IMG/VR virus record: IMGVR_UViG_3300042511_000879
Coordinates: 62,001-126,000 of that record
Length of the DNA stretch: 64,000 nucleotides
Strand: one strand, 5' to 3'
Shown here piece by piece: positions 1 to 64,000 of this stretch. The notes under the pieces were generated by a model. The model did no database searches, was not told where the DNA came from, and worked only from the letters and a program-made list of their open reading frames with translations. A program made the position numbers and the translations under genes. Numbering within the stretch: the stretch's first letter is position 1; the number at the start of each line of letters is the position of its first letter.

Positions 1-527
1 AGTTGAACATTTAAAGCAGCAGGAGGTCCGTCTGTATATAGAGGTGGTACATTACTAGAATGCGAATATATATTTCCAGCCCATCCTCCACCGTCATTAC
101 CGTGTGTTGGATATTTATGTCCATGCTCCGGCATTTCACCAGTAGTTAAAATATGTGTTTTTTCACCAAAAGTAACTGGTACGCCATTAGCATACATATT
201 CGGTTGAGCAATACTAGTACCATTATCGTCGGTAGCTGTAGTTCCCCAACCAACAGAAACTCTACCTGTTCGGTTTTTTGTTAAACCATTATATCCGTTA
301 CAAATCGCCCATCCTAATCTTTCATTAGTTCCTATTCCATTTGCATCGAAGTTATTCGAAATATATGCATCAGTGCAGTCAATTTCTTTTATGTCTCCGG
401 TTAGCCATTGGCTGTTTGCAAAAGCTAAAATAGCTTCTTCAGCATCTATATGCCTCTCTGCTGTTATATTACTTCCAGGAGCTAGCTTTTCGGAAATAAT
501 TTGTAATACTTCATTATATGTCGCCAT
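1..527 (-). CDS. Tail-collar domain fibre protein (partial, runs off the left edge)
   Basis: Not in the ORF track (no stop in window). Hand translation from ATG at 527: MATYNEVLQII...WLTGDIKEIDC...GWAICNG...RVSVGWG...GEKTHILTTGEMPEHGH, the typical phage tail-collar/microcystin-dependent pattern. Confidence 0.8.
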   Translation of the reverse strand, partial: MATYNEVLQIISEKLAPGSNITAERHIDAEEAILAFANSQWLTGDIKEIDCTDAYISNNFDANGIGTNERLGWAICNGYNGLTKNRTGRVSVGWGTTATDDNGTSIAQPNMYANGVPVTFGEKTHILTTGEMPEHGHKYPTHGNDGGGWAGNIYSHSSNVPPLYTDGPPAALNVQ

Positions 528-545
528 AATTTATTTTTATTTTTA

Positions 546-1934
546 TTAACCTGCATTATAATCTGATAATGCATAGTCAGTTTGATTATAGTCTGTTGTT
601 ATAAGTTGTCCTTCGCCTAATTGTGACCAATATAAATTACTTACTCCTAAATAAACAATTTGAGGTAGTTTTTTAATTTTAAATTGTATACCTGAATTAT
701 TTGATGAGATTTGTGGATCATTTGAATCATTTGAAAGATCAATATCATACAAAGCGCTACTCTCTCCGGATTCATCTGCATCCACAAAAATAAGAGCTCC
801 TCCAATTAATTGAATTTCATCATTAGTTACACTTTTATATCCTTGACTATTAGGATCCGCAGACTGTGGATTATTAATAATTTGATATGAATATGAATTA
901 AGATCAGGAACTTGCCATTTGTAAAAATCAGGATTATTAGGATCAGTAATAACACCATCTGTCCACCTTTGTCCATTACAAACATACCAACCTAGATAAT
1001 CTCCAATTCCAGCTCCCATTTTTATTTTTATAGGATTATTTAGATCTGAATTTGTATCGATGATTTGACTATAAACAAATCTAGACGGGTCACTAAATAT
1101 TGAAGGTAATATAGAAATAATAGTACCTATTTTAACACTACCTCCTAATTCTTCTGTCGTTTTAAAAGTTACATTACCAGCACTGTTAATTGCAGTTACT
1201 ATTTTATTTACATCTGCGCCTTGATTCCCAATACGTAATGCTGCATTAAAAGTAACCTGTTTTTCAAAAAAAGTATTTCCTAGAGTTGATCCACCAGATG
1301 TTGAAATATTAAATAAATCAACTGCAGTATTTCCAGTACTTTTAATAATATGAGATTTTGCTTTTAAATTTAACTGTGAATTTTGATTATCAATAAAACC
1401 TAGATATAATTTAGATAATCCATCAGAATTATCCATGGTAATATCAAACGCATTACCAAAAACACCTGAACTTTTAAATCTTAAATTAGAAGCAACATTG
1501 CTACTACGTCTATTAACAACCCATTGATATTTTGGTAAACCATTGGGTTGCTGCTGTGCTTCATATCCAGTATCTTCATCTGTGTAGCCGGCAGCAATAA
1601 CAGAAGCATATAATGGAGCAGGATCGATATTGTCAATAGGATGCTTTGAAAACATAGTTGCCATTACATTTCCACCATCTATTAAATTCTGAGAAACGAC
1701 TACCCAATATGAATCAGAACCTCCTACGTCCGGTCCTTTGGTTCCTTGACTTCCTCTACCACCCTGAACTCCTAATGCTCCTTTAAATCCTTGAGCACCA
1801 TCATTTCCATTTGATCCTATATAACCTTTAGGACCTCCACCATTTGCAATAAGCTGATCAAAATTATAGTTAATTTTGTCCAGCTTAATATTATCAGTAT
1901 CGAGTACTCTTATCTGTTTAAGGTTAATTGTCAT
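546..1934 (-). CDS. Collagen-repeat, tail-collar-containing fibre protein
   Basis: N-terminal DKINYNFDQL baseplate-attachment-like motif, G-X-Y run (GPKGYIGSNGNDGAQGFKGALGVQGGRGSQGTKGP), collar motif IGTIISI...GWYVCNG...VPDLN. Confidence 0.8.
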   Translation of the reverse strand: MTINLKQIRVLDTDNIKLDKINYNFDQLIANGGGPKGYIGSNGNDGAQGFKGALGVQGGRGSQGTKGPDVGGSDSYWVVVSQNLIDGGNVMATMFSKHPIDNIDPAPLYASVIAAGYTDEDTGYEAQQQPNGLPKYQWVVNRRSSNVASNLRFKSSGVFGNAFDITMDNSDGLSKLYLGFIDNQNSQLNLKAKSHIIKSTGNTAVDLFNISTSGGSTLGNTFFEKQVTFNAALRIGNQGADVNKIVTAINSAGNVTFKTTEELGGSVKIGTIISILPSIFSDPSRFVYSQIIDTNSDLNNPIKIKMGAGIGDYLGWYVCNGQRWTDGVITDPNNPDFYKWQVPDLNSYSYQIINNPQSADPNSQGYKSVTNDEIQLIGGALIFVDADESGESSALYDIDLSNDSNDPQISSNNSGIQFKIKKLPQIVYLGVSNLYWSQLGEGQLITTDYNQTDYALSDYNAG

Positions 1935-1962
1935 TTAGATTTATATATTATTTTAATTATAA

Positions 1963-4275
1963 CTAACATTCCAATACGTCTATTATTTGACCAGTTGCCG
2001 ACGCTCCTCCTACGTTTAATTTTCCATAATCAACAGGAGATTCACCAAAAAGAGGACCATTCAAATATACTTTAGTATATTTACCAATTGTATTTGGTCT
2101 GTTTTGGTCTTTTATATTAATTAACGGAGGTGTAGCAGTTAATTCTCCAGTAATTAGTGAATATTCACCTTCATCCCATCCAACTGTAACATATAACGCA
2201 GATCCATAAGCCATAACATGTTCAGCTAGCGTTGTTCCAGATGGAGGAGGTGTTAACTCAGTATTTGCAGCAACATATGTTATGTGAATCATCTGCGTTG
2301 CATCACAAACAGATGCCGGTTCTGGCACTAATGGAGTAGGAGTAAGTTGGATTGCGCTATTATAACCCGGGTCATATAGATTGCCATTGCTTGGTTGGTA
2401 TATTTCTACTCTACAAACATAATCTCTAGTAAATGAAAAACCAACAAATATACTTCCATTCCAATATCTTCTAACTCCGGATGTACCTTCACGGTACCAT
2501 CCTTTAGGTGCATTAGTTCCGACAGGATACTCCGGTTGATCGTCAGACCATTTTAAAGTAGTCGCATTAATAAACAATGGTGCATTATACTGAAGATATA
2601 AATCACCAACAAAATTGCTAGGTCCATTTAATTCTTCAACAAGTAGGCTAGTTATCAAATTATTAGTTGTTCCTCCGCCACTACATGTAGCTCCTCTTTG
2701 AGTAAAATCAGTTCCATTCCAAAATATTGGATATCCATCAATATTTTTATACCATCCGGATGACACATAATCTGTTGTTCCATTATTAAACAATTTATAT
2801 GTTGAAGGAATTGTAAACGTATTCCAATCTGTGTTTCCAGTCCAACTATAATACATATCAACTGGAAGAGAGCACGACATAAGAGCTCCAATAGTTCCTG
2901 GTTTCATTATTGGTTCTGTTAGCGTAATTGCATTTGTAGTAATAGGAGGCACATAAACTCCAGTATTCGACCATTTTAAATCATGATTTTCTAAGTAAAC
3001 TATATGAATCATTCTACTAGTTTCGTAGAGTCCAGAAGTACCCATAGTAATAGAACTAATTCCAGGAGATGTATTATTATTTAGAAATTCATTAGTATAT
3101 CCTACGGTATATATTCCAGCTGCACTTGGTACTGCTGAAATTCGCATATCATATCCTCCAATTAATATTGGAGCATCTTCTAGAATTGTAATTGGATTTT
3201 GAGCATCACCATTAGCACCTATAGTATAACTAAAGTTATTTAGATTTGGAGTTAAAAATTGATTAAAACCGCCAACTGTTTCCCATGTCTCTCCATTGCA
3301 AAGATACCATCCTTCATAATCAGTACCTGCCTTTCCTCTTCCATAAATATTATTTAATGGAGAACCGGCAGTTACGTTTATCGAATCATTTAACCAAAAG
3401 TGATCAGTGATAAATTCATTTGCTCTAATTGAAACTATAGAACCTATTGGAAATGTTCCAAAAACGTCTTTAACGCTTTTCCATTCAACATCACCATTAG
3501 TATTTGTCGATACAAGAACCCTATCTTCAGCAGCACCTGGTGTAAATCTAAATACATCTTGAGATGTTACTATTGTTCCAGCTGCACTGCCTAAATTAAA
3601 TGGCCCACCAATCCCACCATTATTGATAGTAATTTGGGAGTCAGTAATAACGATTGAATTATTTAATAAAGAATTAGTAATGCTACCTGTTTTGAGCACT
3701 ATAGTCTGTGCAACATATATAATCTTAAAATTTGAATCTGTTAAATCCGGAGTAATCTCAAAATTTGGATTACTACTATTAGATCCAAACTTAAAATTAT
3801 AACCATTAAAACCTCCGTTATCTTCGACTCTTAGATTAACCCAAGAACTATCTTTAGTTTTTATAACTTGAATCGGCGTGTCAATTGGATTAACTCCATC
3901 ATTATATTCGCTATCATTACCTAGAAATCCAATTCTTAAAGCAACTGGCGCTGATTGAATATCAGTAGCAGGGTTTTTTCTAGGAAATAAATATCCCGGT
4001 AAACCATTACCTTCTGGAAAATAATCCCAATCATTTAAACTCTCTGCTCCTTGAGGACCTTGGTAACCTTGAAGACCCTTATATCCAGTGTCTCCTTGAG
4101 CTCCCATATTTCCATCTCCACCATCTGCTCCGATAGTACCCTGAGGCCCTGGCATTCCTCCATTTGAAAGCTGATCAAAATTATAATTAATCTTATCGAT
4201 TTTATCTTTAGACCACCAGACTCCACTATTTGGATTAAGATCGGTTACAAAAAGTTCTTTTATATTAATAGCCAT
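1963..4275 (-). CDS. Collagen-repeat, tail-collar-containing fibre protein (paralog of 546..1934)
   Basis: Same DKINYNFDQL motif, G-X-Y run (GPQGTIGADGGDGNMGAQGDTGYKGLQGYQGPQG), collar motif PIGSIVSI...GWYLCNG...TPNLN, long beta-rich C-terminal extension. Confidence 0.8.
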   Translation of the reverse strand: MAINIKELFVTDLNPNSGVWWSKDKIDKINYNFDQLSNGGMPGPQGTIGADGGDGNMGAQGDTGYKGLQGYQGPQGAESLNDWDYFPEGNGLPGYLFPRKNPATDIQSAPVALRIGFLGNDSEYNDGVNPIDTPIQVIKTKDSSWVNLRVEDNGGFNGYNFKFGSNSSNPNFEITPDLTDSNFKIIYVAQTIVLKTGSITNSLLNNSIVITDSQITINNGGIGGPFNLGSAAGTIVTSQDVFRFTPGAAEDRVLVSTNTNGDVEWKSVKDVFGTFPIGSIVSIRANEFITDHFWLNDSINVTAGSPLNNIYGRGKAGTDYEGWYLCNGETWETVGGFNQFLTPNLNNFSYTIGANGDAQNPITILEDAPILIGGYDMRISAVPSAAGIYTVGYTNEFLNNNTSPGISSITMGTSGLYETSRMIHIVYLENHDLKWSNTGVYVPPITTNAITLTEPIMKPGTIGALMSCSLPVDMYYSWTGNTDWNTFTIPSTYKLFNNGTTDYVSSGWYKNIDGYPIFWNGTDFTQRGATCSGGGTTNNLITSLLVEELNGPSNFVGDLYLQYNAPLFINATTLKWSDDQPEYPVGTNAPKGWYREGTSGVRRYWNGSIFVGFSFTRDYVCRVEIYQPSNGNLYDPGYNSAIQLTPTPLVPEPASVCDATQMIHITYVAANTELTPPPSGTTLAEHVMAYGSALYVTVGWDEGEYSLITGELTATPPLINIKDQNRPNTIGKYTKVYLNGPLFGESPVDYGKLNVGGASATGQIIDVLEC

Positions 4276-4278
4276 TAA

Positions 4279-7200
4279 TTATGCTTGTATTTTAACATGT
4301 ATTTTAAAGTTATATGAATATCCATATTTTTTATTATATATTAGTCTAAAACTTAAACCGTCATTTTGATAACTTTGAATATTGAAATTAGTTAACTCTA
4401 CATAATTATCAGCAGTTAATTGTGATGTTTGAGTAACCGACACGAAACTCGTTTCTAATCCCTTACCTTCAATTCCATAAATTTTAATTGAATCAATAAT
4501 AAAACGAGGGGATATATTTGATTTTGAATAGATTTGCAAATCATCTTTTATCGAAGATTTATCTCCATATGAATTTGCAGCTTTAACGTATCTTCCGAAA
4601 TATCTTTCAATTCCATCTTCAGTTAATTCATTTAATATTGCAGTTGATAAATAAAAATCTGCAATTACTTGAGATTCATCTTCAATCCAATGTATGGATG
4701 CTGTATTAGATTGTACAAACCTAATTTTATCTAAAACTTCAATTGAAAGCTCTTGAACATTATCAAATTTAGTTATATCATAAGTATCTCTGACCTTCAT
4801 GATTGTTGATGCCATGAATGTTTTCTTTTCTACAGGACTTAATGTTCCATTTGTTGTTTCAGATTCTCCACCACTAAGGGCTCTTGTGAAATAATCTTTA
4901 GAATACTTAGATTTAAAAACATTAATCTCTTTTTTATCAATTGCAATCTCTCCAATCATCGGATATAATGGTAATTTATCAGTTGTTTGAGAAAGTTTTA
5001 ATATATTTTTCGAGTCTTGCTCATTAACTTTATGATAAAAATAGTTACTAATAAAACCATAGTTGTTTGTATTTTCTTTAAAAGAATCAAAAGAGATTCC
5101 TTTACCATTTAACTTGTTGTACGCAATTAAAACAGATTCTTTTAACGCAGTTGTTGGAACTAATGGATCCTCTTCTATTTTAAGTACTTTTTTATCTGAA
5201 TTAATATCTGAAAAAGTTATAATATCATTAAAAATAGGATTATAATCTCCATTCATTCTTCTCAAAATAGATACATATCCTCCATCTTTTCTATCTTCTA
5301 CGATATTACCAATTTGATTTGAAGATAGTCTAAACGCTTTTGGTCTTTCTGGATCTGAAGTTGGTTGTATAATAGAAGGTTTAACAACATCGACACCTGA
5401 TTCTACCGAAAGAACAAAATCATTTTTTGATAGAGTTCCATCTTCAGCAATTGTAACATAGTTTACTTGTCCAAATGAATTAAATCTTTTAGAATATTTA
5501 TAAGCACTAATTGAATCTAATAAATTTGCAAACTCATTTTTACCTCCTTGTGAATAATCAAAAGGTCCAGTTTCAGCTACCAAAGACATAAATTGTGGAT
5601 CTAATCGACCCTCTAGAGGATATGGAGCAATAGGCGGATCATTAGGATTTATTGGTTGCGTCGGATTCGGTACAAATTTATACGGGTGTCCACTTACTAA
5701 TATTGAAGTGTCATCAATAACATCGATAACTTTTACTGCGTATGTATCTCCTGTCACTGTGAAATATATCCATGAATATTCGCCAATAGAATTTCTCTTA
5801 ACAAACTCAGTAAACTTCGCAGTGCCATTATTTATTGATATAATCGATGCCTTAATAATAAAAGGAGTATCAGGGTCTGAATCTGGCTCTGGAGTTGATC
5901 CAATAAAATCAATACGAAATGGAATTCTAGTATCTATAATATCACCGCCTAATGTTAAATCGTTTATAGTGTATAGCAAGTATCTATTAATATCTTCTTC
6001 TGTTATGTCATTTTCAATAATCTTTAATTCTATGTTAACACAAATAAATTTAAACTTGTCATTTTTAACACAATTAAAAACAATTGAATTTGATGGAATA
6101 GTATCATCGCTACTGTATGACAGATATGCTCCAAACTTATAATCACTTATGTCAATTCCTTTCAAGAACTCAGTTGGAATTTCATTTGTAATTTCTTTTC
6201 TTTTTTGGAAAACATATCTAAGACCTCTAAAAACTGCCGATGAATTTTTTTCAAAATTACCTATATCAAATTTAGACCATAATCTTTTTGATTTATTATC
6301 AAACCACGACTGTGCAGAGTTGCTTGTATCAAAATAACCAGTCCAATTAAAATGTTTATCAAAATAATTAAACGTAGTACTTTTTAATTTATCAATGGTT
6401 AATCCTCCATCACCTGCAAAATCTAAATAATTATTTAAGTCTTTTCTAGAGCCTAAAATGCTAGTTGGAATTCTATTTAAGTGAAAATGTTCCATATTCA
6501 AGGATTCAATATTTCTTTTTGAATCCAATTCTATATTTGGCGATAAATTATCATCTCCAAACGCCTCGTTTACATTTAAAACATAAGGTAAATTTCTACC
6601 ATTTGATGAATTCTTAAGTTCATATTTACAAATAGTCGGAACAACTCTACTTAAAAGAGCAGTTTCCTTAAGACTATTTTCTTTAAGACGGTCATATTCA
6701 TTTAAGAGTTGAGTTTTTGCGACTGTTTCTGAAGTTTCCGCGGATAAAATATCTCTAAGACCTGAATAGAATAATGATGCAGTAGTTGTTGAAGACTCAT
6801 CAAAATCATAAACCAAATCTCCTAGGTCTGAGTTTCTTGTTGAGTAAAAATCAAAATCAAAATCTTTAAAATCATATGCAGCAAATTTACCATGAACCGT
6901 TTTATATTCATCATAAACCTCATATACTCTATCATTTGAAAGTTTTGTAGCTCTATCTAAAATAACTCTATAGTAATTTGTATCAAATGGGTCTTGGTTA
7001 ATCTCTATAATTCTAACAAATTTATCAGAATCTTTTTGTTTTAAGTATTCTCCAACTTGAACATTTCCAATTTCTGAAGATTTAACAAGAACTGATTGTC
7101 CTTCAGATGATCCAGCAATAGTTGTCCATATATTCCAAACATTTGGAATATTAGCGTTTAGTCCAATATCATCAAATTCACCATTATCAACATTAATAAA

Positions 7201-8781
7201 ATCAACTAAATTAGTATTGTATACTCCGAATGCGGTTTGTTTTCTTTTATTTCCAGCAACTATCTCTTCAATAATTATCGAAGTGCCAATAACTTTTGTT
7301 TTATAAGTTATAATTTCTCCATTGTTAATTGCAGAAGCTAAAGCAATTGCTATTTGTTGTAGACTTCCATCGCTTGAGAATCTATTTCCTACAGCTCTAG
7401 CGACTGGTAAGGTTGGATCTGCAATAACAATATAGTCTCCTAAATTGTATTGTGAAATTTGAATTTCAGTTTTATCTCCAATAAAAATTCTATCATTAGC
7501 ACTTGGAATATCTTTTATTGTAATCTTAATAAATCCTTTATAACTTGGCTCTTTAAGATCTGCCGTTATTTTCTTACCATTTTTTGCATATCCAATAAAA
7601 GATTTTTCATTACTATCATTTTGAGATATTAAAAATTTATAAGACCAAACTTCTGGTATAGATAGTCCAGGATTTCCAGCATTTATTAATTTACTTGATG
7701 CATTTTTGATATTATAAAAAGTACCTGATTTATCTTTAACATATTGTAAGGTTGGAATTTGAAATTGGTCACTTCCAGGAAACATATCAATATCAACCAA
7801 AGGAATTGGAGCTTGAGATATATCATAAAAAGTTTTATAACTATTGTATTCGGCATTTAATTGACTATTCGTAAGTCCAATAGAACCAAAACTACCTTCA
7901 TCAATATCATCGGCATAAATACCAAAGTATCTATAGATTTTATAGTTTTCTGCAGTATAATCATCGAACAAAAATTCTAAATTAATTATATTAGCAGAAA
8001 CAATACCATTCCTTTCAAATCCATTAGTTATGGTTTGATTGCTAAAAATCTCAGGATAATCAACTTGAACATAATCTCTGTCTAATTGTTCTGTTTTAAC
8101 TGTAAATCCACCGTTAACGATATCAATACCATTAAATGTTGATTGAGAACCTTCTTTAAAGTTTATAGTAAGCGCTGAGTTTGGAAATCTTTTATCGTTA
8201 ACATGAGTATTTAAGTACTCTCCAATTTTTGAAGATTTACCCAAATCAAACGTTTTAATTATTGTAGCATTTTTAAGAAGTTCTAAAATCCTAGAATTTT
8301 GTCCAGTAGTATTTTCAGTATAATCTGTGTTATAATCAACATCTTCAATTCTATAAATTACAAATTTAGAAGGTACTTGTTTTTCAAGCCAAATTGGAGC
8401 AAATATTTTATATTGCTCATCATATAATTTAGTAATATTTTGGATTGCGCCATATTGATACTGATCTTCATATTGAAATTCATAATCAGAAAATAGAGCA
8501 ATATCAGAAGATGCTCTAAGAGTTTCGTATCTTTGCGTTAGCGGAAGCTGTTTATAAAAATTAGCAATATCGATAGAATATATCCCGGAAGATTTAATCT
8601 CATATTTTTGAAATTCAATTTTAGAAAGTTCTTTGTTTGCTCTAAAAGAACTTAAAAACAAGTCGCCATTTGAGTTAACAAGCAACTTTGAATTACTCGT
8701 TAACTTTGGATTTGTTCTTAATAAAGCAAAAGATTTATTATCTATTGAATTGTTTACAGCATCAGTATTAATTATAGCCAT
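4279..8781 (-). CDS. Large virion structural protein (1500 aa)
   Basis: Long ORF, beta-rich composition, co-oriented within the tail/baseplate block; no family recognised. Confidence 0.55.
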   Translation of the reverse strand: MAIINTDAVNNSIDNKSFALLRTNPKLTSNSKLLVNSNGDLFLSSFRANKELSKIEFQKYEIKSSGIYSIDIANFYKQLPLTQRYETLRASSDIALFSDYEFQYEDQYQYGAIQNITKLYDEQYKIFAPIWLEKQVPSKFVIYRIEDVDYNTDYTENTTGQNSRILELLKNATIIKTFDLGKSSKIGEYLNTHVNDKRFPNSALTINFKEGSQSTFNGIDIVNGGFTVKTEQLDRDYVQVDYPEIFSNQTITNGFERNGIVSANIINLEFLFDDYTAENYKIYRYFGIYADDIDEGSFGSIGLTNSQLNAEYNSYKTFYDISQAPIPLVDIDMFPGSDQFQIPTLQYVKDKSGTFYNIKNASSKLINAGNPGLSIPEVWSYKFLISQNDSNEKSFIGYAKNGKKITADLKEPSYKGFIKITIKDIPSANDRIFIGDKTEIQISQYNLGDYIVIADPTLPVARAVGNRFSSDGSLQQIAIALASAINNGEIITYKTKVIGTSIIIEEIVAGNKRKQTAFGVYNTNLVDFINVDNGEFDDIGLNANIPNVWNIWTTIAGSSEGQSVLVKSSEIGNVQVGEYLKQKDSDKFVRIIEINQDPFDTNYYRVILDRATKLSNDRVYEVYDEYKTVHGKFAAYDFKDFDFDFYSTRNSDLGDLVYDFDESSTTTASLFYSGLRDILSAETSETVAKTQLLNEYDRLKENSLKETALLSRVVPTICKYELKNSSNGRNLPYVLNVNEAFGDDNLSPNIELDSKRNIESLNMEHFHLNRIPTSILGSRKDLNNYLDFAGDGGLTIDKLKSTTFNYFDKHFNWTGYFDTSNSAQSWFDNKSKRLWSKFDIGNFEKNSSAVFRGLRYVFQKRKEITNEIPTEFLKGIDISDYKFGAYLSYSSDDTIPSNSIVFNCVKNDKFKFICVNIELKIIENDITEEDINRYLLYTINDLTLGGDIIDTRIPFRIDFIGSTPEPDSDPDTPFIIKASIISINNGTAKFTEFVKRNSIGEYSWIYFTVTGDTYAVKVIDVIDDTSILVSGHPYKFVPNPTQPINPNDPPIAPYPLEGRLDPQFMSLVAETGPFDYSQGGKNEFANLLDSISAYKYSKRFNSFGQVNYVTIAEDGTLSKNDFVLSVESGVDVVKPSIIQPTSDPERPKAFRLSSNQIGNIVEDRKDGGYVSILRRMNGDYNPIFNDIITFSDINSDKKVLKIEEDPLVPTTALKESVLIAYNKLNGKGISFDSFKENTNNYGFISNYFYHKVNEQDSKNILKLSQTTDKLPLYPMIGEIAIDKKEINVFKSKYSKDYFTRALSGGESETTNGTLSPVEKKTFMASTIMKVRDTYDITKFDNVQELSIEVLDKIRFVQSNTASIHWIEDESQVIADFYLSTAILNELTEDGIERYFGRYVKAANSYGDKSSIKDDLQIYSKSNISPRFIIDSIKIYGIEGKGLETSFVSVTQTSQLTADNYVELTNFNIQSYQNDGLSFRLIYNKKYGYSYNFKIHVKIQA

Positions 8782-8860
8782 CTAGGACACCTCTTTTTAT
8801 TTATATTATATATCCCAGATTATGGAACAATATAAAGAGTATATGCCTTAGTAGAACTAA

Positions 8861-11800
8861 TTAATAATTATTAATATCTGGAAAGGAAAGATTTAAGAAG
8901 TCATCAGATAAATATCTACGTCTTCCTCTTCCCGGTTGATAATTATTTTGATATTTAGTTAACATAGTACTTGTTACATTGTTAATATTTCTACCTTCAG
9001 CCGCATATTTAGATGTTACTTCAATATCAAATTTAAAATCATTACTTCCAAAATCAATTATATCAATACCTATTTTTTTAGCATAACTTAAGTTTGTAAA
9101 AGTATTATCTAAAACTCCACCAACTCTACCAGTTCCAGTAGCCTTAGGTCCATAATAATCAGTCATACGGTACTGATAAACCAAATCAACTGACACAGCA
9201 TTTGCACTTCCACCTGGAATTAGCTTTTTACCACTTTTATTAGAAGCATCTACCACTAACGAATTAGTGTTTAGTGGAGAAATATAAAGGAATGAACCGC
9301 ATGATCGACCGCCTAATAAGTATTGGTCTTCTGGAGAGAATCCTGCTTTACCAGTTTGTCGTAGACCTGCAATATTGGTATTACTTATAGTATCAATTAT
9401 TCTAAGAGGTGTTTGTTTTTTACCATTTAGATCTGTTGCTCTTAGAGAAGCTGTTTTTGGCATTCCAACCGTTCCATTACTTGCAATATTTCCTAAAGAT
9501 GGAGAATTTGTACCACTCTGTAAAAGAGGGTGATCGACATGCAAATAAATACCATTTGTATATTGTAAATATGACATCGTGGTTGGAACTCCAATTGCAA
9601 TTTTTTCAGGAATTCCTGTTGATGCTGCATAGCTTCCAGACCAAACAAAATCATTTGGACTAGAAGATAATGGAGCAAATGGAGTTCCATTTATACCATT
9701 AAAGTTTTTAAATCCATTAGTTCCAGATGGAGGAACTGTAGGAAATGTATATGAAATTCCATATTCATATAAATCATATGCACTATTAGTACCTGAATCT
9801 ATTGCAGTATTAATATTACCGTCAACTCCTTCAGTGATTACATACAAATTATCATCATTTGCGATATTTCTAAATCTAGAGTAAATAAATTGCCCTTTTA
9901 ACTGAGAAGACTGATCAGGACCACTATTAAGATAGTCTTTGGTAAGATCAGTGATATTTTGATACATTACCGGAACTAAATCATATCGACCTTCTACTGT
10001 ATAATACGAGTTACTACCATATATTGGATCGATTGATGCAATTCCAGTTCCAAGTCCAAATTTTGTATTACTCGAAGAAACTGGAGCGGGAAGAGTAGTG
10101 TCTCCTACAATTCTAGATATTAACTCAAGATCAGTTGCTTTAGTATTTGATAATTCAATTTTAAAGTTTTTAGTAACAATTGCTCCTTTTCCATTAACCG
10201 CTGGAATTTCTTGGCTATAATAACCTGCAAACAACTGTACTGTTGAGTTATTTGTTACTGGTGTAACGTTTCCGTTTTCATCAATAATTCTTACAAGTAA
10301 TTCTCCAGTTGTTTTCTCAATAACCGCTCTTAAGCTCAGAACCTCATTTTGAAGAGCTAATAACTTTTCATAAACAGTAATCGGTGCTTGGGTGTCTGTT
10401 ATAAATCCAGAAGCTATTGTATTTGCACTATGGGCAAATGTTTGGCTGCCGACTGTAAAAGATTCTCCAACATGTTTGTATACACCTGCAGATTCTAAGT
10501 CTTGCTGAATTTGTACTTTTAATAAGTCAAGCTCATTAGCTTTAATAACATTTCCTAAATTGTCAGTATTAATTTCACCTTGTGGAAATTCTATTTTTTG
10601 AATTTCCGACCAGTCAGATTCTAAAGGATTCGCAGGGAATCCAGCTTCTGAAATTGATTTAATCATAAACTCAACGACTTCTCCAGGGTTAATTGAGATA
10701 TCGAAAGAGTTAAAGTTTACTGCATTAGCATCCTCTTCGCTCTCTAGAATCCAACCATATTTTCCATTAGCATCCATTGCTCTCTTTCTAACAGGTCCAC
10801 TAACTTCTACCCAATTTGAAAAAGCAGCTGTTTTTTCAGTTTGATTTGTAGCATCTACAAATTTTATTTGATCGATTGTTGAAGTTTTTCCTGAAGTAGA
10901 AACATATCTGTATCTAATTTTAAATTGTACAACTTCTTGCGATACTTGGTTTCCAATTGTTTTTGGTTCTGGTACCGCCCAAAATCCTCTAACTTTATAC
11001 TTTGGAGATGCTGTTTGTAAATCTGCAGATTCTGCTGAAGATTTAATTTCACTAACAGTTGATGAAAAAAGTTTTGATTCAGATTCTCTTTGAGAAATTA
11101 ATGAACTTAATTCATTTTTATGAGTATCACTTTCTGCTTGAGAAGCAAATTTCTTAGTATTAATTAAAGATTTTTTCTGTTTGATAGATTCATCAAGTTG
11201 TTTTAATGATTGCTCTGTAGATGATTTATCAGACTTTAATTGTTTAATTTTATCGGTTGTAGTATTGTCAGTTAAGTGTTTATTAATTTGAACAACTTTA
11301 AAGTTTTCAACATTAATAACAGGGGGTGTTGGAGTAATTCCAGACGCTGCAGGTGGAATATAATCTACCTTTAGCGATTTAAGGAATTGTCCAAAATCCG
11401 CAACTTCATTTTTATAATATTCAGCCAAGGTCATTTTATTACCGGCTTCATCATTCATTTCTAAACTATTAGAATAGAATCCAACTCCTGGTGAGAAATT
11501 CTCAGCAGGTATTTTTGAAATAGGATCGATTGGTTTAACAAAGATAACTTGTCTTTCATTAAATGCGACATTGATTTCGATATTCAAATCAGTATCAACT
11601 GCTTTATAAATTCCAAGCGAGTTAACTCCAAGCTTAATAGATTCAGAACCTTCGAGTAATAGTAACTCAACTTGTGTTGTTGAAGTATCTATAGAAAGAA
11701 TTTGGTATCTTGTTCTATAATTACCAGAGTTAACAATAAGAGAATCTCCAGTCTTTAGCGTTTCAGTATCTTTAAGGGTTTTAGTTGAATCAGTAAACGT

Positions 11801-12535
11801 TAATTTGTTAAGCGTAAATAATTTAACAGTTTTAGTTTGGGTTGTTCCATCAATAACAACATTCTTTTGAGCATTGTCTATTTTAATAACATCAAAAAAC
11901 CCAGTGTATTGGATCTTTCTAATAGGCATATCAATAACTTGAGAATCTAAATAGTACACAAAGTTATTATTGGTCAATTGCGTTTTAAAATCAGAGTAAA
12001 CAAGTTCACTTCCTCCTTTATAAAGTTCATCAAATGCAGTGATTGAAGCCAGATCATTTTCATTGAATATGAATCTTTCAACATATACCTTTTCAGTTTC
12101 TACTGGAATTTGTTTGCTTACATCTAAATTAATTGTAAGTAATGGATTTAAAAAGTTTTCAAAGAAATCATTTAACTTAGTTGAAAACTGGGTAGGAGAT
12201 GCAAGAGTTGTAATAGAAGGAGATGGTCCTTTTAATCTAGAAGTATGGATAGTTCTAAAAGAACCGTCTTTTAATCTAACATTTGCATTTGAACCTTCAA
12301 GCCCACTAATTGAACTCAAATTACTATTCAAACGATCAATTTCTCTTTTCAAGTACCCAAATGCAGGTATTTGAATAGTTTCCATTGTATTCGTTTTACT
12401 ATTGAAAAGGTCAATACTAACAGTTTCCTTATCAGTAGTTATAGCTTCATTAATTCTTTTAAATGTTTCTAGTGAGTTAGTGTTTAACTCAAGAAACTGT
12501 TCAAGTAATTGTGATATTGAATTGCTAGCGCTCAT
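8861..12535 (-). CDS. Large virion structural protein with central coiled coil (1224 aa)
   Basis: Long ORF; heptad-like segment KIKQLKSDKSSTEQSLKQLDESIKQKK; structural context. Confidence 0.55.
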   Translation of the reverse strand: MSASNSISQLLEQFLELNTNSLETFKRINEAITTDKETVSIDLFNSKTNTMETIQIPAFGYLKREIDRLNSNLSSISGLEGSNANVRLKDGSFRTIHTSRLKGPSPSITTLASPTQFSTKLNDFFENFLNPLLTINLDVSKQIPVETEKVYVERFIFNENDLASITAFDELYKGGSELVYSDFKTQLTNNNFVYYLDSQVIDMPIRKIQYTGFFDVIKIDNAQKNVVIDGTTQTKTVKLFTLNKLTFTDSTKTLKDTETLKTGDSLIVNSGNYRTRYQILSIDTSTTQVELLLLEGSESIKLGVNSLGIYKAVDTDLNIEINVAFNERQVIFVKPIDPISKIPAENFSPGVGFYSNSLEMNDEAGNKMTLAEYYKNEVADFGQFLKSLKVDYIPPAASGITPTPPVINVENFKVVQINKHLTDNTTTDKIKQLKSDKSSTEQSLKQLDESIKQKKSLINTKKFASQAESDTHKNELSSLISQRESESKLFSSTVSEIKSSAESADLQTASPKYKVRGFWAVPEPKTIGNQVSQEVVQFKIRYRYVSTSGKTSTIDQIKFVDATNQTEKTAAFSNWVEVSGPVRKRAMDANGKYGWILESEEDANAVNFNSFDISINPGEVVEFMIKSISEAGFPANPLESDWSEIQKIEFPQGEINTDNLGNVIKANELDLLKVQIQQDLESAGVYKHVGESFTVGSQTFAHSANTIASGFITDTQAPITVYEKLLALQNEVLSLRAVIEKTTGELLVRIIDENGNVTPVTNNSTVQLFAGYYSQEIPAVNGKGAIVTKNFKIELSNTKATDLELISRIVGDTTLPAPVSSSNTKFGLGTGIASIDPIYGSNSYYTVEGRYDLVPVMYQNITDLTKDYLNSGPDQSSQLKGQFIYSRFRNIANDDNLYVITEGVDGNINTAIDSGTNSAYDLYEYGISYTFPTVPPSGTNGFKNFNGINGTPFAPLSSSPNDFVWSGSYAASTGIPEKIAIGVPTTMSYLQYTNGIYLHVDHPLLQSGTNSPSLGNIASNGTVGMPKTASLRATDLNGKKQTPLRIIDTISNTNIAGLRQTGKAGFSPEDQYLLGGRSCGSFLYISPLNTNSLVVDASNKSGKKLIPGGSANAVSVDLVYQYRMTDYYGPKATGTGRVGGVLDNTFTNLSYAKKIGIDIIDFGSNDFKFDIEVTSKYAAEGRNINNVTSTMLTKYQNNYQPGRGRRRYLSDDFLNLSFPDINNY

Positions 12536-12536
12536 A

Positions 12537-14489
12537 TTATCTTATTATTTCAAGTTCAAATGTCTTGTTTATTTCATCTACACATATTAATTCAAAGTAA
12601 GGTTTTTGGCTTAAAATATTACTACTATCTATAGAAGCCTTTAAAACATAACTATTGTTTTTATCCGTGTATATATTTATTTTGTAATTTCCTAAAGTTG
12701 GAATTCCAATCGGTATTTGATTTTTAAAAGAAAACTTAATAGTTTGCCCATTTTTCCAAGTATTAATACTATCATCTAGGTATATATTCAAGTCTCCGGT
12801 CATTGTATTATTATCCGTATTAATTCTAATTAGATTCTCAAATGGTCGTATTCTTGTAATTAAACCAGTAGATGCAGCAAGATTTAAGTTAAATAAATTA
12901 CTTGGAGCAATTAAAGAACCAGATATTCCTGGGATAAATTCATAATTAAAAATAGAATTTAATGTATATCCATTATTGTCATTAACTATCTTAATCATAC
13001 TAGGGTTTGATTTGTCGATTTTTACCCCATCACCTGCTGCAAGTACATTAGTATTATATTGTATTTCGGTTGGAATAACTCCACTAATCATTTGATTCAA
13101 CCTAGTGTTTACCGAAGTAATCATATCTAAGATTGAAGTTGACGATGCATAATTTAAAGATGCATTTTCAATTGTAGTTTCAAGTGATGAGATTCTTTCA
13201 GAAAAATCAGTTGAAGTGCTATATGCCATTAAATTTTCTAGTTCAGCCACTCTTTGTGCAATTGCAGCATAAGAATTTCCAGCATCAACCAGTAATTTAG
13301 CAGCATTTTCAAGAGCAGTTGTCGTATCCAAGAAAATATCCATGGAAAACGTAGAATAGTCATTTATATTCATTTCAACTCCTACATTATCTAATGAAGA
13401 GTTAAATTTTACATTTAACTTAAGAGCAAACGCATTTCCATTTAAACCAGTAACATCGTTTGGTTTGTATTTAGAAAGTTCAGGTATGTACATGCCTGAA
13501 CTTGCTGGATCGTCTTTAAAGTTATCTAATATTAATATACCATAAAGATTTGTAGACTTATTAGAAATATTTGATTTTGAATATAGGTCATAATAAACTA
13601 ATATTGCATTAAATCTAAAGTCTCCTCCTCTTTTAGAAAATTCTTGAAAATTATTTAATTTAGGGTCATTTGCAATTTTAGAATATACTGTTGAATTCCA
13701 TTCAATACCATAATTGTATAAGTCAACCGGATCTATATTGATTTTGCCATTTGCATTATCAGCAAGAGCATCTAAATTTAAGAAAGCATCAGGATGTGTT
13801 TGTCCACCTCTTCCATTAATAACACCGGTTCCTAAACTAACATCATATGATGTTGCAGTTGTATTATAAGGAGTTGATTTGAATAATATTTCTGGAGTAT
13901 ATCCTACTGAAGATGGTACATTTACAAATATTTCATTGTACGTATTTCCTTGATAATTTTTATCATTTGAAACATCGATATTTCCAATATACTTTACAAC
14001 TCTAGAATAACTATTACCAGTATCTGTTGTATCTTCATTTTCTATAGCTCTAGAATACCCACTTACAACTTGCTGTGAATTCGCAGTTTTAACTTCGAAT
14101 GCACCTAAATGATGCAACCACTTAAATAATATCTTTTCAGCATCGGTAGAATAAATTGCACTATCAAAATCATCATCCGTTAGGATAAAATTCTCAAAAT
14201 TAAGTGCATAGTTTTGTAAAGTTTGCGCGAAATGAACATTTGCATCTGAAGATGTTACTGGAGTATTATACGGATCTCCGGAAGCTTGATATAAGTTTTC
14301 AAATTGAATAAAGTTTGCTCCGGTGACTCCAGGATCTGATACAACTGGGATATCTATCAATGCAAACTTAGAGTACTCAAAATTTATATCAGGATTATAA
14401 TAAGCCCTTGTTAAATCTCGAGCAGCACTTGAAAATGCATACATAGTACCTCCCTGTTCTTGGGGTATTCTTATTAATGGTGTTGCCAT
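12537..14489 (-). CDS. Virion structural protein (650 aa)
   Basis: Long ORF in the structural block with a short coiled coil (IAQRVAELENL...RISSLETTIEN). Confidence 0.5.
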   Translation of the reverse strand: MATPLIRIPQEQGGTMYAFSSAARDLTRAYYNPDINFEYSKFALIDIPVVSDPGVTGANFIQFENLYQASGDPYNTPVTSSDANVHFAQTLQNYALNFENFILTDDDFDSAIYSTDAEKILFKWLHHLGAFEVKTANSQQVVSGYSRAIENEDTTDTGNSYSRVVKYIGNIDVSNDKNYQGNTYNEIFVNVPSSVGYTPEILFKSTPYNTTATSYDVSLGTGVINGRGGQTHPDAFLNLDALADNANGKINIDPVDLYNYGIEWNSTVYSKIANDPKLNNFQEFSKRGGDFRFNAILVYYDLYSKSNISNKSTNLYGILILDNFKDDPASSGMYIPELSKYKPNDVTGLNGNAFALKLNVKFNSSLDNVGVEMNINDYSTFSMDIFLDTTTALENAAKLLVDAGNSYAAIAQRVAELENLMAYSTSTDFSERISSLETTIENASLNYASSTSILDMITSVNTRLNQMISGVIPTEIQYNTNVLAAGDGVKIDKSNPSMIKIVNDNNGYTLNSIFNYEFIPGISGSLIAPSNLFNLNLAASTGLITRIRPFENLIRINTDNNTMTGDLNIYLDDSINTWKNGQTIKFSFKNQIPIGIPTLGNYKINIYTDKNNSYVLKASIDSSNILSQKPYFELICVDEINKTFELEIIR

Positions 14490-14508
14490 TTAAGCGATTT
14501 TGTTTTTA

Positions 14509-15072
14509 TTAGTATGTTATAGTGCAACGAACAGCAGATACTATGTAGAAATTTCCACTTATATATCTTAAAGTAATTGAACCATTTTGTAATATCACAA
14601 CATTCTGAGAAGGTCCAACTATATTAGTCTTGTCAAGCGTAATACTTCCTCCCTCTGCAATTAAGGTAATTTCTTGACCTTCATCTGCTGCTGCTAAAAG
14701 AATAGTAGTACTAAGCACAATTGCATTTAATACATAAGTTGTTTTATCATATGCAAGGGCAAGAGGAAGAGATATTGCATTATCATAAACAGAATGGATC
14801 AAGGCATTTCCAAGAACAACCTCTTTTGTAAACGTAGCTGATACGTTTGATATAACTTCTGTATTATTTACTTTAAATGCTTCTATACCACTATTAGTAA
14901 TACTTAAACTACCGCCTGTAATTTGTCCTGTTAATGAAAGAGTTTGTGATGTTGTATTAAATAACGAAGCAATATTTGCCAATTCTCCATTAAGGGCAGC
15001 AAAATTATTATTTAATACGATTCTAGATGAAGAAACGCTGTCGGTTCCTAAGATTGTTGTTATACTTGCCAT
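14509..15072 (-). CDS. Small fibre/baseplate-associated protein
   Basis: N-terminal RIVLNNNFAALN resembles the INxNF attachment motif of the fibre proteins; beta-rich body. Confidence 0.5.
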   Translation of the reverse strand: MASITTILGTDSVSSSRIVLNNNFAALNGELANIASLFNTTSQTLSLTGQITGGSLSITNSGIEAFKVNNTEVISNVSATFTKEVVLGNALIHSVYDNAISLPLALAYDKTTYVLNAIVLSTTILLAAADEGQEITLIAEGGSITLDKTNIVGPSQNVVILQNGSITLRYISGNFYIVSAVRCTITY

Positions 15073-15073
15073 T

Positions 15074-18037
15074 TTAAATGATTTTTAATATATTTTTATT
15101 TATTGTGTTTTTATTTCCATTCACGTCGGTCAATTCCAATTCAACAGTATAATCACCTTTGTGTTTAAATAGATATGTCAGCCATGTATTACTATAATAT
15201 ATATCATTTACATTCTCGTTATTATTTTTAAGTGTCCATTTCTGGGCAACGATTCCTGGCATATTCGTAGTATCGTATGAGAATGTAACGTGATTTAATC
15301 TTTTAACTTCCATGTGAGTATCAATAACGCATAGGTCTTGATAATTAGGATTAAAACTTTCAAAATGAATTTCAGAATCTGGAAGTATTTCACCACCTAA
15401 CGGATTATTAAAGCCAACACTAAAATAGTCATGCGTTCTTGAAGGTTCTTCAGATACTACTAACATATAGTTACATACATCTTCGGTACCATTAACATCA
15501 ACATCAACTAATATTGGGTTGTAATTAAATTTAGTTAATATTGGATGCACTACTGGGTCTAATTGAGAAAGCTCATTTGCGATAGCATTCCACGCGGTTA
15601 AATTTGTATTTGATGTAGGATATGCTGCTTGGATTTCATATGAATCAGTAATTAATAGATTTGAATTAACATCATATTGAGTTATATAAAAATTGTAACC
15701 ATTTGTGTATCCGTTAGATTGCAATAAATCCATCTTAAATGATGAGTTTATGTCGGCTCCAACTCTCGTCATATTCCAATTAATCTCGTCTCCATCTTCC
15801 CATAGTTGGGTTCTTAATTCTCTCCATTGATATGGCCCTGGAGTTTCAGCAAACCCAGATGTAGTAGTCGGATCGACATATCTTCTTACTGTAGAAAATT
15901 CCGGACCATCTTCTTCGTCGTGAACATAGTTTGCTCGGTCTAGAGTTAAATAATATGTTGCGATAACACTATCAACATCGATTGTATTCTCCCTAGCCCA
16001 ATCCCAGTCACTACCTGCAACATTATAAGAGTACTTGTACTCATTCCAGTTTAATTGAGGTAACATTTTTTGGAATATTCCGTAAACTTCAACATTTTTG
16101 TTTTTAACTTCAAAGTAGTCAGGTTTTCTATAAGAGCTTCGAACATTATATAGGTCAAATATAGACAATTCAACGGAATAGGTTCCAGCGTATGGAAGTA
16201 CTATAGGAAACTGTTGATATTGAGGGTGCCAAATATTTTCTTCGATAGGACCATTAAATACAGTTTCATAGTAACCGACAGGTCCTCTGAAGGATTTTGA
16301 ATAACCTCTAGGTCCAAGTATTGTCCATTCTAATTCATAAATTCCCTGTCTCCACCAGTTATCCCATGTTAATAAGTTATATTGCTCATTTGCATATAAA
16401 TAATCATAATTAGTAAAGTTTATGGTTGGAGGTGTACCTACAGGTACGCCAGTAGGGCATGAATTTCCAAGACATGTTGTATTAGGTCTAACTCCAGTAG
16501 CATTTGTAGGATGCGGTGGAAAATCTTCGAAAAAATTATATCCAACAGCACCGCCTACGTAATCTTTACCTGAATCTAACCATGTAAATTCCGCAGAATC
16601 CCAACTTCCTATAAATGAGTCCGCATTTAAAATAATAGGACAACCTACTGGAATTCCAACAAGAGTATTAAAACTTGATAGTTCATCAATATAATATCCA
16701 TTATAGAAATTTATTATAGATTCCGAAATGATTTCTCTATCATCAATACCAATAGCACTAAAGTCTTGATTAATTCCTGTTAATTGCCAATCAACCTTTC
16801 TTAAGTCTTCAATATACAACTGTCTATCCTCAGGGTATCTACTAAAGTCAACCTTCTGTCCAGCGGTTTGGTCTTTAATAACATGCTGATTATTCCAAAC
16901 GTTTAAATTAAATTGTGCAAAGTAATCACCTTCTCCAGTAATATCTACGATTTTAGCTTGAAGAGGTAAATATGTCGCTTGCAGTTTATTCTTAAGTCCA
17001 TATAGTTTTATAAGTACTTCATCTGGGCTATAATCAACAGACTCAACTACAGTTGGAATATCCCACTCGTCGACATTACCATCAGCCTCATTTAATCGGT
17101 AGACAAGAGAAAATCTGCTAGTCTTTTTTAAATTTGAACTTGGTAATTGGTTTCCATTATTTTTATTTGCAAGAAATCCAACAGTATCTTGATTTGGAAG
17201 GGCAACTGCTTGCAGTTTTCCAAAGTTTTCTGCTTGTTCATTAATATTCAACCAATATTCTTTGATTGTTATTTTATTGTAACCGTAAAAATCGATAGCA
17301 TTTAAGAGAGCTTTATAAGTACCGACAAATGGTTGTATTTGAGATGCTTGTAATAGGAGTTCTTTTCTTTTTTGATTCATTAAAATCCAGTCTGGAGACA
17401 TCTCCAAAATGTTTGAATCTTTAAGTATGATATACTCTTCCTCGGATAGGGACATTCCCATATTTGATAAAAGAACCGATAATCTTTCGTCTTCAGATTC
17501 CGTCTCTCCATAGATTCTTATGCTTGCAATTAATACTTCTGGATCGCCATCTGCTATTTCATAAATATCAAGGATTCTTGTATGGTAATTATCTTCCTCA
17601 CTCATAAGAGCAATGTTACACTTAACGGGAATCATTGGAATATTACTACTAATAATTTTAAAACCATCAGAGTTTGTTCCTACTGCAGTATTTGCGTTTA
17701 ATATAGTATGAGTTTGAATATCATCTTTTTGAATTTCAAGAACTCCATTATTATTTTTAGCACTGTACATAAATATGTCCTCGCTAAATTCATAACCGCT
17801 AAAAAATTTGAATTTAAAAGTACTGGTAGTATTTCCAGTTCCGATTGGAGTAATAAACTTATCGCCTCCTAATTCACCTTGAACCTGCTCTAATATGTAT
17901 ATTGTTAGGGTTTCATATAGTCCAGTAGACACTTTCGGTAAATAACAAACTCCCTCCCATATATTCGTATCTGAATTATATAGGAGGTTTAGGTCATTTG
18001 ATTCACTATCAAAAAATCTTAAATTTTGATTTGCCAT
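15074..18037 (-). CDS. Baseplate wedge-type protein with C-terminal PKD/Ig-like domain
   Basis: GTYKALLNAIDFYG motif typical of wedge (gp7/gpI-like) proteins; C-terminal YLFKHKGDYTVELELTDVNGN is PKD-like; follows the gp6-like gene. Confidence 0.6.
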   Translation of the reverse strand: MANQNLRFFDSESNDLNLLYNSDTNIWEGVCYLPKVSTGLYETLTIYILEQVQGELGGDKFITPIGTGNTTSTFKFKFFSGYEFSEDIFMYSAKNNNGVLEIQKDDIQTHTILNANTAVGTNSDGFKIISSNIPMIPVKCNIALMSEEDNYHTRILDIYEIADGDPEVLIASIRIYGETESEDERLSVLLSNMGMSLSEEEYIILKDSNILEMSPDWILMNQKRKELLLQASQIQPFVGTYKALLNAIDFYGYNKITIKEYWLNINEQAENFGKLQAVALPNQDTVGFLANKNNGNQLPSSNLKKTSRFSLVYRLNEADGNVDEWDIPTVVESVDYSPDEVLIKLYGLKNKLQATYLPLQAKIVDITGEGDYFAQFNLNVWNNQHVIKDQTAGQKVDFSRYPEDRQLYIEDLRKVDWQLTGINQDFSAIGIDDREIISESIINFYNGYYIDELSSFNTLVGIPVGCPIILNADSFIGSWDSAEFTWLDSGKDYVGGAVGYNFFEDFPPHPTNATGVRPNTTCLGNSCPTGVPVGTPPTINFTNYDYLYANEQYNLLTWDNWWRQGIYELEWTILGPRGYSKSFRGPVGYYETVFNGPIEENIWHPQYQQFPIVLPYAGTYSVELSIFDLYNVRSSYRKPDYFEVKNKNVEVYGIFQKMLPQLNWNEYKYSYNVAGSDWDWARENTIDVDSVIATYYLTLDRANYVHDEEDGPEFSTVRRYVDPTTTSGFAETPGPYQWRELRTQLWEDGDEINWNMTRVGADINSSFKMDLLQSNGYTNGYNFYITQYDVNSNLLITDSYEIQAAYPTSNTNLTAWNAIANELSQLDPVVHPILTKFNYNPILVDVDVNGTEDVCNYMLVVSEEPSRTHDYFSVGFNNPLGGEILPDSEIHFESFNPNYQDLCVIDTHMEVKRLNHVTFSYDTTNMPGIVAQKWTLKNNNENVNDIYYSNTWLTYLFKHKGDYTVELELTDVNGNKNTINKNILKII

Positions 18038-18039
18038 TC

Positions 18040-18309
18040 TTATTTAACTTTTTTATCGTCTTTTCTAATTGTGTATGATTTATATGCCTTTAAATACGTT
18101 ACAGAATCAACCCAATCAGCGACAACATGTTGCATCATCACTATAAAATCATACATTGTATTATTTCGTTGTATGTATTTTGATAACGAATTACTTAATA
18201 TATTTGTTCGATAATCATTACCTTCATGTAATCTTTTGTCCATTGCTGAAAGTCGAGTATCATAACTTTTTACTTTACGAACTTTAAATAAATTACTTAA
18301 AATACCCAT
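18040..18309 (-). CDS. Hypothetical protein in baseplate operon
   Basis: Fills the gap between flanking genes; start overlaps the upstream stop (18309). Confidence 0.55.
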   Translation of the reverse strand: MGILSNLFKVRKVKSYDTRLSAMDKRLHEGNDYRTNILSNSLSKYIQRNNTMYDFIVMMQHVVADWVDSVTYLKAYKSYTIRKDDKKVK

Positions 18310-20129
18310 TACAATGCTTTTCTATTTTGAGCTTGAATTCTACTGAAAACAGTGTTTGGAACTGCAGGTTCATCAAAATAAACCGATAGTGCTGCCATCT
18401 CTCCAACTTTAGCATCATCTAAAACTGGTGCACCATCTCGATCTACCCATCCTCCTCTGAATAGAGCAACTTCTTCTTTCTCTAAAAGAATATCTCCAAA
18501 AGAGTCTAAATTAATTACATTTTCTGGAAGTGCGGCATTTGGTTCAAAGTTAACCAATGTTGTTTTTACATTTCTTTTAAAGAAAACGTATTTTTGTTTT
18601 CCATTTCCAATATCCTCAAGAGTTGTAGTTGATGGAGTTACCGTAACCGTGTCACTTACATAATATCCTAGTCTTCTAGCTGTCTCCTCCTTTTCAGAAA
18701 CAAATCTAACATTCACTGAGTCGATTCCTTCAATTCCTTCTAATAGGGCAATAATGTCCGATTTTGGTAAACGGTCTCTTCGCGTGATACTAATTAAGTA
18801 TTGAGATATTTTAGTTCTTATTTCTCCAAATAGGTTAATCTTATTAAATCCTTCAAAATATCTTACCTTAACATCCATTCTAAAATATTGAACTTTAGGT
18901 TCTACAATTTTAACTTCAGTAGTTACCATTTGTCTACCTGAATTTTCTAAAGTTCTAAGAATTCCATTCTTTTCCTCTTCTGAGAAAAAGAACTCCTCTT
19001 TATGCAGATTAAAATAGTCATTATTTTTAGTTAACTTTCTTTTTGTATCTGGCAACATGAATAGGTAAATCACATTGTCGTCATCAATATATCCGTCATC
19101 CGTAGTATTGTAAGCATCTAGGTATGAGAACATACCATATTTCGATAGAAATGACTCATAATTGTCTGGAGTTGCCAATACAAATGAGTGACTTTGTAAA
19201 GGTGCAATTAATTTTGTAAGTTCTATACTTTCAGGGTCAGAGCCCATTGTAGGTGAAACTGTAAATGAAGACTCTAATAATTTATTTAAGTCACACGAAT
19301 TTCCAAGAGAATCAAACCCTTCAGTTTGAAATTTAAAATTAAGGTCTTTAGAACCTGTTAAATTACCTTTGATACCGTCTGAGACAATATATTCAACATC
19401 AATAGAAGAGCCTAGAGGTGGAATCATTCCAAATGAACCATTACCAAAATAAATATCTAGACCTCCAGTGATTCCTGTTTTAACAAGATACCCCTTAGTG
19501 CCGACTTGCATGTCATATAGTGAATCATATTTACTCCACAATTCGCTATTAACGCTAATTCGAACAGAGTCATTGTCTGTGTTCTTTTTGATAATTACAT
19601 TAAACGATTGTAGTTTTTCACCGGAACCTGTTAGAGTTTGTTTTTCAATTTTACCCTGGATAACCGGTATGTATATATAATCAGGACTACTTTTTTGAAT
19701 TATAAACTGATCATTGTTTGTTCTTAAGATATATTCCAGACCGTTTTTACTTGCCTTAATTACTGAATTTGCAGGAATATTTAAAGTATCTCCTTCAATA
19801 TCATTAAATGCGCTAGTATTTAATCTTATTTTTAATTCACCTAAGGCAGATGAACCTCTAAATGCATCATGTCCTGCAAGTCTTGCAAGTCCATATATAG
19901 ATTCTGGGTCTTGAGCGGTTAATATGTTTTGTTCAACAGTAGCATCTTCAATATAAAAGAATACTAAATTAGTAATTTCGGCTAGTACTTCAAGTATTTG
20001 AGAATATGGCGAAGCTGTTGTAAATAAATCGCTTGATCGCCCATATACTCTCGAAATATATGTTCGAGTATCGGCAATCATTTCAGTAGCCTTAATTCTG
20101 GCCTTTGATAAAAATTTTAATTCAGTCAT
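18309..20129 (-). CDS. Baseplate wedge subunit, T4 gp6-like (baseplate J family)
   Basis: LARLAGHDA, IQGKIEKQT, IYFGNGSFGMIPP, VEYIVSDGIKGN and LATPDNYE motifs match gp6/BplJ-type wedge proteins. Confidence 0.8.
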   Translation of the reverse strand: MTELKFLSKARIKATEMIADTRTYISRVYGRSSDLFTTASPYSQILEVLAEITNLVFFYIEDATVEQNILTAQDPESIYGLARLAGHDAFRGSSALGELKIRLNTSAFNDIEGDTLNIPANSVIKASKNGLEYILRTNNDQFIIQKSSPDYIYIPVIQGKIEKQTLTGSGEKLQSFNVIIKKNTDNDSVRISVNSELWSKYDSLYDMQVGTKGYLVKTGITGGLDIYFGNGSFGMIPPLGSSIDVEYIVSDGIKGNLTGSKDLNFKFQTEGFDSLGNSCDLNKLLESSFTVSPTMGSDPESIELTKLIAPLQSHSFVLATPDNYESFLSKYGMFSYLDAYNTTDDGYIDDDNVIYLFMLPDTKRKLTKNNDYFNLHKEEFFFSEEEKNGILRTLENSGRQMVTTEVKIVEPKVQYFRMDVKVRYFEGFNKINLFGEIRTKISQYLISITRRDRLPKSDIIALLEGIEGIDSVNVRFVSEKEETARRLGYYVSDTVTVTPSTTTLEDIGNGKQKYVFFKRNVKTTLVNFEPNAALPENVINLDSFGDILLEKEEVALFRGGWVDRDGAPVLDDAKVGEMAALSVYFDEPAVPNTVFSRIQAQNRKAL

Positions 20130-20142
20130 CTCATTTATTTTT

Positions 20143-20496
20143 TTATATAGCGATTGTTATTCCAAACCTATAGTCAATAGATATATCTATAAAAACCATA
20201 TTTTTTTCGGTTAATTCGGCAAATTCAACAGTAACATGAACTGGTATTTTTGCAGCTAGTGGAATATATCGCGAAATAGCACTTTGAACTACCCCTTGTA
20301 ACATTGTATCATTATACATAAAAGAATATACATAATCTTCAAGATTAAGGCCAAATTCAGGGTCTCCCATCACATCGCCTTTTTCGGTAAATACCAATGT
20401 TTCGATTTGAGATATTATTAATGCAATATCTTCGTCGATCTGTAATTGGTCTTCGTCGTAATTAGGGTCTTCTAGTGATTTTATGTACAATTCCAT
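20143..20496 (-). CDS. Baseplate wedge subunit, gp25-like (start revised to MELYIK at 20496)
   Basis: LVFTEKGDVMGDPEFGLNLEDYVY is the gp25/GPW signature. The track start (20562) overlaps the neck gene; the ATG at 20496 has a late-type AATATATA motif at 20502-20509. Confidence 0.8.
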   Translation of the reverse strand: MELYIKSLEDPNYDEDQLQIDEDIALIISQIETLVFTEKGDVMGDPEFGLNLEDYVYSFMYNDTMLQGVVQSAISRYIPLAAKIPVHVTVEFAELTEKNMVFIDISIDYRFGITIAI

Positions 20497-20512
20497 AATA
20501 GTATATATTTGT

Positions 20513-21343
20513 TTAAGAATGGAACATCCAGTCGGTACCTTCGTCGCTTTTAATTTCTTCAATTAGTGAAGATAGTTCATCTTCACCGAGCCCTTTAATT
20601 AGGTCAGGATTAATTTGAATATTTCCAGGAAGAGAGAATCCAAATATTCCAAGTTTTTGTCCTAGCGAAATTTTAATCTTTGCAGAACAATATCTAAAAA
20701 ATGCCTCATCTCCAAATAAAGCACATTCTGGAATTGTTTGATAAACTTTTAGAATTGTATCTTTTTTAGGAGTTTCTCCTGTGAATTTTAATTCATGCGT
20801 AAGTTGACTATAATGAAAACTATAAGGATTGTTAAAAATCTGTCGTGCTAAATCAAAAAACGATTCGTTGATTACGTAGTATTGTAAATTTTCTGCAGCC
20901 TGTCCCGTTTTAGAACCTCCATAAATTCCACCCATTAACATTCTTTCAATTGCAAAATCTCCTTGCGTAAAGTTAATATCCATACTTCCACCCCAAGAAC
21001 TTCCTCTTTCCATGATTGCAAATACTGAAAATACTTCACCACCACCCGATGTAAGGTCCATTCCTGGAAGAGTAAAACTTCTAGTTAATTTAAAATGAGG
21101 GGATTGAAACATCGCCGCTGGAATTACCAAGAAGTTTTCTTGAACTGAATACTCGTAATTTTTATAAAACCATTTCTTTGCTCTTTTAACTATATTCTGA
21201 ACCTCTGTTTTTGGAAGATTCATTGGAATCATACATGAACCTGTTATGTCAGCCGCAAGTTCATCTACAAATTTATTAAAACAGTCCGTATCCCATGTCG
21301 GATCTAGTAGACTTGAATTTCCAATCGCTGTTATATTACTCAT
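20513..21343 (-). CDS. Neck (head-tail adaptor) protein, T4 gp13-like
   Basis: C-terminal YCSAKIKISLGQKLGIFGFSLPGNIQIN resembles the gp13 motif YATAxxKxxWGQxLxKFxxQLPGGVTLN. Confidence 0.7.
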   Translation of the reverse strand: MSNITAIGNSSLLDPTWDTDCFNKFVDELAADITGSCMIPMNLPKTEVQNIVKRAKKWFYKNYEYSVQENFLVIPAAMFQSPHFKLTRSFTLPGMDLTSGGGEVFSVFAIMERGSSWGGSMDINFTQGDFAIERMLMGGIYGGSKTGQAAENLQYYVINESFFDLARQIFNNPYSFHYSQLTHELKFTGETPKKDTILKVYQTIPECALFGDEAFFRYCSAKIKISLGQKLGIFGFSLPGNIQINPDLIKGLGEDELSSLIEEIKSDEGTDWMFHS

Positions 21344-21358
21344 CTTTTTATTTTATTT

Positions 21359-22651
21359 TTATATTGCTCTAGATTTAACGATTTCAACATCATTAAATTT
21401 AGCTAGTTTTTTATCGAATGAACCTTCTCTAAAGATTCCTCCATTCATTGTTCCTTTAAAGGTTCCTTTTCCATAAACATAACAATCATTTGCAGTGCAC
21501 GTACCATGTACATATGAACCATCTAATTTAGAACTATTAAGCTGTGTTGATTGGTAGAAATTACAATAATGAATATCAGAACCATTAACGTCGCATCCAT
21601 ACATATCACATTCAGTAAATTCTCCTCGTAAAAAACAACTTACAAACTCATATCCTCTAAGGTCAACACAATATTCTAGACGACCTCCATTAACTTGAAT
21701 TTTACCAGCATCGGTGTCATAATTAATATGTCCTTTGCTAAGGTCTCCATGTGTAAATAATTTCATAACTCTTTCTTTAACAGAAGGCCAGTATAGGTCA
21801 ACTACCTTAGGATCGTCATTCATGTCGACGGTGAACTTAACATTTTTCCAATTATCTTTAATTGTCTTCCAGTCCTTTCTAGCATCGATTATTCTTTGGT
21901 TATCTGCAACTATTTTTTTTAATTCAATTGCATTTAACTCTGTGAAGTCTGGGTTTTCGGTTGATTTCCATAATTGAAGTAAAAAACGGTCGACTAAATA
22001 AAGAATCGTAGTTGTTTTCTTTTCCCAGTCCTCTCCTCCAATATAACGAAATTCAAGATAATTTTTATGTCTTTTGTCAAAATTTATTCCGTAGTATTTT
22101 GTATCTGGGTAGATAAAATTCTGTTGATTGATATGCTTTCCATCAAAGAAGTATGTGTCCTCTTTTGGTAGGACAAATTTGATAGATTTTGCGTATGCTG
22201 AGTTTTCTCTTTTAGGAAAGAATTTGAATACTTGTTCTTCATTAAAATCCAAAATGAATTTAAGAACGTTCATTTTAGAGATACGATACTTGTTTTCAAT
22301 TTTTGATTTATCAAATGAAAGATTTAAGTGAATCGAAGACCTATCATTTGTATATCCATTCTCTTGAATCCATTGACAAACATTAATTATCATTAGACGA
22401 GCTGCAGTATATGGAAGGGCTCCAGTAACTAACTCAAGAAGTTTAGCTCCACCCGACATGTCAGGTTCTATTTTAAATTCATCGCGAGTTACTTCAAAAT
22501 CGCTATGTGCTTTATCCTCGACGTGAATCTTTTTGCCAAGCAGTTTTTCAAGTTTTTTTGCAGTATCTTCAGCACTAAAATTTGAGTAGAACTCAAACTC
22601 TACGCCTACTAGAGCATTTTGCAAAATTTTAGATTCATTTAGATTATTCAT
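21359..22651 (-). CDS. Putative amidoligase (COOH-NH2 ligase family) with C-terminal beta-helix-like repeats
   Basis: GVEFEF, IEPDMS...LELVTG, SIHLNLSF, KYYGINF and LEFRYIGG motifs; C-terminal pentapeptide-like Cys/Gly/Asp repeats. Confidence 0.75.
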   Translation of the reverse strand: MNNLNESKILQNALVGVEFEFYSNFSAEDTAKKLEKLLGKKIHVEDKAHSDFEVTRDEFKIEPDMSGGAKLLELVTGALPYTAARLMIINVCQWIQENGYTNDRSSIHLNLSFDKSKIENKYRISKMNVLKFILDFNEEQVFKFFPKRENSAYAKSIKFVLPKEDTYFFDGKHINQQNFIYPDTKYYGINFDKRHKNYLEFRYIGGEDWEKKTTTILYLVDRFLLQLWKSTENPDFTELNAIELKKIVADNQRIIDARKDWKTIKDNWKNVKFTVDMNDDPKVVDLYWPSVKERVMKLFTHGDLSKGHINYDTDAGKIQVNGGRLEYCVDLRGYEFVSCFLRGEFTECDMYGCDVNGSDIHYCNFYQSTQLNSSKLDGSYVHGTCTANDCYVYGKGTFKGTMNGGIFREGSFDKKLAKFNDVEIVKSRAI

Positions 22652-22703
22652 TCAATTTGGATATATTAACTTAAGTTAAAGTATATATCCAAGTAAAAAA
22701 TAA

Positions 22704-23492
22704 CTATACCATAGAATCTCTTTTCGCTATAAGTTTTTGAAGTGATTTGTTAACACTTACTAACCATGTTTGTATTGAAGTAACATTAATTCGTTTCCAA
22801 CTATCGATTTGAGCTTGGATGCTTCTTTCTTGTTCTTGATAGTAGTATGCTTCGTCATTATTATAATTTTTAGCAGCATCTCTCTTTACAATTTCTTTCC
22901 AAGTCGGCCATACATAATCACTTTTTGCCTTAATCTCATCATCTGTTAATTTAGAGTTAACTTCAAGTTTTTCTTGTTCTGTTTTAATACGTTGCTTGTA
23001 ACTATTTATTTCTTTATTAATTTGTTCAAGCTTAGACATTTTCTTAATTTTGTCTGCATATTCTTTAGCAATTTCGGTAGCTCCAGTTTTTGGAATGCTG
23101 GTCTTAACAATATATCTATAGTGAAGTCTCTGAATGTTATGTCCTCCTGCATAAATCGCTTCAGTTTGGAAACTATAAGTGTTTTCTCCTCTTTGGATTT
23201 GAGCATCAATTTGAATATTTCCTTTAACGCTCTTACGCACGTTCATTGATAATAGTGAATCGGTTGGTAAGGTATACATTTCAATAGATTTAACCATATC
23301 GTATGTTAAATTGATTCTAGCATACTCTCTGTCGTATTTAGTGAACTCCTGTTTAAAGGTCTCAACAAACCATTTTTCTGTTGCAGCTAGCATTTCAACA
23401 ATTGTAGGTTCTAACGAATCTAAAATAACATTAACAATATTATCTTGATTTGACTCATTTAAGAATTGTCCGTATGTTTTAAATTTGTTCAT
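22704..23492 (-). CDS. Hypothetical protein with capsid-targeting-like leader
   Basis: N-terminus MNKFKTYGQFLNE|S resembles the T4 CTS MKTYQEFIAE. Confidence 0.6.
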   Translation of the reverse strand: MNKFKTYGQFLNESNQDNIVNVILDSLEPTIVEMLAATEKWFVETFKQEFTKYDREYARINLTYDMVKSIEMYTLPTDSLLSMNVRKSVKGNIQIDAQIQRGENTYSFQTEAIYAGGHNIQRLHYRYIVKTSIPKTGATEIAKEYADKIKKMSKLEQINKEINSYKQRIKTEQEKLEVNSKLTDDEIKAKSDYVWPTWKEIVKRDAAKNYNNDEAYYYQEQERSIQAQIDSWKRINVTSIQTWLVSVNKSLQKLIAKRDSMV

Positions 23493-23517
23493 GTTTTATA
23501 TATCTGTTTTAATTATA

Positions 23518-23590
23518 ATGTAAATATAAACAAAAAAACCCAGATCCGAAAATCTGGGTTGTTAATTTTATGTTAAAGTTATTAACAATT
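23518..23590 (-). promoter_or_regulatory. Class-1 promoter with embedded terminator hairpin (copy A)
   Basis: Minus strand TTTC(23551-23548)-N19-TATATTTA(23528-23521). TTTC lies in the loop of the AACCCAGAT/ATCTGGGTT hairpin (23537-23560), which is followed by a T run. Upstream TTGTTAATAAC/TTAACA boxes. Confidence 0.75.
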
Positions 23591-24803
23591 ATAGTTTCAA
23601 GAAAACCTTTCTAGTAGCTACGTCCATTCTTGTTATTTGAACGGTAATATTATCGTTCTTTGTAAGTGAATCAACCTTAACATTATCAGGAAGTTCGGAT
23701 ACGTGAAGTAATCCAACAATTCCATCTCCAACATCTACGAACACTCCATAATCTTTAACAGATTTTATTGTCCCTTTAACTTCAACTGGAAAACTTTTAT
23801 ACTTAGTAGCAACATCAGTCCATGGGTCAACAATTTCAACATGCTCTAATTGAGTCAACGTTATTTTATCGTTATTGATTATCTCTTTAATCTTAAATTC
23901 AATAACATCGCCTGGATTAATTTCTCTAGCCTTATGTTTTCTTGCCATTTCTGTGTTTAAATCATTTGCATGAATCATTCCAGTTAAACAATTATCAAAT
24001 TCAACAAATACTCCGTATTTTGTAGAACCTGTTACGTTACCTTCTTTGGTTTCTCCAGGGGTATTTCTAAGGTCTTCAATAGCATTTGGAATAAGCGCTT
24101 GAAGATATTTTCTATGGGATACTATTACTGTTCCTTTTTCCGGAGAGAAACTCATCGGTACTACGTACATTTGTGTGTTAATTACAGAACCAAAGTCTGC
24201 AAGTTTATTAATACCAGCTAGGGATCCTGGCATAAAGCAATCAACTCCTTGAACATTAACAAAGTAACCTCCACCTGGAATCATACTTGTTACAGTTCCC
24301 ATATATGCAGTATTTCCAGTTTCAGCAGATGCTAAAATTTCTCTTAATGTAGCAGCTTTGATACCAGCTTCAACAGAACCTAATACAAATCCTCTAGTAC
24401 TTTTACTTTTTTCTGCTGTAATTTCAACAGATATTTCAGTTCCAGGAATTAATTTTGCTCTTGAGATTGTAGATTCTTTTGACAATTGAACATACACCAT
24501 TTCACGATATCCAATATCGATAGATGCCCATTCCATGTCTACTGCATAAACTTTACCAGTATGCGTTTCTCCAGCATGTATTACATGTGTTTGATTATTT
24601 TCACTCCAGTGACTTTCCATTAAATTAAGAAGTTCTTGAGCATATGGTTCTCTAGAATAAACCTTAACACCATCTGGCGCTTTTACATGCTGGTTTATTT
24701 TTCTAAGAGTAGATGGGCAATCTGCAGAATATGCTTCCCAATCGAAGTTAGAGATATCGTTTGATAAATTCTCTGTTTGTTTAGTTAAAACGTCTTGTGA
24801 CAT
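23589..24803 (-). CDS. rpsA: Phage-encoded ribosomal protein bS1 homolog (four S1 domains)
   Basis: Bacteroidota-like N-terminal FDWEAY; S1 repeats YMGTVTSMIPGGGYFVNV, EGNVTGSTKYGVFVEF and KGTIKSVKDYGVFVDVGDGIVGLLHVSEL. Confidence 0.9.
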   Translation of the reverse strand: MSQDVLTKQTENLSNDISNFDWEAYSADCPSTLRKINQHVKAPDGVKVYSREPYAQELLNLMESHWSENNQTHVIHAGETHTGKVYAVDMEWASIDIGYREMVYVQLSKESTISRAKLIPGTEISVEITAEKSKSTRGFVLGSVEAGIKAATLREILASAETGNTAYMGTVTSMIPGGGYFVNVQGVDCFMPGSLAGINKLADFGSVINTQMYVVPMSFSPEKGTVIVSHRKYLQALIPNAIEDLRNTPGETKEGNVTGSTKYGVFVEFDNCLTGMIHANDLNTEMARKHKAREINPGDVIEFKIKEIINNDKITLTQLEHVEIVDPWTDVATKYKSFPVEVKGTIKSVKDYGVFVDVGDGIVGLLHVSELPDNVKVDSLTKNDNITVQITRMDVATRKVFLKL

Positions 24804-24846
24804 TGTTTTTATTTTTAAAAGGTTAATAAATTATATATTTGTTTTT

Positions 24847-27012
24847 TTAGAATGCTAGCGGTGAAAATCCTATCATAGGTGCAGTACTTGTACCTACTGG
24901 TATTTTTCCATTGTATATGAATTTTAGGTCTAAAAGATGTTTTGAGCATGCAACTGCAACCGCAGTTGCAACTGCTTTAGTAGCTGTTTTTAATGTTGGT
25001 TCAATTTTAAATCTTTTACCAGTATTCCATGCTCTTCTTAAGTCTGCTCCTAGTTTTGCCTCATCTCCGTAATATATTGGAATGTAACTTCCAGGTTGGG
25101 GTATTAAACAAGGTAATATTGGAGGTGACGTTGCAAATGGTTGAGCTGCTGTAGATTTCCAATAATCAAGTATACATTTTGACATTACGCAATATGCATC
25201 ATCCGCACCGCATGCATTTCCAGCTTTTTTGTTATCTTCTGCTATTTGATTAATATGACGGATTTTTAGGTTTCTATATCTAACCTTTTCAATATCATAT
25301 TTAGCTAGTTTTGCCTTTAAACGAATTGGTTCGGTTTTCATAGACCATTGTTTAAACGTTTCATTTTTTGTACTTGATGCGGTCGCTGCAACTATTGGGT
25401 TTTTGGCTGGAGCTCCTGCTTGATCGTTGTCAATCCCTTTAACATAAGTAAATATGCAAATAAAAGTTGAAGTTATCCATTTTGGAATACTATTAGGCCT
25501 ATCATCGTACTCTTCTTGGAATAATCTATCATTAGTTGCTACTTCTTTTTTAATCTTATTCTTAATCTTTATTACACGAAGAGATTGCACAGTTAACTCT
25601 CTATTTAATGTATCTATTTTTTTATCATCTTTTTTGAACTTTGCAATTGCTAATTCATTTTGGTATAACCTAATTTTTGCCATTATATAATCAATTGAAT
25701 CAACTTCTTTAATTTCATTGATATTTTTTTTAACAATATCGATGTTAATTAACTGTAATTCTACTGTAAGTTTCTGATTCAACCTTTCAATTTTATCAGA
25801 TACTGAAGTAGCACTTCCATTATAATTATTAAAATTTTTATATGCTAATTCAATTTTTTCTAGCGAAATTTCTGATTGAAGTAATTCAACATATGCATAT
25901 CTTTTTTCAATTGATTTGAGATTAATTTTTGTATTTAATTTATCATACTTTTCTTTCGCTTTTCTAATAGATTCACGAGCTGAATCATATTGATTTCGAT
26001 AATTATATCTAGTAACATTCGTTGAGTTATCGGCGTTTGTTTGAGGCAATCCATTAATTCCAGTATTAGTTTTTATAGATTCAGCTTCTTTGTCAAAAAA
26101 TTCTAAAACCTTCTTACTTACTTTTTTGGCGAAATCTCCATGATATGGAAGTCTTTCAACCCAATCTAAATATTCTTCTGTTCCATCATTTTCATGTATT
26201 ACTTTATTTGTAAGTTCATCAACTTGTTGAGCCTCTGTCATAGGTTTTACAAGTTGAAAAACAATAGGTGGATCCACTTTAATTTCAACTGCCTTTGTAT
26301 CTTCTTTTATTTCTATTGAAGCGCTTCTATCTATATTTTTAATTTCTGCCTTTTTAGATGCATCCATTGCACTAATAAAAACATACTCATATTTACCAGG
26401 ATCTGTAGGAGCCAAAAACTTTACAATTCCTGCGCTATCAGATGTCAATGCAGGTTGTATTAATCCATTTAATGAATATGTAAATTCATATGGAGAAGTT
26501 CCATCCCCGCCAACAACTGACATTGTTACATATCGAAGTTCTGGTTGATTGTCTACATTTTCAGAAGTTATATCAATATCTCCAAAAAGATTAGTTAATG
26601 GAACTATTGGTTTTGGAATTATACACGTAGTAGGAAACAATGGGTAAAATTCAAAAGGGTCTATTGTTTCCTTATTCTTAAGGGTCCACTCTTCAAATTC
26701 ACAATCTGGATTCATGCTTAAATCTACTCCAGGAAGTTTTTCAAACATATCTTCATATAATGAGTTTCCAAATTTATCTTCTAATTGAGGTTCAAGAGAT
26801 TTGAATAGCATATTGAATGCTTTTTTAAATCCTTCTTCAAGTATTGGTTTTTGTCCAGATTTATGGATATTTCCAAATGGAGTTTGTGAGGTTTTAACAG
26901 CATTAAAATATTCATTAGCAACAAACATACCGAAATCGTCTGGACCTTTAGAAGTTCTACTGGCCAGTTTTTTGGAAACGTTATTAATAAATATTGGCCA
27001 CTGTGCAGGCAT
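24847..27012 (-). CDS. Hypothetical spike-adjacent protein with Ig-like and coiled-coil insert
   Basis: 721-aa ORF immediately downstream of the gp5-like gene; long helical coiled coil in the middle. Confidence 0.5.
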   Translation of the reverse strand: MPAQWPIFINNVSKKLASRTSKGPDDFGMFVANEYFNAVKTSQTPFGNIHKSGQKPILEEGFKKAFNMLFKSLEPQLEDKFGNSLYEDMFEKLPGVDLSMNPDCEFEEWTLKNKETIDPFEFYPLFPTTCIIPKPIVPLTNLFGDIDITSENVDNQPELRYVTMSVVGGDGTSPYEFTYSLNGLIQPALTSDSAGIVKFLAPTDPGKYEYVFISAMDASKKAEIKNIDRSASIEIKEDTKAVEIKVDPPIVFQLVKPMTEAQQVDELTNKVIHENDGTEEYLDWVERLPYHGDFAKKVSKKVLEFFDKEAESIKTNTGINGLPQTNADNSTNVTRYNYRNQYDSARESIRKAKEKYDKLNTKINLKSIEKRYAYVELLQSEISLEKIELAYKNFNNYNGSATSVSDKIERLNQKLTVELQLINIDIVKKNINEIKEVDSIDYIMAKIRLYQNELAIAKFKKDDKKIDTLNRELTVQSLRVIKIKNKIKKEVATNDRLFQEEYDDRPNSIPKWITSTFICIFTYVKGIDNDQAGAPAKNPIVAATASSTKNETFKQWSMKTEPIRLKAKLAKYDIEKVRYRNLKIRHINQIAEDNKKAGNACGADDAYCVMSKCILDYWKSTAAQPFATSPPILPCLIPQPGSYIPIYYGDEAKLGADLRRAWNTGKRFKIEPTLKTATKAVATAVAVACSKHLLDLKFIYNGKIPVGTSTAPMIGFSPLAF

Positions 27013-27043
27013 ATTGTGTTAATTTATAGGATATTTATCCCAA

Positions 27044-27763
27044 TTATTTATTCTTTTGCTGATATGTTATATGCGAACTTTTAAGACTTGAAATTGTCGA
27101 AGGAGTCGGTGGTGAAGGAGGTCCTGAAGGTCCTGTTGGAGTTGGATGGATATGTGCTTTATAATCATCCAATAGTTTATTTAACCATTTTTCTAAAGAG
27201 ACTCCACGAACTGTAGGTTCATCTTCATTTTCACTTCCCTCTCCAGTATTACTTAAGAATACATTTCCAGAGTCTAGGAATATCTTGTCTTTAGTTGAAA
27301 TTTTAATAAATCCCTTCTCATCAATTTGAATTAATGGACGTTCTTTAGCTCCAGTTCCTCTGGTAATTACCAATCCATCTTCAGGAGAATGATAGATTCT
27401 TATATTTCTTACTTCATCATATATTAATGAAACAACATCATGTGCGGCTCCCGACTTATCAAGAACATCTGCTTTAAGAGCTTTACTTTGATTGACTTGA
27501 AACCAATATTCAGGGTGATAGATATTACCATTATCAAAACGAACAGCAACTATAGTTCCAATATTTGGAGTATTATGAGAACCAACTAAATCTCTATTCA
27601 TTGGTGTTGCCCATGGAATAGCATCATTGGGAAGTTTATCAAACTTCCCATATACTTTAACTCTGCATCTTCCCCAATTCTTAGGATCCGCATTATCTAC
27701 AACCTCACCTATCCAATGGGTCTCCCTAATGTTATCCTTTTCTAATTCAGTATCTGTTGCCAT
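27044..27763 (-). CDS. Baseplate spike, gp5/gpV-like (OB fold plus beta-strand spike, no lysozyme domain)
   Basis: WIGEVVDNADPKNWGRCRVKVYG is the gp5 OB signature; C-terminal HIHP metal-binding tip motif. Confidence 0.85.
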   Translation of the reverse strand: MATDTELEKDNIRETHWIGEVVDNADPKNWGRCRVKVYGKFDKLPNDAIPWATPMNRDLVGSHNTPNIGTIVAVRFDNGNIYHPEYWFQVNQSKALKADVLDKSGAAHDVVSLIYDEVRNIRIYHSPEDGLVITRGTGAKERPLIQIDEKGFIKISTKDKIFLDSGNVFLSNTGEGSENEDEPTVRGVSLEKWLNKLLDDYKAHIHPTPTGPSGPPSPPTPSTISSLKSSHITYQQKNK

Positions 27764-28968
27764 TATTTATTATAAATGTTACCTAAGTTATTAATCGCCG
27801 CTTTATTAAGTCCTTGTCCTATTGTAGAACCTGGTAAGATTCCATACACATTAGCTTGAATGGCAGCTCCTATATTTCTTCCCGCAATTACATCATTTGC
27901 GGCACTTGTGACTGCTTGGTCTGCTCTTCTTATAACATTCGAAAATACATTTTCGAATTTAGGAATTCTGTTAAGCGTCTCATCCTTTAACCTTTGTAGA
28001 GCTTCTGCTTTCTTTTTTTCTGCAAGAGCTTTTAAGTCTCGTGCGGCACTTTCCTTTACTTTATCAACTTTACCTTTAAGTTTATCTTTAGCAAATTCAA
28101 TAGGAGTTTTTGATGAGGATGAAAACATTTCTTGGTCAGGCGCGGGAGACAATTGAGCCTCTGCGTAACTTTGTTTAATGATTCCGTTTAACACTCTTGC
28201 TTCAACCTTTTCGATTTTTTCATATTTTATCGTAAGAGCTTCTTTTGCCATTTCAGGGTTTTTACTAAGATCTGCAAAAACAGTAGTTCCTGATGCTAAA
28301 TCAAACTCACAGTATTTTGCACCTATTAAAAAGTAGGGACGACCTTCTGGTCCAGAAATACCTGCATTTTTATTTTCGGTATCAATTTTTGGTTTCATAT
28401 TATCTGGAAATCCGGCAATAGCACTTTTATCTAGTTTTTTGGGAATCCCATTTACCTTTACATCTTCTACAATTGCAATCGATCGTACTTCAGTAACATA
28501 TATCCACATTCTAAACTTTCTTAAGTTAGCAGGGATTATGTAACTCCACTTTCTCTCGTCAAATATTGCTCTTCTATATAAGTGCATTAAACCAGAAATT
28601 GTAAGATTTAAAGATTCTAATGTTTCAATTTCAAATTTTGCATCATCACCTCCAATGTATGCATTTTGAGGATTATATTGTTGCAGTCTTTCTAGTCCCT
28701 TAAATGATTGCCAAAACCATGGCAATTCTTTATTAATAGTTTCTAGTGTTTTTATAAAATTTTGTAAGTCATTGAGTCTTTCTGCATAAAAAGAGTCTTG
28801 CGCTGCCAATGGTTTTAAAAAATTAACAGCCCCACCTGCAAGAAGTGGAGAGCTTTCTATATCATAAAAATCGAATAATAAAGCAAAAGAAAGATACGTC
28901 GGATCTTGGTAAGGGTATTTCCTGTAGGAACCTTTTCTAAAATCCATTGGTGTTTTAAAATCTGACAT
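27763..28968 (-). CDS. Tail-tube-fold baseplate protein (gp54/gp48-like), tentative
   Basis: Position between hub and spike; LETLESLNLTISGLMHLYRRAIFD...LRKFRMWIYVTEVR resembles tube-initiator proteins. Confidence 0.45.
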   Translation of the reverse strand: MSDFKTPMDFRKGSYRKYPYQDPTYLSFALLFDFYDIESSPLLAGGAVNFLKPLAAQDSFYAERLNDLQNFIKTLETINKELPWFWQSFKGLERLQQYNPQNAYIGGDDAKFEIETLESLNLTISGLMHLYRRAIFDERKWSYIIPANLRKFRMWIYVTEVRSIAIVEDVKVNGIPKKLDKSAIAGFPDNMKPKIDTENKNAGISGPEGRPYFLIGAKYCEFDLASGTTVFADLSKNPEMAKEALTIKYEKIEKVEARVLNGIIKQSYAEAQLSPAPDQEMFSSSSKTPIEFAKDKLKGKVDKVKESAARDLKALAEKKKAEALQRLKDETLNRIPKFENVFSNVIRRADQAVTSAANDVIAGRNIGAAIQANVYGILPGSTIGQGLNKAAINNLGNIYNK

Positions 28969-28989
28969 GTATTATATATTATTTTTATT

Positions 28990-31155
28990 TTAACCTTTCA
29001 TTAATTCAGCTTCATTCGCTGCTTCTGTATCCTTTAAAACATCTTCAAGTTTTTCACCTTCCACTTTACCATTTTTAGGAGGACTTGAATTCTTTTTCTG
29101 AGCATCAGAGCTTAATGTATATGAACCTACAAATGTTCCATAATCAGGTCCGTATTTAACATCCCATATATAAACTTTCTTACTTTCAGAAGAGGTAATT
29201 CCACTTTGATTAATAATATCTCCAGTTTTCCATGGATTCCATTTAAACTTAACATCTTTTTCAACCTTCTGCTCCTTATATGTTAATGTCACTTTTATAG
29301 TATACGCACCTTCTTTATCTTTAAACGTTGCTTTAGGGACTTCAAATATAGCATTGTATTTGTCCCCTGGATCTCCTTGGTCTTCTAATGTAACGTTAGC
29401 ATCATATTCTTTTTCAAGAGGTCCTACAAATTTAACCTTAATTTTAGGAGTTTCTGTAACTAGCGTTTTATCATCAGCAGTCCACTTGAATCTTGGTTTA
29501 AATTCATACCAAGAACCTAACCTATCCGCGTATTTAAAGTAACTTAAGTCCAAATCTAATACTGGTTCTTTTGGTGGTTCTGGTGGTGGTGGCGGTTCAA
29601 CAGGTTCTGGAGTAGGTGGTGGTACAGGAGGAGTAGGCGCAGGTGTAGCAGGTGTTGGTGCCGCGGCAACAGTCTCTGGATTAATATTATTAATTCTACT
29701 TGGCCATTCTCTTCTTAGCAATTTTAATTTTTGTTTAACAGAAGGATCCCCTGTCTTAAAGGTATATTCAATACCTCCAACAACATAATATGACGATAAA
29801 AATTCGTCTAGTACATATTTACCAGGTTCTACTGTTGATGCATCCGGATCTACTGTAGTATCGAACCCTTTTTCTTTTTTAGCATCTTTAATAACTTTAT
29901 CTGCTCCTAATTTGTCCTGTTGATTTGTATAAATAGCAACCGGTATTTTTTGGTATAAATGGATCGCAGGATTAAAAGATGCCAATGAAACTTCCAATGA
30001 CATTTTTTTAACCTCATCTAAGTTTTGAGCATTGCTTATTGCAGAATACTCGTAATTTAGATGAGTATGTGATGTTTCTGGATCTGCGTTTTTTCTACCA
30101 GTATATTTTGTCTTTGTTTCACCTTTATAACGATCTTCATCTCTTCGACCCTTCATAGGTTCCTCAATATCCGACATTTTCTTGCTTGCAAGAGGTTCAA
30201 TTTCATGACTTACTAGTCCCTCATCTGAATCATCTTCAAAATATTGAAGAGTTCTTTTGTAACCATTTTTTTTGGTTTTACTTCCAGCACTATTTGCTAG
30301 AGACTGTGCCTCAATAAATAGGTTGGTACCTGCATCTCTTTTATGATTGGTTAATATAAGTGGTTTTTTAGTTTGATTTGCTGAATCATCTGATCCATTT
30401 CCAGGCATATCATTAAGTTCTCTATCATAAGAAGCAATAATGTCGTCAATAGATTCTTCTGATTCTAATAAAGTATTTAAGTTAACATAATTAACATAGT
30501 AGTATTGATCGATACAATACGTCTGGAAACTATCCTCATCAATGTACGAGTGTTTTACCAAATCTTCCAATGTATCAAATCTACTATTATAAGGTAAAAC
30601 CAGGGTACATGAATCATCAGCAGAATCAATATTGGTTGCAACTCCAAGCTTTAAATCATTAGCAATTGCTTCAAGATGGTCTAGAGAAGTACCTTTCCCA
30701 TAAGATTTGCATTCATCAGCATATAAACCGGGAACTTTAATCCTTCCTGAAAAATTATATTTTCCTCCTTTGACATTTGAGTTTTGTCTAGGTTGGTCAG
30801 CACTTGTAATATCGAAATCGATTCTAATATCTTTATACGATGTTTTGTCAAGGGTACCCATTCTAAAGTTAATAACATCACCATCTCTAGGGAATGTGTC
30901 AATTGTAAATAGACCTTGAGTATCTGCAAGAGTAAGGTCTATTGTTGGGAGAGACCCATTACAATCTAATACCATTTTCAAAACGTCTCGGTCACTAAAA
31001 ACATATCCATTGATAGAAACCATTAGTATATAACCTTTACTAGTGTTAGCTTTAGTTGCATCACCTTCACCTTCACCGAACGATTCAAAAGTAACCTTGT
31101 CTAACTTAATAGTAGGCTCTGTTATTGTAAGAATATGATTATTAATTGATGCCAT
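28990..31155 (-). CDS. Baseplate hub, gp27-like, with Pro-rich linker and C-terminal extension
   Basis: Hub-like body (LPTIDLTLAD, SFNPAIHLYQKIPV, YYVVGGIEY...QKLKLLRREW), then PTPATPAPTPPVPPPTPEPVEPPPPPEPP and about 180 further beta-rich residues. Confidence 0.6.
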   Translation of the reverse strand: MASINNHILTITEPTIKLDKVTFESFGEGEGDATKANTSKGYILMVSINGYVFSDRDVLKMVLDCNGSLPTIDLTLADTQGLFTIDTFPRDGDVINFRMGTLDKTSYKDIRIDFDITSADQPRQNSNVKGGKYNFSGRIKVPGLYADECKSYGKGTSLDHLEAIANDLKLGVATNIDSADDSCTLVLPYNSRFDTLEDLVKHSYIDEDSFQTYCIDQYYYVNYVNLNTLLESEESIDDIIASYDRELNDMPGNGSDDSANQTKKPLILTNHKRDAGTNLFIEAQSLANSAGSKTKKNGYKRTLQYFEDDSDEGLVSHEIEPLASKKMSDIEEPMKGRRDEDRYKGETKTKYTGRKNADPETSHTHLNYEYSAISNAQNLDEVKKMSLEVSLASFNPAIHLYQKIPVAIYTNQQDKLGADKVIKDAKKEKGFDTTVDPDASTVEPGKYVLDEFLSSYYVVGGIEYTFKTGDPSVKQKLKLLRREWPSRINNINPETVAAAPTPATPAPTPPVPPPTPEPVEPPPPPEPPKEPVLDLDLSYFKYADRLGSWYEFKPRFKWTADDKTLVTETPKIKVKFVGPLEKEYDANVTLEDQGDPGDKYNAIFEVPKATFKDKEGAYTIKVTLTYKEQKVEKDVKFKWNPWKTGDIINQSGITSSESKKVYIWDVKYGPDYGTFVGSYTLSSDAQKKNSSPPKNGKVEGEKLEDVLKDTEAANEAELMKG

Positions 31156-31646
31156 TAAATTACTATTTTACCGTTACCGATTTTAATATTAGTATCTCCT
31201 TCTTTTAAGATATTTGGAGGTAAAATTTGTTTTGCTCCATTTGGTTTTTGTGCTGCTTTTCTTTGTAAATATTCAAGTCGTTTAGCATCTTTAATTGGAA
31301 GTCTTTTAGTATCGACAAACTGGTCTCTAATTGAAGGTTCATTTGTTGTATTTAAAATTTTAATTTCTTTGACAACTTTAAGAGCTTCTCTATGGTTTGG
31401 AATATTAAGAACATCTCCTAATTTTATAGAAAATGGATTTGAAATGCCATTCCATTTTAATATGTAATCACAGTAGTTTGCATTTCTATAATATAGTAAT
31501 GAAATTAAATCAATTCTACCAACCTGATCCTCAGTAACAGTATGTTCATTTATTGTTTCATTGTTTTCAATAAATACAAGAGTAGGCTTGGTAAATTTAT
31601 ATCTACCATCTACTAATTTCTTTTTATTTAGTGTATCAAACTGCAT
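31155..31646 (-). CDS. Baseplate wedge protein, gp53/LysM-like
   Basis: GRIDLISLLYYRNANYCDYILKWNGISNPFSIKLGDVLNIP is the gp53/LysM pattern. Confidence 0.8.
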   Translation of the reverse strand: MQFDTLNKKKLVDGRYKFTKPTLVFIENNETINEHTVTEDQVGRIDLISLLYYRNANYCDYILKWNGISNPFSIKLGDVLNIPNHREALKVVKEIKILNTTNEPSIRDQFVDTKRLPIKDAKRLEYLQRKAAQKPNGAKQILPPNILKEGDTNIKIGNGKIVI

Positions 31647-33493
31647 TATCCGTTACTTAATTTTCTAAAGTTATTTACAAAGGTATCTTTACCTGCTCCT
31701 TTTCTATCCTTGTTTCCATATTCATTAACATCAACTGTTTTGTTAATATCTGCAACATCATCAGGTTGAACATAGAATCGTCCCCTTCCTGAGTTAAACA
31801 TTGATTCAATTTCTGCTTTATCTCTTGGTCGGCCTGGTTTTAACTTAATAACTGCAGTCATGTGTTCTGGAAAATCTTGAATTCCCATACCACCTTCAAA
31901 TGTTATCTCACAGTCAGTCATACATAGGTTACCAATTACCATTATTGGATTAAGCGGATTCCCTACAGTTAAGTGCCAGTTTCCAGTAGGATCCCCTGTA
32001 AGTAATGAAGCTGCTGCCTGTCCTCCCTGTGGAGTATTAAACATATCCATCGCCATACCTCCAATAAGATTATTTAAAAACTTATTATCTTTAAGAGCTC
32101 CTAATGCACCTCCAATATCTCCGCTCATTAACGCTCCTGCAGCACCTGCCATTCCGGTTCCTGCTCCTTTGAACATTTTACCCATATCATCAACAATACT
32201 TCCTGCAAATCCAAGATAATCTCCTTCTCGAAGTTTACTTAAATTACCTAAAGGTTTTGCAACTGACCCATCTCCAATGTATCTAACAGAGCCTCCCCAA
32301 AAAGGAGCATTATTATATGTTAACGCTAGAATATTTGCAAGTTGGTCTAACATCATGATTTTAGGATTTGCTCCTTCAAATGCTCTAAGTTCATATTCAA
32401 ACTTAATAGTAAATTCTTGTTCAAATTTAAGACCCTGTTCTCTAACTAATACGTTCTTAATAACATTCATTGGACCGAAAACATGGTTAGGATATGTAGC
32501 ACTGAATGAATCAAATCCAGCATTTTGTTTATTTGCGTTTGCAGCAACTGCGTCTCTACCTGCTCCTCCATTTGCCATGGCAGAAAGAATTTTATTCCCT
32601 TCAACAATACTACCAAATTTTGCAGAAGCAGCTCCTTGCTGTGAATTTAATGTTTGCACTGTTGATTCTGCATCTTTCCATCCGTATCCATTTGTGAATT
32701 TTAATATATCTCCCATGTTATTTCCAGGAGTTTCGCCAAGCCAAGTTACTGCACGGGCAATATCCGGTTGTTGTATGCTTTCCATAGTTTTTCCATCTTG
32801 GGCAAGAGCCTGTGGAGTTACAATATCATCAGCAGCTGGATATGAGAATCTACGAAGTGTAATAAGCATATTGTTAGGGATTTTACCATAATATTTTGCC
32901 AATGCAAAATCTGAGTATTGGTATCTATATGCATAATTATCAGTAAGAGCCGAAGTTCTTTCTATAATCTGAGTTACTGTTGGATTTTTAAGGTCATTAA
33001 TATTTATTTTTTGATAAACAGTATTTCCATCAATGTTAGATATAAATCCGTTTTTAGAAGAATCTAATGGATTTCCTCTATAATTAATTAGCGAATACTT
33101 ATTAAAAGCAGAATATGGTCTTGCACCAACTGTTATCTTTTTACCTTCATTTCCAGGTTGAGTTGACTTATATACTTCAGAATCTACAATATCACTATAG
33201 TATTTGGACTTTCCGGTTTCGGCACCTAATATTGTAAAGGGTTGATCAGATGAAGCAGCTCTTTTTTGCGTTTGATCCTCTGTTTTTGGATCTTTTGCAA
33301 CAGGTTTTCCGCTGCCCTTTGAACCCGAATGTACACCATCTGGATTTGAACCTTCAATATTTGCAGCATCTAATCCAGCTACATTTTTAACAGCACTAAT
33401 AAATCCTTTTCCTATCGAGGATTCTTTAGTAGTTTTAAATGCAGATCCAGCCTTTTCCGTTACTTTATCAAACCAGCCTTTTTCTCCAGCCAT
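31646..33493 (-). CDS. Baseplate/tail-tube-associated structural protein (gp48-like), tentative
   Basis: First gene of the baseplate operon; FEQEFTIKFEYEL and WHLTVGNPLNPIMVIGNLCMTDCEITF resemble tube-fold proteins. Confidence 0.45.
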   Translation of the reverse strand: MAGEKGWFDKVTEKAGSAFKTTKESSIGKGFISAVKNVAGLDAANIEGSNPDGVHSGSKGSGKPVAKDPKTEDQTQKRAASSDQPFTILGAETGKSKYYSDIVDSEVYKSTQPGNEGKKITVGARPYSAFNKYSLINYRGNPLDSSKNGFISNIDGNTVYQKININDLKNPTVTQIIERTSALTDNYAYRYQYSDFALAKYYGKIPNNMLITLRRFSYPAADDIVTPQALAQDGKTMESIQQPDIARAVTWLGETPGNNMGDILKFTNGYGWKDAESTVQTLNSQQGAASAKFGSIVEGNKILSAMANGGAGRDAVAANANKQNAGFDSFSATYPNHVFGPMNVIKNVLVREQGLKFEQEFTIKFEYELRAFEGANPKIMMLDQLANILALTYNNAPFWGGSVRYIGDGSVAKPLGNLSKLREGDYLGFAGSIVDDMGKMFKGAGTGMAGAAGALMSGDIGGALGALKDNKFLNNLIGGMAMDMFNTPQGGQAAASLLTGDPTGNWHLTVGNPLNPIMVIGNLCMTDCEITFEGGMGIQDFPEHMTAVIKLKPGRPRDKAEIESMFNSGRGRFYVQPDDVADINKTVDVNEYGNKDRKGAGKDTFVNNFRKLSNG

Positions 33494-33536
33494 TCCTATT
33501 AAATATATTTGTTTAGGTATATATCATCGAAACTGG

Positions 33537-34124
33537 CTATTCTAAATTATCATAGTCAATAGATAGAGGTCTATACAATAATTTATCAAAGTAATCTTTT
33601 TGAGTTCCTGCTCTTTTGTCTAAGAACTTTTTAATATGAGCTTCAAATACTCCTCGACTTTCATAATAATATGTGCCCTTTGAATATGCTGACCTTGTAG
33701 TAAGTTCATAAAGGTCTCTAATAGATTTTTCAACTAAGAAGTCTTGGATATTGTTCTGTAACTCATTAAGTTCATCGTATGTTCTAACGCACATTACCGA
33801 GTCAACAACAATCAAAAAAGTTTCCCATTTTGAATCAATATAGTTCTGAAGTTCTTTTACGTTTGGTATGTTTGTTCTAGAAATTCTGAAAATAGTATTC
33901 CCTCCCTCAAATGAGCGATCAAATTTCATATCAAACATATATCTTTTAAGAAAGTCTATGTCATCATAAAATTTAACAATTCTGATCTGGTATCTAGGCA
34001 TTTTATCGTTAAACTCAATATCGTGGATTATTGCTTTAACAGGAAAAACAATATTGCTATATCTATTATTAGTTATTAGTACATTGATATATTCACCTTT
34101 TGAAAAAAGTTTATGTCTAATCAT
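33537..34124 (-). CDS. Hypothetical protein
   Basis: ORF track; tightly packed minus-strand operon. Confidence 0.6.
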   Translation of the reverse strand: MIRHKLFSKGEYINVLITNNRYSNIVFPVKAIIHDIEFNDKMPRYQIRIVKFYDDIDFLKRYMFDMKFDRSFEGGNTIFRISRTNIPNVKELQNYIDSKWETFLIVVDSVMCVRTYDELNELQNNIQDFLVEKSIRDLYELTTRSAYSKGTYYYESRGVFEAHIKKFLDKRAGTQKDYFDKLLYRPLSIDYDNLE

Positions 34125-34524
34125 TTGGAATTAATTTAACACTGTCAAATTGAGAGAGTATCGTCTCGTCAATCTTTTTATATTTATCGATAATTATTAA
34201 AGAGATTAAGAGTTCTCTTTCAGTATTAGTTTGAATTAATTTTTTGAAGTTACTTACAATGTCAGAATCGAGGCTTCTAAATACATAAATTACGCGATCT
34301 ACGTCCTTTGTGTCAGAGCGTAAGCATCGCGTAATTTCATTTATTATAGTTAATCCAATTATTGAGTCATTCGGGTCCCCACAATATGGGTCAGCTTTAA
34401 TAAGTTTATTTTTAATACTAAAAAAGTCGATTATTTTAGTCGATTCTTTTATTGTACCTTTAATAAACTTGTTAAAATCTCTTCGTGACGGACACCAAAC
34501 GCAATCAATTTGTAAGTTATTCAT
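34117..34524 (-). CDS. Hypothetical protein
   Basis: ORF track; overlaps both neighbours by a few bases. Confidence 0.6.
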   Translation of the reverse strand: MNNLQIDCVWCPSRRDFNKFIKGTIKESTKIIDFFSIKNKLIKADPYCGDPNDSIIGLTIINEITRCLRSDTKDVDRVIYVFRSLDSDIVSNFKKLIQTNTERELLISLIIIDKYKKIDETILSQFDSVKLIPND

Positions 34525-34840
34525 TAACTGTTAGCTTTCCACCCGATAATCTTTTAAGATCGGATTTGATAGCTTCTATTTTTTCATTTTTATCTTTATC
34601 ATTTGGAATATAATCATTTCCCCATGACTCGATAATTTTGATTTGGTTTTTACTTTTGGAATTACCAAAAGAAAGACCTATGTCGATGCAAAGGTCTTCA
34701 ATGAATTTAATTTTGGAAATTTGGTCAGAAAAATCATATACTACTGTTGATTCATAACTTTCTCCTCCAGCATTAATATTATCATCTACTACCGTTTTAA
34801 TAACACCGTTATCTGCTAGTGTTATCTTAACTGTTTGCAT
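34517..34840 (-). CDS. Hypothetical protein
   Basis: ORF track; operon packing. Confidence 0.6.
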   Translation of the reverse strand: MQTVKITLADNGVIKTVVDDNINAGGESYESTVVYDFSDQISKIKFIEDLCIDIGLSFGNSKSKNQIKIIESWGNDYIPNDKDKNEKIEAIKSDLKRLSGGKLTVNE

Positions 34841-35219
34841 TAAATCTCTCTATTAGTGAATCTTTAGCGTCCTTCATTAATTTTCTAGCAGCTTTTTTAT
34901 CTTCTCTAAGAGTTTGTTTATTTTTAACAGCTAGTGTAAAAAATGCCTCGCTTAACATTTCAATTTCTGCGTCATTATATCCTATCTGTTTCCAAGTCTC
35001 TTTTAAACTTTCAGCTTTTTGAGCTAATTGTTCTTCTAATTGGTCCATGATTCTTTTTTCATGGGCTTCTTGTGCTGCTTTAGAACTTGCACGCAGACTT
35101 TCTCTTAGTTGAATACCTTCAGCAGAAAGTGGACTTAACATGTTTTTGATTTTTAAATAACCCATTGCGCTCAATTGAGCTCTTCTTTGTCTTCTAGAGA
35201 CAGTTGCTGTTTTAGCCAT
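34827..35219 (-). CDS. Hypothetical basic helical protein
   Basis: ORF track; SRRQRRAQL N-terminus; operon packing. Confidence 0.6.
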   Translation of the reverse strand: MAKTATVSRRQRRAQLSAMGYLKIKNMLSPLSAEGIQLRESLRASSKAAQEAHEKRIMDQLEEQLAQKAESLKETWKQIGYNDAEIEMLSEAFFTLAVKNKQTLREDKKAARKLMKDAKDSLIERFNANS

Positions 35220-35808
35220 TATAGTAATTGTTTATAAAAATTGATACTTCTTCAGTTAAATATTCTTGTAGTTTATTTATCTCAATTTGAGACACTGCTA
35301 CTTTTGCAATAGTTTTGATTAGTTCTTCTCTGTCCTCGTCTGCATTATCTATTAACATATCAAATACCTTTTTATTTGGTATATTTAGATTAATTTTAGC
35401 TTCGAAAGGCTCAACATTTTTTTTGGAAAGTTTGTTAATCAATTGTTCTAATGGAGATTCCTTAGGTGCAATATATGCTGCTTTAGGTTCTTCATTTTTT
35501 ATTACATTAATTCCTTTTGCTATACTAGATAATTGATCAGCTCCCGGAAATGGAATTTCACCATTTATAATCTCTTCTAAAAATTCAGGTAAAACTTCAT
35601 TGTATATCTGAGATCCGTCTGTAAAATATGTAAATTCAGAATCTCTTTCTTTTACTTCAACTATTTTACCGAAGTTATCTCCGGCTTTCCATTGGTATTT
35701 TTTTACATCTTCTTTCACTAGTTCCATTTTTAATGTATTTTTATAATTATATTGTTTTTTGAAAAAATGTTTCTTAGTCCAATTCAAAAAAGACTGAATC
35801 ACTTTCAT
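35212..35808 (-). CDS. Hypothetical protein (true start may be MELVKE at 35727)
   Basis: ORF track; the annotated start overlaps the upstream ORF by 35 nt. Confidence 0.6.
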   Translation of the reverse strand: MKVIQSFLNWTKKHFFKKQYNYKNTLKMELVKEDVKKYQWKAGDNFGKIVEVKERDSEFTYFTDGSQIYNEVLPEFLEEIINGEIPFPGADQLSSIAKGINVIKNEEPKAAYIAPKESPLEQLINKLSKKNVEPFEAKINLNIPNKKVFDMLIDNADEDREELIKTIAKVAVSQIEINKLQEYLTEEVSIFINNYYNG

Positions 35809-35974
35809 TTCGATATTTATTTTTAAATTTATCTATGTAATCTACAGACTTTGAACTTCCTATTAATACATCTGCGTTTCTAACGTATTTTCTAAAAAAA
35901 GAAATACTTCCTTTACATTTAAGAAATTCTTTAAGAGCCTTTTTTTCAGGCACAAATATTTTATTAATACTCAT
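35774..35974 (-). CDS. Small hypothetical protein
   Basis: ORF track; sits between dCMP deaminase and the next gene. Confidence 0.45.
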   Translation of the reverse strand: MSINKIFVPEKKALKEFLKCKGSISFFRKYVRNADVLIGSSKSVDYIDKFKNKYRNESDSVFFELD

Positions 35975-36479
35975 TCCACGCTATTACTTGTTCAACTTCA
36001 ATTTCTGCTTTTTTAAGTAGTTCAACACCGCTCATATCTCTATAATCTTCAGTGTAGTATACTTTTTTGATTCCGGCTTGTATGATTAATTTTGCACAAT
36101 CAAAGCATGGACACGTTGTAGTATATAAATCGGCTCCTTCGCAACTCATTGTAGATTTTGCAACTTTCATAATTGCATTAGATTCTGCGTGTAAGACTTC
36201 TCGTTTGGTAACATGTCGATGAGCACAACATGAATTATCATTTGAAAGGGTCCATCCATTATCTTCTAAAAGTTCAGCGTTGTCAGGATTATCCCAATAA
36301 GTTGTTTCCACCATCTCGCATTCATTTTCGAACCCGTGGGGAGTACCATTGTAGCCAAATGAAATTACTTGTTTGTCTTTAACAATAACACATCCTACCT
36401 TTCTACGTTCAGCATAACTAAGTTTTGCGAACTGATATGCAACTTGCATATAAATTATCTCTGTCGGAATTTTGGGCAT
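35964..36479 (-). CDS. dCMP deaminase
   Basis: RRKVGCVIV, GYNGTP, HAESNAI and PCFDCAK zinc-binding deaminase motifs. Confidence 0.93.
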   Translation of the reverse strand: MPKIPTEIIYMQVAYQFAKLSYAERRKVGCVIVKDKQVISFGYNGTPHGFENECEMVETTYWDNPDNAELLEDNGWTLSNDNSCCAHRHVTKREVLHAESNAIMKVAKSTMSCEGADLYTTTCPCFDCAKLIIQAGIKKVYYTEDYRDMSGVELLKKAEIEVEQVIAWNEY

Positions 36480-36481
36480 AA

Positions 36482-36519
36482 AAAAAGTCTATATATGTTA
36501 TATTATATATAGACTTTTT
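36482..36519. repeat. 15-bp perfect inverted repeat overlapping a class-2 promoter
   Basis: AAAAAGTCTATATAT (36482-36496) and ATATATAGACTTTTT (36505-36519) with an 8-nt loop, 2 nt from the dCMP deaminase start. Confidence 0.85.
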
Positions 36520-36529
36520 ATTTAGTTTA
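36502..36529 (-). promoter_or_regulatory. Class-2 promoter KAAAC-N17-TATAAW (representative of 8 copies)
   Basis: Exact 17-nt spacing at 36502-36528, 38711-38737, 40852-40878, 44698-44724, 46789-46815, 50898-50924 and 53162-53188 (all minus) and at 56453-56479 (plus), each just upstream of a start codon. Confidence 0.75.
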
Positions 36530-36548
36530 CCGGTTGGACCGGATTTCT

Positions 36549-37031
36549 TTATTTTATATCTTCAGCGTCAGTAGCAACAGTAGCTTCTTTACTTTCATTA
36601 ATTTTCTTACTGAAAGCCTCGCTCATTTTATTTAAACATGCTTCGTATGCTTCAGATTCCATGTCTTTTTTCATTTCTTTTACACAATTAGATGCCATAC
36701 TAGCAACAAGTGATGCATTTTCAGCCATATATGTTTCTACAGTATGCTCATCATGCGCATCTTCTTCCCATGTTTTAGCTTCTGCAATAACTGCTTCATA
36801 ACACTCTTTTAATAATTCAGAAACAGGTTTTGTCTCTTCTTTAATTTCTTCAGCCTCATCTCCGATGTTTGCTTCGCCAGCTTCGTCTAGTCCTTGAACC
36901 TCTTCTGCTTCCTCTTCTGTTTCTTCTTCAGATTTAACATCAGGAGTTCCTTTAGCAACAACGTCTGCTTCTATTTCTTCGGCTCTGTCCATTTCTGAGA
37001 CAAATTCTTCGAATTTTTTAATACTTGCCAT
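36549..37031 (-). CDS. Acidic prohead-core-like protein with capsid-targeting-like leader
   Basis: MASIKKFEEFVSE|M leader, very Glu-rich, internal IAE/INE sites resembling T4 gp21 cleavage sites. Confidence 0.55.
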   Translation of the reverse strand: MASIKKFEEFVSEMDRAEEIEADVVAKGTPDVKSEEETEEEAEEVQGLDEAGEANIGDEAEEIKEETKPVSELLKECYEAVIAEAKTWEEDAHDEHTVETYMAENASLVASMASNCVKEMKKDMESEAYEACLNKMSEAFSKKINESKEATVATDAEDIK

Positions 37032-37057
37032 AATATATTTGTATTTTTATTTAATAA

Positions 37058-37459
37058 TTAATTTTGTGTTGGAGAATTAGAACTATTTGATTTTAAAGTT
37101 TTTATTAATGTAGCAATTGCTGCATCTTGTCTTTTCCATGCTGTAGTTTTTTCAACTTCTTCTCCTACTCTTGGTCTATCCGGATTGTTAGGGTCAAGTC
37201 CAACTTTTTGAAATCTACCTTTAGAGGATACACCAATCATAGAACTAGTGTCATTATCTTCTCCTTCTCTCCAATAAATTTGTACCGCATAATCAAATGT
37301 AATTCCGTCTGACCCATTTTTTTCAATAGTAGTTTCGCTAGTAACTTCTGCCCATGGGCATTTTTTAGCAACAGTATCGATTACATACTTTCTAAATTCT
37401 TCAGAAGTTTGAACTTGTTTTTCGTTTACAAATTGTTCAAATAGTTTAATATGTTTCAT
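37058..37459 (-). CDS. Hypothetical protein with capsid-targeting-like leader
   Basis: MKHIKLFEQFVNE|K leader; GATATATA motif at 37483-37490. Confidence 0.6.
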   Translation of the reverse strand: MKHIKLFEQFVNEKQVQTSEEFRKYVIDTVAKKCPWAEVTSETTIEKNGSDGITFDYAVQIYWREGEDNDTSSMIGVSSKGRFQKVGLDPNNPDRPRVGEEVEKTTAWKRQDAAIATLIKTLKSNSSNSPTQN

Positions 37460-37481
37460 TGTTTAGATTTTTATTTAGATT

Positions 37482-37799
37482 TTATATATCTTTATTTTTT
37501 AAATAACTGAAACTGTCTGATAAAAAGTAGTCTCGGAGTTTTAGATAGTGTATCAATATAAAGAATATTGAACCTCCTGGCATTACAACTATTGTTGCTA
37601 GACCTAATGTCTTAACCAGATTTATTAATTGTTTTGCAAACTTTTTACCCTCTTCGTCAGTTAAAGGTCTACGTTCTATAACGCATGTTGTTAAAAGTTT
37701 AGACATTGATTTTGTTTCAACGCCCTCTTTTTTAAGAGCCTCTAAAAATAGGTTAACATCCTTTTTTATCTTTTCTAACTCAATTGTTTTATTTTTCAC
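37482..37799 (-). CDS. Hypothetical protein with hydrophobic C-terminal segment
   Basis: ORF track; LGLATIVVMPGGSIFFILI is reminiscent of LETM1-like/membrane helices. Confidence 0.5.
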   Translation of the reverse strand: MKNKTIELEKIKKDVNLFLEALKKEGVETKSMSKLLTTCVIERRPLTDEEGKKFAKQLINLVKTLGLATIVVMPGGSIFFILIHYLKLRDYFLSDSFSYLKNKDI

Positions 37800-38706
37800 A
37801 GAGTATAAATTCTTTTTGGTATTTTTGAAGAGCCAATTCTTTTGCTTTGGCCTCTATTTCTATATCTATTTCCATTCCATAGGTATCAATAAATTCATAT
37901 AGATAATCGGCGTGTGCTCGTATAATAACACTAGGGTCTTCGTGTAGTTTTTTGGCACTTGAATAGTGACACAATTGGCGAATACCTTTAGGCCACGTAC
38001 GAGCTGCTAAAAGAAGAGCATCTTGTTCGGACATCGGGTCTTCATAGCATCTATGGTGATGGTAGTCGAATGTGATTGGAGTACCAATTGCTTCGTAAAT
38101 TCGGTAAAGGTCATTTACAGAGTATTGTGCAGGTTTATCGTCGTTTTCGAGGATTAAACGGGACTGTGCAGAAGGTGATAACAATTTAAAGTTTTCGATG
38201 AACCTTAGGATTGCTGATTCTTTGTCACCATACGAACCTCCAACATGAATATTCATCGAATAATATGGATTTGCCGGAAGACCCATCATATCTAATATAA
38301 ATGCATGTTGATTAAGTTCTTTGATAGAATTATCGACAGTTTTTTGATTTGGACTAGGCAATACACAAAACTGACCAGGATGGAATCCAATTCGCTGACC
38401 GTATTTTTGTACAAGAGAACCCGCGCCTTTTAGTAAATTTGAAATTGTTGGCCAATTTGGCAAATCAGTAAGCTCATATTCGGACATCCATGGGAACATA
38501 CTAGACGACATACGGTACAAAGTAACGCCGTTTTTATGATTCCATTTAATGATTTCTATCATGTCGCGGATATTTGCCTCTGCAAGTTCTCCAGCGTATT
38601 TGATACCTTTTGCGTCAAAGGTTTTTTTAATCATTGAACGCCCGATTTTAATACCACTCTTGTCAAGAGTCAAATTTATGCAACAATATCCGTAGTTAGC
38701 TCCCAT
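37789..38706 (-). CDS. uvsE: UV damage endonuclease UvsE/UVDE
   Basis: GYCCIN, YRMSSSMFP, HPGQFCVL, NIHVGG, LENDDK, DYHHH, HADY and EAKAKELAL motifs. Confidence 0.92.
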   Translation of the reverse strand: MGANYGYCCINLTLDKSGIKIGRSMIKKTFDAKGIKYAGELAEANIRDMIEIIKWNHKNGVTLYRMSSSMFPWMSEYELTDLPNWPTISNLLKGAGSLVQKYGQRIGFHPGQFCVLPSPNQKTVDNSIKELNQHAFILDMMGLPANPYYSMNIHVGGSYGDKESAILRFIENFKLLSPSAQSRLILENDDKPAQYSVNDLYRIYEAIGTPITFDYHHHRCYEDPMSEQDALLLAARTWPKGIRQLCHYSSAKKLHEDPSVIIRAHADYLYEFIDTYGMEIDIEIEAKAKELALQKYQKEFILCEK

Positions 38707-38735
38707 GTATATTATATTAAGTTAATTTCAAAAGT

Positions 38736-39263
38736 TTATAGAGATACAAATATTGCCTCATCCTCATTAGGAGCCGATTCTAATCCAATACCATATCGAT
38801 ACATTAGAGTATCATATCTTCTCCAGTTTTTAACAAAAGCTAGTCCCATTGTATGCGCAGAAGGTTCAATATTTAAAAATCCACAATAATCAGGATGAGA
38901 TTTGTTAAATTGATAATCTTCCGCAATTGTTTTGATAAATTGTTCCATGTCATCTAACGGTTCCTCATCGAAATAGGGCATCCCAACGTTATACATTAAT
39001 TGACAGTAGAATTTAAGAGCCTTTACATTAATATTGTCTGCATTTGCAAATGCTCTTTGCAAATCATTATCTACCACAGCTTGGACAAAACCACCACCGA
39101 CATATCCAATTTGCCATTTGGTACATAGGATTGATGTTCCTATTTGAATGATATGATTTGCATCACCATCCGCTAATTCTTTTAGTCCGGCATGCAAACC
39201 ATTTACTGCAAGATAATTTACAACGAGTTCTTTTACAACTTCTATTTTTTTGAAAGTGTCCAT
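38736..39263 (-). CDS. Hypothetical protein
   Basis: ORF track; GGGFVQAVVDNDLQRAFANAD segment. Confidence 0.6.
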   Translation of the reverse strand: MDTFKKIEVVKELVVNYLAVNGLHAGLKELADGDANHIIQIGTSILCTKWQIGYVGGGFVQAVVDNDLQRAFANADNINVKALKFYCQLMYNVGMPYFDEEPLDDMEQFIKTIAEDYQFNKSHPDYCGFLNIEPSAHTMGLAFVKNWRRYDTLMYRYGIGLESAPNEDEAIFVSL

Positions 39264-39264
39264 C

Positions 39265-39525
39265 TTAATAATTTGTTTGAGGTTCGTATTTAGGGTAACG
39301 GTTACAGATATCGAAGATTCGCATAACTTTTGAAGCTAATTCGGTAGGTAATTGAAGGGCTTCAATTTGAATTTCAGCATATAAATACCCATCAAATAAA
39401 CCGTACATCATGTTTTCTAAGTTTCTAGAGTAATCATTGTCTCCAATTTCTCTAATGATTTTCATAATTTCGGTTCTAGTTTCTGCAACCATGTTTTCTT
39501 GTCTATCAAATCTTGTGTAACTCAT
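39265..39525 (-). CDS. Hypothetical protein under a class-1 promoter
   Basis: ORF track; promoter at 39553-39583. Confidence 0.65.
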   Translation of the reverse strand: MSYTRFDRQENMVAETRTEIMKIIREIGDNDYSRNLENMMYGLFDGYLYAEIQIEALQLPTELASKVMRIFDICNRYPKYEPQTNY

Positions 39526-39541
39526 AATATTTCTTTGTTTT

Positions 39542-39583
39542 AATTAGATATGTAAATATAATCAATATTGTTGAAAGGGGAAA
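39542..39583 (-). promoter_or_regulatory. Class-1 promoter
   Basis: TTTC(39583-39580)-N19-TATATTTA(39560-39553)CATATCTAATT, with TTAACA direct repeats upstream. Confidence 0.8.
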
Positions 39584-39604
39584 ATCCGAAGTGTTAATTT
39601 TTTG

Positions 39605-39778
39605 TTAAAAATAAACTTCTGCAGTTTGTTCATAATGCTGGATTTCATTTAAACATTCATCGTAATTAGTAAACGTTAAATCAAAAGGTTCTCTACCATC
39701 GTAGTCTACTACTGTGATTGTAACTTCTCCATTACTTTTCATTTGTCTGTGTAAATCGATTTCTCTGTAAGTTGTCAT
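39605..39778 (-). CDS. 57-aa hypothetical protein (below the ORF-track cut-off)
   Basis: Hand translation MTTYREIDLHRQMKSNGEVTITVVDYDGREPFDLTFTNYDECLNEIQHYEQTAEVYF*; has its own class-1 promoter. Confidence 0.7.
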   Translation of the reverse strand: MTTYREIDLHRQMKSNGEVTITVVDYDGREPFDLTFTNYDECLNEIQHYEQTAEVYF

Positions 39779-39792
39779 TTTTTCTTTGTTTT

Positions 39793-39860
39793 AATTAGAT
39801 ATGTAAATATAATCAAAAAAACCCAGATTCGAAAATCTGGGTTGTTAAAGTTTTGTTAAA
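39793..39860 (-). promoter_or_regulatory. Class-1 promoter with embedded terminator hairpin (copy B)
   Basis: TTTC(39834-39831)-N19-TATATTTA(39811-39804); hairpin AACCCAGAT/ATCTGGGTT at 39820-39843 differs by 1 nt from copy A. Confidence 0.8.
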
Positions 39861-40205
39861 TTATTTCCAGAATAGCTGGACACATATTATAATAAATGAA
39901 AGTATTAAACAAGTTATTGTCTTTGCATTTAGAGATTCATCCATCATAAAATATGTTAGGATAGAGAACGAAATCATACCCATTGCAAATCCAATAAATC
40001 TTCCTGGCCAAAGTTGACCATCGTAATATTCTGCAATCATTCTAGTTGCTTCTATAAAAACATATGATATTGTAGAACCTCCTATTACAGCAACTAGCAA
40101 TGGGTTTCTTTTAAACCACGGCCACATGAACTGACCATTTGTTTGGAACCATATAAACGATTGTCCAAATAGAAACAAAAGAATTCCATATATTAATGCT
40201 CTCAA
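39861..40205 (-). CDS. Small multi-pass membrane protein (SMR/EamA-like)
   Basis: 114 aa with about four hydrophobic helices. Confidence 0.55.
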   Translation of the reverse strand: MRALIYGILLFLFGQSFIWFQTNGQFMWPWFKRNPLLVAVIGGSTISYVFIEATRMIAEYYDGQLWPGRFIGFAMGMISFSILTYFMMDESLNAKTITCLILSFIIICVQLFWK

Positions 40206-40834
40206 AATAAGGTTCCTGTTTCGGTCAGTAGGTGAGAAATAAAACTCATTCGATGTTGCTTACTCGGACCTAATGATTTAATTGCATCAATATGTGCTTT
40301 AGTACCATATCCTTTGTTTGAATTCCAACCATATCCAGGAATCTCAATATCCAAATCTTTCATAACAGCATCTCTTTCAGTTTTAGCTAGAATACTTGCA
40401 GCCGCTATTGAAATATATTTATTGTCTCCTCCGATTATAGTTTCAAAAGGAATTCCTTCAAATCCATGGAACTGGTCTCCATCAACTAATATAAAGTCAA
40501 ATTGGGCATTTTTTTGAACTCCTTCTAAGCATCGTTGCATTCCAATTAAAGTTGCTTTTAAGATATTAGTTGATTCAATATCTTCCGGAGATATATGTAC
40601 AATGCAATATGCAATTGCATTTTCCTCAACAATTCTACGAGCCTCTTTTCGTTGTTGTTCATTTAATAATTTTGAATCTTTGATTAAGGGGTTTTCAAAG
40701 CCAAATGGCATTATGCATGCGGCAACCGTAACAGGTCCACTTAGTGAACCTCGGCCAGCCTCATCAATGCCAATTTCTATAATTGATTCATCTCCAGAAT
40801 AGGAGTGTTTAAGTAGTATTTGTCTGGTTTCCAT
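40202..40834 (-). CDS. rnhB: Ribonuclease HII
   Basis: GIDEAGRGSLSGPV, DSKLL, LVDG, IAAASILAK, NKGYGT and HRMSF motifs. Confidence 0.95.
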   Translation of the reverse strand: METRQILLKHSYSGDESIIEIGIDEAGRGSLSGPVTVAACIMPFGFENPLIKDSKLLNEQQRKEARRIVEENAIAYCIVHISPEDIESTNILKATLIGMQRCLEGVQKNAQFDFILVDGDQFHGFEGIPFETIIGGDNKYISIAAASILAKTERDAVMKDLDIEIPGYGWNSNKGYGTKAHIDAIKSLGPSKQHRMSFISHLLTETGTLF

Positions 40835-40879
40835 CTATATGTTTTATACTTATTATATAGATGGATTCCAGATAGTTTC

Positions 40880-41632
40880 TTATTTCTCAGGGTTTTCAAC
40901 TCTCCATTTGTCGTAACGATCTACCACGTCTTGAAGTATTTTAGCTCTTACAATATCTTTATTCTCAAAAACATGGACTCCAGTTCCTTTAATTCCGCTC
41001 ATCAACTTCATAAATCCTGGAAGACCAGCACTAACCTTTGGTATATCATATTGACTAATATCACCAGTAACTAGAACCTTAGAATTTTTACCCATACGGG
41101 TTGTGAATAACATTAATTGTTTAAATGATGCATTTTGAGCCTCATCTAGAATCATAAATGAATCATCAAAGGTATCTCCTCGCATAAAGGCAAGTGGTTT
41201 AAATTCAATAGCACCTGAAGCGATCAGCCCTTCGGTTAATTCATCACCTACTATTTTTTTAAAATTTGAAATATATGATTGCATGTACGGATCAACTTTG
41301 TCTGCAATATCTCCAGGTAGGAATCCAAGTTTTTCTCCTGATTCTTGAATTGGTTTACATAGGATAATTTTTGAAACTCCTTTTGTTGCTAGCAACCATA
41401 GGGAAGTATAGCATGCAGTAAATGTTTTTGAGGTACCTGCTGGACCTGAACAGAACGTTATTTCATTTTTTTTGATTTTTTCAAAATAATCATATTGAGA
41501 TGGTTTTAATTGTACTCCTACTAAATCTAATTCTTTTACTACTGTTTTTTTAGGACGTCCAATTGGAGCTTTTGTAGTCGTAGGTTTTGCCTTAGTTGTT
41601 TTTGATTTACTTTCCACTGTTCTTTTTTGCAT
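40880..41632 (-). CDS. phoH: PhoH-like ATPase
   Basis: GPAGTSKT, LGFLPGD, PLAFMRG, ILDEAQN and GDISQYD motifs. Confidence 0.93.
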   Translation of the reverse strand: MQKRTVESKSKTTKAKPTTTKAPIGRPKKTVVKELDLVGVQLKPSQYDYFEKIKKNEITFCSGPAGTSKTFTACYTSLWLLATKGVSKIILCKPIQESGEKLGFLPGDIADKVDPYMQSYISNFKKIVGDELTEGLIASGAIEFKPLAFMRGDTFDDSFMILDEAQNASFKQLMLFTTRMGKNSKVLVTGDISQYDIPKVSAGLPGFMKLMSGIKGTGVHVFENKDIVRAKILQDVVDRYDKWRVENPEK

Positions 41633-41649
41633 ACAATTTTTGTATATAT

Positions 41650-41907
41650 TTAATCACCAGTCATCATGACAAGTTCTTTTAATTTCTTGAGTGATTCACA
41701 TTTTTCATATTCCTCTAACTCAACAAAATATTCTATTAGGACATCTACGAATTTACTTCGCTGTCCAATTCCATGTGGAATATCTATCGTGTGACTTCCG
41801 TCGTTATAAACAATAAATCTATTAATGGTTTTTGTAAAATTTCTAGTAAGTATGTAATAGCTGGACCTCATCAGAGAATCTCTTTCCTCCCCTGTTATAT
41901 CTCCCAT
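41650..41907 (-). CDS. Small protein with C-terminal UVR-like motif (1 of 4)
   Basis: YFVELEEYEKCESLKKL. Confidence 0.65.
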   Translation of the reverse strand: MGDITGEERDSLMRSSYYILTRNFTKTINRFIVYNDGSHTIDIPHGIGQRSKFVDVLIEYFVELEEYEKCESLKKLKELVMMTGD

Positions 41908-41996
41908 CTTTCAGTGGTGTTTTTAAAAGTGGCTATAGCCACATATAGTATATATTTTAACCAGTAGAATTAAAGATATCCGGGCTAAAAAGGTTA

Positions 41997-42260
41997 CTAT
42001 ATTATATTGCTTGATAACATTTCAATTATCTTTTTAAGTTCTTTACATTTTTCATAATCTTCATTATCTTTAAAAAACTTAAGAACCGTTTGCACTCCTT
42101 CTATTTTCTCTTCAATAGTTCCATCGTGCTTTAAGGCACCCATTTTACCATTAACAATAGAAGAGTACATTGCCTCCATCATATCTTCTTTAGAGGCTTC
42201 GTGTAGTCTTTTTATAAATTTTCTTGATTCCTCCGGGCTTTCTTCTTCAATACTGCTCAT
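41997..42260 (-). CDS. Small protein with C-terminal UVR-like motif (2 of 4)
   Basis: FFKDNEDYEKCKELKKI; overlaps the end of dnaJ. Confidence 0.65.
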   Translation of the reverse strand: MSSIEEESPEESRKFIKRLHEASKEDMMEAMYSSIVNGKMGALKHDGTIEEKIEGVQTVLKFFKDNEDYEKCKELKKIIEMLSSNII

Positions 42261-43080
42261 TTGGATTTTTTATCTTTTTAAGTAATTCTATTTCAGTTTC
42301 AGTTAAAGTTATAGGAAGAGTTCTAAGTTTCACCATAAGATTTCCGAATCCTTCTGCGTTATATATTGGCATTCCTTGTCCAACAACTCGTAGAAGTTGT
42401 GAATCATGAGAACCTTGAGGAACTTTGATTTTAATAGAATTTAGTTTGGTGTGGATTTCAAATTCTCCTCCGAGTAGAAGGTCAATCCAGTTTAGGGTTA
42501 ATTCAACATAGATATCACTGCCATTAACAATAAGTTCAGGGTCTGGTAAAACATTGACAGTTAATATGATATCGCCAGGAGGCGCAGATGAATTTACAGG
42601 GTGATTTGCTCCTTTACCTGGGACTTTAAGTTTTGTTCCAGTTTGGATTCCTCGAGGTATATTGATATTAAATCCACCAGTACCGACATCAATATATTTT
42701 CTGACACCTTCATATGATTCCTCAACTGTTATATTTAATGTAACTCTAACATCATATCCTCTTGCTTGACCGCCAAAGGATTGATTAAACATGTCGGTAA
42801 AATCACCTCCAAAACCATGGAAAGCGTGTTGCCATGCAGATGTGGTGTCCTGGTTTCTTTGGAAATTTCCAAATGGATTATGTCCTCTAGATGGATTATC
42901 ATACTGTTCTTTTTTGACAGGGTCAGAAAGAGTTTCGTATGCTTCAGATATTTTTTTGAATTGCGAGTCGTCTCCTCCTGTTTTGTCAGGATGGTGTTCT
43001 TTTACAAGCTTTCTATAAGATTTTTTAATCTCTTCTGGAGTAGCACCCTTTGAAACGTTAAGAGTTTCGTAATAATTCAT
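42247..43080 (-). CDS. dnaJ: DnaJ-family co-chaperone lacking the zinc finger (CbpA-like)
   Basis: J domain YYETLNV...HHPDK...AYETLSD, G/F-rich linker, C-terminal substrate-binding repeats, no CxxCxGxG. Confidence 0.92.
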   Translation of the reverse strand: MNYYETLNVSKGATPEEIKKSYRKLVKEHHPDKTGGDDSQFKKISEAYETLSDPVKKEQYDNPSRGHNPFGNFQRNQDTTSAWQHAFHGFGGDFTDMFNQSFGGQARGYDVRVTLNITVEESYEGVRKYIDVGTGGFNINIPRGIQTGTKLKVPGKGANHPVNSSAPPGDIILTVNVLPDPELIVNGSDIYVELTLNWIDLLLGGEFEIHTKLNSIKIKVPQGSHDSQLLRVVGQGMPIYNAEGFGNLMVKLRTLPITLTETEIELLKKIKNPNEQY

Positions 43081-43086
43081 TAGAGT

Positions 43087-43296
43087 CTATTTTTTGGAAT
43101 TTCTAACTCTAACTGTTTGTTTCATTACTGGAATTGGTGCAGATTTAACTTGTTTAATGCTATCTGCTTTTTTCTCGGCAACTAGAGCTGCTTGACCTTT
43201 TTTATAAGTTGCAATTTCTCTTAGTTGTTTGTTTTCCATACAGATTGCAATTCTTTCTAGACTATCTGCAATCTTTTTTAAATATTCTTCGTTCAT
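43087..43296 (-). CDS. Hypothetical protein
   Basis: ORF track; AATATATA motif at 43320-43327. Confidence 0.6.
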   Translation of the reverse strand: MNEEYLKKIADSLERIAICMENKQLREIATYKKGQAALVAEKKADSIKQVKSAPIPVMKQTVRVRNSKK

Positions 43297-43334
43297 ATCG
43301 ATATACTTTATTAGTACATTATATATTAAAGAAA

Positions 43335-43354
43335 AAAGGTCCTATAGGACCTTT
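43335..43354 (-). terminator. Intrinsic terminator
   Basis: Perfect palindrome AAAGGTCCTATAGGACCTTT followed on the minus strand by T6, over the stop of 43342..43635. Confidence 0.75.
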
Positions 43355-43635
43355 GCTTTCTTAAGTATCTTATTTATTTGGGCGCATTTTTCGTACTCTT
43401 CAAGCTCTTCAAAAAGCTCTAACATATCTCCTAGAATTTTAACAATAGGTTTAATATCAAGTTCTTGTTTTTCCATTAATTTAAAATCAACTCCTTTAGA
43501 AATTATTTCAGCATAATTTTCATTTGCAAGCTTGATTTTTAAATCATACATTACGTTATTCATTTCGGCTTCTTTTTTAATAGTGTCGATTTCGTCTTCT
43601 TGTTCTTCAAATAAATTGTTAAAGTCTTCGTCCAT
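43342..43635 (-). CDS. Small protein with C-terminal UVR-like motif (3 of 4)
   Basis: LFEELEEYEKCAQINKIL; has a class-1 promoter. Confidence 0.65.
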   Translation of the reverse strand: MDEDFNNLFEEQEDEIDTIKKEAEMNNVMYDLKIKLANENYAEIISKGVDFKLMEKQELDIKPIVKILGDMLELFEELEEYEKCAQINKILKKAKVL

Positions 43636-43650
43636 AATTATAAGGTTTTA

Positions 43651-43719
43651 ATTTGATATGTAAATATAATACAAATTCCTGACACAGAAAAACTTTTTAT
43701 CAAAAAGTTATTAACAATT
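43651..43719 (-). promoter_or_regulatory. Class-1 promoter (N18 variant)
   Basis: TTTC(43690-43687)-N18-TATATTTA(43668-43661)CATATC; upstream AATTGTTAATAAC box at 43707-43719. Confidence 0.7.
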
Positions 43720-44450
43720 TAAAATGGTACCTCATCTACCATATCCATTCCTGATATTTTAAGCATCACATTCATAGTGGCTTTAACATCTCCTTCACAA
43801 TATGTTTTTATTCTTTCAATACTACCATTCCAATACTCTTCAGTTGTACTACTTGCTTCCATTATAGTTTTAGGAGATGGAATATTAAGAGTGTTACAAA
43901 TTAAATCTAGTGATGCACTATTCCAACCTGCAAATTTCCAAATTTCATAAGTATCTACTAGACAGTTTTCCCAAGGTTTTTTCTTTTGTAAATGAAATTG
44001 ATGAGGTATTGCTACTCCGTTTACAATGGATCTTTTTATTAGATATGGAAAATCAAAGTTTTTAATATTATGTCCAGTAAATTGAACTGAAGGACTTTGA
44101 TTAAAAACAGCTTGAGCTGTACCCATAAACTCTTTAAGAATTTCTATTTCGCTACCTTTATAGAAAGAACGAATTTTTGAGGTTGTAATACCATCTTGGA
44201 ATTTAATTTGTCCCATAGAAATTACAATAACTTTGCTAAATTCTGGACTAAGCGCCGACATATGAGTATACATTTCCGCATCAGTAAGTTTTGCCAAATG
44301 AGATTCAGTATTTCTATGCTGTTCTGCTTTTTTTGCCCAATGCTTTATTCCGCCTGGTCTTTTAATACAGAATTCTTCGTAATTCGGATATTCTGAAGAT
44401 GTTTCAATGTCAATAAATAACATTGACTTTAGTTCGGTAGTATTATACAT
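43719..44450 (-). CDS. 3'-5' exonuclease, PolB-exonuclease-like (DEDD)
   Basis: LFIDIET, GHNIKNFDFPYL, KPWE...VDTYEIW and YCEGDV motifs; family common in Bacteroidota. Confidence 0.88.
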   Translation of the reverse strand: MYNTTELKSMLFIDIETSSEYPNYEEFCIKRPGGIKHWAKKAEQHRNTESHLAKLTDAEMYTHMSALSPEFSKVIVISMGQIKFQDGITTSKIRSFYKGSEIEILKEFMGTAQAVFNQSPSVQFTGHNIKNFDFPYLIKRSIVNGVAIPHQFHLQKKKPWENCLVDTYEIWKFAGWNSASLDLICNTLNIPSPKTIMEASSTTEEYWNGSIERIKTYCEGDVKATMNVMLKISGMDMVDEVPF

Positions 44451-44691
44451 TCTTTGAGTCGTTTAAATCTTTAAAAATCTTATAAATTGATATTGGGTAT
44501 ACACATTTTTTTACACTTCTATCTGACTTTTCATTCATCCAATAATATGGGACTCCATGTAATTTAGTCAGTGAATCAATTAAAGAAACTAATTGACCAT
44601 ACATAAGAATCCCTGCAAATTTAAAATAGTAATTCTCACCAATCTTTGGTTTAACTACGTAAATTTTAGGTTCTTTTTTATCTTTTGCCAT
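44443..44691 (-). CDS. Hypothetical protein
   Basis: ORF track; class-2 promoter at 44698-44724. Confidence 0.6.
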   Translation of the reverse strand: MAKDKKEPKIYVVKPKIGENYYFKFAGILMYGQLVSLIDSLTKLHGVPYYWMNEKSDRSVKKCVYPISIYKIFKDLNDSKNV

Positions 44692-44722
44692 ATACTAATT
44701 ATACACAAAAAAATAAAAAAGT

Positions 44723-44941
44723 TTAAAGATGTGTAGTGTCAACGTGGTCATGTGACTGTCGAAGTATCATATATCGATCATATGATATACTCATTTCGAT
44801 CCATCCTCCAGTAATAGATTTGGGTACTTCGTGATGGTCAATTATATAGTTTGGTGGGGTAGTAACTCTTTCTAATAAAAAGTCCATCATCAAATCTGAT
44901 TCTCTATTATGAACCCATATTTTTACAAATGTATTATTCAT
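44723..44941 (-). CDS. Hypothetical protein
   Basis: ORF track; overlaps the glycosyltransferase stop. Confidence 0.55.
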   Translation of the reverse strand: MNNTFVKIWVHNRESDLMMDFLLERVTTPPNYIIDHHEVPKSITGGWIEMSISYDRYMILRQSHDHVDTTHL

Positions 44942-46784
44942 GTTCGTTATATATTATATTTGCCGCCATCTCTTCTTGATTAAATCTTGACACTGTATTT
45001 AACGGTGCACCTGGATTTTCGTCATACGCCCAATCTTTTAATCCTAACTCTTCAAACCTGTTTTTGATTTGCTCGTTATAATAATAACCTATTGTACGTA
45101 CTCGTCTTTGAATATCTGCTCTTGATAGATTATGAGTATTCTGTCCATTTGCATTATTATATAAGAATTGAATATACCCTAATTTTGGTATTTTGCAAGT
45201 TATTGCTTTTAAGAAAGTTCTTACAACCAACTCATAATCATCGGCTATTACAAGACTTCTATTATGTCCTCCTATTTCAAAATAAGTAGATCGTCTCCAT
45301 GCTCTTACGTGATTTGGTACACCAACTATATGTCTAATTGTTTTAGGATTAATATTCTGTTGATTAGAAACATTTAGTGTCTTTCCAGCATACTCTTCTT
45401 TTCTATATGATCCGTATCCAAGCGCAAATCCTTCGCTATATGTTAAAGAATTCCAGTTTTCATCAACTTCAACAGTGTCATTAAAAAAGAATCCGGCTTC
45501 TGGATGTTTTTTAGCTGCTTTATAAAGGTCTTCAGTACACCATGGAACTAATAAATCGTCATGGTCTAATTCAGCTAAAATAAAACCTTTAGCCATTGAG
45601 CAACATCTCCATTTAACCTCACCAATATTTCCACCGCTTTTTTCTCTAAAATCATAAAGGCGTACTCTTGGGTCTTTTGCTGCAATAGATTCTGCTATTT
45701 TTAATGTTTTACCACCATCAGTAGAGTCATTTACTAGTACCCATTCCCAATTGTTGTATGTTTGGTCTAGCAGCGATTGATATGTATTAAATAGTTTTTC
45801 ACCAGTATTATATATTGGGGTAAAATATGATATCATTGAACTATCTTCTAATCCATCTGGGTTCAACAGACTTTCCATTAAACACTGATACGCGATTTGT
45901 CCAGCATCTCTAGTGGAAACTTCTTTGTCAAGATTTAACCATTTTCGTCTAAATTGAAGTGGCATGCTTGCCATTTCTGGAAAGTTTTCCCAAGATTCTC
46001 CTCTAGTTATAATAACGTCTGGTTTAAATGAGGCTAGGGATATTGTGATGTCTTTGTCATTTTTTAAATACTTAATCTCCAAACTATCATCTTCATAGTC
46101 AAGTATTTTAAGTGATTTTAATTCAGGCTCATCATGCCCAATATACAATACTTTAGGAACTTTTGCAGTTGATTTTTTCTGTAAGTAATTGTAGTGTGAT
46201 AGTACTCTTCCCGTAAATGTAAACCATTCAGGATGTTCGGCATGAACGGAACTTATAAAGATTCCATCAGCTTGATAATCAGGCAAATATGAATATTCAT
46301 ATTCATTATAAACATCAATACTAACAATATATTGAGCTAAATCAACTCCCTGCACTTTCATAAATTTAGGATATGCTTTTCTATATGTTAAGTTTGTAAA
46401 ATCTCTTCCGGCAACATGTTGTGAAACTACATGGATTTTTTTGTCTGGATTCTTTAAAGAAGATTGCAAAACATATTCATAGAAACCTTCATGCATGATA
46501 TTATCATCATCTAAAAAATAAACCCAACCATCTGATAATTTTGAAATTATGGCAGAACATTGAGGATATAACATTCCTATAGCATCTCCTTTTTCAAAAT
46601 GGTATGTTGTTAGATCGTCTTTTAAATCACATAGTAATTCTGCATCAATATCTTTAAGATTTGTAGTGTCAAATACTATGTGCCAATTTATTTCGCATCC
46701 ATTTGGTATATTGTTAAAGACAGATTCTTTAACAGTCTTTAAATTCTGTAGGCGCGTTGCTCGAGTTATTATACTAATTTTCAT
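44934..46784 (-). CDS. Tandem GT-A (GT2-like) glycosyltransferase, two catalytic domains
   Basis: Domain 1: ISIITRATR...WVYFLDDDN. Domain 2: ISYFTPIYN...WEWVLVNDSTDG...AELDHDD...ADDYEL. Confidence 0.88.
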   Translation of the reverse strand: MKISIITRATRLQNLKTVKESVFNNIPNGCEINWHIVFDTTNLKDIDAELLCDLKDDLTTYHFEKGDAIGMLYPQCSAIISKLSDGWVYFLDDDNIMHEGFYEYVLQSSLKNPDKKIHVVSQHVAGRDFTNLTYRKAYPKFMKVQGVDLAQYIVSIDVYNEYEYSYLPDYQADGIFISSVHAEHPEWFTFTGRVLSHYNYLQKKSTAKVPKVLYIGHDEPELKSLKILDYEDDSLEIKYLKNDKDITISLASFKPDVIITRGESWENFPEMASMPLQFRRKWLNLDKEVSTRDAGQIAYQCLMESLLNPDGLEDSSMISYFTPIYNTGEKLFNTYQSLLDQTYNNWEWVLVNDSTDGGKTLKIAESIAAKDPRVRLYDFREKSGGNIGEVKWRCCSMAKGFILAELDHDDLLVPWCTEDLYKAAKKHPEAGFFFNDTVEVDENWNSLTYSEGFALGYGSYRKEEYAGKTLNVSNQQNINPKTIRHIVGVPNHVRAWRRSTYFEIGGHNRSLVIADDYELVVRTFLKAITCKIPKLGYIQFLYNNANGQNTHNLSRADIQRRVRTIGYYYNEQIKNRFEELGLKDWAYDENPGAPLNTVSRFNQEEMAANIIYNEHE

Positions 46785-46834
46785 ATTATTTATATAATAA
46801 AAATGAAATTAGTTTATATTTTTTTGGGATTTAT

Positions 46835-47536
46835 CTAGATACCATGCTTGATTCGGTTAAAAAGCATGCTCTTCATAATTGGTAACATACAATCAGCGTA
46901 AGGAGGTGGTGTTGTTTTAAATTTTGCATCAAATCTAAAAAATCTATAAGAAGTACTTTCTAATTCTGTTCTTTTAATAAACTCAGAAATCTCTTTGATT
47001 GAATTTTCTAACTCTTCAACTTTCTTTAAATTAAACTCGCTCCAATTTATTTTAAAAGATGAAGGTTCTATATAAGAATAGACGTGAATTTTTTGATTTA
47101 CAATATCGATATAAAAAATGTACCCTTTGGTATTGAGATGCTTTTTCTCTGGAATCTCAGTAATTGTGCACTGTGATTCTACAATTCTCCATTTATCTCT
47201 AATAGTTCGATATAAATCTTCTAGTTTTTCTATTGCAACATCGCAAATATCATACATTGAATTGATACCATTAGTTTCTTCTGGATAATCATACTTTAAA
47301 GACATAGTATCAACATCAATTCCAGTAATTATTCTGGTTTTGCTTTCAATTTCGTCTCTTCCGTATTTAATATTATATAGTCTTTCGAGTTCTGTCTCTA
47401 CTTCTAAAATAGCAGAATACAAGTTATTAGCAGAAATCATTTTTTTAATTTTATCGATTCCGGCTAGTAGCTTGTAATATTTTAACTCATAGTCATGAGG
47501 TGGCTCTATTAGCCAATTTGTTTCAAAGACGTTCAT
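46835..47536 (-). CDS. Hypothetical protein
   Basis: ORF track; NWLIEPPHDYELKYYKLLA N-terminus. Confidence 0.65.
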   Translation of the reverse strand: MNVFETNWLIEPPHDYELKYYKLLAGIDKIKKMISANNLYSAILEVETELERLYNIKYGRDEIESKTRIITGIDVDTMSLKYDYPEETNGINSMYDICDVAIEKLEDLYRTIRDKWRIVESQCTITEIPEKKHLNTKGYIFYIDIVNQKIHVYSYIEPSSFKINWSEFNLKKVEELENSIKEISEFIKRTELESTSYRFFRFDAKFKTTPPPYADCMLPIMKSMLFNRIKHGI

Positions 47537-47597
47537 ACCTATATCTATCTTAAGTATAATAAATTATATAGGTATTTTTGTTTTATATTACTATAAT

Positions 47598-47909
47598 CTA
47601 GGACTTAGTTCTTTTAGTAATGGTGCTTTGAACTCTGTTTGGAGTTTTTCTAGGATTAACGGTAGTTAGTCCCCATTGTAGAATAAACCAACTTGCCTCT
47701 TTTTCAGCGGCTGCTTTTGAAATTTTAAGCACTTCTCGTATTCTTTCAACAGAATATTTAATAAATGTCTCTTCTTTCTCTGGAGTAGTTTTATAATCCA
47801 TGTACCATGACGGGTTTGTTTTAACATCTTCGTATGTTACTCCATGGTCCTTAAGCTGATGGTTAATCAATTCAACAAAAAGCTCTCTTTGTTTTTCTCG
47901 GTTTGTCAT
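47598..47909 (-). CDS. Hypothetical protein
   Basis: ORF track; operon packing. Confidence 0.6.
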   Translation of the reverse strand: MTNREKQRELFVELINHQLKDHGVTYEDVKTNPSWYMDYKTTPEKEETFIKYSVERIREVLKISKAAAEKEASWFILQWGLTTVNPRKTPNRVQSTITKRTKS

Positions 47910-48103
47910 AATGAAATTAATGAAATAAATGTATTTTTATCGTTTAGTCTTACAAAATCAGAATATGATATATCCACTAGGAATGAATCTTTAAAGTATG
48001 TCGGAGATATTGTAATTGGATACGTTTCTGCATCTAATTTTCCTTTAATTATTTTATCCAAATATTCAAGCTCGCCAGAATGTACGTAAAAATAGATTTT
48101 CAT
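47906..48103 (-). CDS. Hypothetical protein
   Basis: ORF track; abuts the clpP stop. Confidence 0.55.
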   Translation of the reverse strand: MKIYFYVHSGELEYLDKIIKGKLDAETYPITISPTYFKDSFLVDISYSDFVRLNDKNTFISLISL

Positions 48104-48790
48104 TTATTTTCTAGATTTTGATTTAACTGGATTAATAATCTCGTCGATTATACCGTACTTAAGTGCCTCTTCTGCGCTTAACCATAAATCTCGGGTAGCA
48201 TCAGACATAACCTGCTCTGGTTTCTTGTCACAATATGAACCTAACAAATTAAATAGTTCTTTGTTGACTTTTTGCCATTCTGCCCAGTCTATTTCGGCAT
48301 CTTGGATATTCCCACTGAATCCTCCTGAGGATTGGTGTAACATAGTAGTCGAGTGTCTTAGTGAACTTCTCTTGCCTTTAGTTCCAGCTCCTAATAGTAC
48401 TGAACCCATCGAAGCTGCCATTCCTGTATTTACTGTTTTGATATCAGATTTAATCCATTCCATAACGTCAATCATAGAAAGCCCTGATTTTACAGAACCT
48501 CCTGGACTATCAATATGCATTGTTATATCTCGGTCATCTGTGCTATCTAAAAACATTAATTGAGCTTGTACAATAGTTGACATATTGTCATTAACAGGCC
48601 CTGCAACCCACAATAATCGATCGATCATCAACCTTGAAAATATATCCATTTGAGTAGCTCTTAATTGTCTCTCTTCTAGAATATAAGGTGTCATTGATGA
48701 TTCAATTTGATTTTTATAGTAGTGCATGTTCATTGAACTTATGCCCTTGTCTAGCATTGCGTATCTTTCGAATTCTTTTCCGTGATTCAT
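48104..48790 (-). CDS. clpP: ATP-dependent Clp protease proteolytic subunit
   Basis: TPYILEER, DIFSRL, IDSPGGSV, GMAASMGSVLL (catalytic Ser) and MLHQ (catalytic His); Bacteroidota-type N-terminal extension. Confidence 0.96.
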   Translation of the reverse strand: MNHGKEFERYAMLDKGISSMNMHYYKNQIESSMTPYILEERQLRATQMDIFSRLMIDRLLWVAGPVNDNMSTIVQAQLMFLDSTDDRDITMHIDSPGGSVKSGLSMIDVMEWIKSDIKTVNTGMAASMGSVLLGAGTKGKRSSLRHSTTMLHQSSGGFSGNIQDAEIDWAEWQKVNKELFNLLGSYCDKKPEQVMSDATRDLWLSAEEALKYGIIDEIINPVKSKSRK

Positions 48791-49092
48791 TATAGTTTCT
48801 TTAATAGTTTTTTAATTTGAGTACATCTTTCGTATTTTTCATGGAATGTATAGAAGTCCAGGCTTTTTAATATTGATTGCTTATAAGAACTTTTAGGAAG
48901 ATCTGCATACTGTATATCTCCATTTTCATGGACAAAATAACATAATAATGTTTCTCTATCTTCTTTGTTAATATTTGCTTCGATAAAATCTACAATTCTG
49001 TCGTGAAATTCGCAATCGTTTGTAATTGAATTAAACCCATCTCCATCTATGTAGAATTCAGGGATATCTGTTCCTTTCATGCACTCAATCAT
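48790..49092 (-). CDS. Small protein with C-terminal UVR-like motif (4 of 4)
   Basis: FYTFHEKYERCTQIKKLL; its stop overlaps the clpP start at 48790. Confidence 0.65.
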   Translation of the reverse strand: MIECMKGTDIPEFYIDGDGFNSITNDCEFHDRIVDFIEANINKEDRETLLCYFVHENGDIQYADLPKSSYKQSILKSLDFYTFHEKYERCTQIKKLLKKL

Positions 49093-49943
49093 ATCTCTTT
49101 TATATTAAGATACCCTGATAATAAATTATAATATGTTTCTTTGGTCAACACATTATCTATCGTGGTATTTATATTATTTATCATCGAAATTCCTGAAGGG
49201 GTTAAACTCATAACTCCATTTTCAATATTAAAAATAGGTTCTAATAATTCCATTAAGTATTGTTTCTCGTGAAGAGGCTCGTGAACGATCCTTTCGGCTA
49301 ATTCAAAATGTCTTTCGTAAAAGTGGATGTTATCAGCGTAATGATGGTATACTCCAAGTTCTAATTCTGGGTAAGTTGACTTTAACCAAAGGTAAACATG
49401 TTGTTGGACGAATGCAAAGAATGGAGCATCAAATGTAAGTCCATAAAAAATATCATTAGATCGCATTTGAACTTTCATATCTAGCTTATTGTGTCTGATT
49501 GAAAAGTTTAGGTACATAGTACATACAAAATCTTTATTACCTTCAAACTGGTATTTTGGCTGATTTAAGAAAGCAATTGCTTGTCTAGTGTTCTTGTCTG
49601 CTTTAAGAGAATCGACTACCCATTGTAATTGTTCTCCGAAAAGAAGAGAACCGTAATTTGAATTAATTTCGTTTGTTCCAGGATTTGTTATGTTTTTCCA
49701 GAATCCAGAAAATTTATTAATGTAGTCAATATTGGTATCTTTATTAAGGTACCATGCTAATTCGCCGGCAAAATACTTCCAATTAAACTCTCTACTATTA
49801 AAATTAGCAAATGGTTCTTTTGGATTAATTGGATATCCGGCATAAAGTAATTCGGTAACTTCAAGGTCTCTTGGTTTAGAGACCTCTCCGTGTATTTTTA
49901 TATCTGAAATTATGTGTTTAAATTGGTGTGAGAATGTTTTCAT
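49089..49943 (-). CDS. Thymidylate-synthase-family enzyme, dCMP hydroxymethylase (T4 gp42)-like
   Basis: EINSNYG, DFVCT (catalytic Cys), MRSNDIFYGLTFD (Asp at the pyrimidine-specificity position) and HFYERHF, paralleling gp42 EINSNYG/DFMCT/RSNDVVFGFRND/YSRHF. Confidence 0.8.
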   Translation of the reverse strand: MKTFSHQFKHIISDIKIHGEVSKPRDLEVTELLYAGYPINPKEPFANFNSREFNWKYFAGELAWYLNKDTNIDYINKFSGFWKNITNPGTNEINSNYGSLLFGEQLQWVVDSLKADKNTRQAIAFLNQPKYQFEGNKDFVCTMYLNFSIRHNKLDMKVQMRSNDIFYGLTFDAPFFAFVQQHVYLWLKSTYPELELGVYHHYADNIHFYERHFELAERIVHEPLHEKQYLMELLEPIFNIENGVMSLTPSGISMINNINTTIDNVLTKETYYNLLSGYLNIKEI

Positions 49944-49956
49944 GTTTATAATTTTA

Positions 49957-50880
49957 TTATATTACGTCAAAAAAGAACATGTGAAAGAATCTTGCGTTCT
50001 CAATAGCATCGCCAAAATATTTACTTGGCGCATGAATTTGTTTAGAATCGAATAGAACTAAACGGTTGTATACATTACCAACCTCATCGATTTTATCAAA
50101 ATTAGTTGAATCATAAAAATTTGCTTGAGCATTCTTGCCTTTAAATGTATCTTCAAACACAGAATAGTCTTCAAAATTATCAAATCTTTTTTTACCAGTA
50201 TTTTTACCAGAATAGAAAGATGTACCTGTTTCGAATGGAGCATCTTTAGTTAAGAATACCATTCCTGCATACATCTGACTGTCAACATGAAATACGGGTA
50301 GATCGCTTGCTACACAATATTGGAATACTCCATTTGCATAACTTTCATAATTCCAGTTTATAATTTCGCGGCCAATTATCTTTTCTAATTTCTCTTTAGT
50401 GCCATCTAGAATAAACCTAGTTTGACTTCTTTTACCTTTGTGATAATCAGAGGGGTTGTATTCTAGATTATTCATTGCAAAATCTCTAATAAAGTCAGGA
50501 TCTGCATAAAAATTATCAACTACAATTAGACTTTTATTTTCATTATAGAATCCAGAATAATAAGCAATAAAATTATCAATGCTTCCTGGATTATAAATAA
50601 GTTCTCCAAATTTAACTTGAATCTTTGCGCCTTTAGAGATATTAAAAACTAATCCAACACTATCATCTTCTAAAGGATAATATTTAGAAACATCTGGACG
50701 ACTAATAACTGTTAATGGTATTTCAATATCATCGACTATCAATGAACTAACTGGTTTAAAGGAATCACCGTCTTTTACTAGAATCCAACCAGTTGCATTA
50801 TAGTTATTATCGGATACTTTGGTAATTGAATCAAAAAACCAAAAAACGTTTGGATCTTTTGTAAAAGTGTTATAAATCAT
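49957..50880 (-). CDS. 2OG-Fe(II) oxygenase-like protein with an extra N-terminal beta domain
   Basis: LIVVDNFYADPD start of the catalytic domain, HVD...H (QIHAP)...R iron/2OG motif, NRLVLFDS. Confidence 0.75.
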   Translation of the reverse strand: MIYNTFTKDPNVFWFFDSITKVSDNNYNATGWILVKDGDSFKPVSSLIVDDIEIPLTVISRPDVSKYYPLEDDSVGLVFNISKGAKIQVKFGELIYNPGSIDNFIAYYSGFYNENKSLIVVDNFYADPDFIRDFAMNNLEYNPSDYHKGKRSQTRFILDGTKEKLEKIIGREIINWNYESYANGVFQYCVASDLPVFHVDSQMYAGMVFLTKDAPFETGTSFYSGKNTGKKRFDNFEDYSVFEDTFKGKNAQANFYDSTNFDKIDEVGNVYNRLVLFDSKQIHAPSKYFGDAIENARFFHMFFFDVI

Positions 50881-50906
50881 ATGTTTGTTTTTTGTTTATT
50901 ATACAA

Positions 50907-52880
50907 TTATTTAAAAGAAAGTTTCTCATCTCCTTTTTTATATGAAATCGTGTACGTTTTATTTCCTTTAACAATTTCTTTAGCTAAAATACCATCTGCT
51001 AATAAGTCTTCAACATACGTTTGAATTGCTCTTTTAAGAGGTCTAGCTCCATATTGAGCATCATACCCACGTTCTGCTAAAAATACTATCGCCGTTTTTG
51101 CAACTTTAATAATATATTCTTGTTCAACCATTCTTTCAATTACTTTTTGAATTTCGATTTCTGCAATTTTAGCAACATCTTCTTGTTTTAATCCATCAAA
51201 CAATACTATTTCATCCAATCTATTTAAGAATTCCGGAGCAAATTTGTTTTTAAGCTCTTTTCTGATAACAGTTTCCATTTCCATTTTGTGGGTGGCCGTA
51301 GAACTTGAACTTGAGAATCCGATTCCAGCCCCAAATTCTGCAACTCTTTTTGCTCCAACATTACTTGTCATAATAATGATAGTATTCGTAAAGTCAATAG
51401 TTCTACCAAGAGTATCTGTTAAACGACCCTCATCTAAAACCTGTAACAAGATATTGAAAATATCTGGGTGGGCCTTTTCAACTTCATCAAATAATACTAC
51501 TGAATATGGTTTACGTCGGACTTGTTCTGTTAACTGTCCACCATCCTCATGTCCTTCATATCCCGGAGGAGAACCAATAAGTCTACTTACGTTAAACTTT
51601 TCTTGGTATTCTGACATGTCGATTCTGATTAAAGAATCCTCGCTTCCGAAATAATATTCAGAAAGGGCTTTAACAGTTTCAGTTTTACCAACTCCAGTAG
51701 GTCCAATAAACATAAATGAACCGATAGGTTTTTTAGATGAACTTACTCCAGTTCGGCTTCTTTTAATAACTCTACATAGACCTTCAACCGCAGTATCTTG
51801 CCCGATAATCATCGCTTTTAATTCATTTTCCATATCAATAACAATTCTGCTCTCGTCATCGGTCATTCTTGTTACCGGAATTCCAGTAGATTCAGAAATT
51901 ACTTCAGCAATATCTTCATAAGTTACTGCCTTCTTATTTAGTCTAAGCGTCTCCTCCCATTCTTTGGTTCTTTTTGTTATCTCTTCTCGCTTACTAATTT
52001 CAAGGTCTCTTAAATTTCCGGCTTTTTCATAATTAGTAGCATCTGCTGCTTTTAACTTTGCGGCTTTTAATTTATCAGCTTCAATTTCAAGTTCTTTAAT
52101 AATTTCTGGAATTTTTACCTCTTTTAAATGTACTTTTGCTCCAGCCTCGTCCATAACATCAATTGCTTTGTCCGGTAATTCTCTTTGAGTAATATATCGG
52201 TCAGATAATACTACACAGGCTTTAATAGCGTCAGGAGTATATGATACTGAATGGAAGTCTTCGTAATTTGGTTTAATTCTGTCTAGAATTTCGATTGCAT
52301 CTTCAAGGGATGGTGGGTCTATAAAGATTTCTTGGAATCTTCTGGTAAGAGCTCCATCGGTTTCAATATTTTCACGATACTCATCGATTGTCGTAGCACC
52401 AATACATTGTACTTGTCCTCTTGCCAATGCCGGTTTTAAGATATTACTAGCATCTAATGAACCACTTACACCACCAGCGCCTACAATTGTGTGAATCTCA
52501 TCAATAAAGACAATAACATCTGGGTTCTCTTTAAGTTCATCAACAATGTTTTTCATTCGTTCCTCAAATTCTCCACGGTATTTTGTACCTGCAACTACGT
52601 TTGCAATATTAAGAGCAATTATACGTTTATTAAGAAGAGTCATTGCAACTTTCTTTTCAACAATACGTTGCGCAATTGCTTCAACTAGTGCAGTTTTACC
52701 AACCCCAGGATCCCCTAAAATAATTGGATTGTTTTTCTTTCTACGAGAAAGGATTTGACATATTCTATGGACCTCTTTTTCTCTTCCGATGATAGGGTCA
52801 AGTTTCCCATCTGCCGCTAGTTTAGTTAAGTCCTCTCCGAATTGGTCAATGAATGGAGTATTTGTTTTCTTACTGGTCAT
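50907..52880 (-). CDS. clpC: ClpC-type Hsp100 ATPase lacking the Clp N-terminal repeat domain
   Basis: Two AAA+ modules (GDPGVGKT and GPTGVGKT), UVR middle domain (NYEKAGNLRD), IGF loop (GAGIGFS); sequence begins directly at the D1 pre-helix. Confidence 0.92.
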   Translation of the reverse strand: MTSKKTNTPFIDQFGEDLTKLAADGKLDPIIGREKEVHRICQILSRRKKNNPIILGDPGVGKTALVEAIAQRIVEKKVAMTLLNKRIIALNIANVVAGTKYRGEFEERMKNIVDELKENPDVIVFIDEIHTIVGAGGVSGSLDASNILKPALARGQVQCIGATTIDEYRENIETDGALTRRFQEIFIDPPSLEDAIEILDRIKPNYEDFHSVSYTPDAIKACVVLSDRYITQRELPDKAIDVMDEAGAKVHLKEVKIPEIIKELEIEADKLKAAKLKAADATNYEKAGNLRDLEISKREEITKRTKEWEETLRLNKKAVTYEDIAEVISESTGIPVTRMTDDESRIVIDMENELKAMIIGQDTAVEGLCRVIKRSRTGVSSSKKPIGSFMFIGPTGVGKTETVKALSEYYFGSEDSLIRIDMSEYQEKFNVSRLIGSPPGYEGHEDGGQLTEQVRRKPYSVVLFDEVEKAHPDIFNILLQVLDEGRLTDTLGRTIDFTNTIIIMTSNVGAKRVAEFGAGIGFSSSSSTATHKMEMETVIRKELKNKFAPEFLNRLDEIVLFDGLKQEDVAKIAEIEIQKVIERMVEQEYIIKVAKTAIVFLAERGYDAQYGARPLKRAIQTYVEDLLADGILAKEIVKGNKTYTISYKKGDEKLSFK

Positions 52881-52931
52881 ATTGTGTATATTAATTTATT
52901 ATGGTAGTATTATAATATGTGCGGATCCCTG

Positions 52932-53144
52932 TTATGAATGGGTACCTTTTAAATTGTTAACCGAACGTTGAACACATTCAGGACATAGAGATGCAGTGGC
53001 TTCGGCTCCTACAACAGTCCAGTTCTCGCATGGTCCATCTTCAGGCCCATATTCTGCCCATTTACTCTTTTCCGGTTCTGAATTCTGACAAATCATCGAT
53101 ACGACCTTACGGCCTTTAACTTCAGTTTCTTTAGTTTTCCACAT
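52932..53144 (-). CDS. Small putative zinc-binding protein
   Basis: C...C...CPEC pattern; class-2 promoter at 53162-53188. Confidence 0.6.
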   Translation of the reverse strand: MWKTKETEVKGRKVVSMICQNSEPEKSKWAEYGPEDGPCENWTVVGAEATASLCPECVQRSVNNLKGTHS

Positions 53145-53189
53145 AGTATATTTATTTTAGATTTATATTGAGTTATTCCAATTTGTTTC

Positions 53190-54590
53190 AGGGTAAACTT
53201 AAAGAACCTTTGAGTTAAGTGAAAAATTTTTATTCTGTAATTCAGACCGGGTGCACCCTCCTATTGCGTGGGAAAATTTGGGTTTCAATCATCAAAAAAA
53301 TGAAATAATCTACCAGAACGATTGAACCGTTGAGGCCGTTTGAAATACATAAAGTCACATTGAGGGACTATTGGGCGGCCCTCCCCTAGCCCTATTAATA
53401 CCTATTGGCACATCGGTCGTCACAGTATACTGAGCACTCTATTGGAGGTATCAGAATGGGTGTGTCCTTCCTGTAGATACTCTATATAATAACGGATGTA
53501 CACTATAGGGGTTTTTAAATATCGTATACTATTAGATAGAATAGTTCTCTTTTTAATTAGAATCCCTACAGCACGCCCCCACCCCGCCCCTTTGGGACTC
53601 TATGGGATAGAGGTCAATTTTATTTTTTTCTATAGGATTTTTTTGAGAGCTTAGAGACTTGGAGTACCTCAGAGAGGTGAGAGAGCGGTGAGTCACCCTA
53701 CCTTTCACCTTTGAGACTTGGATACTTCTTATATCCTCATAGGACCTATTAGTTTCAACGGGTTACTCTTTATTTCACAGTACACTTCGTGCCTGACACA
53801 GTACCCTCAGGTCAATCTGAGCCAACCATCGGTAATTGGTAACGGTCTTATTGGTTAATTATAGGTTCTTTATGTTTCTAGTAACGGTGATATCCATTCT
53901 ATCGGTCTCAATTGGTCTTTGGTCACCTTCCGGACCTGGGTAATTTTTTGGGTAGGGCAACATTGAAGTACTCTGAGGGTGGGATGGACCATTGGCTACC
54001 ATCGGAGGACCATCAGAGGACCATTGACGCTGGGAGGGTCTCTCAACATTGAGGTATTGATATTCCCGGACGGGGATAATTCGTCCACTTCTATGAAACA
54101 CATTTATCAAAGGTCTATATTAGTTAGGAAGTCTAGAGCTTTGATCCTACAGTCCTTTGAGAACCTCTAGACCTGGCTTTTATAAGGATCCACCCTGGGT
54201 GCTGACCGCTCCGTAGACCTGCCCAACCGGTATTGAGGGTCAATGCACACGTGCCCTAGAGTCCAGTGGTGACTGGAAGAGTCCTGCTCTACCCTAGTTA
54301 CCCTGTGTCTGTAGTGAACTATTAGTATTATTGTCATTCTTGTGCAGAGCACACCTGCATTGTGCAGGCATTGACCTGCATTGCCTATTGCAACAGTTGA
54401 TCAGTGCACTACAGGTAGATAGGTCTATTGCCCTTACAACAATATTGAGCCTATTGAGCATATTGAACCTTTGAGGACATTGAGTAATCATTGAATTGCA
54501 TTGATTATTGCTACAGGGCATTGAGCCGGGCATTGCTACAGGACATTGATCCTGGACATTGCGCCGGGCATTGATCTGGGGACATTGATC
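53190..54590. other. Non-coding, GC-richer, repeat- and hairpin-rich island (left)
   Basis: About 1.4 kb without a credible gene in an otherwise fully packed genome; many (C/T)ATTG and GGACCAT motifs, hairpins and C runs. Confidence 0.7.
54350..54590 (+). repeat. Degenerate short-period (C/T)ATTG array
   Basis: About 19 ATTG copies between 54359 and 54587, mostly spaced 9-14 nt; the later copies read GG(A/G)CATTG. Confidence 0.85.
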
Positions 54591-54593
54591 CTC

Positions 54594-55298
54594 CTATTTG
54601 AATCTGGGAGTATTGATCCTGGGAGAGTTGAAACGGAGATTAGGCGCGGAGATACTCTTCTGTTTATAAGCTGGGCCTAGGTCCCTTTCTGGTGCCTTAT
54701 AAGGGGACATTGTATTTGTCTTGTCAAAACTTGTTATAGGGAATGGGGCTGGTTCCGATACCTTATTATTAGATGGGTCATATTGTTTTTGGCTAGTACG
54801 TTTTATAGGTGCACTATCTGGTTGTTTATTAACATTTGCGTTAGGGTCTCCATTATCGTGCCCGAAGTCACTATCTATAGAACCTCTATCTCCACCTGTA
54901 TTGTTTGCTATCATATTACCCATTTGTGCATCTATAAGAGATTCTTTAAACCCCTTAGAACGAGGTTGAGGTGTTTGAGCTATATCGGTTTCCTTAGTTG
55001 GTGTTTGGGCCTGATCGCTTGACGATAGTGTTTGTTTATCGTATTGGACATTTTGATTGGCTGGATTATTTTGCTTTCGGGCAGTATCTGAGGTTGCCTT
55101 ATTACCCTGTTGGGTTTGAGCATTAACATCACTTCCAGCCTTATTTATACCCGTTGCATCTATAGGAGATATTGAACTGTCTCCTGGGGATGGATTTAAA
55201 CTACTAGGAACTGATGAGGTATCTGTCTTATTAGAGGTTTGAGTCTTAGCAGCATTTACCCTATCGCTTATACTAATTTGAGTTAGACCTATCTTCAT
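54594..55298 (-). CDS. Low-complexity, probably disordered S/T/Q/P/D-rich protein
   Basis: 705-nt open frame with few hydrophobic residues. Confidence 0.6.
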   Translation of the reverse strand: MKIGLTQISISDRVNAAKTQTSNKTDTSSVPSSLNPSPGDSSISPIDATGINKAGSDVNAQTQQGNKATSDTARKQNNPANQNVQYDKQTLSSSDQAQTPTKETDIAQTPQPRSKGFKESLIDAQMGNMIANNTGGDRGSIDSDFGHDNGDPNANVNKQPDSAPIKRTSQKQYDPSNNKVSEPAPFPITSFDKTNTMSPYKAPERDLGPAYKQKSISAPNLRFNSPRINTPRFK

Positions 55299-55413
55299 AT
55301 AGTTTTTCTAGTTCCATTTGGAGCTTTCTGATTTTTAGGAAGTTATTTGGATCCGTCATTTTAGTTTCCAATATCTCCTTGTTAAGTTGAGCAATACGTA
55401 ATCTGTTTTCCAT
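55273..55413 (-). CDS. 46-aa hypothetical protein (below the ORF-track cut-off)
   Basis: Hand translation MENRLRIAQLNKEILETKMTDPNNFLKIRKLQMELEKLYEDRSNSN*; AATATATA motif at 55439-55446. Confidence 0.5.
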   Translation of the reverse strand: MENRLRIAQLNKEILETKMTDPNNFLKIRKLQMELEKLYEDRSNSN

Positions 55414-55444
55414 GATGATATGTGTTTAGGTTATACTCTATATA

Positions 55445-55876
55445 TTATGCTTCCATTGGAACTTGGTAAGGAACGTATGCTCTATCAGCCCAAGTTTTAG
55501 CTCCTACTGCGCTATATTGTGCTTGGTTATAAAGGTTTGTATTTCTATATAGTTGATTAATCGTACCTACTGTTAGGTTACCCATTATTAACTCATCCAT
55601 TAAGACTATTTTGTTCCCTTTACGGGCGAATAATGTTAGGTAATAATCTCCACCATCTGGGCAGAATTCAACTGTTTGTAAGGCACTTTTATTATAACCT
55701 GTGATGATTGATTCTGGGTAGGTCATGAAATATTCGTTTTCATAGTCTTTAGCATCTACTATGGTCATCCAACCCGCTTTACATTTTGTTATGAAACGGA
55801 ATTTACCTTTTGTGTTTGGAAAGGCTCCTAATACGTTTACTGTTCGTACGTCTGTTGTGTTTACTAAATTTGTCAT
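55445..55876 (-). CDS. Hypothetical protein under a class-1 promoter
   Basis: ORF track; promoter at 55901-55931. Confidence 0.7.
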   Translation of the reverse strand: MTNLVNTTDVRTVNVLGAFPNTKGKFRFITKCKAGWMTIVDAKDYENEYFMTYPESIITGYNKSALQTVEFCPDGGDYYLTLFARKGNKIVLMDELIMGNLTVGTINQLYRNTNLYNQAQYSAVGAKTWADRAYVPYQVPMEA

Positions 55877-55887
55877 AATGGTGTGTT

Positions 55888-56032
55888 TTAATTAGATATG
55901 TAAATATAATCATTATTTGTGATTCCGGAAACTGTTTGCGCAAGTATTTTCAGAAAGTTATTAACAATTGTTGTTCATAAGTTTTTTGAGAAACTGTTTC
56001 GGGATTCATATAAATTGATTATATTTACATAT
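55888..56032. promoter_or_regulatory. Divergent pair of class-1 promoters
   Basis: Minus: TTTC(55931-55928)-N19-TATATTTA(55908-55901). Plus: TTTC(55997-56000)-N19-TATATTTA(56020-56027). Confidence 0.85.
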
Positions 56033-56039
56033 GAAAAAT

Positions 56040-56165
56040 AGCAAAATGACATAACGGGTTCGTATAGCACAAAGAATCGAGAGATTCGACACGGGCGGTC
56101 CTTTAAACCAGGGGAGGAAGAGTAGACTCCAGCTCGTCTTCTATTTAGAGGTCTGAAACGCCACT
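56040..56165 (+). ncRNA. Candidate small structured RNA
   Basis: Lies directly downstream of a class-1 promoter, has no usable ORF (ATG...TAA after 7 codons), is GC-richer, and contains a GAATC-GAGA-GATTC GNRA hairpin plus nested stems. Confidence 0.45.
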
Positions 56166-56167
56166 AG

Positions 56168-56245
56168 AAACTTTAACAAAAAATTAACATAAAATAGTTT
56201 CGGTTCTTGAAACTATTGATTATATTTACATATCTAATTAAAACA
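56168..56245 (+). promoter_or_regulatory. Class-1 promoter
   Basis: TTAACA repeats, TTTC(56198-56201)-N19-TATATTTA(56221-56228)CATATCTAATT. Confidence 0.85.
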
Positions 56246-56252
56246 AAGAACT

Positions 56253-56447
56253 ATGAAAATCACCATCAACATCCTTCCAGCCTTAGGTTCCCTAATCGCG
56301 TTCGGGCTTACGTATTCCTTATTAACTGGAACTCTTCAAAAATTCATACCATTCCATGGTACCCTTAATGAAATGACAACTACAATATGTCTATTTTGGA
56401 TAGGTACTCTTTTATTGTTCTGCTCATTCGAAAAATTTAACAAATAA
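56253..56447 (+). CDS. Small membrane protein (two hydrophobic helices)
   Basis: ORF track; follows a class-1 promoter. Confidence 0.6.
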   Translation: MKITINILPALGSLIAFGLTYSLLTGTLQKFIPFHGTLNEMTTTICLFWIGTLLLFCSFEKFNK

Positions 56448-56496
56448 TACTGAAACAAAACCAATTTTTAATATATAAATCTAAAATCTTATAACT

Positions 56497-57633
56497 ATGG
56501 CAATTGCAACTCTTTCTAACACCTTAATTGAACAACGTAAAGTAGCTACATTGGAGGCTCAAAACCTTCGTAAAGTAGTACCATTCCGCGATATCAATTT
56601 AATAGATGGTGAATCTATCGAATATAATGGTCAAAAAATTAACCTTACACCTACTGCATTCAAAAATCTTTTAGGTCTATTAGGTATGAGTAACCAATTT
56701 GCTCAGAAATTCGAATCTCTCTTTACTAAAGAGGCTAAATCTCAGTTTATCAACACTATGAAAAATGCAATGGCATCTAATAGTGGTAAACTTTCTGAAG
56801 TAACCCTTGTACTTAACCCTATTAGTAAATCGGTAGTGGCTATCACCAAGAAAGATCAATTTGGTATATCTAACCAACAATTCATGGGAGTTGCTGAGAA
56901 TATCATAGATAACCACGGTATGAACGTAACAAACTGGTCAGTAGACCCAGGAACTGGTATTGTAACTATTAATGCATTTAATCCTAAAGCGAATTTCGCA
57001 GTTCAAGGTTTATCTGATGAGGTATTTACTGGAGGTGTTACTTTCAAAAATTCACCTAAAGATGGTTTCCAAGTTCTTCCTTATGTTAATCGTCAGTTTT
57101 GTACTAATGGTTTAACTACTGCGTTTGCTGAGGAGTCTTATACTCTTCAATCTTTGGACCAAGGTTCTATGGAAAAGTTCTTTGAAAATATGAACGAATT
57201 ACGTAAGAATAACTTTGCTCCTACTGGTTTTGCTGACCGTGTAAGAATGGCTCATAACACTCCTGCTTCCCTAAGCGAATTACAGTTTGCACATAACCTT
57301 ATTGAACCATATGCTGGAGAACGTTCTAACACTTGGATTCCTTATGCTGAAAACATGAATGCATTCTATAATGCTGGTTTTGATAACATATCTGGTCAAC
57401 AGATGAAACATGCTAAATCAAATACTTCTGTATGGGATGTTATCAATGGTGTTACTCACTTTGCAACCCATGGTGCTGGTATTATCGATACAGACATGCA
57501 AGACTATAATGCATCTGAATTAATGGTAAAATCTGGTAACCTATTCGGTAAAAAAGCTTTTGACCACGAAAATACTATGCCAGACCTTTTTAGAGGTAGA
57601 GACTTAGTACGTAGTGGTTCATTATTAAACTAA
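56497..57633 (+). CDS. DUF932-like phage/plasmid protein
   Basis: FKNSPKDG...RQFCTNGL and TSVWDVINGVTHFATH match the DUF932 NSxDG...RxxCxNG and WxxxNxxT motifs. Confidence 0.65.
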   Translation: MAIATLSNTLIEQRKVATLEAQNLRKVVPFRDINLIDGESIEYNGQKINLTPTAFKNLLGLLGMSNQFAQKFESLFTKEAKSQFINTMKNAMASNSGKLSEVTLVLNPISKSVVAITKKDQFGISNQQFMGVAENIIDNHGMNVTNWSVDPGTGIVTINAFNPKANFAVQGLSDEVFTGGVTFKNSPKDGFQVLPYVNRQFCTNGLTTAFAEESYTLQSLDQGSMEKFFENMNELRKNNFAPTGFADRVRMAHNTPASLSELQFAHNLIEPYAGERSNTWIPYAENMNAFYNAGFDNISGQQMKHAKSNTSVWDVINGVTHFATHGAGIIDTDMQDYNASELMVKSGNLFGKKAFDHENTMPDLFRGRDLVRSGSLLN

Positions 57634-57660
57634 TATTTGGTAGTCTGCATATCGGAATTA

Positions 57661-57691
57661 AAGGGACCATTCTCACATAGGTCCCTTTTTT
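57661..57691 (+). terminator. Intrinsic terminator
   Basis: AAGGGACC...GGTCCCTT stem followed by a T run, after the DUF932-like gene. Confidence 0.8.
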
Positions 57692-57699
57692 ATGTGAAA

Positions 57700-57780
57700 T
57701 TGTTAATAACTTTTTGAAAATAATTTGAAAAACTGTTTCCAGTGTCGTGGATATTGATTATATTTACATATCTAATTTTA
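57700..57780 (+). promoter_or_regulatory. Class-1 promoter
   Basis: AATTGTTAATAAC box, TTTC(57736-57739)-N19-TATATTTA(57759-57766). Confidence 0.85.
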
Positions 57781-57793
57781 ACAAAGAAACACC

Positions 57794-58267
57794 ATGATGA
57801 CTCAAGCACAAATCACCGAACAAAACGAAATCGAATCTAAATTGGCTCATAACTACGAGTTGACTCACAGAGAGAATATGATTTTACTATATTCTGATTT
57901 TCATAAGGATGCCTACGGTTTCCGTCCTCGTACTATTAATGTATATGCCTTAACCACTGAGGAACTGGAGGCTGATTTTGACCGTTTCGAAGCGACATGT
58001 AAGATTAATAGACACGAAGAGGAAATGGCCGAAATGGAGGCTGATATCGCGTTCCGTGCCCTTATAACTAATACAATCGCTATAGGTGCAAACGATGAGG
58101 TTACTGCATTACGTTGGATCGCTGAAGGTGCTGTAGAAGATTATGGTTATGACTATGAGCATTTCCTTTGGAACCAAGGTATAGCATACTCTGCCTACGG
58201 TAAGGAGTTGGCTAAGAGATTTGCTCCTATCTGGGGTAAAGCTCTTCAAACCCAGAAAGTTGCATAA
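57794..58267 (+). CDS. Hypothetical phage protein
   Basis: YSDFHKDAYGFRPR motif; has its own class-1 promoter. Confidence 0.7.
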   Translation: MMTQAQITEQNEIESKLAHNYELTHRENMILLYSDFHKDAYGFRPRTINVYALTTEELEADFDRFEATCKINRHEEEMAEMEADIAFRALITNTIAIGANDEVTALRWIAEGAVEDYGYDYEHFLWNQGIAYSAYGKELAKRFAPIWGKALQTQKVA

Positions 58268-58269
58268 AC

Positions 58270-58340
58270 TTTAACAAACTTTTAACATTTAAAAGTTTCC
58301 GGTTTCCACAATATTGATTATATTTACATATCTAATTAAA
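58270..58340 (+). promoter_or_regulatory. Class-1 promoter
   Basis: TTAACA repeats, TTTC(58296-58299)-N19-TATATTTA(58319-58326). Confidence 0.85.
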
Positions 58341-58350
58341 ACACCACATT

Positions 58351-59460
58351 ATGAACAGACAATCTTACTTAATCCGCACACAACCTAACGAATTCATCGT
58401 TTTAGTAAACACGAAAAACCCAATTGACACCCTCTTAATCGAGCCTGGTCATTCAAAATATACTTGGGTCCAAAACCAAGACGCTAACCGTATTATCAAC
58501 ATCACCGAAACTGGTAGATGGACAAGTAATAAGGACTATAATAACGATTACGGAACCTCAACATCTAAACAACCTCAATCGGTTAACCCTTGTGCCCCTG
58601 TTGAGGTTACACTTACCAAATTAGACGACTTAAATATCGATGATTCCCTATTTACCAGCCTTCCAACTGGAACTATCTTTGACCAGTTTTGTTCAACTGA
58701 AGGTGGATTCTTACCTGGAACTAATATAATGGCTGCTGGAGCTCCTGGTGTCGGTAAAACAACAGTGCTATTAGAACTTCTATCTAAGCTATCTGCTCAA
58801 GGTAAACGGGTCTTATTTATATCTGCCGAAATGAACCAGATAGATATGGCACGTTACCTTAAAAGATTCCCACACTGGGGACAATTACCTATCCTTTTCC
58901 TATCTGACTACACTGAGTCTTGTCCAAAAGGAGTAATTGAAGGTGTACTTAACCAAGGATGGGACGTTGTCTTAACCGATTCATATACCGAAGTTAACGA
59001 TACCATCAAGGAGGAATGTAACATGACCAGAGGTAAAACCGAAAAATGGTTCCTAGACCTAATGACTCAGCATAATAAAGGTGGTAACAAGACGAAAACA
59101 TATACAACCTTCGTAACTATCCTGCAATTATCTAAAGGTGGTAATTTCGTTGGTTCTAATAAACTGAAACACATGACAACTGCGATGATGATGTTGGACT
59201 GGGACGGAAACGAAAACTCAGGTAGAAGGTTCATGGAGTTCTCTAAAAACAGAACAGGTCAAGTCGGTAAAAAACTATATTTCGAATTATCAGATGGTGT
59301 TTCCTTCGACGAAGGCCGATATACAAGAGACCTATTTAACGACGAGGTCCTAGCTGAGGAAAGAAAAGCCCTAACAGGAGAAAGTAATGCCTTCGACAAA
59401 CTATTCGGTTTCGACAAGGATGCCGTACCTGAGGAATTAAAAACCCTGGTAGAACTATAA
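58351..59460 (+). CDS. RadA/Sms-like RecA-fold ATPase without Zn finger or Lon-like domain
   Basis: GGFLPG...GAPGVGKTT, VLFISAEM, LTDS, GSNKLKHMTTAMM and KNRTG (compare RadA KNRFG). Confidence 0.75.
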   Translation: MNRQSYLIRTQPNEFIVLVNTKNPIDTLLIEPGHSKYTWVQNQDANRIINITETGRWTSNKDYNNDYGTSTSKQPQSVNPCAPVEVTLTKLDDLNIDDSLFTSLPTGTIFDQFCSTEGGFLPGTNIMAAGAPGVGKTTVLLELLSKLSAQGKRVLFISAEMNQIDMARYLKRFPHWGQLPILFLSDYTESCPKGVIEGVLNQGWDVVLTDSYTEVNDTIKEECNMTRGKTEKWFLDLMTQHNKGGNKTKTYTTFVTILQLSKGGNFVGSNKLKHMTTAMMMLDWDGNENSGRRFMEFSKNRTGQVGKKLYFELSDGVSFDEGRYTRDLFNDEVLAEERKALTGESNAFDKLFGFDKDAVPEELKTLVEL

Positions 59461-60120
59461 CAAATATACGGCTGGCAGCCGAAACTGCCTTAATTAGATA
59501 GAGATTTCCGGGAGTGTGGTGTTCCCGGAATTCTTGTATTCCGAGGCTGGCAGTTTCAAAATACCCGCTGGGGCAAGGGACGATTACCAATGGCCGGGCA
59601 AGGCAGAATTGTTTCACCCGCTGCGGCACTAGGAACTGGTAGAAATCTGGTGCTGGGCATGGTTTCGGTTGGTTTTTGTGGTGCCCAGGAGTGTGGAGAG
59701 GGTCCGGAGTGTCTCGGAGGGTGACCCAACTCGACGAGAGGTTTAAGGCCCAATGAGGAACATTGAGGAACATGAAGGGGCCCTTAGAGGAACATTGAGG
59801 TGACATTGCGAGCTTGGAGTGCCTGCTATATATCATTTTAATAAAAAAGGTAGAACTGGGGTACCTGGTTGGCTGGAGATTGAAAGGGGTTAGGGAGGGT
59901 TGGTAGGACCATAAGGGGCTTAGAATCTGGACAGGTATGGGGGTCAGGAGGGGTAGAAGGGTTCTTTATAGGGGGTTTATATCCTTATACTGTTATTCTT
60001 ATATCTGTATATCTATATAGAGGTTTAGATGTCTTAGATGTTTTTGTTTTAGGTTTATTAGATTTATTTCTTTTTTATTGTGGGGGAGGGGTGGATTCCG
60101 GACGTGCCGGACCTAAATAA
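59461..60120. other. Non-coding, GC-richer, hairpin-rich island (right) with G runs and an AT-rich tract
   Basis: Multiple perfect stems in 59469-59730, GAGGAACATTGAGG repeats, G runs at 59886-59975 and 60082-60094, and a T-rich tract at 59976-60080. Confidence 0.7.
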
Positions 60121-60144
60121 AAAAGAGGACCTTTAGGGTCCTCT
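60118..60144 (-). terminator. Intrinsic terminator
   Basis: AGAGGACC/GGTCCTCT stem (60124-60144) followed by a T run on the minus strand, after 60151..60396. Confidence 0.8.
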
Positions 60145-60150
60145 GTGTGG

Positions 60151-60396
60151 TTATTTTTGTATGTCTATAATATCGTATTTGTGGAAACCCTTTTCTATGT
60201 TCCGGATGGCAGCATCGATATCAGTATACTTGCCTTTCCACTGGGTTTCAAAATTACCTTTTACTGTAATTCCTTTAAATCCGTCTGGCGATGCACCTTG
60301 GATTGTTGTAGTGTCAAATGGTTTATCATAGATAATTTCAATTTGGTATTTACTGGATTCATTTAAGAACGCTTCAAAGGGTTTGATATGTTTCAT
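60151..60396 (-). CDS. Small protein with capsid-targeting-like leader
   Basis: MKHIKPFEAFLNE|S. Confidence 0.65.
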   Translation of the reverse strand: MKHIKPFEAFLNESSKYQIEIIYDKPFDTTTIQGASPDGFKGITVKGNFETQWKGKYTDIDAAIRNIEKGFHKYDIIDIQK

Positions 60397-60800
60397 AATT
60401 TTAAGTAGTTTACTTTGAGTTTGGTTTCTCCTAGGGCCCAGGCCTTAGTGAGTCTGTGGTGGCCGTCGTAGATTACAGGTCCTTCTGGGTATTCGATAAC
60501 ATTTATTGTTTTGACTTTACCCTCTCTAAGTATCATCTCTGTAACCTTACTAGATTGTATATTCCTTTGAGTGATATGTATATCCTTTGGGTTAATGGTT
60601 TTAGGTTTGGCCTTGTCCTCGTTCTCCTCCCATGTTTGGACTATTTCGCTCCAGGGACGGTTACTGATTTGGAAGATACCATCTATTCGTTTTGCATCAT
60701 CGAATATAGAACCCTTTGGAAGTCCTTCTACCTTTTCGATAGCGGCTTCCTGTTTTTTGGATTCATTTAGGAATTGTTCGAATAGTTTTACAAGTTTCAT
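60393..60800 (-). CDS. ParB/Srx-fold protein with capsid-targeting-like leader
   Basis: MKLVKLFEQFLNE|S leader; INPKDIHITQ...VIYDGHHRLTKAWALG is a ParB-N signature. Confidence 0.75.
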   Translation of the reverse strand: MKLVKLFEQFLNESKKQEAAIEKVEGLPKGSIFDDAKRIDGIFQISNRPWSEIVQTWEENEDKAKPKTINPKDIHITQRNIQSSKVTEMILREGKVKTINVIEYPEGPVIYDGHHRLTKAWALGETKLKVNYLKL

Positions 60801-60803
60801 AGA

Positions 60804-61388
60804 TTAATAGTATGATGGTTCTCCTCTTGTTGCGAATAATGCGGTGATGTATGGTTTACCATCATTAGTGATAATTGCATATCCTCTATCATGTAACCAA
60901 GTTCTAAATTCATTGGCAGTTGAGTTAAAATAGGATTTTGAACTATTCCCAATCTTAAGATCGATAATCGGTTCTCCATCTTCTAGTTTTCCTGCCTTTC
61001 CGCCTTTAAGTGGAATATGGATTAAGGGTCTATTAGGTGTTGTATTACTCTTTTCTGGAGTTAATTTAACGTCCCAATCAAATGATTTTTGTAGGTCCTT
61101 CATTAGGGCACTGAATACTTTTTGTTTTTCAATGTCTTTAATATCAACTACATCATATCCTGCAGCACGGATTCCGTCTTCAAATTCAGCTCTCATTTCT
61201 GGAGTAAAATCAAGTACCTCTAGGTCTTGGTTCCATGCCCATCTAGAGATGAATTTATCAACATCTTGATTTATTGTTACGTATGGCAATCTATCTGTTT
61301 TATCAGTGGTTGCCTTCTTAATCATTCCTTTGATACTATAACTTTTAGCCTCGTTTACGAATTGTTCGAATAGTTTTATTTTTTTCAT
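60804..61388 (-). CDS. Hypothetical protein with capsid-targeting-like leader
   Basis: MKKIKLFEQFVNE|A. Confidence 0.65.
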   Translation of the reverse strand: MKKIKLFEQFVNEAKSYSIKGMIKKATTDKTDRLPYVTINQDVDKFISRWAWNQDLEVLDFTPEMRAEFEDGIRAAGYDVVDIKDIEKQKVFSALMKDLQKSFDWDVKLTPEKSNTTPNRPLIHIPLKGGKAGKLEDGEPIIDLKIGNSSKSYFNSTANEFRTWLHDRGYAIITNDGKPYITALFATRGEPSYY

Positions 61389-61469
61389 GATGTGGTTTTA
61401 TTTTCTTTTATTTATTTGATTTTTAGGTAGAGTTCTATGATTGAACTGTGTGTTAGGTATATTTGCAAA

Positions 61470-61509
61470 TGACGAGAATCAAGTGTCATATTGTGCTTGA
61501 TTCTCGTCA
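61470..61509. repeat. 14-bp perfect inverted repeat (possible terminator or processing stem)
   Basis: TGACGAGAATCAAG (61470-61483) / CTTGATTCTCGTCA (61496-61509). Confidence 0.85.
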
Positions 61510-61571
61510 CTATTTCTTTTATGTATCTTTGAGGTACATATCCAGTGTCAACATACGCTTTCCATTCCTTA

Positions 61572-62747
61572 TTAGTCATCTAAATTATGGTCTATTGTAG
61601 GGTCTTTGATGGTTCTCTCTACAAAATATAGAGATGATGTTGATACCTGTGCTGGTACAAAATCTGTTGTGATATTTATTGTATTTTTACGGAAGACGAT
61701 GTAAACTAGTCCAGCATGGATTTGGTTTACAGCCTTCTGCATGTCTACTTCTAAGTCTTTTGGATTTCGGACATATTTTAATCGCTTTAATTCTGATAAA
61801 ACGTAGGTTGCTGTTTGGTCAGTTTTTGCTACGTGAAATGTAATGGTATCTCCTGTTATTAGAGCAGGGTCTAATAAGTCGATACTCAATTCGATTGGCT
61901 TTGAATTTGGTCCTCTTAGAATAACATTAGTATATCCTTGTAGACTATTTTCAACTTTAGCGGCTTGTTCGTAGAATGCATTAATGTTTTTGAAATCGGT
62001 TTTATTACATTCACCTGACATAATGGTTCCTTTTCTTCCCATTAGGTAATTTGCTGCTGCCGTCATTTCAGCAGAGAAGTATTTGCTTATATCAAATTTA
62101 GGTTTTCCAGCAGAATATCCTGTTAGTTTATCGATTCTTGATAGCGTATCACTAATCTCTCTCCAAAATTCAAAGTTACTAACTTTTGATTTTACACCAG
62201 CTCTAATCGCTGAATTTCCATTACTATAATCTTTAACTTCAAAAGCATCTTTGTTGTTAATAATAACATCATAGCTCTCTCCACCACCTTGAATTACTGC
62301 ACCTTTAATTAACCATGCAATAAGGGCTTCTCCTTTTCCAAGTCCTGTTGGCTTTTGGTCGAATAATTTACCAAGTACTGAATTTCTGTTTGAATACATC
62401 GAAACGGTTAAGTCCTTTGGTGCAATTGCTGAATATAAATATTTTGCTAGCTCTACTGACTCTTTTGGATTCAGTGATGCAAAATAATTTAGAATGAAAG
62501 TTGTTGGAATTCCATTTGGATAGTTTTTTGCAAACTCTTTATAATCTACAATTTTTCCTTGTGAGTTAATTGCATTAATTAGAGCCATATTTCCATGAAG
62601 AGAACCTGGATTATCTACCTCTCCTTGCATACTATCTGCATTAACCTTTTCATTTAATGTTAAATCAAAAGAATTCACTATTGCAGAATCTATTGATGTG
62701 TTTAATGCCGCTTCAAAACGGGCTTTAAAATCTCCTACTGTACTCAT
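61572..62747 (-). CDS. Hypothetical protein with a possible PD-(D/E)xK nuclease domain
   Basis: GLGKGEALIAWL...SYDV...AFEVK resembles the D...(E)xK catalytic pattern. Confidence 0.45.
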   Translation of the reverse strand: MSTVGDFKARFEAALNTSIDSAIVNSFDLTLNEKVNADSMQGEVDNPGSLHGNMALINAINSQGKIVDYKEFAKNYPNGIPTTFILNYFASLNPKESVELAKYLYSAIAPKDLTVSMYSNRNSVLGKLFDQKPTGLGKGEALIAWLIKGAVIQGGGESYDVIINNKDAFEVKDYSNGNSAIRAGVKSKVSNFEFWREISDTLSRIDKLTGYSAGKPKFDISKYFSAEMTAAANYLMGRKGTIMSGECNKTDFKNINAFYEQAAKVENSLQGYTNVILRGPNSKPIELSIDLLDPALITGDTITFHVAKTDQTATYVLSELKRLKYVRNPKDLEVDMQKAVNQIHAGLVYIVFRKNTINITTDFVPAQVSTSSLYFVERTIKDPTIDHNLDD

Positions 62748-62753
62748 AATTTT

Positions 62754-63305
62754 CTAGTGTTTAGCAAGATGTGTCTTGATCGTTGTACCAAGTTCACTCT
62801 CTAGTTGTTTTATTAGTTTTATATTGTTTCTATCGTCGTCGAAGAACGTGATATCCGTGTAACCCTGGTCAATAAACCAGCGCATTGCATCCTGTTTTCT
62901 TTGTTGTATGTTTCCGGTAAGTCCGTGAACTGGGTCATTAACTGCCCAAATTAGTTTTTTATCGATATGGAATCCTAAGTGAAAGCGGAACCATTCATAT
63001 ATCATCGATTGATTATCTCTAGCAGTAATAACTCCAATCGCAACTCCATTCTTGTAGTTTGTTGTAAGTACCTTAAAGTATTTATCGATTAATCGCCCAG
63101 CTTTCATAATCTCTAAGGATCTGAATTGGTCAAAGTTAACCAAGTGGTTTTGACCCTTCTCGTAAGAGTTAAACTCTTCTGGAGTCAGTTCAAAGGATTT
63201 TCCGGTCTTGGTATCAGTGACTACGATTTTAGCGGGTGTAATTGCTATTGTATCATCAATATCAAAAATAAGGATTTTATCAGTAGTATACTTTTCGTTT
63301 AACAT
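62754..63305 (-). CDS. HAD-superfamily phosphatase
   Basis: ILIFDIDDT (motif I), VITAR (motif II) and FFDDD (motif IV). Confidence 0.8.
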   Translation of the reverse strand: MLNEKYTTDKILIFDIDDTIAITPAKIVVTDTKTGKSFELTPEEFNSYEKGQNHLVNFDQFRSLEIMKAGRLIDKYFKVLTTNYKNGVAIGVITARDNQSMIYEWFRFHLGFHIDKKLIWAVNDPVHGLTGNIQQRKQDAMRWFIDQGYTDITFFDDDRNNIKLIKQLESELGTTIKTHLAKH

Positions 63306-63350
63306 GACATTTGATATTATTTAGTATTATATATCAAATTTTAGTAATGT

Positions 63351-63581
63351 TTAAGCTTGCAAATCGATATTTGGCTCTTCTAAAAAGTCTTCATTGATAT
63401 TTTCAGCGTATTCATTGATATTTTCAATGTATACTATATTAAAAAAAGATAATCTTTGTTTTAATTCATTTAGTGAATTAAAATACTCTAGATGCGGCTG
63501 ACCTGTTTCTACTACCTGGCCTTCTAAAAGTTCTCCATAATGAAAAACATCGGTTTCGTTGTGCGCTAAAAAATATCTCAT
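63351..63581 (-). CDS. Hypothetical protein
   Basis: ORF track; overlaps the upstream stop. Confidence 0.55.
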   Translation of the reverse strand: MRYFLAHNETDVFHYGELLEGQVVETGQPHLEYFNSLNELKQRLSFFNIVYIENINEYAENINEDFLEEPNIDLQA

Positions 63582-64000
63582 ATTTGTCCTCCATCTATTA
63601 TTGTCCAGTTATTTGGAGCTGATGTTAATATTGCTCTTTCTGGAGCTGCAGCTGCACTATATTTAGTTGTTCCAAAGCTAATTACTTTATTTGCAAGAAC
63701 TGGTCTAGATGACCAGCCTTCAAGTAAATTATCGTAGTCTGTAGTTGATAATCCTATTCCATCTGCGAAGGTTTCGTTTAATATAGTAGAAGAATTAAAT
63801 GAGGTTACCAATGAAACATTCCAAGAATTAAGATTTTGATTAAAACTAGCAGCGTTATAAAACATAGCAGTCATATCTGTAACTTTAGCAGTATTCCAAT
63901 TTCCAATGTTTTGGTTAAACTGGCTTACAGCGTTTCCTGTCTTATTAAAAAACATATATGACATATTAGTAGCCTCCAAAGTGTCCCATGCATTATATGT
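63578..64000 (-). CDS. DUF285/BspA-like repeat protein (partial, enters from the right edge)
   Basis: WDTLEATNMSYMF, FNQNIGNWNTAKVTDMTAMF and FNQNLNSWNVSLV repeats. The frame is open to the window edge, so the track start at 63979 is not the real start. Confidence 0.85.
   Translation of the reverse strand, partial: TYNAWDTLEATNMSYMFFNKTGNAVSQFNQNIGNWNTAKVTDMTAMFYNAASFNQNLNSWNVSLVTSFNSSTILNETFADGIGLSTTDYDNLLEGWSSRPVLANKVISFGTTKYSAAAAPERAILTSAPNNWTIIDGGQI

What the first reader, a model, noticed from the sequence alone, without database searches (positions are those of the whole stretch)
41650..52880. Candidate phage proteolysis system: ClpC + ClpP + DnaJ with four UVR-motif putative adaptors
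Seen: four unrelated 85-100-aa proteins end in the same motif, F...E.YE[KR]C..[LI].K[LI] (41650, 41997, 43342, 48790). One is translationally coupled to clpP, and three surround dnaJ. The phage ClpC carries the related M-domain motif NYEKAGNLRD and an IGF loop. Known: UVR coiled coils pair head-to-head, the ClpC M-domain UVR controls resting state and adaptor-dependent activation, and IGF loops dock on ClpP. Inference: the small proteins are an adaptor toolkit, with UVR binding the ClpC M-domain and the variable N-terminus selecting host or phage substrates. The conserved Cys replacing the usual Ala could add redox or metal control. They sit under different promoter classes, hinting at timed substrate switching.
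Basis: partly seen in the sequence, partly recalled or inferred. Interest (0 to 1): 0.8.

Follow-up and report, generated by a model that had tools for sequence, protein, structure and literature searches.

The report
Phage small proteins sharing UVR-like hairpin
Four small genes of an uncultured large aquatic phage end in the same short two-helix motif, which defines a very large, unannotated family of phage proteins; one of the four is always wedged between the thymidylate synthase gene and clpP in the phage's own Clp protease gene block and may regulate that protease, but the family as a whole is not tied to Clp.

Summary
Four minus-strand ORFs (85, 87, 97 and 100 aa) end in h..hh.[YF]F...E.YE[KR]C..hKKh. 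A profile of the motif scores them 35-54 bits; the next best ORF in the window scores 8. Their N-termini show no detectable homology to one another.

The motif defines a huge unannotated family: at least 1,108 clusters (50% identity) of 43-207-aa proteins, with dozens of unrelated N-termini. AlphaFold2 models it as a C-terminal helix-turn-helix hairpin. Kinship with the UVR domain is plausible but weak.

ClpC, ClpP and DnaJ are genuine. The ClpC lacks its N-domain but keeps the M-domain tip residues.

The adaptor idea is only partly supported. The 100-aa member sits, translationally coupled, between thyA and clpP in all 31 distinct versions of the ClpC-ThyA-X-ClpP block, and upstream of none of 14 other ClpPs. 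The other three members track DnaJ-PhoH. Relatives sit beside a topoisomerase and in an operon with an RNA ligase. A complete 60.8-kb phage carries a member but no Clp genes.

Best reading: a generic docking or dimerising hairpin, of which one member was probably recruited as a ClpC/ClpP accessory. Binding to ClpC is untested.

The parts
48790..49092 (-). Motif protein X (100 aa), translationally coupled to thyA upstream and clpP downstream. Modelled as an alpha/beta N-terminal part plus a C-terminal helical hairpin (helices 67-83 and 87-99).
   Evidence: junctions ATGA and TAATG; AF2 pLDDT 82, pTM 0.72; present in 31/31 distinct ClpC-ThyA-X-ClpP blocks; invariant P11, L50, E85, C90.
43342..43635 (-). 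Motif protein (97 aa), all-helical: a long helix 4-47 and a C-terminal hairpin 62-77/81-93. It appears monocistronic.
   Evidence: AF2 pLDDT 86; promoter-like element upstream, terminator-like hairpin at its stop; HMM 53.7 bits.
41997..42260 (-). Motif protein (87 aa); its start lies 14 nt inside the 3' end of dnaJ.
   Evidence: the arrangement is conserved in relatives with DnaJ identity down to about 45%; HMM 40.8 bits.
41650..41907 (-). Motif protein (85 aa), 17 nt upstream of phoH. Its N-terminal part is weakly related to the group that contains the Pfam-UVR-positive relative.
   Evidence: (hhalign probability 30%, P 5e-4 against the L017 group); HMM 49.8 bits.
50907..52880 (-). ClpC-type double-AAA+ unfoldase (657 aa) without an N-domain. 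Two Walker A/B sets, an M-domain with NYEKAGNLRD, and an IGF loop.
   Evidence: AAA, AAA_lid_9, AAA_2, ClpB_D2-small; (aligns to S. aureus ClpC residues 154-794; Y284=F436, R291=R443, D292=D444).
51978..52091 (-). M-domain segment of ClpC that carries the UVR-type core (YE.A[AG].[LF]RD).
   Evidence: Y, E, A, R and D are invariant in the 34 diverse phage ClpC segments aligned.
48104..48790 (-). ClpP serine peptidase (228 aa) with the Ser, His and Asp motifs and an N-terminal extension of about 30 aa.
   Evidence: PF00574, 7e-56; 160 bits to S. pneumoniae ClpP; GMAASMG, HQ and RD motifs aligned.
49089..49943 (-). Thymidylate synthase, part of the conserved ClpC-DUF6445-ThyA-X-ClpP block.
   Evidence: PF00303 on the identical gene in L001-L004.
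49957..50880 (-). DUF6445 protein lying between clpC and thyA.
   Evidence: PF20043, 5.7e-12.
42247..43080 (-). DnaJ-type co-chaperone (277 aa): J domain with HPD plus the DnaJ C-terminal domain. No zinc-finger domain was detected.
   Evidence: PF00226 2e-23; PF01556 2e-29; HPD seen in the translation.
43087..43296 (-). Conserved 69-aa ORF between motif ORF 43342 and dnaJ. It lacks the motif; function unknown.
   Evidence: present in all close relatives; HMM -0.1 bits.
40880..41632 (-). PhoH-like ATPase, directly downstream of motif ORF 41650.
   Evidence: PF02562; the DnaJ-PhoH trio arrangement is conserved.
43645..43668 (-). One copy of a 24-nt promoter-like element (TATATTTACATATCAAATTAAAAC), 10 nt upstream of the ATG of ORF 43342.
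   Evidence: 7 copies in the window against 0.01 expected; TTTACA-16-TATAAT.
43335..43354 (-). Terminator-like hairpin plus T-run at the stop codon of ORF 43342.

Best explanation
The four ORFs belong to a very large, so far unannotated family of small phage proteins. Each protein has a variable N-terminal part followed by a conserved C-terminal helix-turn-helix hairpin of about 30 residues (consensus [IL]..[ML][IL].[YF]F...EEYEKCA.[LI]KK[IL]). The hairpin is a divergent, Cys-containing relative of the UVR hairpin.

I read the hairpin as a protein-protein docking or pairing module and the N-terminal part as the source of specificity.

In this phage lineage one member, X (48790-49092), has been fixed inside the phage's own Clp operon. 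It is most likely an accessory or regulator of the N-domain-less ClpC/ClpP machine. The proposed mechanism is as follows. The hairpin, whose tip Tyr-Glu matches the F436-E437 tip of the ClpC M-domain, pairs with the M-domain. This competes with the M-domain head-to-head contacts that keep an N-less ClpC inactive, so it switches the protease on or directs it.

The three members around dnaJ/phoH use the same module. There is no specific evidence that their partner is ClpC.

Shown: the family, the motif, the modelled hairpin, the conserved Cys, the gene order and the features of ClpC.
Inferred: docking, M-domain pairing and activation.
For: Family and modularity:
- 590 close homologues, all unnamed.
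- 1,108 clusters at E<=1e-3 in an exhaustive search of 1.84 billion representatives. The top 150 are 43-207 aa with the motif near the C-terminus.
- 16 plus 42 mutually unrelated N-terminal groups at BLAST level. There is no profile-level N-terminal similarity among the four window groups.

Hairpin and UVR kinship:
- AF2 models have pLDDT 82 and 86, with helices 67-83/87-99 and 62-77/81-93.
- Relative L017:9803-10144 passes the Pfam UVR threshold: 21.6 bits as a whole protein and 24.7 bits as the isolated hairpin, against a cut-off of 21.5.
- ESM Atlas neighbours are viral ~100-aa clusters, 13-57% Pfam-UVR-positive, with TM 0.77 to a close look-alike of X.
- hhalign aligns EEYEKCA..+ with QDYEKAAKLRD of the phage ClpC M-domain (P 0.003).

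Clp link of X:
- 31/31 distinct ClpP variants in ClpC(>=66%)-DUF6445-ThyA-X-ClpP blocks have X. 0/14 ClpPs without that ClpC clade have it.
- Both junctions are tight or overlapping in nearly all variants.
- A second, unrelated-N-terminus motif protein lies in the same-strand cluster as a 51%-identical N-less ClpC.

Mechanistic rationale:
- The phage ClpC lacks the N-domain but keeps Y284/R291/D292, equivalent to F436/R443/D444.
- Published work shows that deltaN-ClpC forms M-domain-mediated head-to-head ring dimers that bind ClpP but are proteolytically inactive. Breaking the M-domain contact (F436A) makes it highly active (PMC12583610).
- UVR-domain proteins are enriched among plastid CLPC1 interactors, and the adaptor CLPF carries a UVR domain (PMC8889267).
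Against: - None of the four window proteins reaches Pfam UVR at E<=1. Only 2 of 48 and 1 of 149 family members do.
- hhalign probability against the ClpC M-domain is only 10%.
- Profile searches of PDB sequences and Foldseek searches give nothing significant.
- The R-D pair of the UVR and M-domain core is replaced by K-K or other residues.
- Many family members lie in non-Clp neighbourhoods: after a topoisomerase subunit, in an RNA-ligase/kinase operon and near baseplate genes.
- A complete 60,850-bp circular phage genome has a member (30 bits) but no ClpC, ClpP, DnaJ, PhoH or ThyA.
- Related phages with an N-less ClpC directly upstream of ClpP have no motif ORF within 10 kb on either side.
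- X is coupled to thyA as tightly as to clpP. Where an insertion occurs it stays with thyA in 3 variants and with clpP in 1.
- The perfect co-occurrence may be inherited synteny within one phage lineage.
- No interaction was or could be tested.
Confidence: 0.4

Rival explanations
1. One reading: all four small proteins are a toolkit of adaptors for the phage ClpC. Each docks on the M-domain by UVR-UVR pairing and delivers different substrates at different times.
For: - The same hairpin occurs in all four.
- All lie within 11 kb of clpC/clpP.
- The ClpC has lost its N-domain, so adaptors would have to use the M-domain.
- There are precedents of UVR-containing ClpC partners.
- Transcription units differ: 43342 has its own promoter-like element, while 41997 and 48790 are operon-internal.
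Against: - In more distant relatives the three DnaJ/PhoH-linked members keep their place beside DnaJ-PhoH while clpP lies 12-20 kb away.
- The family occurs in a Clp-less complete phage and in many unrelated contexts.
- UVR similarity is weak.
Confidence: 0.15
2. The hairpin is simply a self-association (homodimerising, four-helix-bundle-forming) scaffold reused by many unrelated small phage proteins. Each protein works with whatever its N-terminal part binds, such as ThyA, DnaJ, PhoH or topoisomerase. None has anything to do with Clp.
For: - N-terminal diversity is extreme and neighbourhoods are diverse.
- A member occurs in a Clp-less genome.
- X is coupled to thyA as tightly as to clpP.
- 41997 overlaps dnaJ.
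- Y, C, L and I of helix 2 fall on one face, as expected for a packing interface (read directly from the sequence).
- UVR hairpins of UvrB are known to self-pair (established knowledge, not tested here).
Against: - E, Y, E and C at the turn and the start of helix 2 are invariant across the family. This includes the 47-sequence set retrieved without using the motif. That is more than a generic coiled-coil scaffold needs, and Ala would serve for packing as it does in UVR.
- X is absent from every ClpP locus that lacks the specific ClpC clade.
Confidence: 0.25
3. The hairpin mimics a host UVR hairpin and targets a host protein that uses one. Candidates are host ClpC, UvrB/UvrC of nucleotide excision repair, or the nuclease-UVR proteins common in Bacteroidota. 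The family would then be a host-takeover module.
For: - Members occur in phages without their own Clp.
- The hosts are probably Bacteroidota. 15 of 22 genome-collection hits lie in Bacteroidota MAG contigs, and the related 'moraphage' lineage is predicted to infect Flavobacteriia (PMC12619734).
- Bacteroidota nuclease-UVR proteins appear among structural look-alikes, but at low TM.
Against: There is no direct evidence for any host target. Similarity to canonical UVR is weak. MAG binning of phage contigs is only indirect evidence of host.
Confidence: 0.12
4. The small proteins are substrates rather than adaptors. The C-terminal element would be a recognition tag that makes them short-lived through ClpCP, or a metal- or redox-sensing site (E-x-Y-E-K-C) that controls their stability.
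For: - The position is strictly C-terminal, a median of 5 residues from the end in the top 150 representatives.
- Cys and two Glu are invariant.
- Adaptors of Clp systems are often substrates themselves (PMC8889267).
Against: - The element is a well-predicted structured hairpin rather than a disordered tail.
- A single Cys cannot form a metal site on its own.
- Members exist in a Clp-less phage.
Confidence: 0.08

Closest known systems
UVR domain (Pfam PF02151; C-terminal hairpin of UvrB, UvrC, the ClpC M-domain, McsA, plant CLPF/EXE/UVR1-4)
   Same: A helix-turn-helix hairpin of about 30-35 residues with an aromatic-Glu pair at the start of helix 2 ([FY]E[KR].). It is often C-terminal and is used for protein-protein pairing. 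One family member passes the Pfam threshold. Viral look-alike clusters are partly UVR-positive.
   Different: Ala becomes an invariant Cys. The R-D pair is replaced, mostly by K-K. An extra invariant Glu sits two residues before the Tyr, and a conserved [YF]F sits in helix 1. The four window proteins do not hit PF02151 at all. The carriers are 43-207-aa phage proteins rather than repair enzymes or unfoldases.
ClpC adaptors and activators that act on the M-domain (MecA; also McsA/McsB, CLPF-CLPS1, MdfA)
   Same: Small partner proteins encoded with or near clpC/clpP. MecA activates ClpC by displacing M-domain head-to-head contacts (PMC5699869, abstract listed; PMC12583610). McsA and CLPF contain UVR domains (CLPF; McsA: from my own knowledge, not checked here).
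   Different: No sequence or fold similarity to MecA, ClpS or McsB was detected. MecA also needs the ClpC N-domain, which this phage ClpC lacks. Function is untested.
Phage-encoded Clp components (ClpP, ClpA/ClpX-like ATPases and the adaptor ClpS in jumbo phages; the ClpA-like near-core gene of 'moraphages')
   Same: Large phages are already known to carry ClpP, Clp ATPases, DnaJ and even an adaptor, ClpS (PMC7824862; PMC12619734). The window's lineage (contigs of 160-256 kb, probable Bacteroidota hosts) fits this picture.
   Different: The passages of those papers that I searched mention no UVR-like small-protein family. They also do not mention the conserved ClpC-DUF6445-ThyA-X-ClpP block or the absence of the ClpC N-domain.
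S. aureus deltaN-ClpC (engineered N-domain deletion)
   Same: The phage ClpC starts at the position equivalent to residue 154 of S. aureus ClpC and keeps the aromatic M-domain tip. It is therefore a natural counterpart of the engineered deltaN-ClpC, which is held inactive by M-domain contacts.
   Different: The behaviour of the phage protein is unknown. Its tip residue is Tyr rather than Phe, and its ClpP has an N-terminal extension of about 30 aa.

Membership tests
UVR domain (PF02151) | Scores above Pfam's gathering threshold (21.5 bits) | tested here: not met
   No UVR hit at E<=1 for any of the four window proteins. The threshold is met by relative L017:9803-10144 (21.6 bits whole, 24.7 bits as the isolated hairpin), by 2 of 48 hairpin segments and by 1 of 149 representatives.
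UVR domain (PF02151) | Helix-turn-helix hairpin of about 35 residues | tested here: met
   AF2 models place helices at 67-83/87-99 (pLDDT about 90 in that part) and at 62-77/81-93. These are predictions, not solved structures.
UVR domain (PF02151) | Core signature [FY]-E-x-A-A-x-h-R-D | tested here: not met
   The family has Y-E-[KR]-C-x-x-h-K-K. hhalign against the phage ClpC M-domain profile aligns only 13 columns, with probability 10% and P 0.003.
UVR domain (PF02151) | Pairs with another UVR hairpin (self or hetero) | not testable with these tools
   No complex prediction or binding assay is available here.
ClpC adaptor (MecA / ClpS / McsB / CLPF type) | Homology to a known adaptor family | tested here: not met
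   Pfam, PHROGs, PDB profile searches and Foldseek give no significant hit. The only related results are E 3.7-8.6 Foldseek hits to McsA and a MecA fragment, which are not significant.
ClpC adaptor (MecA / ClpS / McsB / CLPF type) | Binds ClpC and changes its ATPase, assembly or substrate choice | not testable with these tools
   Requires biochemistry or complex modelling.
ClpC adaptor (MecA / ClpS / McsB / CLPF type) | Gene co-occurrence with clpC beyond shared ancestry | tested here: inconclusive
   X is present in 31/31 against 0/14 ClpP loci, but all within one syntenic lineage. A second ClpC clade has a motif ORF three genes downstream. Against this, family members occur in a Clp-less complete genome and in other contexts.
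ClpC (class I Hsp100 unfoldase that docks on ClpP) | Two AAA+ modules with Walker A/B, a short UVR-type M-domain and an IGF-type ClpP-docking loop | tested here: met
   Pfam AAA, AAA_lid_9, AAA_2 and ClpB_D2-small. Walker A at residues 56 and 393, Walker B at 123 and 461, IGF at residue 520 onward. 730 bits to S. aureus and B. subtilis ClpC, and IGF aligns with their AGF loop.
ClpC (class I Hsp100 unfoldase that docks on ClpP) | N-terminal Clp_N (double Clp repeat) domain | tested here: not met
   Query residues 2-645 align to residues 154-794 of S. aureus ClpC, and there is no Clp_N hit. The same holds for the 655-682-aa phage relatives.
ClpP (S14 peptidase) | ClpP fold with the Ser-His-Asp catalytic motifs | tested here: met
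   PF00574 at 7e-56. GMAASMG, HQ and RD motifs align with S. pneumoniae ClpP.
DnaJ/Hsp40 | J domain with the HPD tripeptide plus the C-terminal substrate-binding domain | tested here: met
   PF00226 and PF01556. HPD is present in the translation. No zinc-finger domain hit, so this is not a class A DnaJ.

The most novel reading that the evidence does not exclude
The 'EEYEKC hairpin' is a phage-specific mimic of the ClpC M-domain tip. More than a thousand kinds of small phage proteins would use it to plug into ClpC-type unfoldases, whether the phage's own N-domain-less ClpC or the host's ClpC in Bacteroidota. This would release the M-domain lock and redirect the protease to targets chosen by their variable N-termini. 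It would be a large, unrecognised class of viral protease-hijacking adaptors, with the invariant Cys adding redox or metal control.
Probability: 0.15. Interest if true: 0.85.

Novelty: new variant of a known kind. Interest (0 to 1): 0.58.

Why it matters
How ClpC-type unfoldases are switched on is an active question, and ClpC is an antibiotic target. This phage lineage carries a natural N-domain-less ClpC together with its own ClpP and a small, invariably co-encoded hairpin protein. That makes a compact system for testing whether capping the M-domain alone can activate such a machine.

Separately, the motif defines one of the larger unannotated families of small phage proteins: at least 1,108 clusters with no Pfam or PHROGs family. 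Its modular build and invariant E-x-Y-E-K-C core point to a common partner or chemistry. Identifying that partner would annotate thousands of 'hypothetical' early genes in abundant aquatic phages.

Tried and rejected
- Megablast and tblastn of the region and of several family members against GenBank phages gave no matches. The single exception was MW202828.1.
- PHROGs found no family for any member tested.
- Profile searches of PDB sequences with two hairpin alignments returned only chance YEKC matches, with no UvrB or ClpC.
- Foldseek of both AF2 models against PDB gave nothing at E<0.6. The McsA and MecA hits at E 3.7-8.6 are too weak to use.
- I considered a TPR-like reading of 'YEKA/C'. 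It gets only low-TM look-alikes and no Pfam TPR hit, so I dropped it.
- The fifth 'YEKC' at 47740 lies in an alternative frame inside gene 47598-47909 and scores 8 bits. I treat it as chance.
- I looked for hidden N-terminal homology between the four groups and found none.
I replaced it with a DNA pattern scan.
- One marine metatranscriptome holds contigs of a relative about 92% identical across 41.1-45.9 kb. DNA carry-over cannot be excluded, and the data give no information on transcript ends or timing.
- Whole-genome presence or absence of Clp genes could not be established for the large IMG/VR contigs that carry other family members, because only 10 kb on each side can be fetched.

Full report
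**What the window is.** The window is AT-rich (about 32% GC), and nearly all of its genes lie on the minus strand. It has no tRNA genes or Rfam hits and no nucleotide match in GenBank phages. Identical or near-identical genes occur on many metagenomic and IMG/VR contigs of 160-256 kb. It is therefore part of an abundant, uncultured large phage. A recently described aquatic jumbo-phage lineage, the 'moraphages', has a ClpA-like near-core gene, PhoH and DnaJ, and is predicted to infect Flavobacteriia. It looks like the same or a related group (PMC12619734). A DNA pattern for F...EEYEKCA found 22 places in the genome collection. Fifteen of these lie in contigs binned with Bacteroidota MAGs. That is consistent with Bacteroidota hosts, but it is indirect evidence.

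**The observation.** All four ORFs exist at the stated coordinates and end in the same element.
- A six-frame regex scan finds the full motif only in these four ORFs, 16-21 residues from the C-terminus.
- A profile of the element scores them 35-54 bits. The next best ORF in the window, an out-of-frame chance hit at 47666-47827, scores 8.2 bits.
- On 12,626 ORFs from 204 loci the profile gives 263 hits at 18 bits or more. On the reversed sequences it gives none, even at 8 bits.
thyA/X overlap as ATGA, X/clpP as TAATG, and ORF 41997 begins 14 nt inside dnaJ.
- With the hairpin removed, the four N-terminal parts share no detectable similarity by BLASTP or by profile-profile comparison.
- Each of the four has its own well-conserved orthologue group.

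**The neighbours.**
- The 657-aa protein is a bona fide ClpC-type unfoldase: two AAA+ modules, Walker A/B pairs, the NYEKAGNLRD M-domain core and an IGF loop.
- It aligns to S. aureus ClpC residues 154-794, so the whole N-domain is missing. Y284, R291 and D292 correspond to F436, R443 and D444.
- The YE.A[AG]..RD core is invariant in the 34 diverse phage ClpC segments aligned.
- ClpP has the catalytic motifs.
- DnaJ has a J domain with HPD and the C-terminal domain.

**What the motif is.**
- AlphaFold2, run with family alignments, models X as a short strand, a helix and a beta-hairpin followed by a helical hairpin at 67-83/87-99 (pLDDT 82).
- It models the 97-aa protein as all-helical, ending in a hairpin at 62-77/81-93 (pLDDT 86).
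- Neither model has a significant PDB neighbour.
- The link to UVR is real but thin. The four window proteins do not hit PF02151 at E<=1. One relative that has R-D after the Cys passes the curated threshold. Only 2 of 48 hairpin segments and 1 of 149 representatives do so.
- A profile-profile comparison with the phage ClpC M-domain aligns just the EEYEKCA/QDYEKAA core, with probability 10% and P 0.003.
- ESM Atlas neighbours are viral clusters of about 100 aa, of which 13-57% are UVR-positive.
- I therefore call it a divergent, UVR-like hairpin. It does not qualify as a member by Pfam's criterion.
- The Cys that replaces the UVR Ala is invariant in 47 X-relatives retrieved through ClpC/ClpP, down to 23% identity, while the neighbouring Lys varies (K/R/T/S/M).
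- Y, C, L and I of helix 2 fall on one helical face. This is read from the sequence. The Cys is therefore probably at a packing interface, but its invariance is unexplained.

**How big the family is.**
- An exhaustive HMM search of 1.84 billion representative proteins finds 1,108 clusters at E<=1e-3. The top 150 are all 43-207 aa, and nearly all carry the motif at the C-terminus.
- Their N-termini fall into the groups already seen plus 42 further BLAST-unrelated groups.
- No Pfam or PHROGs family covers them.
- In IMG/VR the motif occurs in small proteins of many low-GC phages. One caveat applies: that scan used the pattern E[EDK]YEKCxx[LI], so the Cys in those loci is conserved by construction.

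**Association with Clp.**
- In loci retrieved with ClpP or ClpC, every one of 31 distinct ClpP variants that sits in a ClpC(>=66% identity)-DUF6445-ThyA-X-ClpP block has X.
- None of 14 ClpPs with a more distant ClpC, or with no ClpC nearby, has X.
- Both junctions of X are tight or overlapping in nearly all variants. Where insertions occur, X stays with thyA three times and with clpP once.
- A second clade of N-less ClpC (51% identity) has a motif-type protein with an unrelated N-terminus at the end of a ClpC-kinase-RNA ligase-cREC cluster.
- The other three window members keep their places around DnaJ-PhoH in relatives where DnaJ identity falls to about 45% and clpP lies 12-20 kb away.
- Other family members sit directly after a topoisomerase subunit in a T4-like replication module, among unknown genes, or near baseplate genes.
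- The complete circular 60,850-bp genome MW202828.1 has a clear member (30 bits) between a primase-helicase gene and a helicase gene. It has no ClpC, ClpP, DnaJ, PhoH or ThyA.
- The family is therefore not Clp-specific. Only X has a lineage-level link to Clp, and inherited synteny could explain that link.

**Mechanism.**
- Published work on S. aureus ClpC shows that deleting the N-domain gives planar hexamers. These pair head-to-head through their M-domains and bind ClpP, but degrade nothing. Adding F436A, which breaks the M-domain contact, makes the enzyme as active as MecA-stimulated wild type, with relaxed specificity (PMC12583610).
- The phage ClpC is a natural deltaN form that keeps the aromatic tip. 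It plausibly needs something to open that lock.
- X presents a Tyr-Glu hairpin tip and is made together with ClpP, so it is the obvious candidate.
- In plastids, UVR-domain proteins are enriched among CLPC1 interactors, and the adaptor CLPF has a UVR domain (PMC8889267).
- All of this is inference. No binding or activity was tested.
- I give 0.4 to the layered explanation: a generic docking hairpin, with X recruited as a ClpC/ClpP accessory acting on the M-domain.

**Promoters.**
- ORF 43342 is preceded, 10 nt upstream of its ATG, by one of seven copies of a 24-nt element (0.01 expected by chance) that contains TTTACA-16-TATAAT. It is followed by a terminator-like hairpin.
- ORFs 41997 and 48790 are internal to the dnaJ and thyA-clpP units.
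- ORF 41650 follows a palindrome plus T-run.
- The four are thus in different transcription units, but timing is unknown.
- A marine metatranscriptome holds contigs of a relative about 92% identical over 41.1-45.9 kb. This does not prove transcription.

**Comparison and novelty.** Phage-encoded ClpP, Clp ATPases, DnaJ and the adaptor ClpS are already known in jumbo phages (PMC7824862; PMC12619734). The following were not mentioned in the passages of the papers I searched, and are absent from the Pfam and PHROGs libraries I scanned:
- the very large EEYEKC-hairpin family;
- its modular build and invariant Cys;
- the fixed ClpC-DUF6445-ThyA-X-ClpP block with an N-domain-less ClpC.

I rate this a new variant of a known kind: a UVR-like pairing hairpin and a candidate Clp accessory. 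It is of moderate-to-good interest, and its main claim still needs the binding experiment.

Noticed in passing
window 39537-39560(-), 39788-39811(-), 43645-43668(-), 55885-55908(-), 56221-56244(+), 57759-57782(+), 58319-58342(+): A 24-nt element, TATATTTACATATC[TA]AATTAAAAC, occurs seven times (0.01 expected), each time just upstream of a gene start. It contains TTTACA-16-TATAAT. It is probably one promoter class of this phage, and it marks divergent units around 55.9-58.3 kb.
   Followed up: partly
window 53145-54593: A 1.45-kb stretch next to clpC has no ORF longer than 83 aa and a higher GC content (about 39% against 32%). It has no Rfam or tRNA hit and no GenBank phage match. In relatives it is kept in the same place at only 69-85% nucleotide identity where ClpC is 95-97% identical at the protein level. 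Its nature is unknown.
   Followed up: partly
window 49957-52880 and relatives (L063-L151): A thymidylate synthase and a DUF6445 protein are fixed between clpC and clpP in all relatives with ClpC identity of 66% or more. This is an odd pairing of nucleotide metabolism with a protease operon, and it is unexplained.
   Followed up: partly
L161-L192 (e.g. L171:9953-14496): A different phage clade has the cluster N-less ClpC, AAA_33 kinase, T4-type RNA ligase, cREC_REC domain protein and a motif-type small protein (EDYETC). This is an RNA-repair-like cassette joined to a ClpC, with no ClpP nearby.
   Followed up: partly
L209:7219-7554 (MW202828.1 56218-56553): The family member in this complete Clp-less phage carries an extra C-terminal tail with CxC...CxxC, which looks like a zinc ribbon. 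The same genome encodes GroEL/GroES instead of Clp or DnaJ.
   Followed up: no
window 41908-41996: The palindrome GTGGCTATAGCCAC followed by TTTT lies between ORFs 41997 and 41650. It looks like a terminator for the dnaJ unit, or a 5'-UTR hairpin of ORF 41650.
   Followed up: no
window 23589-24803, 21359-22651, 44934-46784: The phage also encodes an S1 RNA-binding-domain protein, an amidoligase-like protein and a 616-aa family-2 glycosyltransferase. TATAAATA-like boxes resembling T4 late promoters precede several large presumed structural genes and the glycosyltransferase gene.
   Followed up: no
P0093 (metagenomic relative of ORF 41650): In a 106-aa variant the sequence after EEYEKC switches to an unrelated basic tail (…CAILQKKIVDINNPPQKKRGRPKK…). 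This may be a recombinant or a frame-changed form.
   Followed up: no

Follow-up and report, generated by a model that had tools for sequence, protein, structure and literature searches.

A 234-kb lake-water phage (IMG/VR record IMGVR_UViG_3300042511_000879) encodes, between genes for a ClpB-like ATPase and a ClpP-like protease, a protein of the thymidylate synthase (TS) family that appears to carry an aspartate where dUMP-specific enzymes have asparagine. The question raised by this locus is whether the protein makes thymidylate, as its database labels suggest, or a modified deoxycytidylate and, if the latter, which other phage genes act in the same pathway. The region analysed here, referred to as the window, is a 64,000-nucleotide stretch comprising positions 62,001 to 126,000 of the record; coordinates refer to the window unless stated to be those of the genome. 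A preliminary description of the locus, made from the sequence alone, proposed that the enzyme is a cytosine-specific homologue similar to T4 gp42, that the genome contains modified cytosine, that an adjacent 2OG-Fe(II) oxygenase and a nearby double glycosyltransferase (GT) could extend this to an undescribed modification in a Bacteroidota phage, and that automated pipelines would probably label the gene thyA. The analysis below shows that the underlying observation is real, whereas the interpretation placed upon it is only partly supported. All of the evidence is computational.

A TS homologue with the gp42 signature

The open reading frame at 49089-49943, on the minus strand, encodes a 284-residue protein that contains EINSNYG, DFVCT, RSNDIFYGLTFD and YERHF, the four motifs on which the initial assignment was based. 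The protein matches Pfam PF00303 at 68.9 bits against a cut-off of 24.3, and phrog_160 with an E value of 5e-40. Its best matches among solved structures are T4 dCMP hydroxymethylase (1b49; E 6e-15, phmmer, over residues 42-217) and the CMP hydroxymethylase MilA (E 2e-14), while true ThyAs score only 1e-7 to 1e-5. Megablast of the region against cultured phages returned no match. The prediction that pipelines would name the gene thyA is borne out, as JGI and NCBI label close homologues ‘thymidylate synthase'. The NCBIfam ThyA equivalog models, however, score the protein at 47 bits against cut-offs of 108-427 (47.5 bits against a cut-off of 327 for the best model).

In a MAFFT alignment with Escherichia coli ThyA, the final Asp of RSNDIFYGLTFD falls in the Asn177 column, the position that determines substrate specificity (T4 Asp179). 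The Cys in DFVCT aligns with the catalytic nucleophile Cys146 (T4 Cys148), the Asp in the same motif occupies position 143, three residues before the Cys (T4 Asp145, E. coli Leu143), and RSND places an Asp in column 169, showing that the folate-site aspartate (T4 Asp171) is retained. The alignment is validated by RB69 gp48, which displays the published E143/N169/D177 pattern. The columns D143, C146, D169, D177, E58 and Y94 are identical to gp42, but at positions 143/169/177 the protein differs from ThyA (L/D/N), the RB69 5-hydroxy-dCMP synthase (E/N/D), the XP12 methylase (N/D/D) and the dUMP hydroxymethylases (D/D/N), according to rules described in PMC13326640. The EINSNYG motif, which contains the Ser-x-Tyr pair (T4 Ser94/Tyr96), is identical in the two proteins in the phmmer alignment. 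The acidic residue three positions before the Cys, which activates the substrate water, and the Ser-x-Tyr pair constitute the hydroxymethylation signature defined in PMC6400193, in which the D145N mutation abolishes activity. The pattern is not a chance feature, as 140 of the 142 nearest 50%-identity family representatives share D143/C146/D169/D177. Consistent with these data, phylogenetic analysis, one of the checks suggested at the outset, places the protein with gp42, Xp15/HHU4 and RsoM2USA in a 53-row clade displaying the D143/C146/D169/D177 pattern (D-C-D-D), with an SH-aLRT support of 93, although this was a quick maximum-likelihood tree in which gp42 is on a long branch.

These data bear directly on the alternative activities of the superfamily. 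It is very unlikely that the protein is a flavin-dependent 5-hydroxy-dCMP synthase of the RB69 gp48 type, which has Asn at position 169, a dUMP hydroxymethylase (SPO1 gp29, ViI, phiW-14), or an ordinary ThyA, as both of the latter have Asn177. Indeed, all four dUMP-type references have this Asn and form a separate clade. Shared superfamily membership and the database labels speak for these assignments, and the presence of a separate canonical ThyA in the genome speaks against them. A dCMP methyltransferase of the XP12 type, which would lead to 5-methylcytosine in the DNA, is also very unlikely, although XP12's enzyme likewise has Asp177 and keeps D169, such that 5-methyl-dCMP is excluded only by position 143 (Asp as in all hydroxymethylases, but Asn in XP12 in this alignment) and by the tree, where XP12 branches outside the clade that holds the target.

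Companion enzymes and the predicted route to 5-hydroxymethylcytosine

The genome contains a set of enzymes that matches that of T4. A separate, canonical ThyA (genome 154487-155761) scores 283.8 bits and contains RSVDTFLGLPFN. A dCMP deaminase similar to T4 cd is encoded at 35964-36479 on the minus strand (PF00383, 84 bits), and the same family sits beside gp42-type TS genes in Xp15, phage G and many of the cassette loci described below. Pfam models for dUTPase, PRA-PH and MazG did not identify a dCTPase in the genome, but a phmmer search with T4 gp56 revealed a gp56-like protein (genome 29454-29921; 59 bits). A ribonucleotide reductase (RNR) and a family-B DNA polymerase are also present. In contrast, no dNMP kinase similar to T4 gp1 was found; searches of the genome with T4 gp1 and the MA9V-2 thymidylate kinase gave no hit, PF02223 scored 13 bits, below its cut-off, and the only small P-loop candidate is an AAA_33 protein of 135 residues. 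The step from 5hm-dCMP to the diphosphate is therefore unexplained.

The protein is most likely a folate-dependent dCMP hydroxymethylase, and modified cytosine, most likely 5-hydroxymethylcytosine (5hmC), is the best reading of the DNA; this view is held with reasonable confidence. By analogy with gp42, the Cys in DFVCT would attack C6 of dCMP, the Asp at the Asn177 position would read and protonate the cytosine ring, and methylene-tetrahydrofolate would donate one carbon. The Asp three residues before the Cys, together with the Ser-x-Tyr pair, would position water such that the exocyclic methylene is hydrated rather than reduced, giving 5-hydroxymethyl-dCMP. In this model the dCTPase drains dCTP to dCMP, the deaminase and the canonical ThyA supply dTMP, and the polymerase incorporates 5hm-dCTP, leading to virion DNA in which 5hmC replaces most or all of the cytosine. 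While the family membership, the diagnostic residues, the tree and the gene content are shown by the analysis, the catalytic activity, each of these metabolic steps and the composition of the DNA are inferred from sequence.

The annotation of this enzyme has broader consequences. As it is routinely labelled thyA, thousands of metagenomic phages that probably carry 5hmC-type DNA are being missed, whereas the D143/S-x-Y/D169/D177 signature cleanly separates these proteins from ThyA, 5-hydroxy-dCMP synthases and dUMP hydroxymethylases.

The adjacent oxygenase and the double glycosyltransferase

The gene for the TS homologue is part of a conserved backbone in the order ClpB-like, TS-like, a protein of ∼100 residues and ClpP. 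The upstream neighbour (50907-52880, minus strand) is a ClpB/ClpC-like double AAA+ ATPase (PF07724, 242 bits), and the ClpP-like protease (48104-48790, minus strand) matches PF00574 at 189 bits. Located within this backbone, at 49957-50880 on the minus strand, is the 2OG/Fe(II)-oxygenase-like protein, which belongs to DUF6445 (PF20043, 46.5 bits) and retains H198-x-D200 and a distal His. The double GT (44934-46784, minus strand), referred to as GT616, is a 616-residue two-domain GT-A (GT2) protein with a PF00535 match (63 bits) spanning residues 321-447 and a DDD motif in the N-terminal half. A further processing of 5hmC by these two proteins, in parallel with TET/JBP plus GT-A systems, is suggested by the location of the three genes within 6 kb on one strand, the intact HxD...H triad of the oxygenase, and the best PDB match of GT616, TarP (6h1j), which is the PDB homologue reported for phage GT-A DNA glycosyltransferases.

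Comparative data, however, do not support this proposal, which is now considered improbable. DUF6445 is absent from this site in all four relatives examined, at 92, 78, 73 and 65% identity, in which the backbone is conserved, and GT616 is replaced by other genes in relatives at 78% identity or below. A TS homologue is located near DUF6445 or GT616 homologues only in the window's own clade. No Tet_JBP domain was detected, PF20043 being the only match, PDB sequence searches with DUF6445 gave no hits, and an Atlas search for similar proteins returned only other DUF6445 members. Conversely, 59 of 60 DUF6445 loci carry the GT, mostly 0-20 bp away. In 52 of 57 loci outside the window's own clade a gene encoding collagen repeats lies within 10 kb, usually 67-157 bp upstream of DUF6445, compared with 0 of 79 control loci. 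The window encodes two such collagen-like proteins, at 546-1934 and 1963-4275 (both minus strand), with 12 and 13 consecutive G-X-Y triplets, respectively, and the genome encodes seven. No tRNAs were found in the window, and there was no Rfam match at 52.8-60.5 kb.

These data suggest that DUF6445 and GT616 most likely comprise a separate system that acts on protein, in which collagen-like virion proteins are hydroxylated and glycosylated; the collagen gene, oxygenase and double-GT operon suggests post-translational hydroxylation and glycosylation of collagen-like fibres by phages. The encoding of a 2OG/Fe(II) oxygenase and a GT-A enzyme directly behind collagen-repeat genes resembles collagen hydroxylase/glycosyltransferase systems, such as animal lysyl hydroxylase with Hyl-glycosyltransferases and mimivirus L230. 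It should be noted, however, that DUF6445 is not a recognised prolyl or lysyl hydroxylase family and has no known activity, and in this window the pair is split by the TS-ClpP block. The assignment of the virus to the Bacteroidota phages was also not supported, the host being unresolved.

A conserved cassette containing an inositol-3-phosphate synthase

Although the partners first proposed were not supported, the idea of an undescribed hypermodification may still be right, through genes located outside the window. About 80 kb from the TS-like gene, beside the dCTPase and polymerase (genome 29.9-34.6 kb), is a cassette encoding an SGNH-like protein, an inositol-3-phosphate synthase (MIPS), a HAD phosphatase, an FkbM methyltransferase and a 396-residue protein (genome 29964-31154) related to aGPT-Pplase/amino-acid:DNA transferases. 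The last of these matches PF18723 (Pplase clade 1) at a modest 33 bits against a cut-off of 25. Foldseek against the PDB gave nothing significant for its AF2 model (pLDDT 89.6), but VIA alignment placed it closest to the PaMx11 5-PmdU glycinyltransferase (gp46, 8z2m; Z 9.5), ahead of HhH glycosylases, and a search of BFVD matched the Pplase1 proteins SP10 gp186, phiRSL1 and phiW-14 gp72 (Foldseek probability 1.0). A Z score of 9.5 is below the level at which helical folds are safe, and clade-1 Pplase proteins have no demonstrated activity even in thymidine-modifying phages. The MIPS-like protein scores 262 bits to Mtb Ino1. The SGNH assignment rests on motifs, a weak Pfam hit (E 0.07) and an Atlas lead, and PDB sequence searches with this family gave no hits.

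The cassette is conserved. In 79 viral loci, the transferase-like gene is accompanied within 10 kb by the SGNH-like gene in 74, MIPS in 75 and the HAD gene in 73. In 25 of these 79 loci, from several phage lineages, a D-C-D-D TS gene is located within 10 kb, whereas none has a dUMP-type TS. In some loci the cassette directly abuts the gp42-type gene in one block, in two different gene orders, and one such lineage uses a Pol III-alpha replicase. The SGNH-like and transferase-like halves are fused (ORF233c) in the cultured Aeromonas phages 44RR2.8t and 31, which have a D-C-D-D gp42 homologue but no glucosyltransferase (PMC2993671). Petrov et al. 2010 asked what T4 relatives with gene 42 but no glucosyltransferases do with their 5hmC, a question since answered for RB69 but not for 44RR2.8t and 31, so the hypothesis developed below is open to direct test in cultured phages.

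A tentative further step in the pathway is therefore the post-replicative decoration of 5hmC. In this view MIPS and the HAD phosphatase would make myo-inositol, which the FkbM enzyme may methylate, and the SGNH-like and transferase-like proteins would attach it to the hydroxymethyl group, with the SGNH-like protein possibly being the activating enzyme in place of the kinase used in thymidine pathways. No kinase or other proven activating enzyme was found in or beside the cassette; Walker-A open reading frames next to it were considered as 5-HMUDK-like kinases but are AAA+/clamp-loader proteins. The distance of about 80 kb between the cassette and the TS-like gene in this genome also counts against this step. 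In its broadest form, which is possible but less likely than not, the hypothesis is that 5hmC in this phage, in many lake and marine phages of several lineages, and in 44RR2.8t and 31 is decorated with a phage-supplied cyclitol, either myo-inositol or a methylated or sulfated derivative. This would be the first cyclitol-DNA modification and the first cytosine counterpart of the thymidine hypermodification pathways, with an activation step that is not a kinase. A cyclitol ether on 5hmC would be isobaric with glucosyl-5hmC but chemically distinct and not a glycoside, which matters for restriction and anti-restriction biology, for defence systems that target glucosyl-5hmC, and as a source of new DNA-modifying enzymes. 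Literature searches found no paper linking inositol or inositol-phosphate synthase to phage DNA modification, and, against the hypothesis, the MetaGPA supplements do not list the cassette's domains; PF01658, PF18723, PF05050 and PF20043 are all absent from them.

It is also possible, although less likely, that the DNA carries plain 5hmC, or 5hmC modified by something not yet identified, and that the cassette makes a small-molecule nucleoside or cyclitol product, or salvages a base. TS-like hydroxymethylases feed small-molecule pathways in bacteria, as with MilA (PMC5175136), some cassette loci contain a nucleoside 2-deoxyribosyltransferase-like gene, and the second-best structural match of the transferase-like protein is the queuine-salvage nucleotide hydrolase DUF2419 (Z 9.1). 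The absence of an identified activating kinase is also consistent with this view. Against this, in several lineages the cassette is embedded among dCTPase, DNA polymerase, RNR, dCMP deaminase and gp42-type genes, its closest structural and Pfam relatives act on DNA-borne hydroxymethyl-pyrimidines, and it occurred only in viral contigs in the searches made.

Relation to characterized pathways

The TS homologue shares with T4 gp42 (1b49, 6a9a) its fold and the equivalents of Glu60, Ser94-x-Tyr96, Asp145, Cys148, Asp171 and Asp179, but is distant in sequence and has 75 residues after the Tyr209 equivalent, where gp42 has 28. The genome has no detectable homologue of T4 beta-glucosyltransferase (alpha-gt was not included in the search) or of the Molly ‘beta glucosyl transferase'. 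The Xp15 and HHU4 enzymes are among the closest cultured homologues (35% identity), displaying the same signature, in the same clade, and with a dCMP deaminase beside them. In the Xp15/MetaGPA pathway 5hmC is converted to 5-carbamoyloxymethyl-C by a carbamoyltransferase, no homologue of which was found in this genome, where the candidate tailoring genes are different.

The thymidine hypermodification pathways of M6, ViI, phiW-14, SP10 and PaMx11 comprise a dUMP hydroxymethylase, the 5-HMUDK kinase and an aGPT-Pplase/amino-acid:DNA transferase. The 396-residue cassette protein resembles the last of these and, as in ViI, sits next to an NTP pyrophosphatase. It lacks, however, a P-loop 5-HMUDK partner and, where a TS homologue is nearby, this is of the cytosine type (D177), the regular partners being the SGNH-like protein, MIPS and the HAD phosphatase. 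In the RB69/DLP3 5-hydroxycytosine arabinosylation systems a TS homologue with Asp177 and an acidic residue at position 143 likewise feeds a sugar-type DNA hypermodification, and the cluster makes its own donor. Those enzymes, however, have Asn169 and use flavin and O2, and their transferases are GT-B glycosyltransferases that use NDP-arabinose.

Identity of the thymidylate synthase homologue

The ORF at window positions 49089..49943 on the minus strand encodes a 284-aa protein that contains EINSNYG, DFVCT, RSNDIFYGLTFD and YERHF, and the observation made in the preliminary description therefore holds. The protein matches Pfam Thymidylat_synt at 68.9 bits and PHROG 160. Against solved structures its best matches are T4 deoxycytidylate hydroxymethylase (1b49, E 6e-15) and the CMP hydroxymethylase MilA (E 2e-14), whereas true thymidylate synthases score only 1e-7 to 1e-5. 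NCBIfam ThyA equivalogs reach 47 bits against cut-offs of 108-427. Close homologues in public databases are nevertheless named ‘thymidylate synthase’, as had been predicted.

Two papers give explicit rules for reading these residues. In E. coli ThyA numbering, Asn177 to Asp switches dUMP to dCMP, Leu143 to Asp/Glu goes with a non-methyl product, and Asp169 to Asn marks the flavin-dependent 5-hydroxy-dCMP synthases (Lee et al. 2026, PMC13326640). The T4 dCH ternary-complex study (PMC6400193) defines the hydroxymethylation signature as an Asp three residues before the catalytic Cys plus a Ser-x-Tyr pair, and shows that D145N abolishes activity. Reference enzymes taken from annotated records were aligned with the target. 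At positions 143, 169 and 177, respectively, the ThyAs (E. coli, RB69 td and the phage's own ThyA) display L, D and N, the dUMP hydroxymethylases of SPO1, ViI and phiW-14 display D, D and N, and the XP12 dCMP methylase displays N, D and D. RB69 gp48 displays E, N and D, as published, which validates the alignment. T4 gp42 and the target both display D, D and D. The target also has C146, E58 and Y94, and its EINSNYG motif is identical to that of T4. A search of 1.84 billion representatives gave 5483 hits, and 140 of the 142 nearest full-length ones carry D-C-D-D (the residues at 143, 146, 169 and 177).

In a maximum-likelihood tree the ThyAs are the outgroup, XP12 branches first and the dUMP enzymes form their own clade. 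The target lies in a 53-row D-C-D-D clade (SH-aLRT 93) with T4 gp42, Xp15/HHU4, RsoM2USA and MA9V-2, although this was a quick search and gp42 sits on a long branch. These data indicate that the enzyme is likely a dCMP hydroxymethylase, an activity inferred from sequence alone. Within this clade the cultured jumbo phage Chryseobacterium phage MA9V-2 (locus L019:5291-7227) has a 447-aa D-C-D-D homologue directly after a thymidylate-kinase gene, plus a separate canonical ThyA, and is another cultured candidate for 5hmC-type DNA. By contrast, the Flavobacteriia phage Maribacter phage Molly_5 (L034:1207-5966) has a homologue with the dUMP-hydroxymethylase signature (D143/N177) that lies directly after a ‘beta glucosyl transferase’, a UDP-glucose dehydrogenase and an epimerase, which looks like a glycosylated-5hmU cluster.

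Genome context and the nucleotide-metabolism kit

The IMG/VR record, of which the window is bases 62001-126000, is 236,071 bp long. Its first 2.1 kb matches its last 2.9 kb (1-2097 versus 233192-236071) at only 92-95% identity, so the assembly wraps around with strain variation. Two other assemblies of the same phage are 234,467 and 234,066 bp. The genome is therefore essentially complete at about 234 kb, CheckV's 77% completeness is probably an underestimate, and absences carry weight. The phage occurs, as contigs, in 16 DNA runs from 15 studies, nearly all lake or other freshwater metagenomes and one industrial-waste metagenome. Its nearest relatives by polymerase are uncultured huge phages, PAU and Lak phages. 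The preliminary assignment to a Bacteroidota phage is not supported, the host being unresolved.

The genome holds a second, canonical ThyA (283.8 bits, RSVDTFLGLPFN), a dCMP deaminase inside the window at 35964-36479, a deoxy-5'-nucleotidase, RNR and a split family-B polymerase. It also holds a T4 gp56-like dCTPase at genome 29454-29921, which the Pfam models missed but which phmmer found at 59 bits, in agreement with a PHROG match. No gp1-like dNMP kinase or thymidylate kinase was found in the genome, where the only small P-loop candidate is an AAA_33 protein, and this is the one gap in a T4-style pathway. A relative whose TS-like protein is 73% identical carries, a few genes upstream of the TS-like gene (L035:2972-4246), serine hydroxymethyltransferase, the enzyme that regenerates the methylene-THF donor.

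The adjacent oxygenase and glycosyltransferase

The preliminary description proposed that the genome carries modified cytosine, and that the adjacent 2OG-Fe(II) oxygenase (DUF6445, window 49957-50880) and the nearby double GT (GT616, 616 aa, window 44934-46784) could contribute to an undescribed modification. This interpretation is only partly supported, as the evidence favours the enzyme class and modified cytosine but not these partners. In relatives whose TS-like protein is 92, 78, 73 and 65% identical, the backbone ClpB-like > TS-like > ~100 aa > ClpP > ... > ~233 aa is kept. The DUF6445 gene, however, is absent between ClpB and the TS-like gene in all four, while the GT is kept only at 92% and is replaced by other genes in the rest.

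To explore the linkage of the two genes, 70 loci with GT616 homologues and 63 with DUF6445 homologues (60 of them scanned as the DUF6445 set) were collected from viral contigs. The two genes are a tight pair. Thus, 59 of 60 DUF6445 loci have the GT, mostly 0-20 bp away, and the genes are 3.15 kb apart only in the window's clade, which is also the only clade in which a TS homologue is near them. Outside that clade 52 of 57 DUF6445 loci have a collagen-repeat ORF within 10 kb, which in 41 of those ends 67-157 bp upstream of the oxygenase, compared with 0 of 79 control loci. The genome described here has seven collagen-repeat proteins, two of them in the window. The conserved unit is therefore a phage operon of collagen-repeat protein(s) > DUF6445 2OG/Fe(II) oxygenase > double GT-A (loci L214-L270, for example L234:4273-10912), which suggests enzymatic hydroxylation and glycosylation of collagen-like fibre proteins rather than DNA. 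As DUF6445 has an HxD...H triad, and the GT resembles TarP, as do known phage GT-A DNA glycosyltransferases, a role in DNA modification is not impossible, but nothing supports it and it is considered very unlikely.

A candidate cassette for hypermodification

A different candidate for hypermodification lies outside the window, upstream of its first base (genome 29454-34627), next to the gp56-like dCTPase and the split PolB. Here a 396-aa protein matches PF18723 (33 bits, cut-off 25), a family that hits phiW-14 gp72 and ViI gp160, the ‘aGPT-Pplase clade 1’ proteins of Lee et al. An AlphaFold model of the protein (pLDDT 89.6) found nothing by Foldseek against the PDB. VIA-align, however, ranked the PaMx11 5-phosphomethyl-dU glycinyltransferase 8z2m first of 48,161 chains (Z 9.5), followed by DUF2419 and about twenty HhH glycosylases, and Foldseek against viral models gave prob 1.0 to SP10 gp186, phiRSL1 and other Pplase1 proteins.

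Beside this transferase-like gene are four others, encoding an FkbM methyltransferase, a 132-aa protein that starts with the HAD motif DFDGV (a predicted HAD phosphatase), a genuine inositol-3-phosphate synthase (MIPS; 262 bits to Mtb Ino1), and a 353-aa protein with invariant GDSH and GNID blocks, which is SGNH-like. PHROG 17781 shows that the 353-aa and 396-aa proteins are one fused protein in other phages. The fused form is ORF233c of Aeromonas phages 44RR2.8t and 31, cultured T4-like phages in which it sits next to a sodium:solute symporter instead of an inositol synthase (ORF234c and ORF233c of 44RR2.8t, L045:3295-7275). This may reflect an import route rather than a synthesis route for the same kind of substrate.

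Linkage of the cassette to the gp42-type enzyme

Across 79 viral loci, with 100% down to 25% identity, the SGNH-like gene is within 10 kb of the transferase-like gene in 74, MIPS in 75, the HAD-like gene in 73 and the FkbM methyltransferase in 58. In 27 loci there is also a TS homologue. Of the 30 such ORFs 25 are D-C-D-D, three are canonical ThyAs that sit alongside a D-C-D-D copy and two are truncated; none is of the dUMP type. In several lineages the genes form one co-directional block, in two different orders. One is TS > dCMP deaminase > MIPS > HAD > transferase-like > SGNH-like (for example locus L106), while the other is TS > SGNH-like > MIPS > HAD > FkbM > transferase-like (for example L112). 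One such lineage uses a Pol III-alpha replicase and adds sulfotransferase-family genes and a further methyltransferase, and a complete 360-kb genome adds a GT4 glycosyltransferase. A C5 cytosine DNA-methylase-like gene follows the cassette in several lineages whose cytosine is presumably already replaced (L098:13136-14347, L053:12243-13421).

Phage 44RR2.8t has a D-C-D-D gp42 homologue. Petrov et al. 2010 note that 44RR, 31 and 25 have genes 42 and 56 but no glucosyltransferases, and that it is unknown whether they modify Hm-dCMP in another way. Literature searches found no paper that connects inositol with phage DNA modification, and the MetaGPA supplements do not list these domains.

The enzyme class, the accompanying nucleotide-metabolism kit, the conservation of the cassette, its association with cytosine-type and not dUMP-type TS homologues, and the fusion of its two core proteins are shown by computation. 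By contrast, the replacement of C by 5hmC in the DNA, the action of the cassette on DNA and the derivation of the appended group from inositol are inferred, as is the catalytic activity of the enzyme itself. That the DNA carries a 5hmC-derived base is considered probable, while a cyclitol-type hypermodification made by the cassette is a tentative proposal, more likely wrong than right on present evidence. No kinase that might activate the hydroxymethyl group is present in or beside the cassette; it is possible that the SGNH-like protein, so assigned from sequence, esterifies it, but this is speculation. A small-molecule role for the cassette remains a real rival.

Other features of the window

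The phage encodes its own ClpB/ClpC-like ATPase, ClpP and DnaJ (window 50907-52880, 48104-48790 and 42247-43080, respectively). The order ClpB-like > TS-like > small ORF > ClpP is conserved down to 65% identity, placing a nucleotide enzyme inside a chaperone/protease block. A DNA repair and processing set, comprising a UvdE UV endonuclease, RNase HII, PhoH and a PolB-type 3'-5' exonuclease as a separate gene, is present at window 37789-38706, 40202-40834, 40880-41632 and 43719-44450. A 1.4-kb stretch (window 53144-54594) with higher G+C (0.385-0.40 against about 0.32) has no ORF over 90 aa, no tRNA and no Rfam match. It is followed by a 234-aa low-complexity protein rich in Ser, Thr, Asn, Gln and Pro (window 54594-55298), and gene orientation switches to the + strand near 56.4 kb.

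What the first reader, a model, noticed from the sequence alone, without database searches (positions are those of the whole stretch)
53190..54350. 1.4-kb gene-free, GC-richer structured island at the end of the long minus-strand block
Seen: no credible ORF and visibly higher GC. There is a long hairpin around 53670-53713 (AGGTGA/TCACCT enclosing GGTGA-G-TCACC), flanked by direct repeats GAGACTTGGA. GGACCAT occurs three times in 53987-54026, and CATTGA recurs. Known: GC-rich intergenic islands in AT-rich genomes often mark structured RNAs, and large phages keep non-coding space for origins, pac sites and termini. Inference: a large ncRNA, or a cis element such as an origin or genome end.
Basis: partly seen in the sequence, partly recalled or inferred. 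Interest (0 to 1): 0.7.

Follow-up and report, generated by a model that had tools for sequence, protein, structure and literature searches.

The report
Repeat-built non-coding spacer in jumbo phage
A real, conserved 1.45-kb gene-free, GC-richer stretch in a ~233-kb lake-water jumbo phage is not a large folded RNA or a genome end; it is built from short one-directional repeats and a few invariant words, so it is most likely a protein-binding DNA control site of unknown role.

Summary
Window 53145-54593 (1,449 nt) has no credible ORF under any stop-codon reading. Its GC is 0.43 against 0.34 for the genome. Independent DNA runs assemble it without a break, and all relatives keep a gap at the same place.

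The structured-RNA reading fails:
- No Rfam match.
- Folding energies are no better than shuffled sequence on either strand.
- No covariation across 16 distinct homologues.
- Overall divergence equals that of synonymous sites in the neighbouring ClpB-like gene.

Only seven invariant words of 8-13 nt and one conserved hairpin (53668-53715, more stable on the + strand) stand out. The genome-end reading is not supported either: sequencing depth is flat, the assemblies are circularly permuted, and the large terminase lies 112 kb away.

What is there is a mosaic of short direct-repeat arrays, all in one orientation. ATTG occurs 37 times against 11 expected. About 25 CATTGA-type units at 9-13-nt spacing sit at 54359-54620. 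More distant lineages keep a GC-rich 1.2-1.45-kb gap with a different repeat word fused to CCNGG. A smaller array of the same word lies 5 kb away in a second GC-rich gap.

Best reading: a cis-acting, protein-bound DNA region. Origin-like is the leading guess, but several origin features were tested and not met. Function remains unproven.

The parts
53145..54593 (.). Whole gene-free, GC-richer island (1,449 nt, GC 0.43)
   Evidence: The homologous gap is present in all close relatives, and no conserved gene is called in it.
54359..54625 (+). Array of about 25 CATTGA-type units (GGRCATTGANCCN). All point the same way at 9-13-nt spacing. It abuts the stop codon of ORF234.
   Evidence: It is the densest such cluster in the 236-kb genome. 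Relatives carry 5-19 copies. The spacing histogram peaks at 10 and 13 nt.
54180..54350 (.). GC-richest stretch (up to 0.49). It cannot be aligned between relatives.
   Evidence: A1 columns about 400-600.
54046..54156 (-). The most widely conserved block. It includes the invariant TCCTAACTAATAT (54117-54129) and TTTCA.AGAAGTG.AC..ATTATC.C.GTCCGG. It is the only part still recognisable in lineages whose ClpB is 70-86% identical.
   Evidence: nhmmer E about 1e-5 to the gaps of L016, L017, L028 and L013; invariant runs.
53987..54026 (+). Four 11-nt units GGACCAT[TC]G / CTACCATCG
   Evidence: period 11, 93% matches; conserved in relatives.
53956..53966 (-). Invariant word TCAATGTTGCC
53668..53715 (+).
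   Evidence: It forms in 14 of 16 lineages and always folds better on the + strand. 80% of cells pair against 35-58% in slid controls, but there is almost no compensatory change.
53645..53725 (+). Run of 9-11-nt units of the form CTNNGAG, including the two GAGACTTGGA copies (53654, 53713). Copy number differs between lineages.
   Evidence: and the alignment.
53564..53590 (-). G-quadruplex-like word GGGGCGGGGTGGGGGCGTGCTGTAGGG. The 17-nt core is invariant or nearly so across the close lineages.
   Evidence: It is one of only two such words in the genome.
53776..53818 (+). 21-nt insert flanked by an 8-nt duplication (CACAGTAC). In other lineages it is absent, or sits at a second place inside the element.
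   Evidence: (family D3).
53150..53195 (-). Promoter/leader of the ORF70-ClpB operon (CCTGAAACAAA ... TATAAATCTAAAAT). The same word is found only upstream of ORF378.
59461..60150 (.). Second GC-rich gap (GC 0.47). It carries 3-4 GGAACATTGAGG units at 59747-59810 in the same orientation, and the genome's other G-quadruplex-like word at 59939-59975 (+).
   Evidence: A relative has about 6 units.
54594..55876 (-). ORF234 (predicted disordered, fast-evolving) and ORF143 (conserved, no known fold). They form the operon that ends at the array.
55890..58331 (.). Five copies of the phage's 26-copy promoter-like word (...TTGAT TATATTTACATAT CTAATTAAAACA). They drive ORF143-ORF234 (-) and the only +-strand block: ORF378 (DUF932-like by Atlas feature search), ORF157, and ORF369 (RecA/RadA/DnaB-type ATPase).

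Best explanation
The island is a cis-acting DNA region on which proteins assemble. It is not a gene, and it is not a large folded RNA.

Anatomy:
- An array of short one-directional repeats sits directly after an operon driven by the phage's common promoter word. In this lineage the repeats are CATTGA-type units, each next to a CCNGG-like word.
- Next comes about 1 kb of fast-evolving, GC-rich spacer.
- The spacer holds a handful of invariant words, further 11-nt repeat runs, one conserved strand-specific hairpin and a G-quadruplex-like tract.
- A smaller array of the same word sits 5 kb away. Between the two arrays lie the only +-strand genes, including a RecA/RadA/DnaB-type ATPase.

Proposed mechanism (inferred, not shown): a sequence-specific protein binds the repeats cooperatively, and its recognition word changes between lineages. 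Binding sets up a nucleoprotein complex, possibly bridging the two arrays. That complex would start or control a DNA transaction. Replication initiation is the leading guess. A boundary or regulatory role for the adjacent gene module is the next.

Shown: the anatomy, its conservation in position, the constraint on the repeat word, and the absence of RNA-structure signals. Inferred: protein binding and the process served.
For: Repeat word:
- One orientation: ATTG 37 against 11 expected, 7 on the reverse strand. CAAT is 36 against 8.1 expected from the gap's own composition.
- The array is the densest such cluster in the genome.
- It is present with 5-19 units in 13 lineages, at spacings peaking at 10 and 13 nt.
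- In the 1-kb core, CAAT sites are better conserved than the average 4-mer (0.63 against 0.42, p = 0.008).

Conservation pattern:
- Seven invariant runs of 8 nt or more against 0.26 expected if invariant columns were scattered.
- The rest drifts like synonymous sites. This is the pattern of binding sites separated by spacers.

Distant lineages:
- Lineages with ClpB at 70% identity keep a GC-rich 1.2-1.45-kb gap at the same place.
- It begins with an array of a different word plus CCNGG: CACT[CT]CC[AG]G, AGCT[TC]CCNGG, GGCCTCTGG.
- One block is still alignable.

Second gap: it carries the same GGAACATTGAGG units in the same orientation.

Neighbourhood:
- ORF369 matches RecA, RadA and DnaB-C.

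Structured RNA ruled against.
Against: - No protein was shown or predicted to bind the repeats. ORF143 has no recognisable fold, ORF234 looks disordered, and no Rep-like initiator was found.
- Classical origin features are missing. No stretch is more AT-rich than the genome average, and DnaA boxes are not enriched. Cumulative GC skew does not turn here.
- Sharing of the array word between the two gaps could not be shown statistically, and was not seen in the most distant lineage.
- The TTGAT of the promoters belongs to a genome-wide promoter word and does not change with the array word.
- Higher GC is unusual for a purely DNA-level site and is what one expects of RNA genes.
- Most of the region evolves at the neutral rate.
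- An RNA library holds pieces of a relative's gap at depths like those of ClpB, so transcription is not excluded.
Confidence: 0.4

Rival explanations
1. A transcribed but largely unfolded non-coding RNA. It could be the long 3' tail of the ORF143-ORF234 operon (- strand, carrying UCAAUG repeats) or an antisense +-strand transcript (carrying CAUUGA repeats and the hairpin). Its repeats would bind or titrate an RNA-binding protein, or load a termination factor.
For: - GC is above the genome level, as for the tRNA gaps.
- No intrinsic terminator separates ORF234 from the island, so read-through is likely.
- The conserved hairpin folds better on the + strand through G-U pairs in 16 lineages, and the G-U pair is kept.
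- The array's 12-13-nt period is C-rich on the - strand.
- Contigs from an RNA library cover parts of a relative's island.
Against: - The RNA-library contigs carry no strand information, and their depth equals that of the neighbouring gene, so they may be DNA carry-over.
- The repeat word has the same chromosomal orientation in both gaps. That puts it in opposite senses relative to the flanking transcription units.
- No promoter word points into the island on the + strand.
- No fold beyond one hairpin.
Confidence: 0.2
2. Mostly neutral filler in a plastic part of the genome. Under this view it is a spacer that tolerates slippage-generated repeats and small insertions. Only the embedded promoter/leader and a few signals would be functional, with no function for the island as a whole.
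For: - Mean identity of the core (0.74) equals that of ClpB four-fold sites (0.72). Invariant columns are 38% against 34%.
- Repeat copy numbers and a 21-nt insert vary between lineages.
- The neighbourhood gains and loses small ORFs.
- Two of the seven invariant words belong to the ORF70 leader.
Against: - Phage genomes are compact, yet a gap of 1.2-1.5 kb persists where sequence similarity has gone.
- Neutral sequence in a 34% GC genome should not hold 43-49% GC in every lineage.
- The repeat word is oriented, conserved above background, and repeated in a second gap.
- Five invariant words lie far from any gene start.
Confidence: 0.2
3. A packaging or DNA-entry signal. Examples are a pac site bound by terminase, a physical genome end, or a T5-style injection-stop region next to the first-expressed genes.
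For: - Large untranslated repeat regions of this size, conserved in order across relatives, are known in T5 (1.2-kb Repeat Region 3; bioRxiv 10.1101/866236).
- The island adjoins a cluster of five copies of the phage's common promoter word.
- TGATC occurs in many array units. From memory, this recalls the P1 pac hexamers.
Against: - Depth is flat and contigs are unbroken across it in four DNA runs.
- Three assemblies are permuted, with breaks elsewhere, and the contig ends overlap.
- TerL is 112 kb away.
- No DnaA-box pairs.
- No Dam-type methylase gene was found.
- Only contigs, not raw reads, could be laid, so read-start pile-ups were not testable.
Confidence: 0.1
4. A large structured non-coding RNA of the GOLLD/ROOL/HEARO kind.
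For: - A long GC-richer gap in an AT-rich phage from lake water.
- One conserved hairpin.
Against: - No Rfam match.
- z-scores are ordinary.
- Covariation is absent.
- Divergence is near neutral.
Confidence: 0.03

Closest known systems
Untranslated repeat regions of phage T5 and relatives (Repeat Region 3, about 1.2 kb, proposed injection stop signal; bioRxiv 10.1101/866236)
   Same: - A kilobase-scale gene-free stretch in a large lytic phage.
- Built from many direct repeats, inverted repeats and palindromes.
- The order is conserved across relatives while neighbouring ORFs vary.
- A second, related repeat region lies a few kb away.
- It sits beside a promoter-dense gene module.
   Different: - The T5 region lies in the long terminal repeat and carries paired DnaA boxes. 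Here there is no sign of a terminal repeat at the site and no DnaA boxes.
- No sequence similarity.
- Here the repeat word changes between lineages.
Iteron-type origins (plasmid and phage origins; P4 ori plus its distant crr element; T4 oriE with 12-nt repeats). The details of these are from memory.
   Same: - Tandem direct repeats in one orientation at about one-helical-turn spacing.
- A second cluster of the same word several kb away.
- A DNA-transaction ATPase gene lies between the clusters.
   Different: - No AT-rich unwinding stretch, no DnaA boxes, no recognisable initiator gene and no skew turn.
- The island is far larger than a typical origin, and GC-rich rather than AT-rich.
Plasmid and phage centromeres (parC of R1, tubC/tubS; from memory)
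   Same: Arrays of 10-13-bp direct repeats that a small adaptor protein coats cooperatively.
   Different: No tubulin-like or ParA-type partner gene in the genome. Only the P-loop of ORF369 matched, below the family cut-off. An actin-type ParM was not searched for.
Large structured RNAs of phages and lake metagenomes (GOLLD RF01998, ROOL RF03087, HEARO RF02033; accessions from memory)
   Same: Long, GC-richer, gene-free stretch in a phage from lake water.
   Different: No model match, no covariation and no excess folding energy.

Membership tests
Large structured ncRNA (GOLLD / ROOL / HEARO / OLE type) | Match to a curated covariance model | tested here: not met
   Rfam 15 scan of 50000-58000 at E <= 1 gave only two chance-level hits, both outside the island.
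Large structured ncRNA (GOLLD / ROOL / HEARO / OLE type) | Conserved secondary structure supported by compensatory changes | tested here: not met
   Across 16 lineages at 58-85% identity, RNAalifold gives a covariation term near 0 and 0-1 compensatory pairs. A scan for stacked covarying pairs found only 4-bp noise helices.
Large structured ncRNA (GOLLD / ROOL / HEARO / OLE type) | Folding energy clearly better than shuffled sequence along its length | tested here: not met
   z stays between about -2 and +2 in 150-nt windows on both strands. The mean over 15 homologues is about -0.5, except at two local spots.
Large structured ncRNA (GOLLD / ROOL / HEARO / OLE type) | Discrete transcript | tested here: inconclusive
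   One RNA library holds short contigs of a relative over parts of the island, at depths like ClpB and without strand information.
Iteron-type replication origin | Tandem direct repeats in one orientation | tested here: met
Iteron-type replication origin | Adjacent AT-rich unwinding element | tested here: not met
   40-nt windows across the island are mostly below the genome's 66% AT. Only short stretches reach 65-80%.
Iteron-type replication origin | DnaA boxes or other host-initiator sites | tested here: not met
   No box with one mismatch or fewer in the island. The genome-wide count (52) equals expectation (50).
Iteron-type replication origin | Initiator gene next to the repeats | tested here: inconclusive
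   The neighbours have no known family: ORF70, ORF143 and ORF234 match nothing, and ORF157 matches only an uncharacterised PHROG. The ORF143 model matches no known fold. A RecA/RadA/DnaB-type ATPase lies 3.8 kb away.
Iteron-type replication origin | Turn in cumulative GC skew | tested here: not met
   Skew falls monotonically along the genome, following gene orientation. There is only a local wiggle at the +-strand block.
Genome terminus / pac or cos site | Depth step, read or contig ends at the site | tested here: not met
   Single contigs span 52729-55676 at flank-level depth in three runs. Only contigs, not reads, were available.
Genome terminus / pac or cos site | Proximity to terminase genes | tested here: not met
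   TerL is at genome 227.7 kb and the island at 115.1-116.6 kb.
T5-type untranslated repeat region (injection stop signal) | Kilobase-scale untranslated region with a conserved order of repeats across relatives | tested here: met
   compared.
T5-type untranslated repeat region (injection stop signal) | Location in a long terminal repeat, with paired DnaA boxes | tested here: not met
   No doubled depth and no DnaA boxes.
Partition centromere | Partner NTPase (ParA, or tubulin-like TubZ/PhuZ) encoded by the element | tested here: not met
   No tubulin match. The only CbiA/ParA hit is a below-cut-off P-loop match in ORF369. ParM was not searched for.

The most novel reading that the evidence does not exclude
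The two GC-rich repeat regions (53145-54593 and 59461-60150) work as a pair that brackets a promoter-dense gene module. Together they would form a protein-bridged DNA structure, either a split origin of the P4 ori/crr type or a T5-like entry or boundary signal. The recognition word evolves quickly (CATTGA, CACTCC or AGCTTCC, each joined to a constant CCNGG-like half) in step with an unidentified phage protein. The genome's only two G-quadruplex-like tracts, one per region and on opposite strands, would be part of the device.
Probability: 0.2. Interest if true: 0.6.

Novelty: new variant of a known kind. Interest (0 to 1): 0.35.

Why it matters
If the arrays are a real protein-binding site, this family of uncultured lake-water jumbo phages offers two things. 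One is a natural series in which a DNA recognition word has been exchanged while the architecture stayed constant. The other is a candidate origin or boundary element in a group of phages where no such signals are known.

It is also a useful caution. A long GC-rich gap in an AT-rich phage is not in itself a sign of a folded RNA. Here every RNA-structure test was negative, and most of the sequence drifts at the neutral rate.

Tried and rejected
- Similarity to known phages: none with megablast or blastn.
- tRNA or tmRNA: none in the window.
- Alternative genetic codes: no frame opens.
- Metagenome scan with the G-rich invariant word: it returned only unrelated GC-rich DNA. None matched the element's profile, so that scan was wasted.
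- A degenerate pattern for the conserved block: it found no contigs beyond those already held.
- An apparent natural deletion of half the element (L218): it turned out to be a run of N in a scaffold.
- Sharing of the array word between the two gaps across lineages: shared 7- and 8-mers were not above shuffled expectation.
- A link between the array word and the TTGAT of the promoters: the promoter word is genome-wide (26 copies) and does not change with the array word.
- A genome-wide polar (Chi- or KOPS-like) role for CATTG: its strand skew is ordinary, rank 108 of 406.
- Palindrome or restriction-site enrichment: modest and inconsistent, 1.0-2.0 times expectation.
- Dam-type methylase to go with the GATC in the array: none found.
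- ORF143 as a DNA-binding candidate: the model is confident (pLDDT 82), but no match in PDB or AlphaFold clusters.
- ORF234: predicted disordered.
- RNA evidence: only unstranded contigs of a relative.

Full report
**Context.** The window is bases 62001-126000 of a 236,071-bp viral contig from lake water. Its two ends overlap imperfectly: 1-2097 matches 233191-236071 at 92-95% identity. Two near-identical sister contigs of 234 kb break at other places. The genome is therefore about 233 kb with a circular map. GC is 0.339. Nearly all genes lie on the minus strand, and 29 tRNA genes sit elsewhere. Baseplate genes, a split family-B polymerase and a large terminase mark it as a large tailed phage with no close cultured relative.

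**The observation.** The gene-free stretch runs from 53145 to 54593 (1,449 nt).
- On one side lie a 70-codon ORF and a ClpB-like AAA+ gene. On the other lies a 234-codon ORF.
- No reading frame opens even if one stop codon is read through.
- Gene callers on independent assemblies leave the stretch empty.
- GC is 0.43 and reaches 0.49.
- The other GC-rich gaps of this genome are tRNA clusters. This gap has no tRNA and no Rfam match.
- In three DNA runs a single contig crosses the whole stretch at the depth of its flanks, so it is not a misassembly.

**Relatives.** Starting from the ClpB-like protein and the 70-residue neighbour, I collected the homologous gap from 16 distinct lineages, 58-85% identical to each other over the core. 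Lineages whose ClpB is only about 70% identical still have a GC-rich gap of 1.2-1.45 kb at the same place. A profile of our element finds one block in them at E about 1e-5.

**Is it a folded RNA?** Every test was negative.
- Sliding folding energies are within about two standard deviations of shuffled sequence on both strands.
- Averaged over 15 homologues, the z-score is about -0.5 everywhere except two local spots.
- RNAalifold on the hairpin segment gives a covariation term near zero and 0-1 compensatory pairs on either strand.
- A scan of all column pairs for stacked covarying pairs found only 4-bp helices of the kind noise gives.

The one hairpin (53668-53715) is a genuine conserved feature. 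It forms in 14 of 16 lineages. It is always more stable on the + strand because of G-U pairs, and 80% of cells pair against 35-58% in slid controls. But both arms are themselves conserved words, and compensatory change is almost absent.

**How constrained is it?** Mean pairwise identity of the core is 0.74. The four-fold degenerate sites of the adjacent ClpB gene in the same genomes give 0.72. Invariant columns are 38% against 34%. So most of the island drifts at about the neutral rate. Constraint is concentrated in seven invariant runs of 8-13 nt, against 0.26 expected by chance. Two of these belong to a leader shared only with ORF378.

**What it is made of.** The island is a mosaic of short direct-repeat runs that all point the same way.
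- ATTG occurs 37 times on the + strand against 11 expected, and only 7 times on the other strand.
- About 25 ATTG-containing units lie in an array at 54359-54620, as units of the form GGRCATTGANCCN. It starts right after the stop codon of ORF234 and is the densest such cluster in the genome.
- Thirteen lineages carry 5-19 units, at spacings that peak at 10 and 13 nt.
- In the core, CAAT sites are conserved better than the average 4-mer (p = 0.008).
- Further runs are four 11-nt GGACCAT[TC]G-type units (53987-54026) and a set of CTNNGAG units around the hairpin, whose number varies between lineages.
- In the distant lineages the array sits at the same position but uses another word, again joined to CCNGG: CACT[CT]CC[AG]G, AGCT[TC]CCNGG or GGCCTCTGG.

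**The second gap.** A second GC-rich gap (59461-60150) carries three or four GGAACATTGAGG units in the same orientation. A relative has about six. The only two G-quadruplex-like words in the whole genome lie one in each gap, on opposite strands.

**Surroundings.** Between the two gaps lie ORF234 and ORF143 (minus strand) and the only +-strand block.
- ORF378 is DUF932-like by Atlas feature search.
- ORF157 has no known function.
- ORF369 is a RecA/RadA/DnaB-type ATPase.
- Five copies of a 26-copy promoter-like word are packed here. The word is conserved in all lineages.

**Interpretation.** Oriented short repeats at roughly helical spacing, invariant words separated by drifting spacers of kept length, and a repeat word that is exchanged between lineages while the architecture stays: these are the marks of a DNA region that proteins bind. 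I therefore read the island as a cis-acting nucleoprotein site (confidence 0.4).

An origin is the leading guess, but it is not a member of the classical kind:
- No AT-rich unwinding stretch and no DnaA boxes.
- No initiator gene recognised.
- No skew turn.

A genome end or pac site is unlikely. A centromere lacks a partner NTPase.

The rivals that remain open are these:
- An unfolded transcript whose repeats bind an RNA-binding protein. This is supported by the GC content, the lack of a terminator after ORF234 and the +-strand bias of the hairpin.
- Largely neutral filler with a few embedded signals.

The closest described thing in overall form is the 1.2-kb untranslated Repeat Region 3 of T5-like phages (bioRxiv 10.1101/866236). 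It shares the size, the repeat-built nature, the conservation of order and a second related region a few kb away. It differs in lying in a terminal repeat and in carrying DnaA boxes.

**Verdict.** This is a real and conserved feature whose exciting reading (a large structured RNA) is refuted and whose function is unproven. Interest is modest (0.35). It would rise if the paired arrays prove to be a co-evolving protein-DNA recognition system.

Noticed in passing
window 55890-55937 (-), 55985-56032, 56186-56257, 57706-57795, 58266-58355 (+); 26 copies genome-wide: A promoter-like word of about 45 nt, GTTT[CT]C-N17-19-(A)TTGAT-TATATTTACATAT-CTAATTAAAACA, precedes many genes and is conserved in all related lineages. 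Some copies carry a GAAAC-T-GTTTC palindrome upstream. Its layout resembles the -33/-7 promoters of Bacteroidota (from memory), which would hint at the host.
   Followed up: partly
window 53150-53195 (-) and 56450-56496 (+): ORF70 and ORF378 alone share the leader CTGAAACAAA ... TATAAATCTAAAAT just before their start codons. This suggests the two divergent units are regulated together.
   Followed up: partly
window 53564-53590 (-) and 59939-59975 (+): These are the only two G-quadruplex-like words in the 236-kb genome. One lies in each GC-rich gap, on opposite strands. The core of the first is invariant or nearly so across the close lineages.
   Followed up: partly
whole genome; array at window 54399-54615: GATC is at 0.42 of its expected frequency genome-wide (295 against 710) but reaches about 10 per kb in the repeat array. 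No Dam-type methylase gene was found.
   Followed up: partly
window 53776-53818; L009:3870, L030:4612: A 21-nt insert (TCAGGCACGAAGTGTACTGTG) with an 8-nt duplication of GTACTGTG occurs at one of two alternative places inside the element, depending on the lineage. It is found nowhere else in the genome.
   Followed up: partly
window 56040-56150: A small GC-rich piece lies between divergent promoters. An RNA-library contig of a relative covers 55925-56130, and the bin to its left (55842-56008) has a local depth peak. This is a possible small RNA.
   Followed up: no
G000:C1:22620-23366 and 28105-28452: The family-B DNA polymerase matches in separate pieces about 5 kb apart, as if it were split or interrupted.
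   Followed up: no
G000:C1:201806-201895: Within the 29-gene tRNA cluster, ARAGORN reports one tRNA-like gene with a four-base anticodon (ttga).
   Followed up: no
G000:C1:1-2097 and 233191-236071: The contig ends overlap at only 92-95% identity. The record is therefore a circularly closed assembly that joins two strain variants, not a fragment at 77% completeness.
   Followed up: yes
L218:2252-2351: One public scaffold has a run of N inside this element. Assemblers evidently struggle with the repeat array, so apparent deletions of the element in databases should be distrusted.
   Followed up: yes
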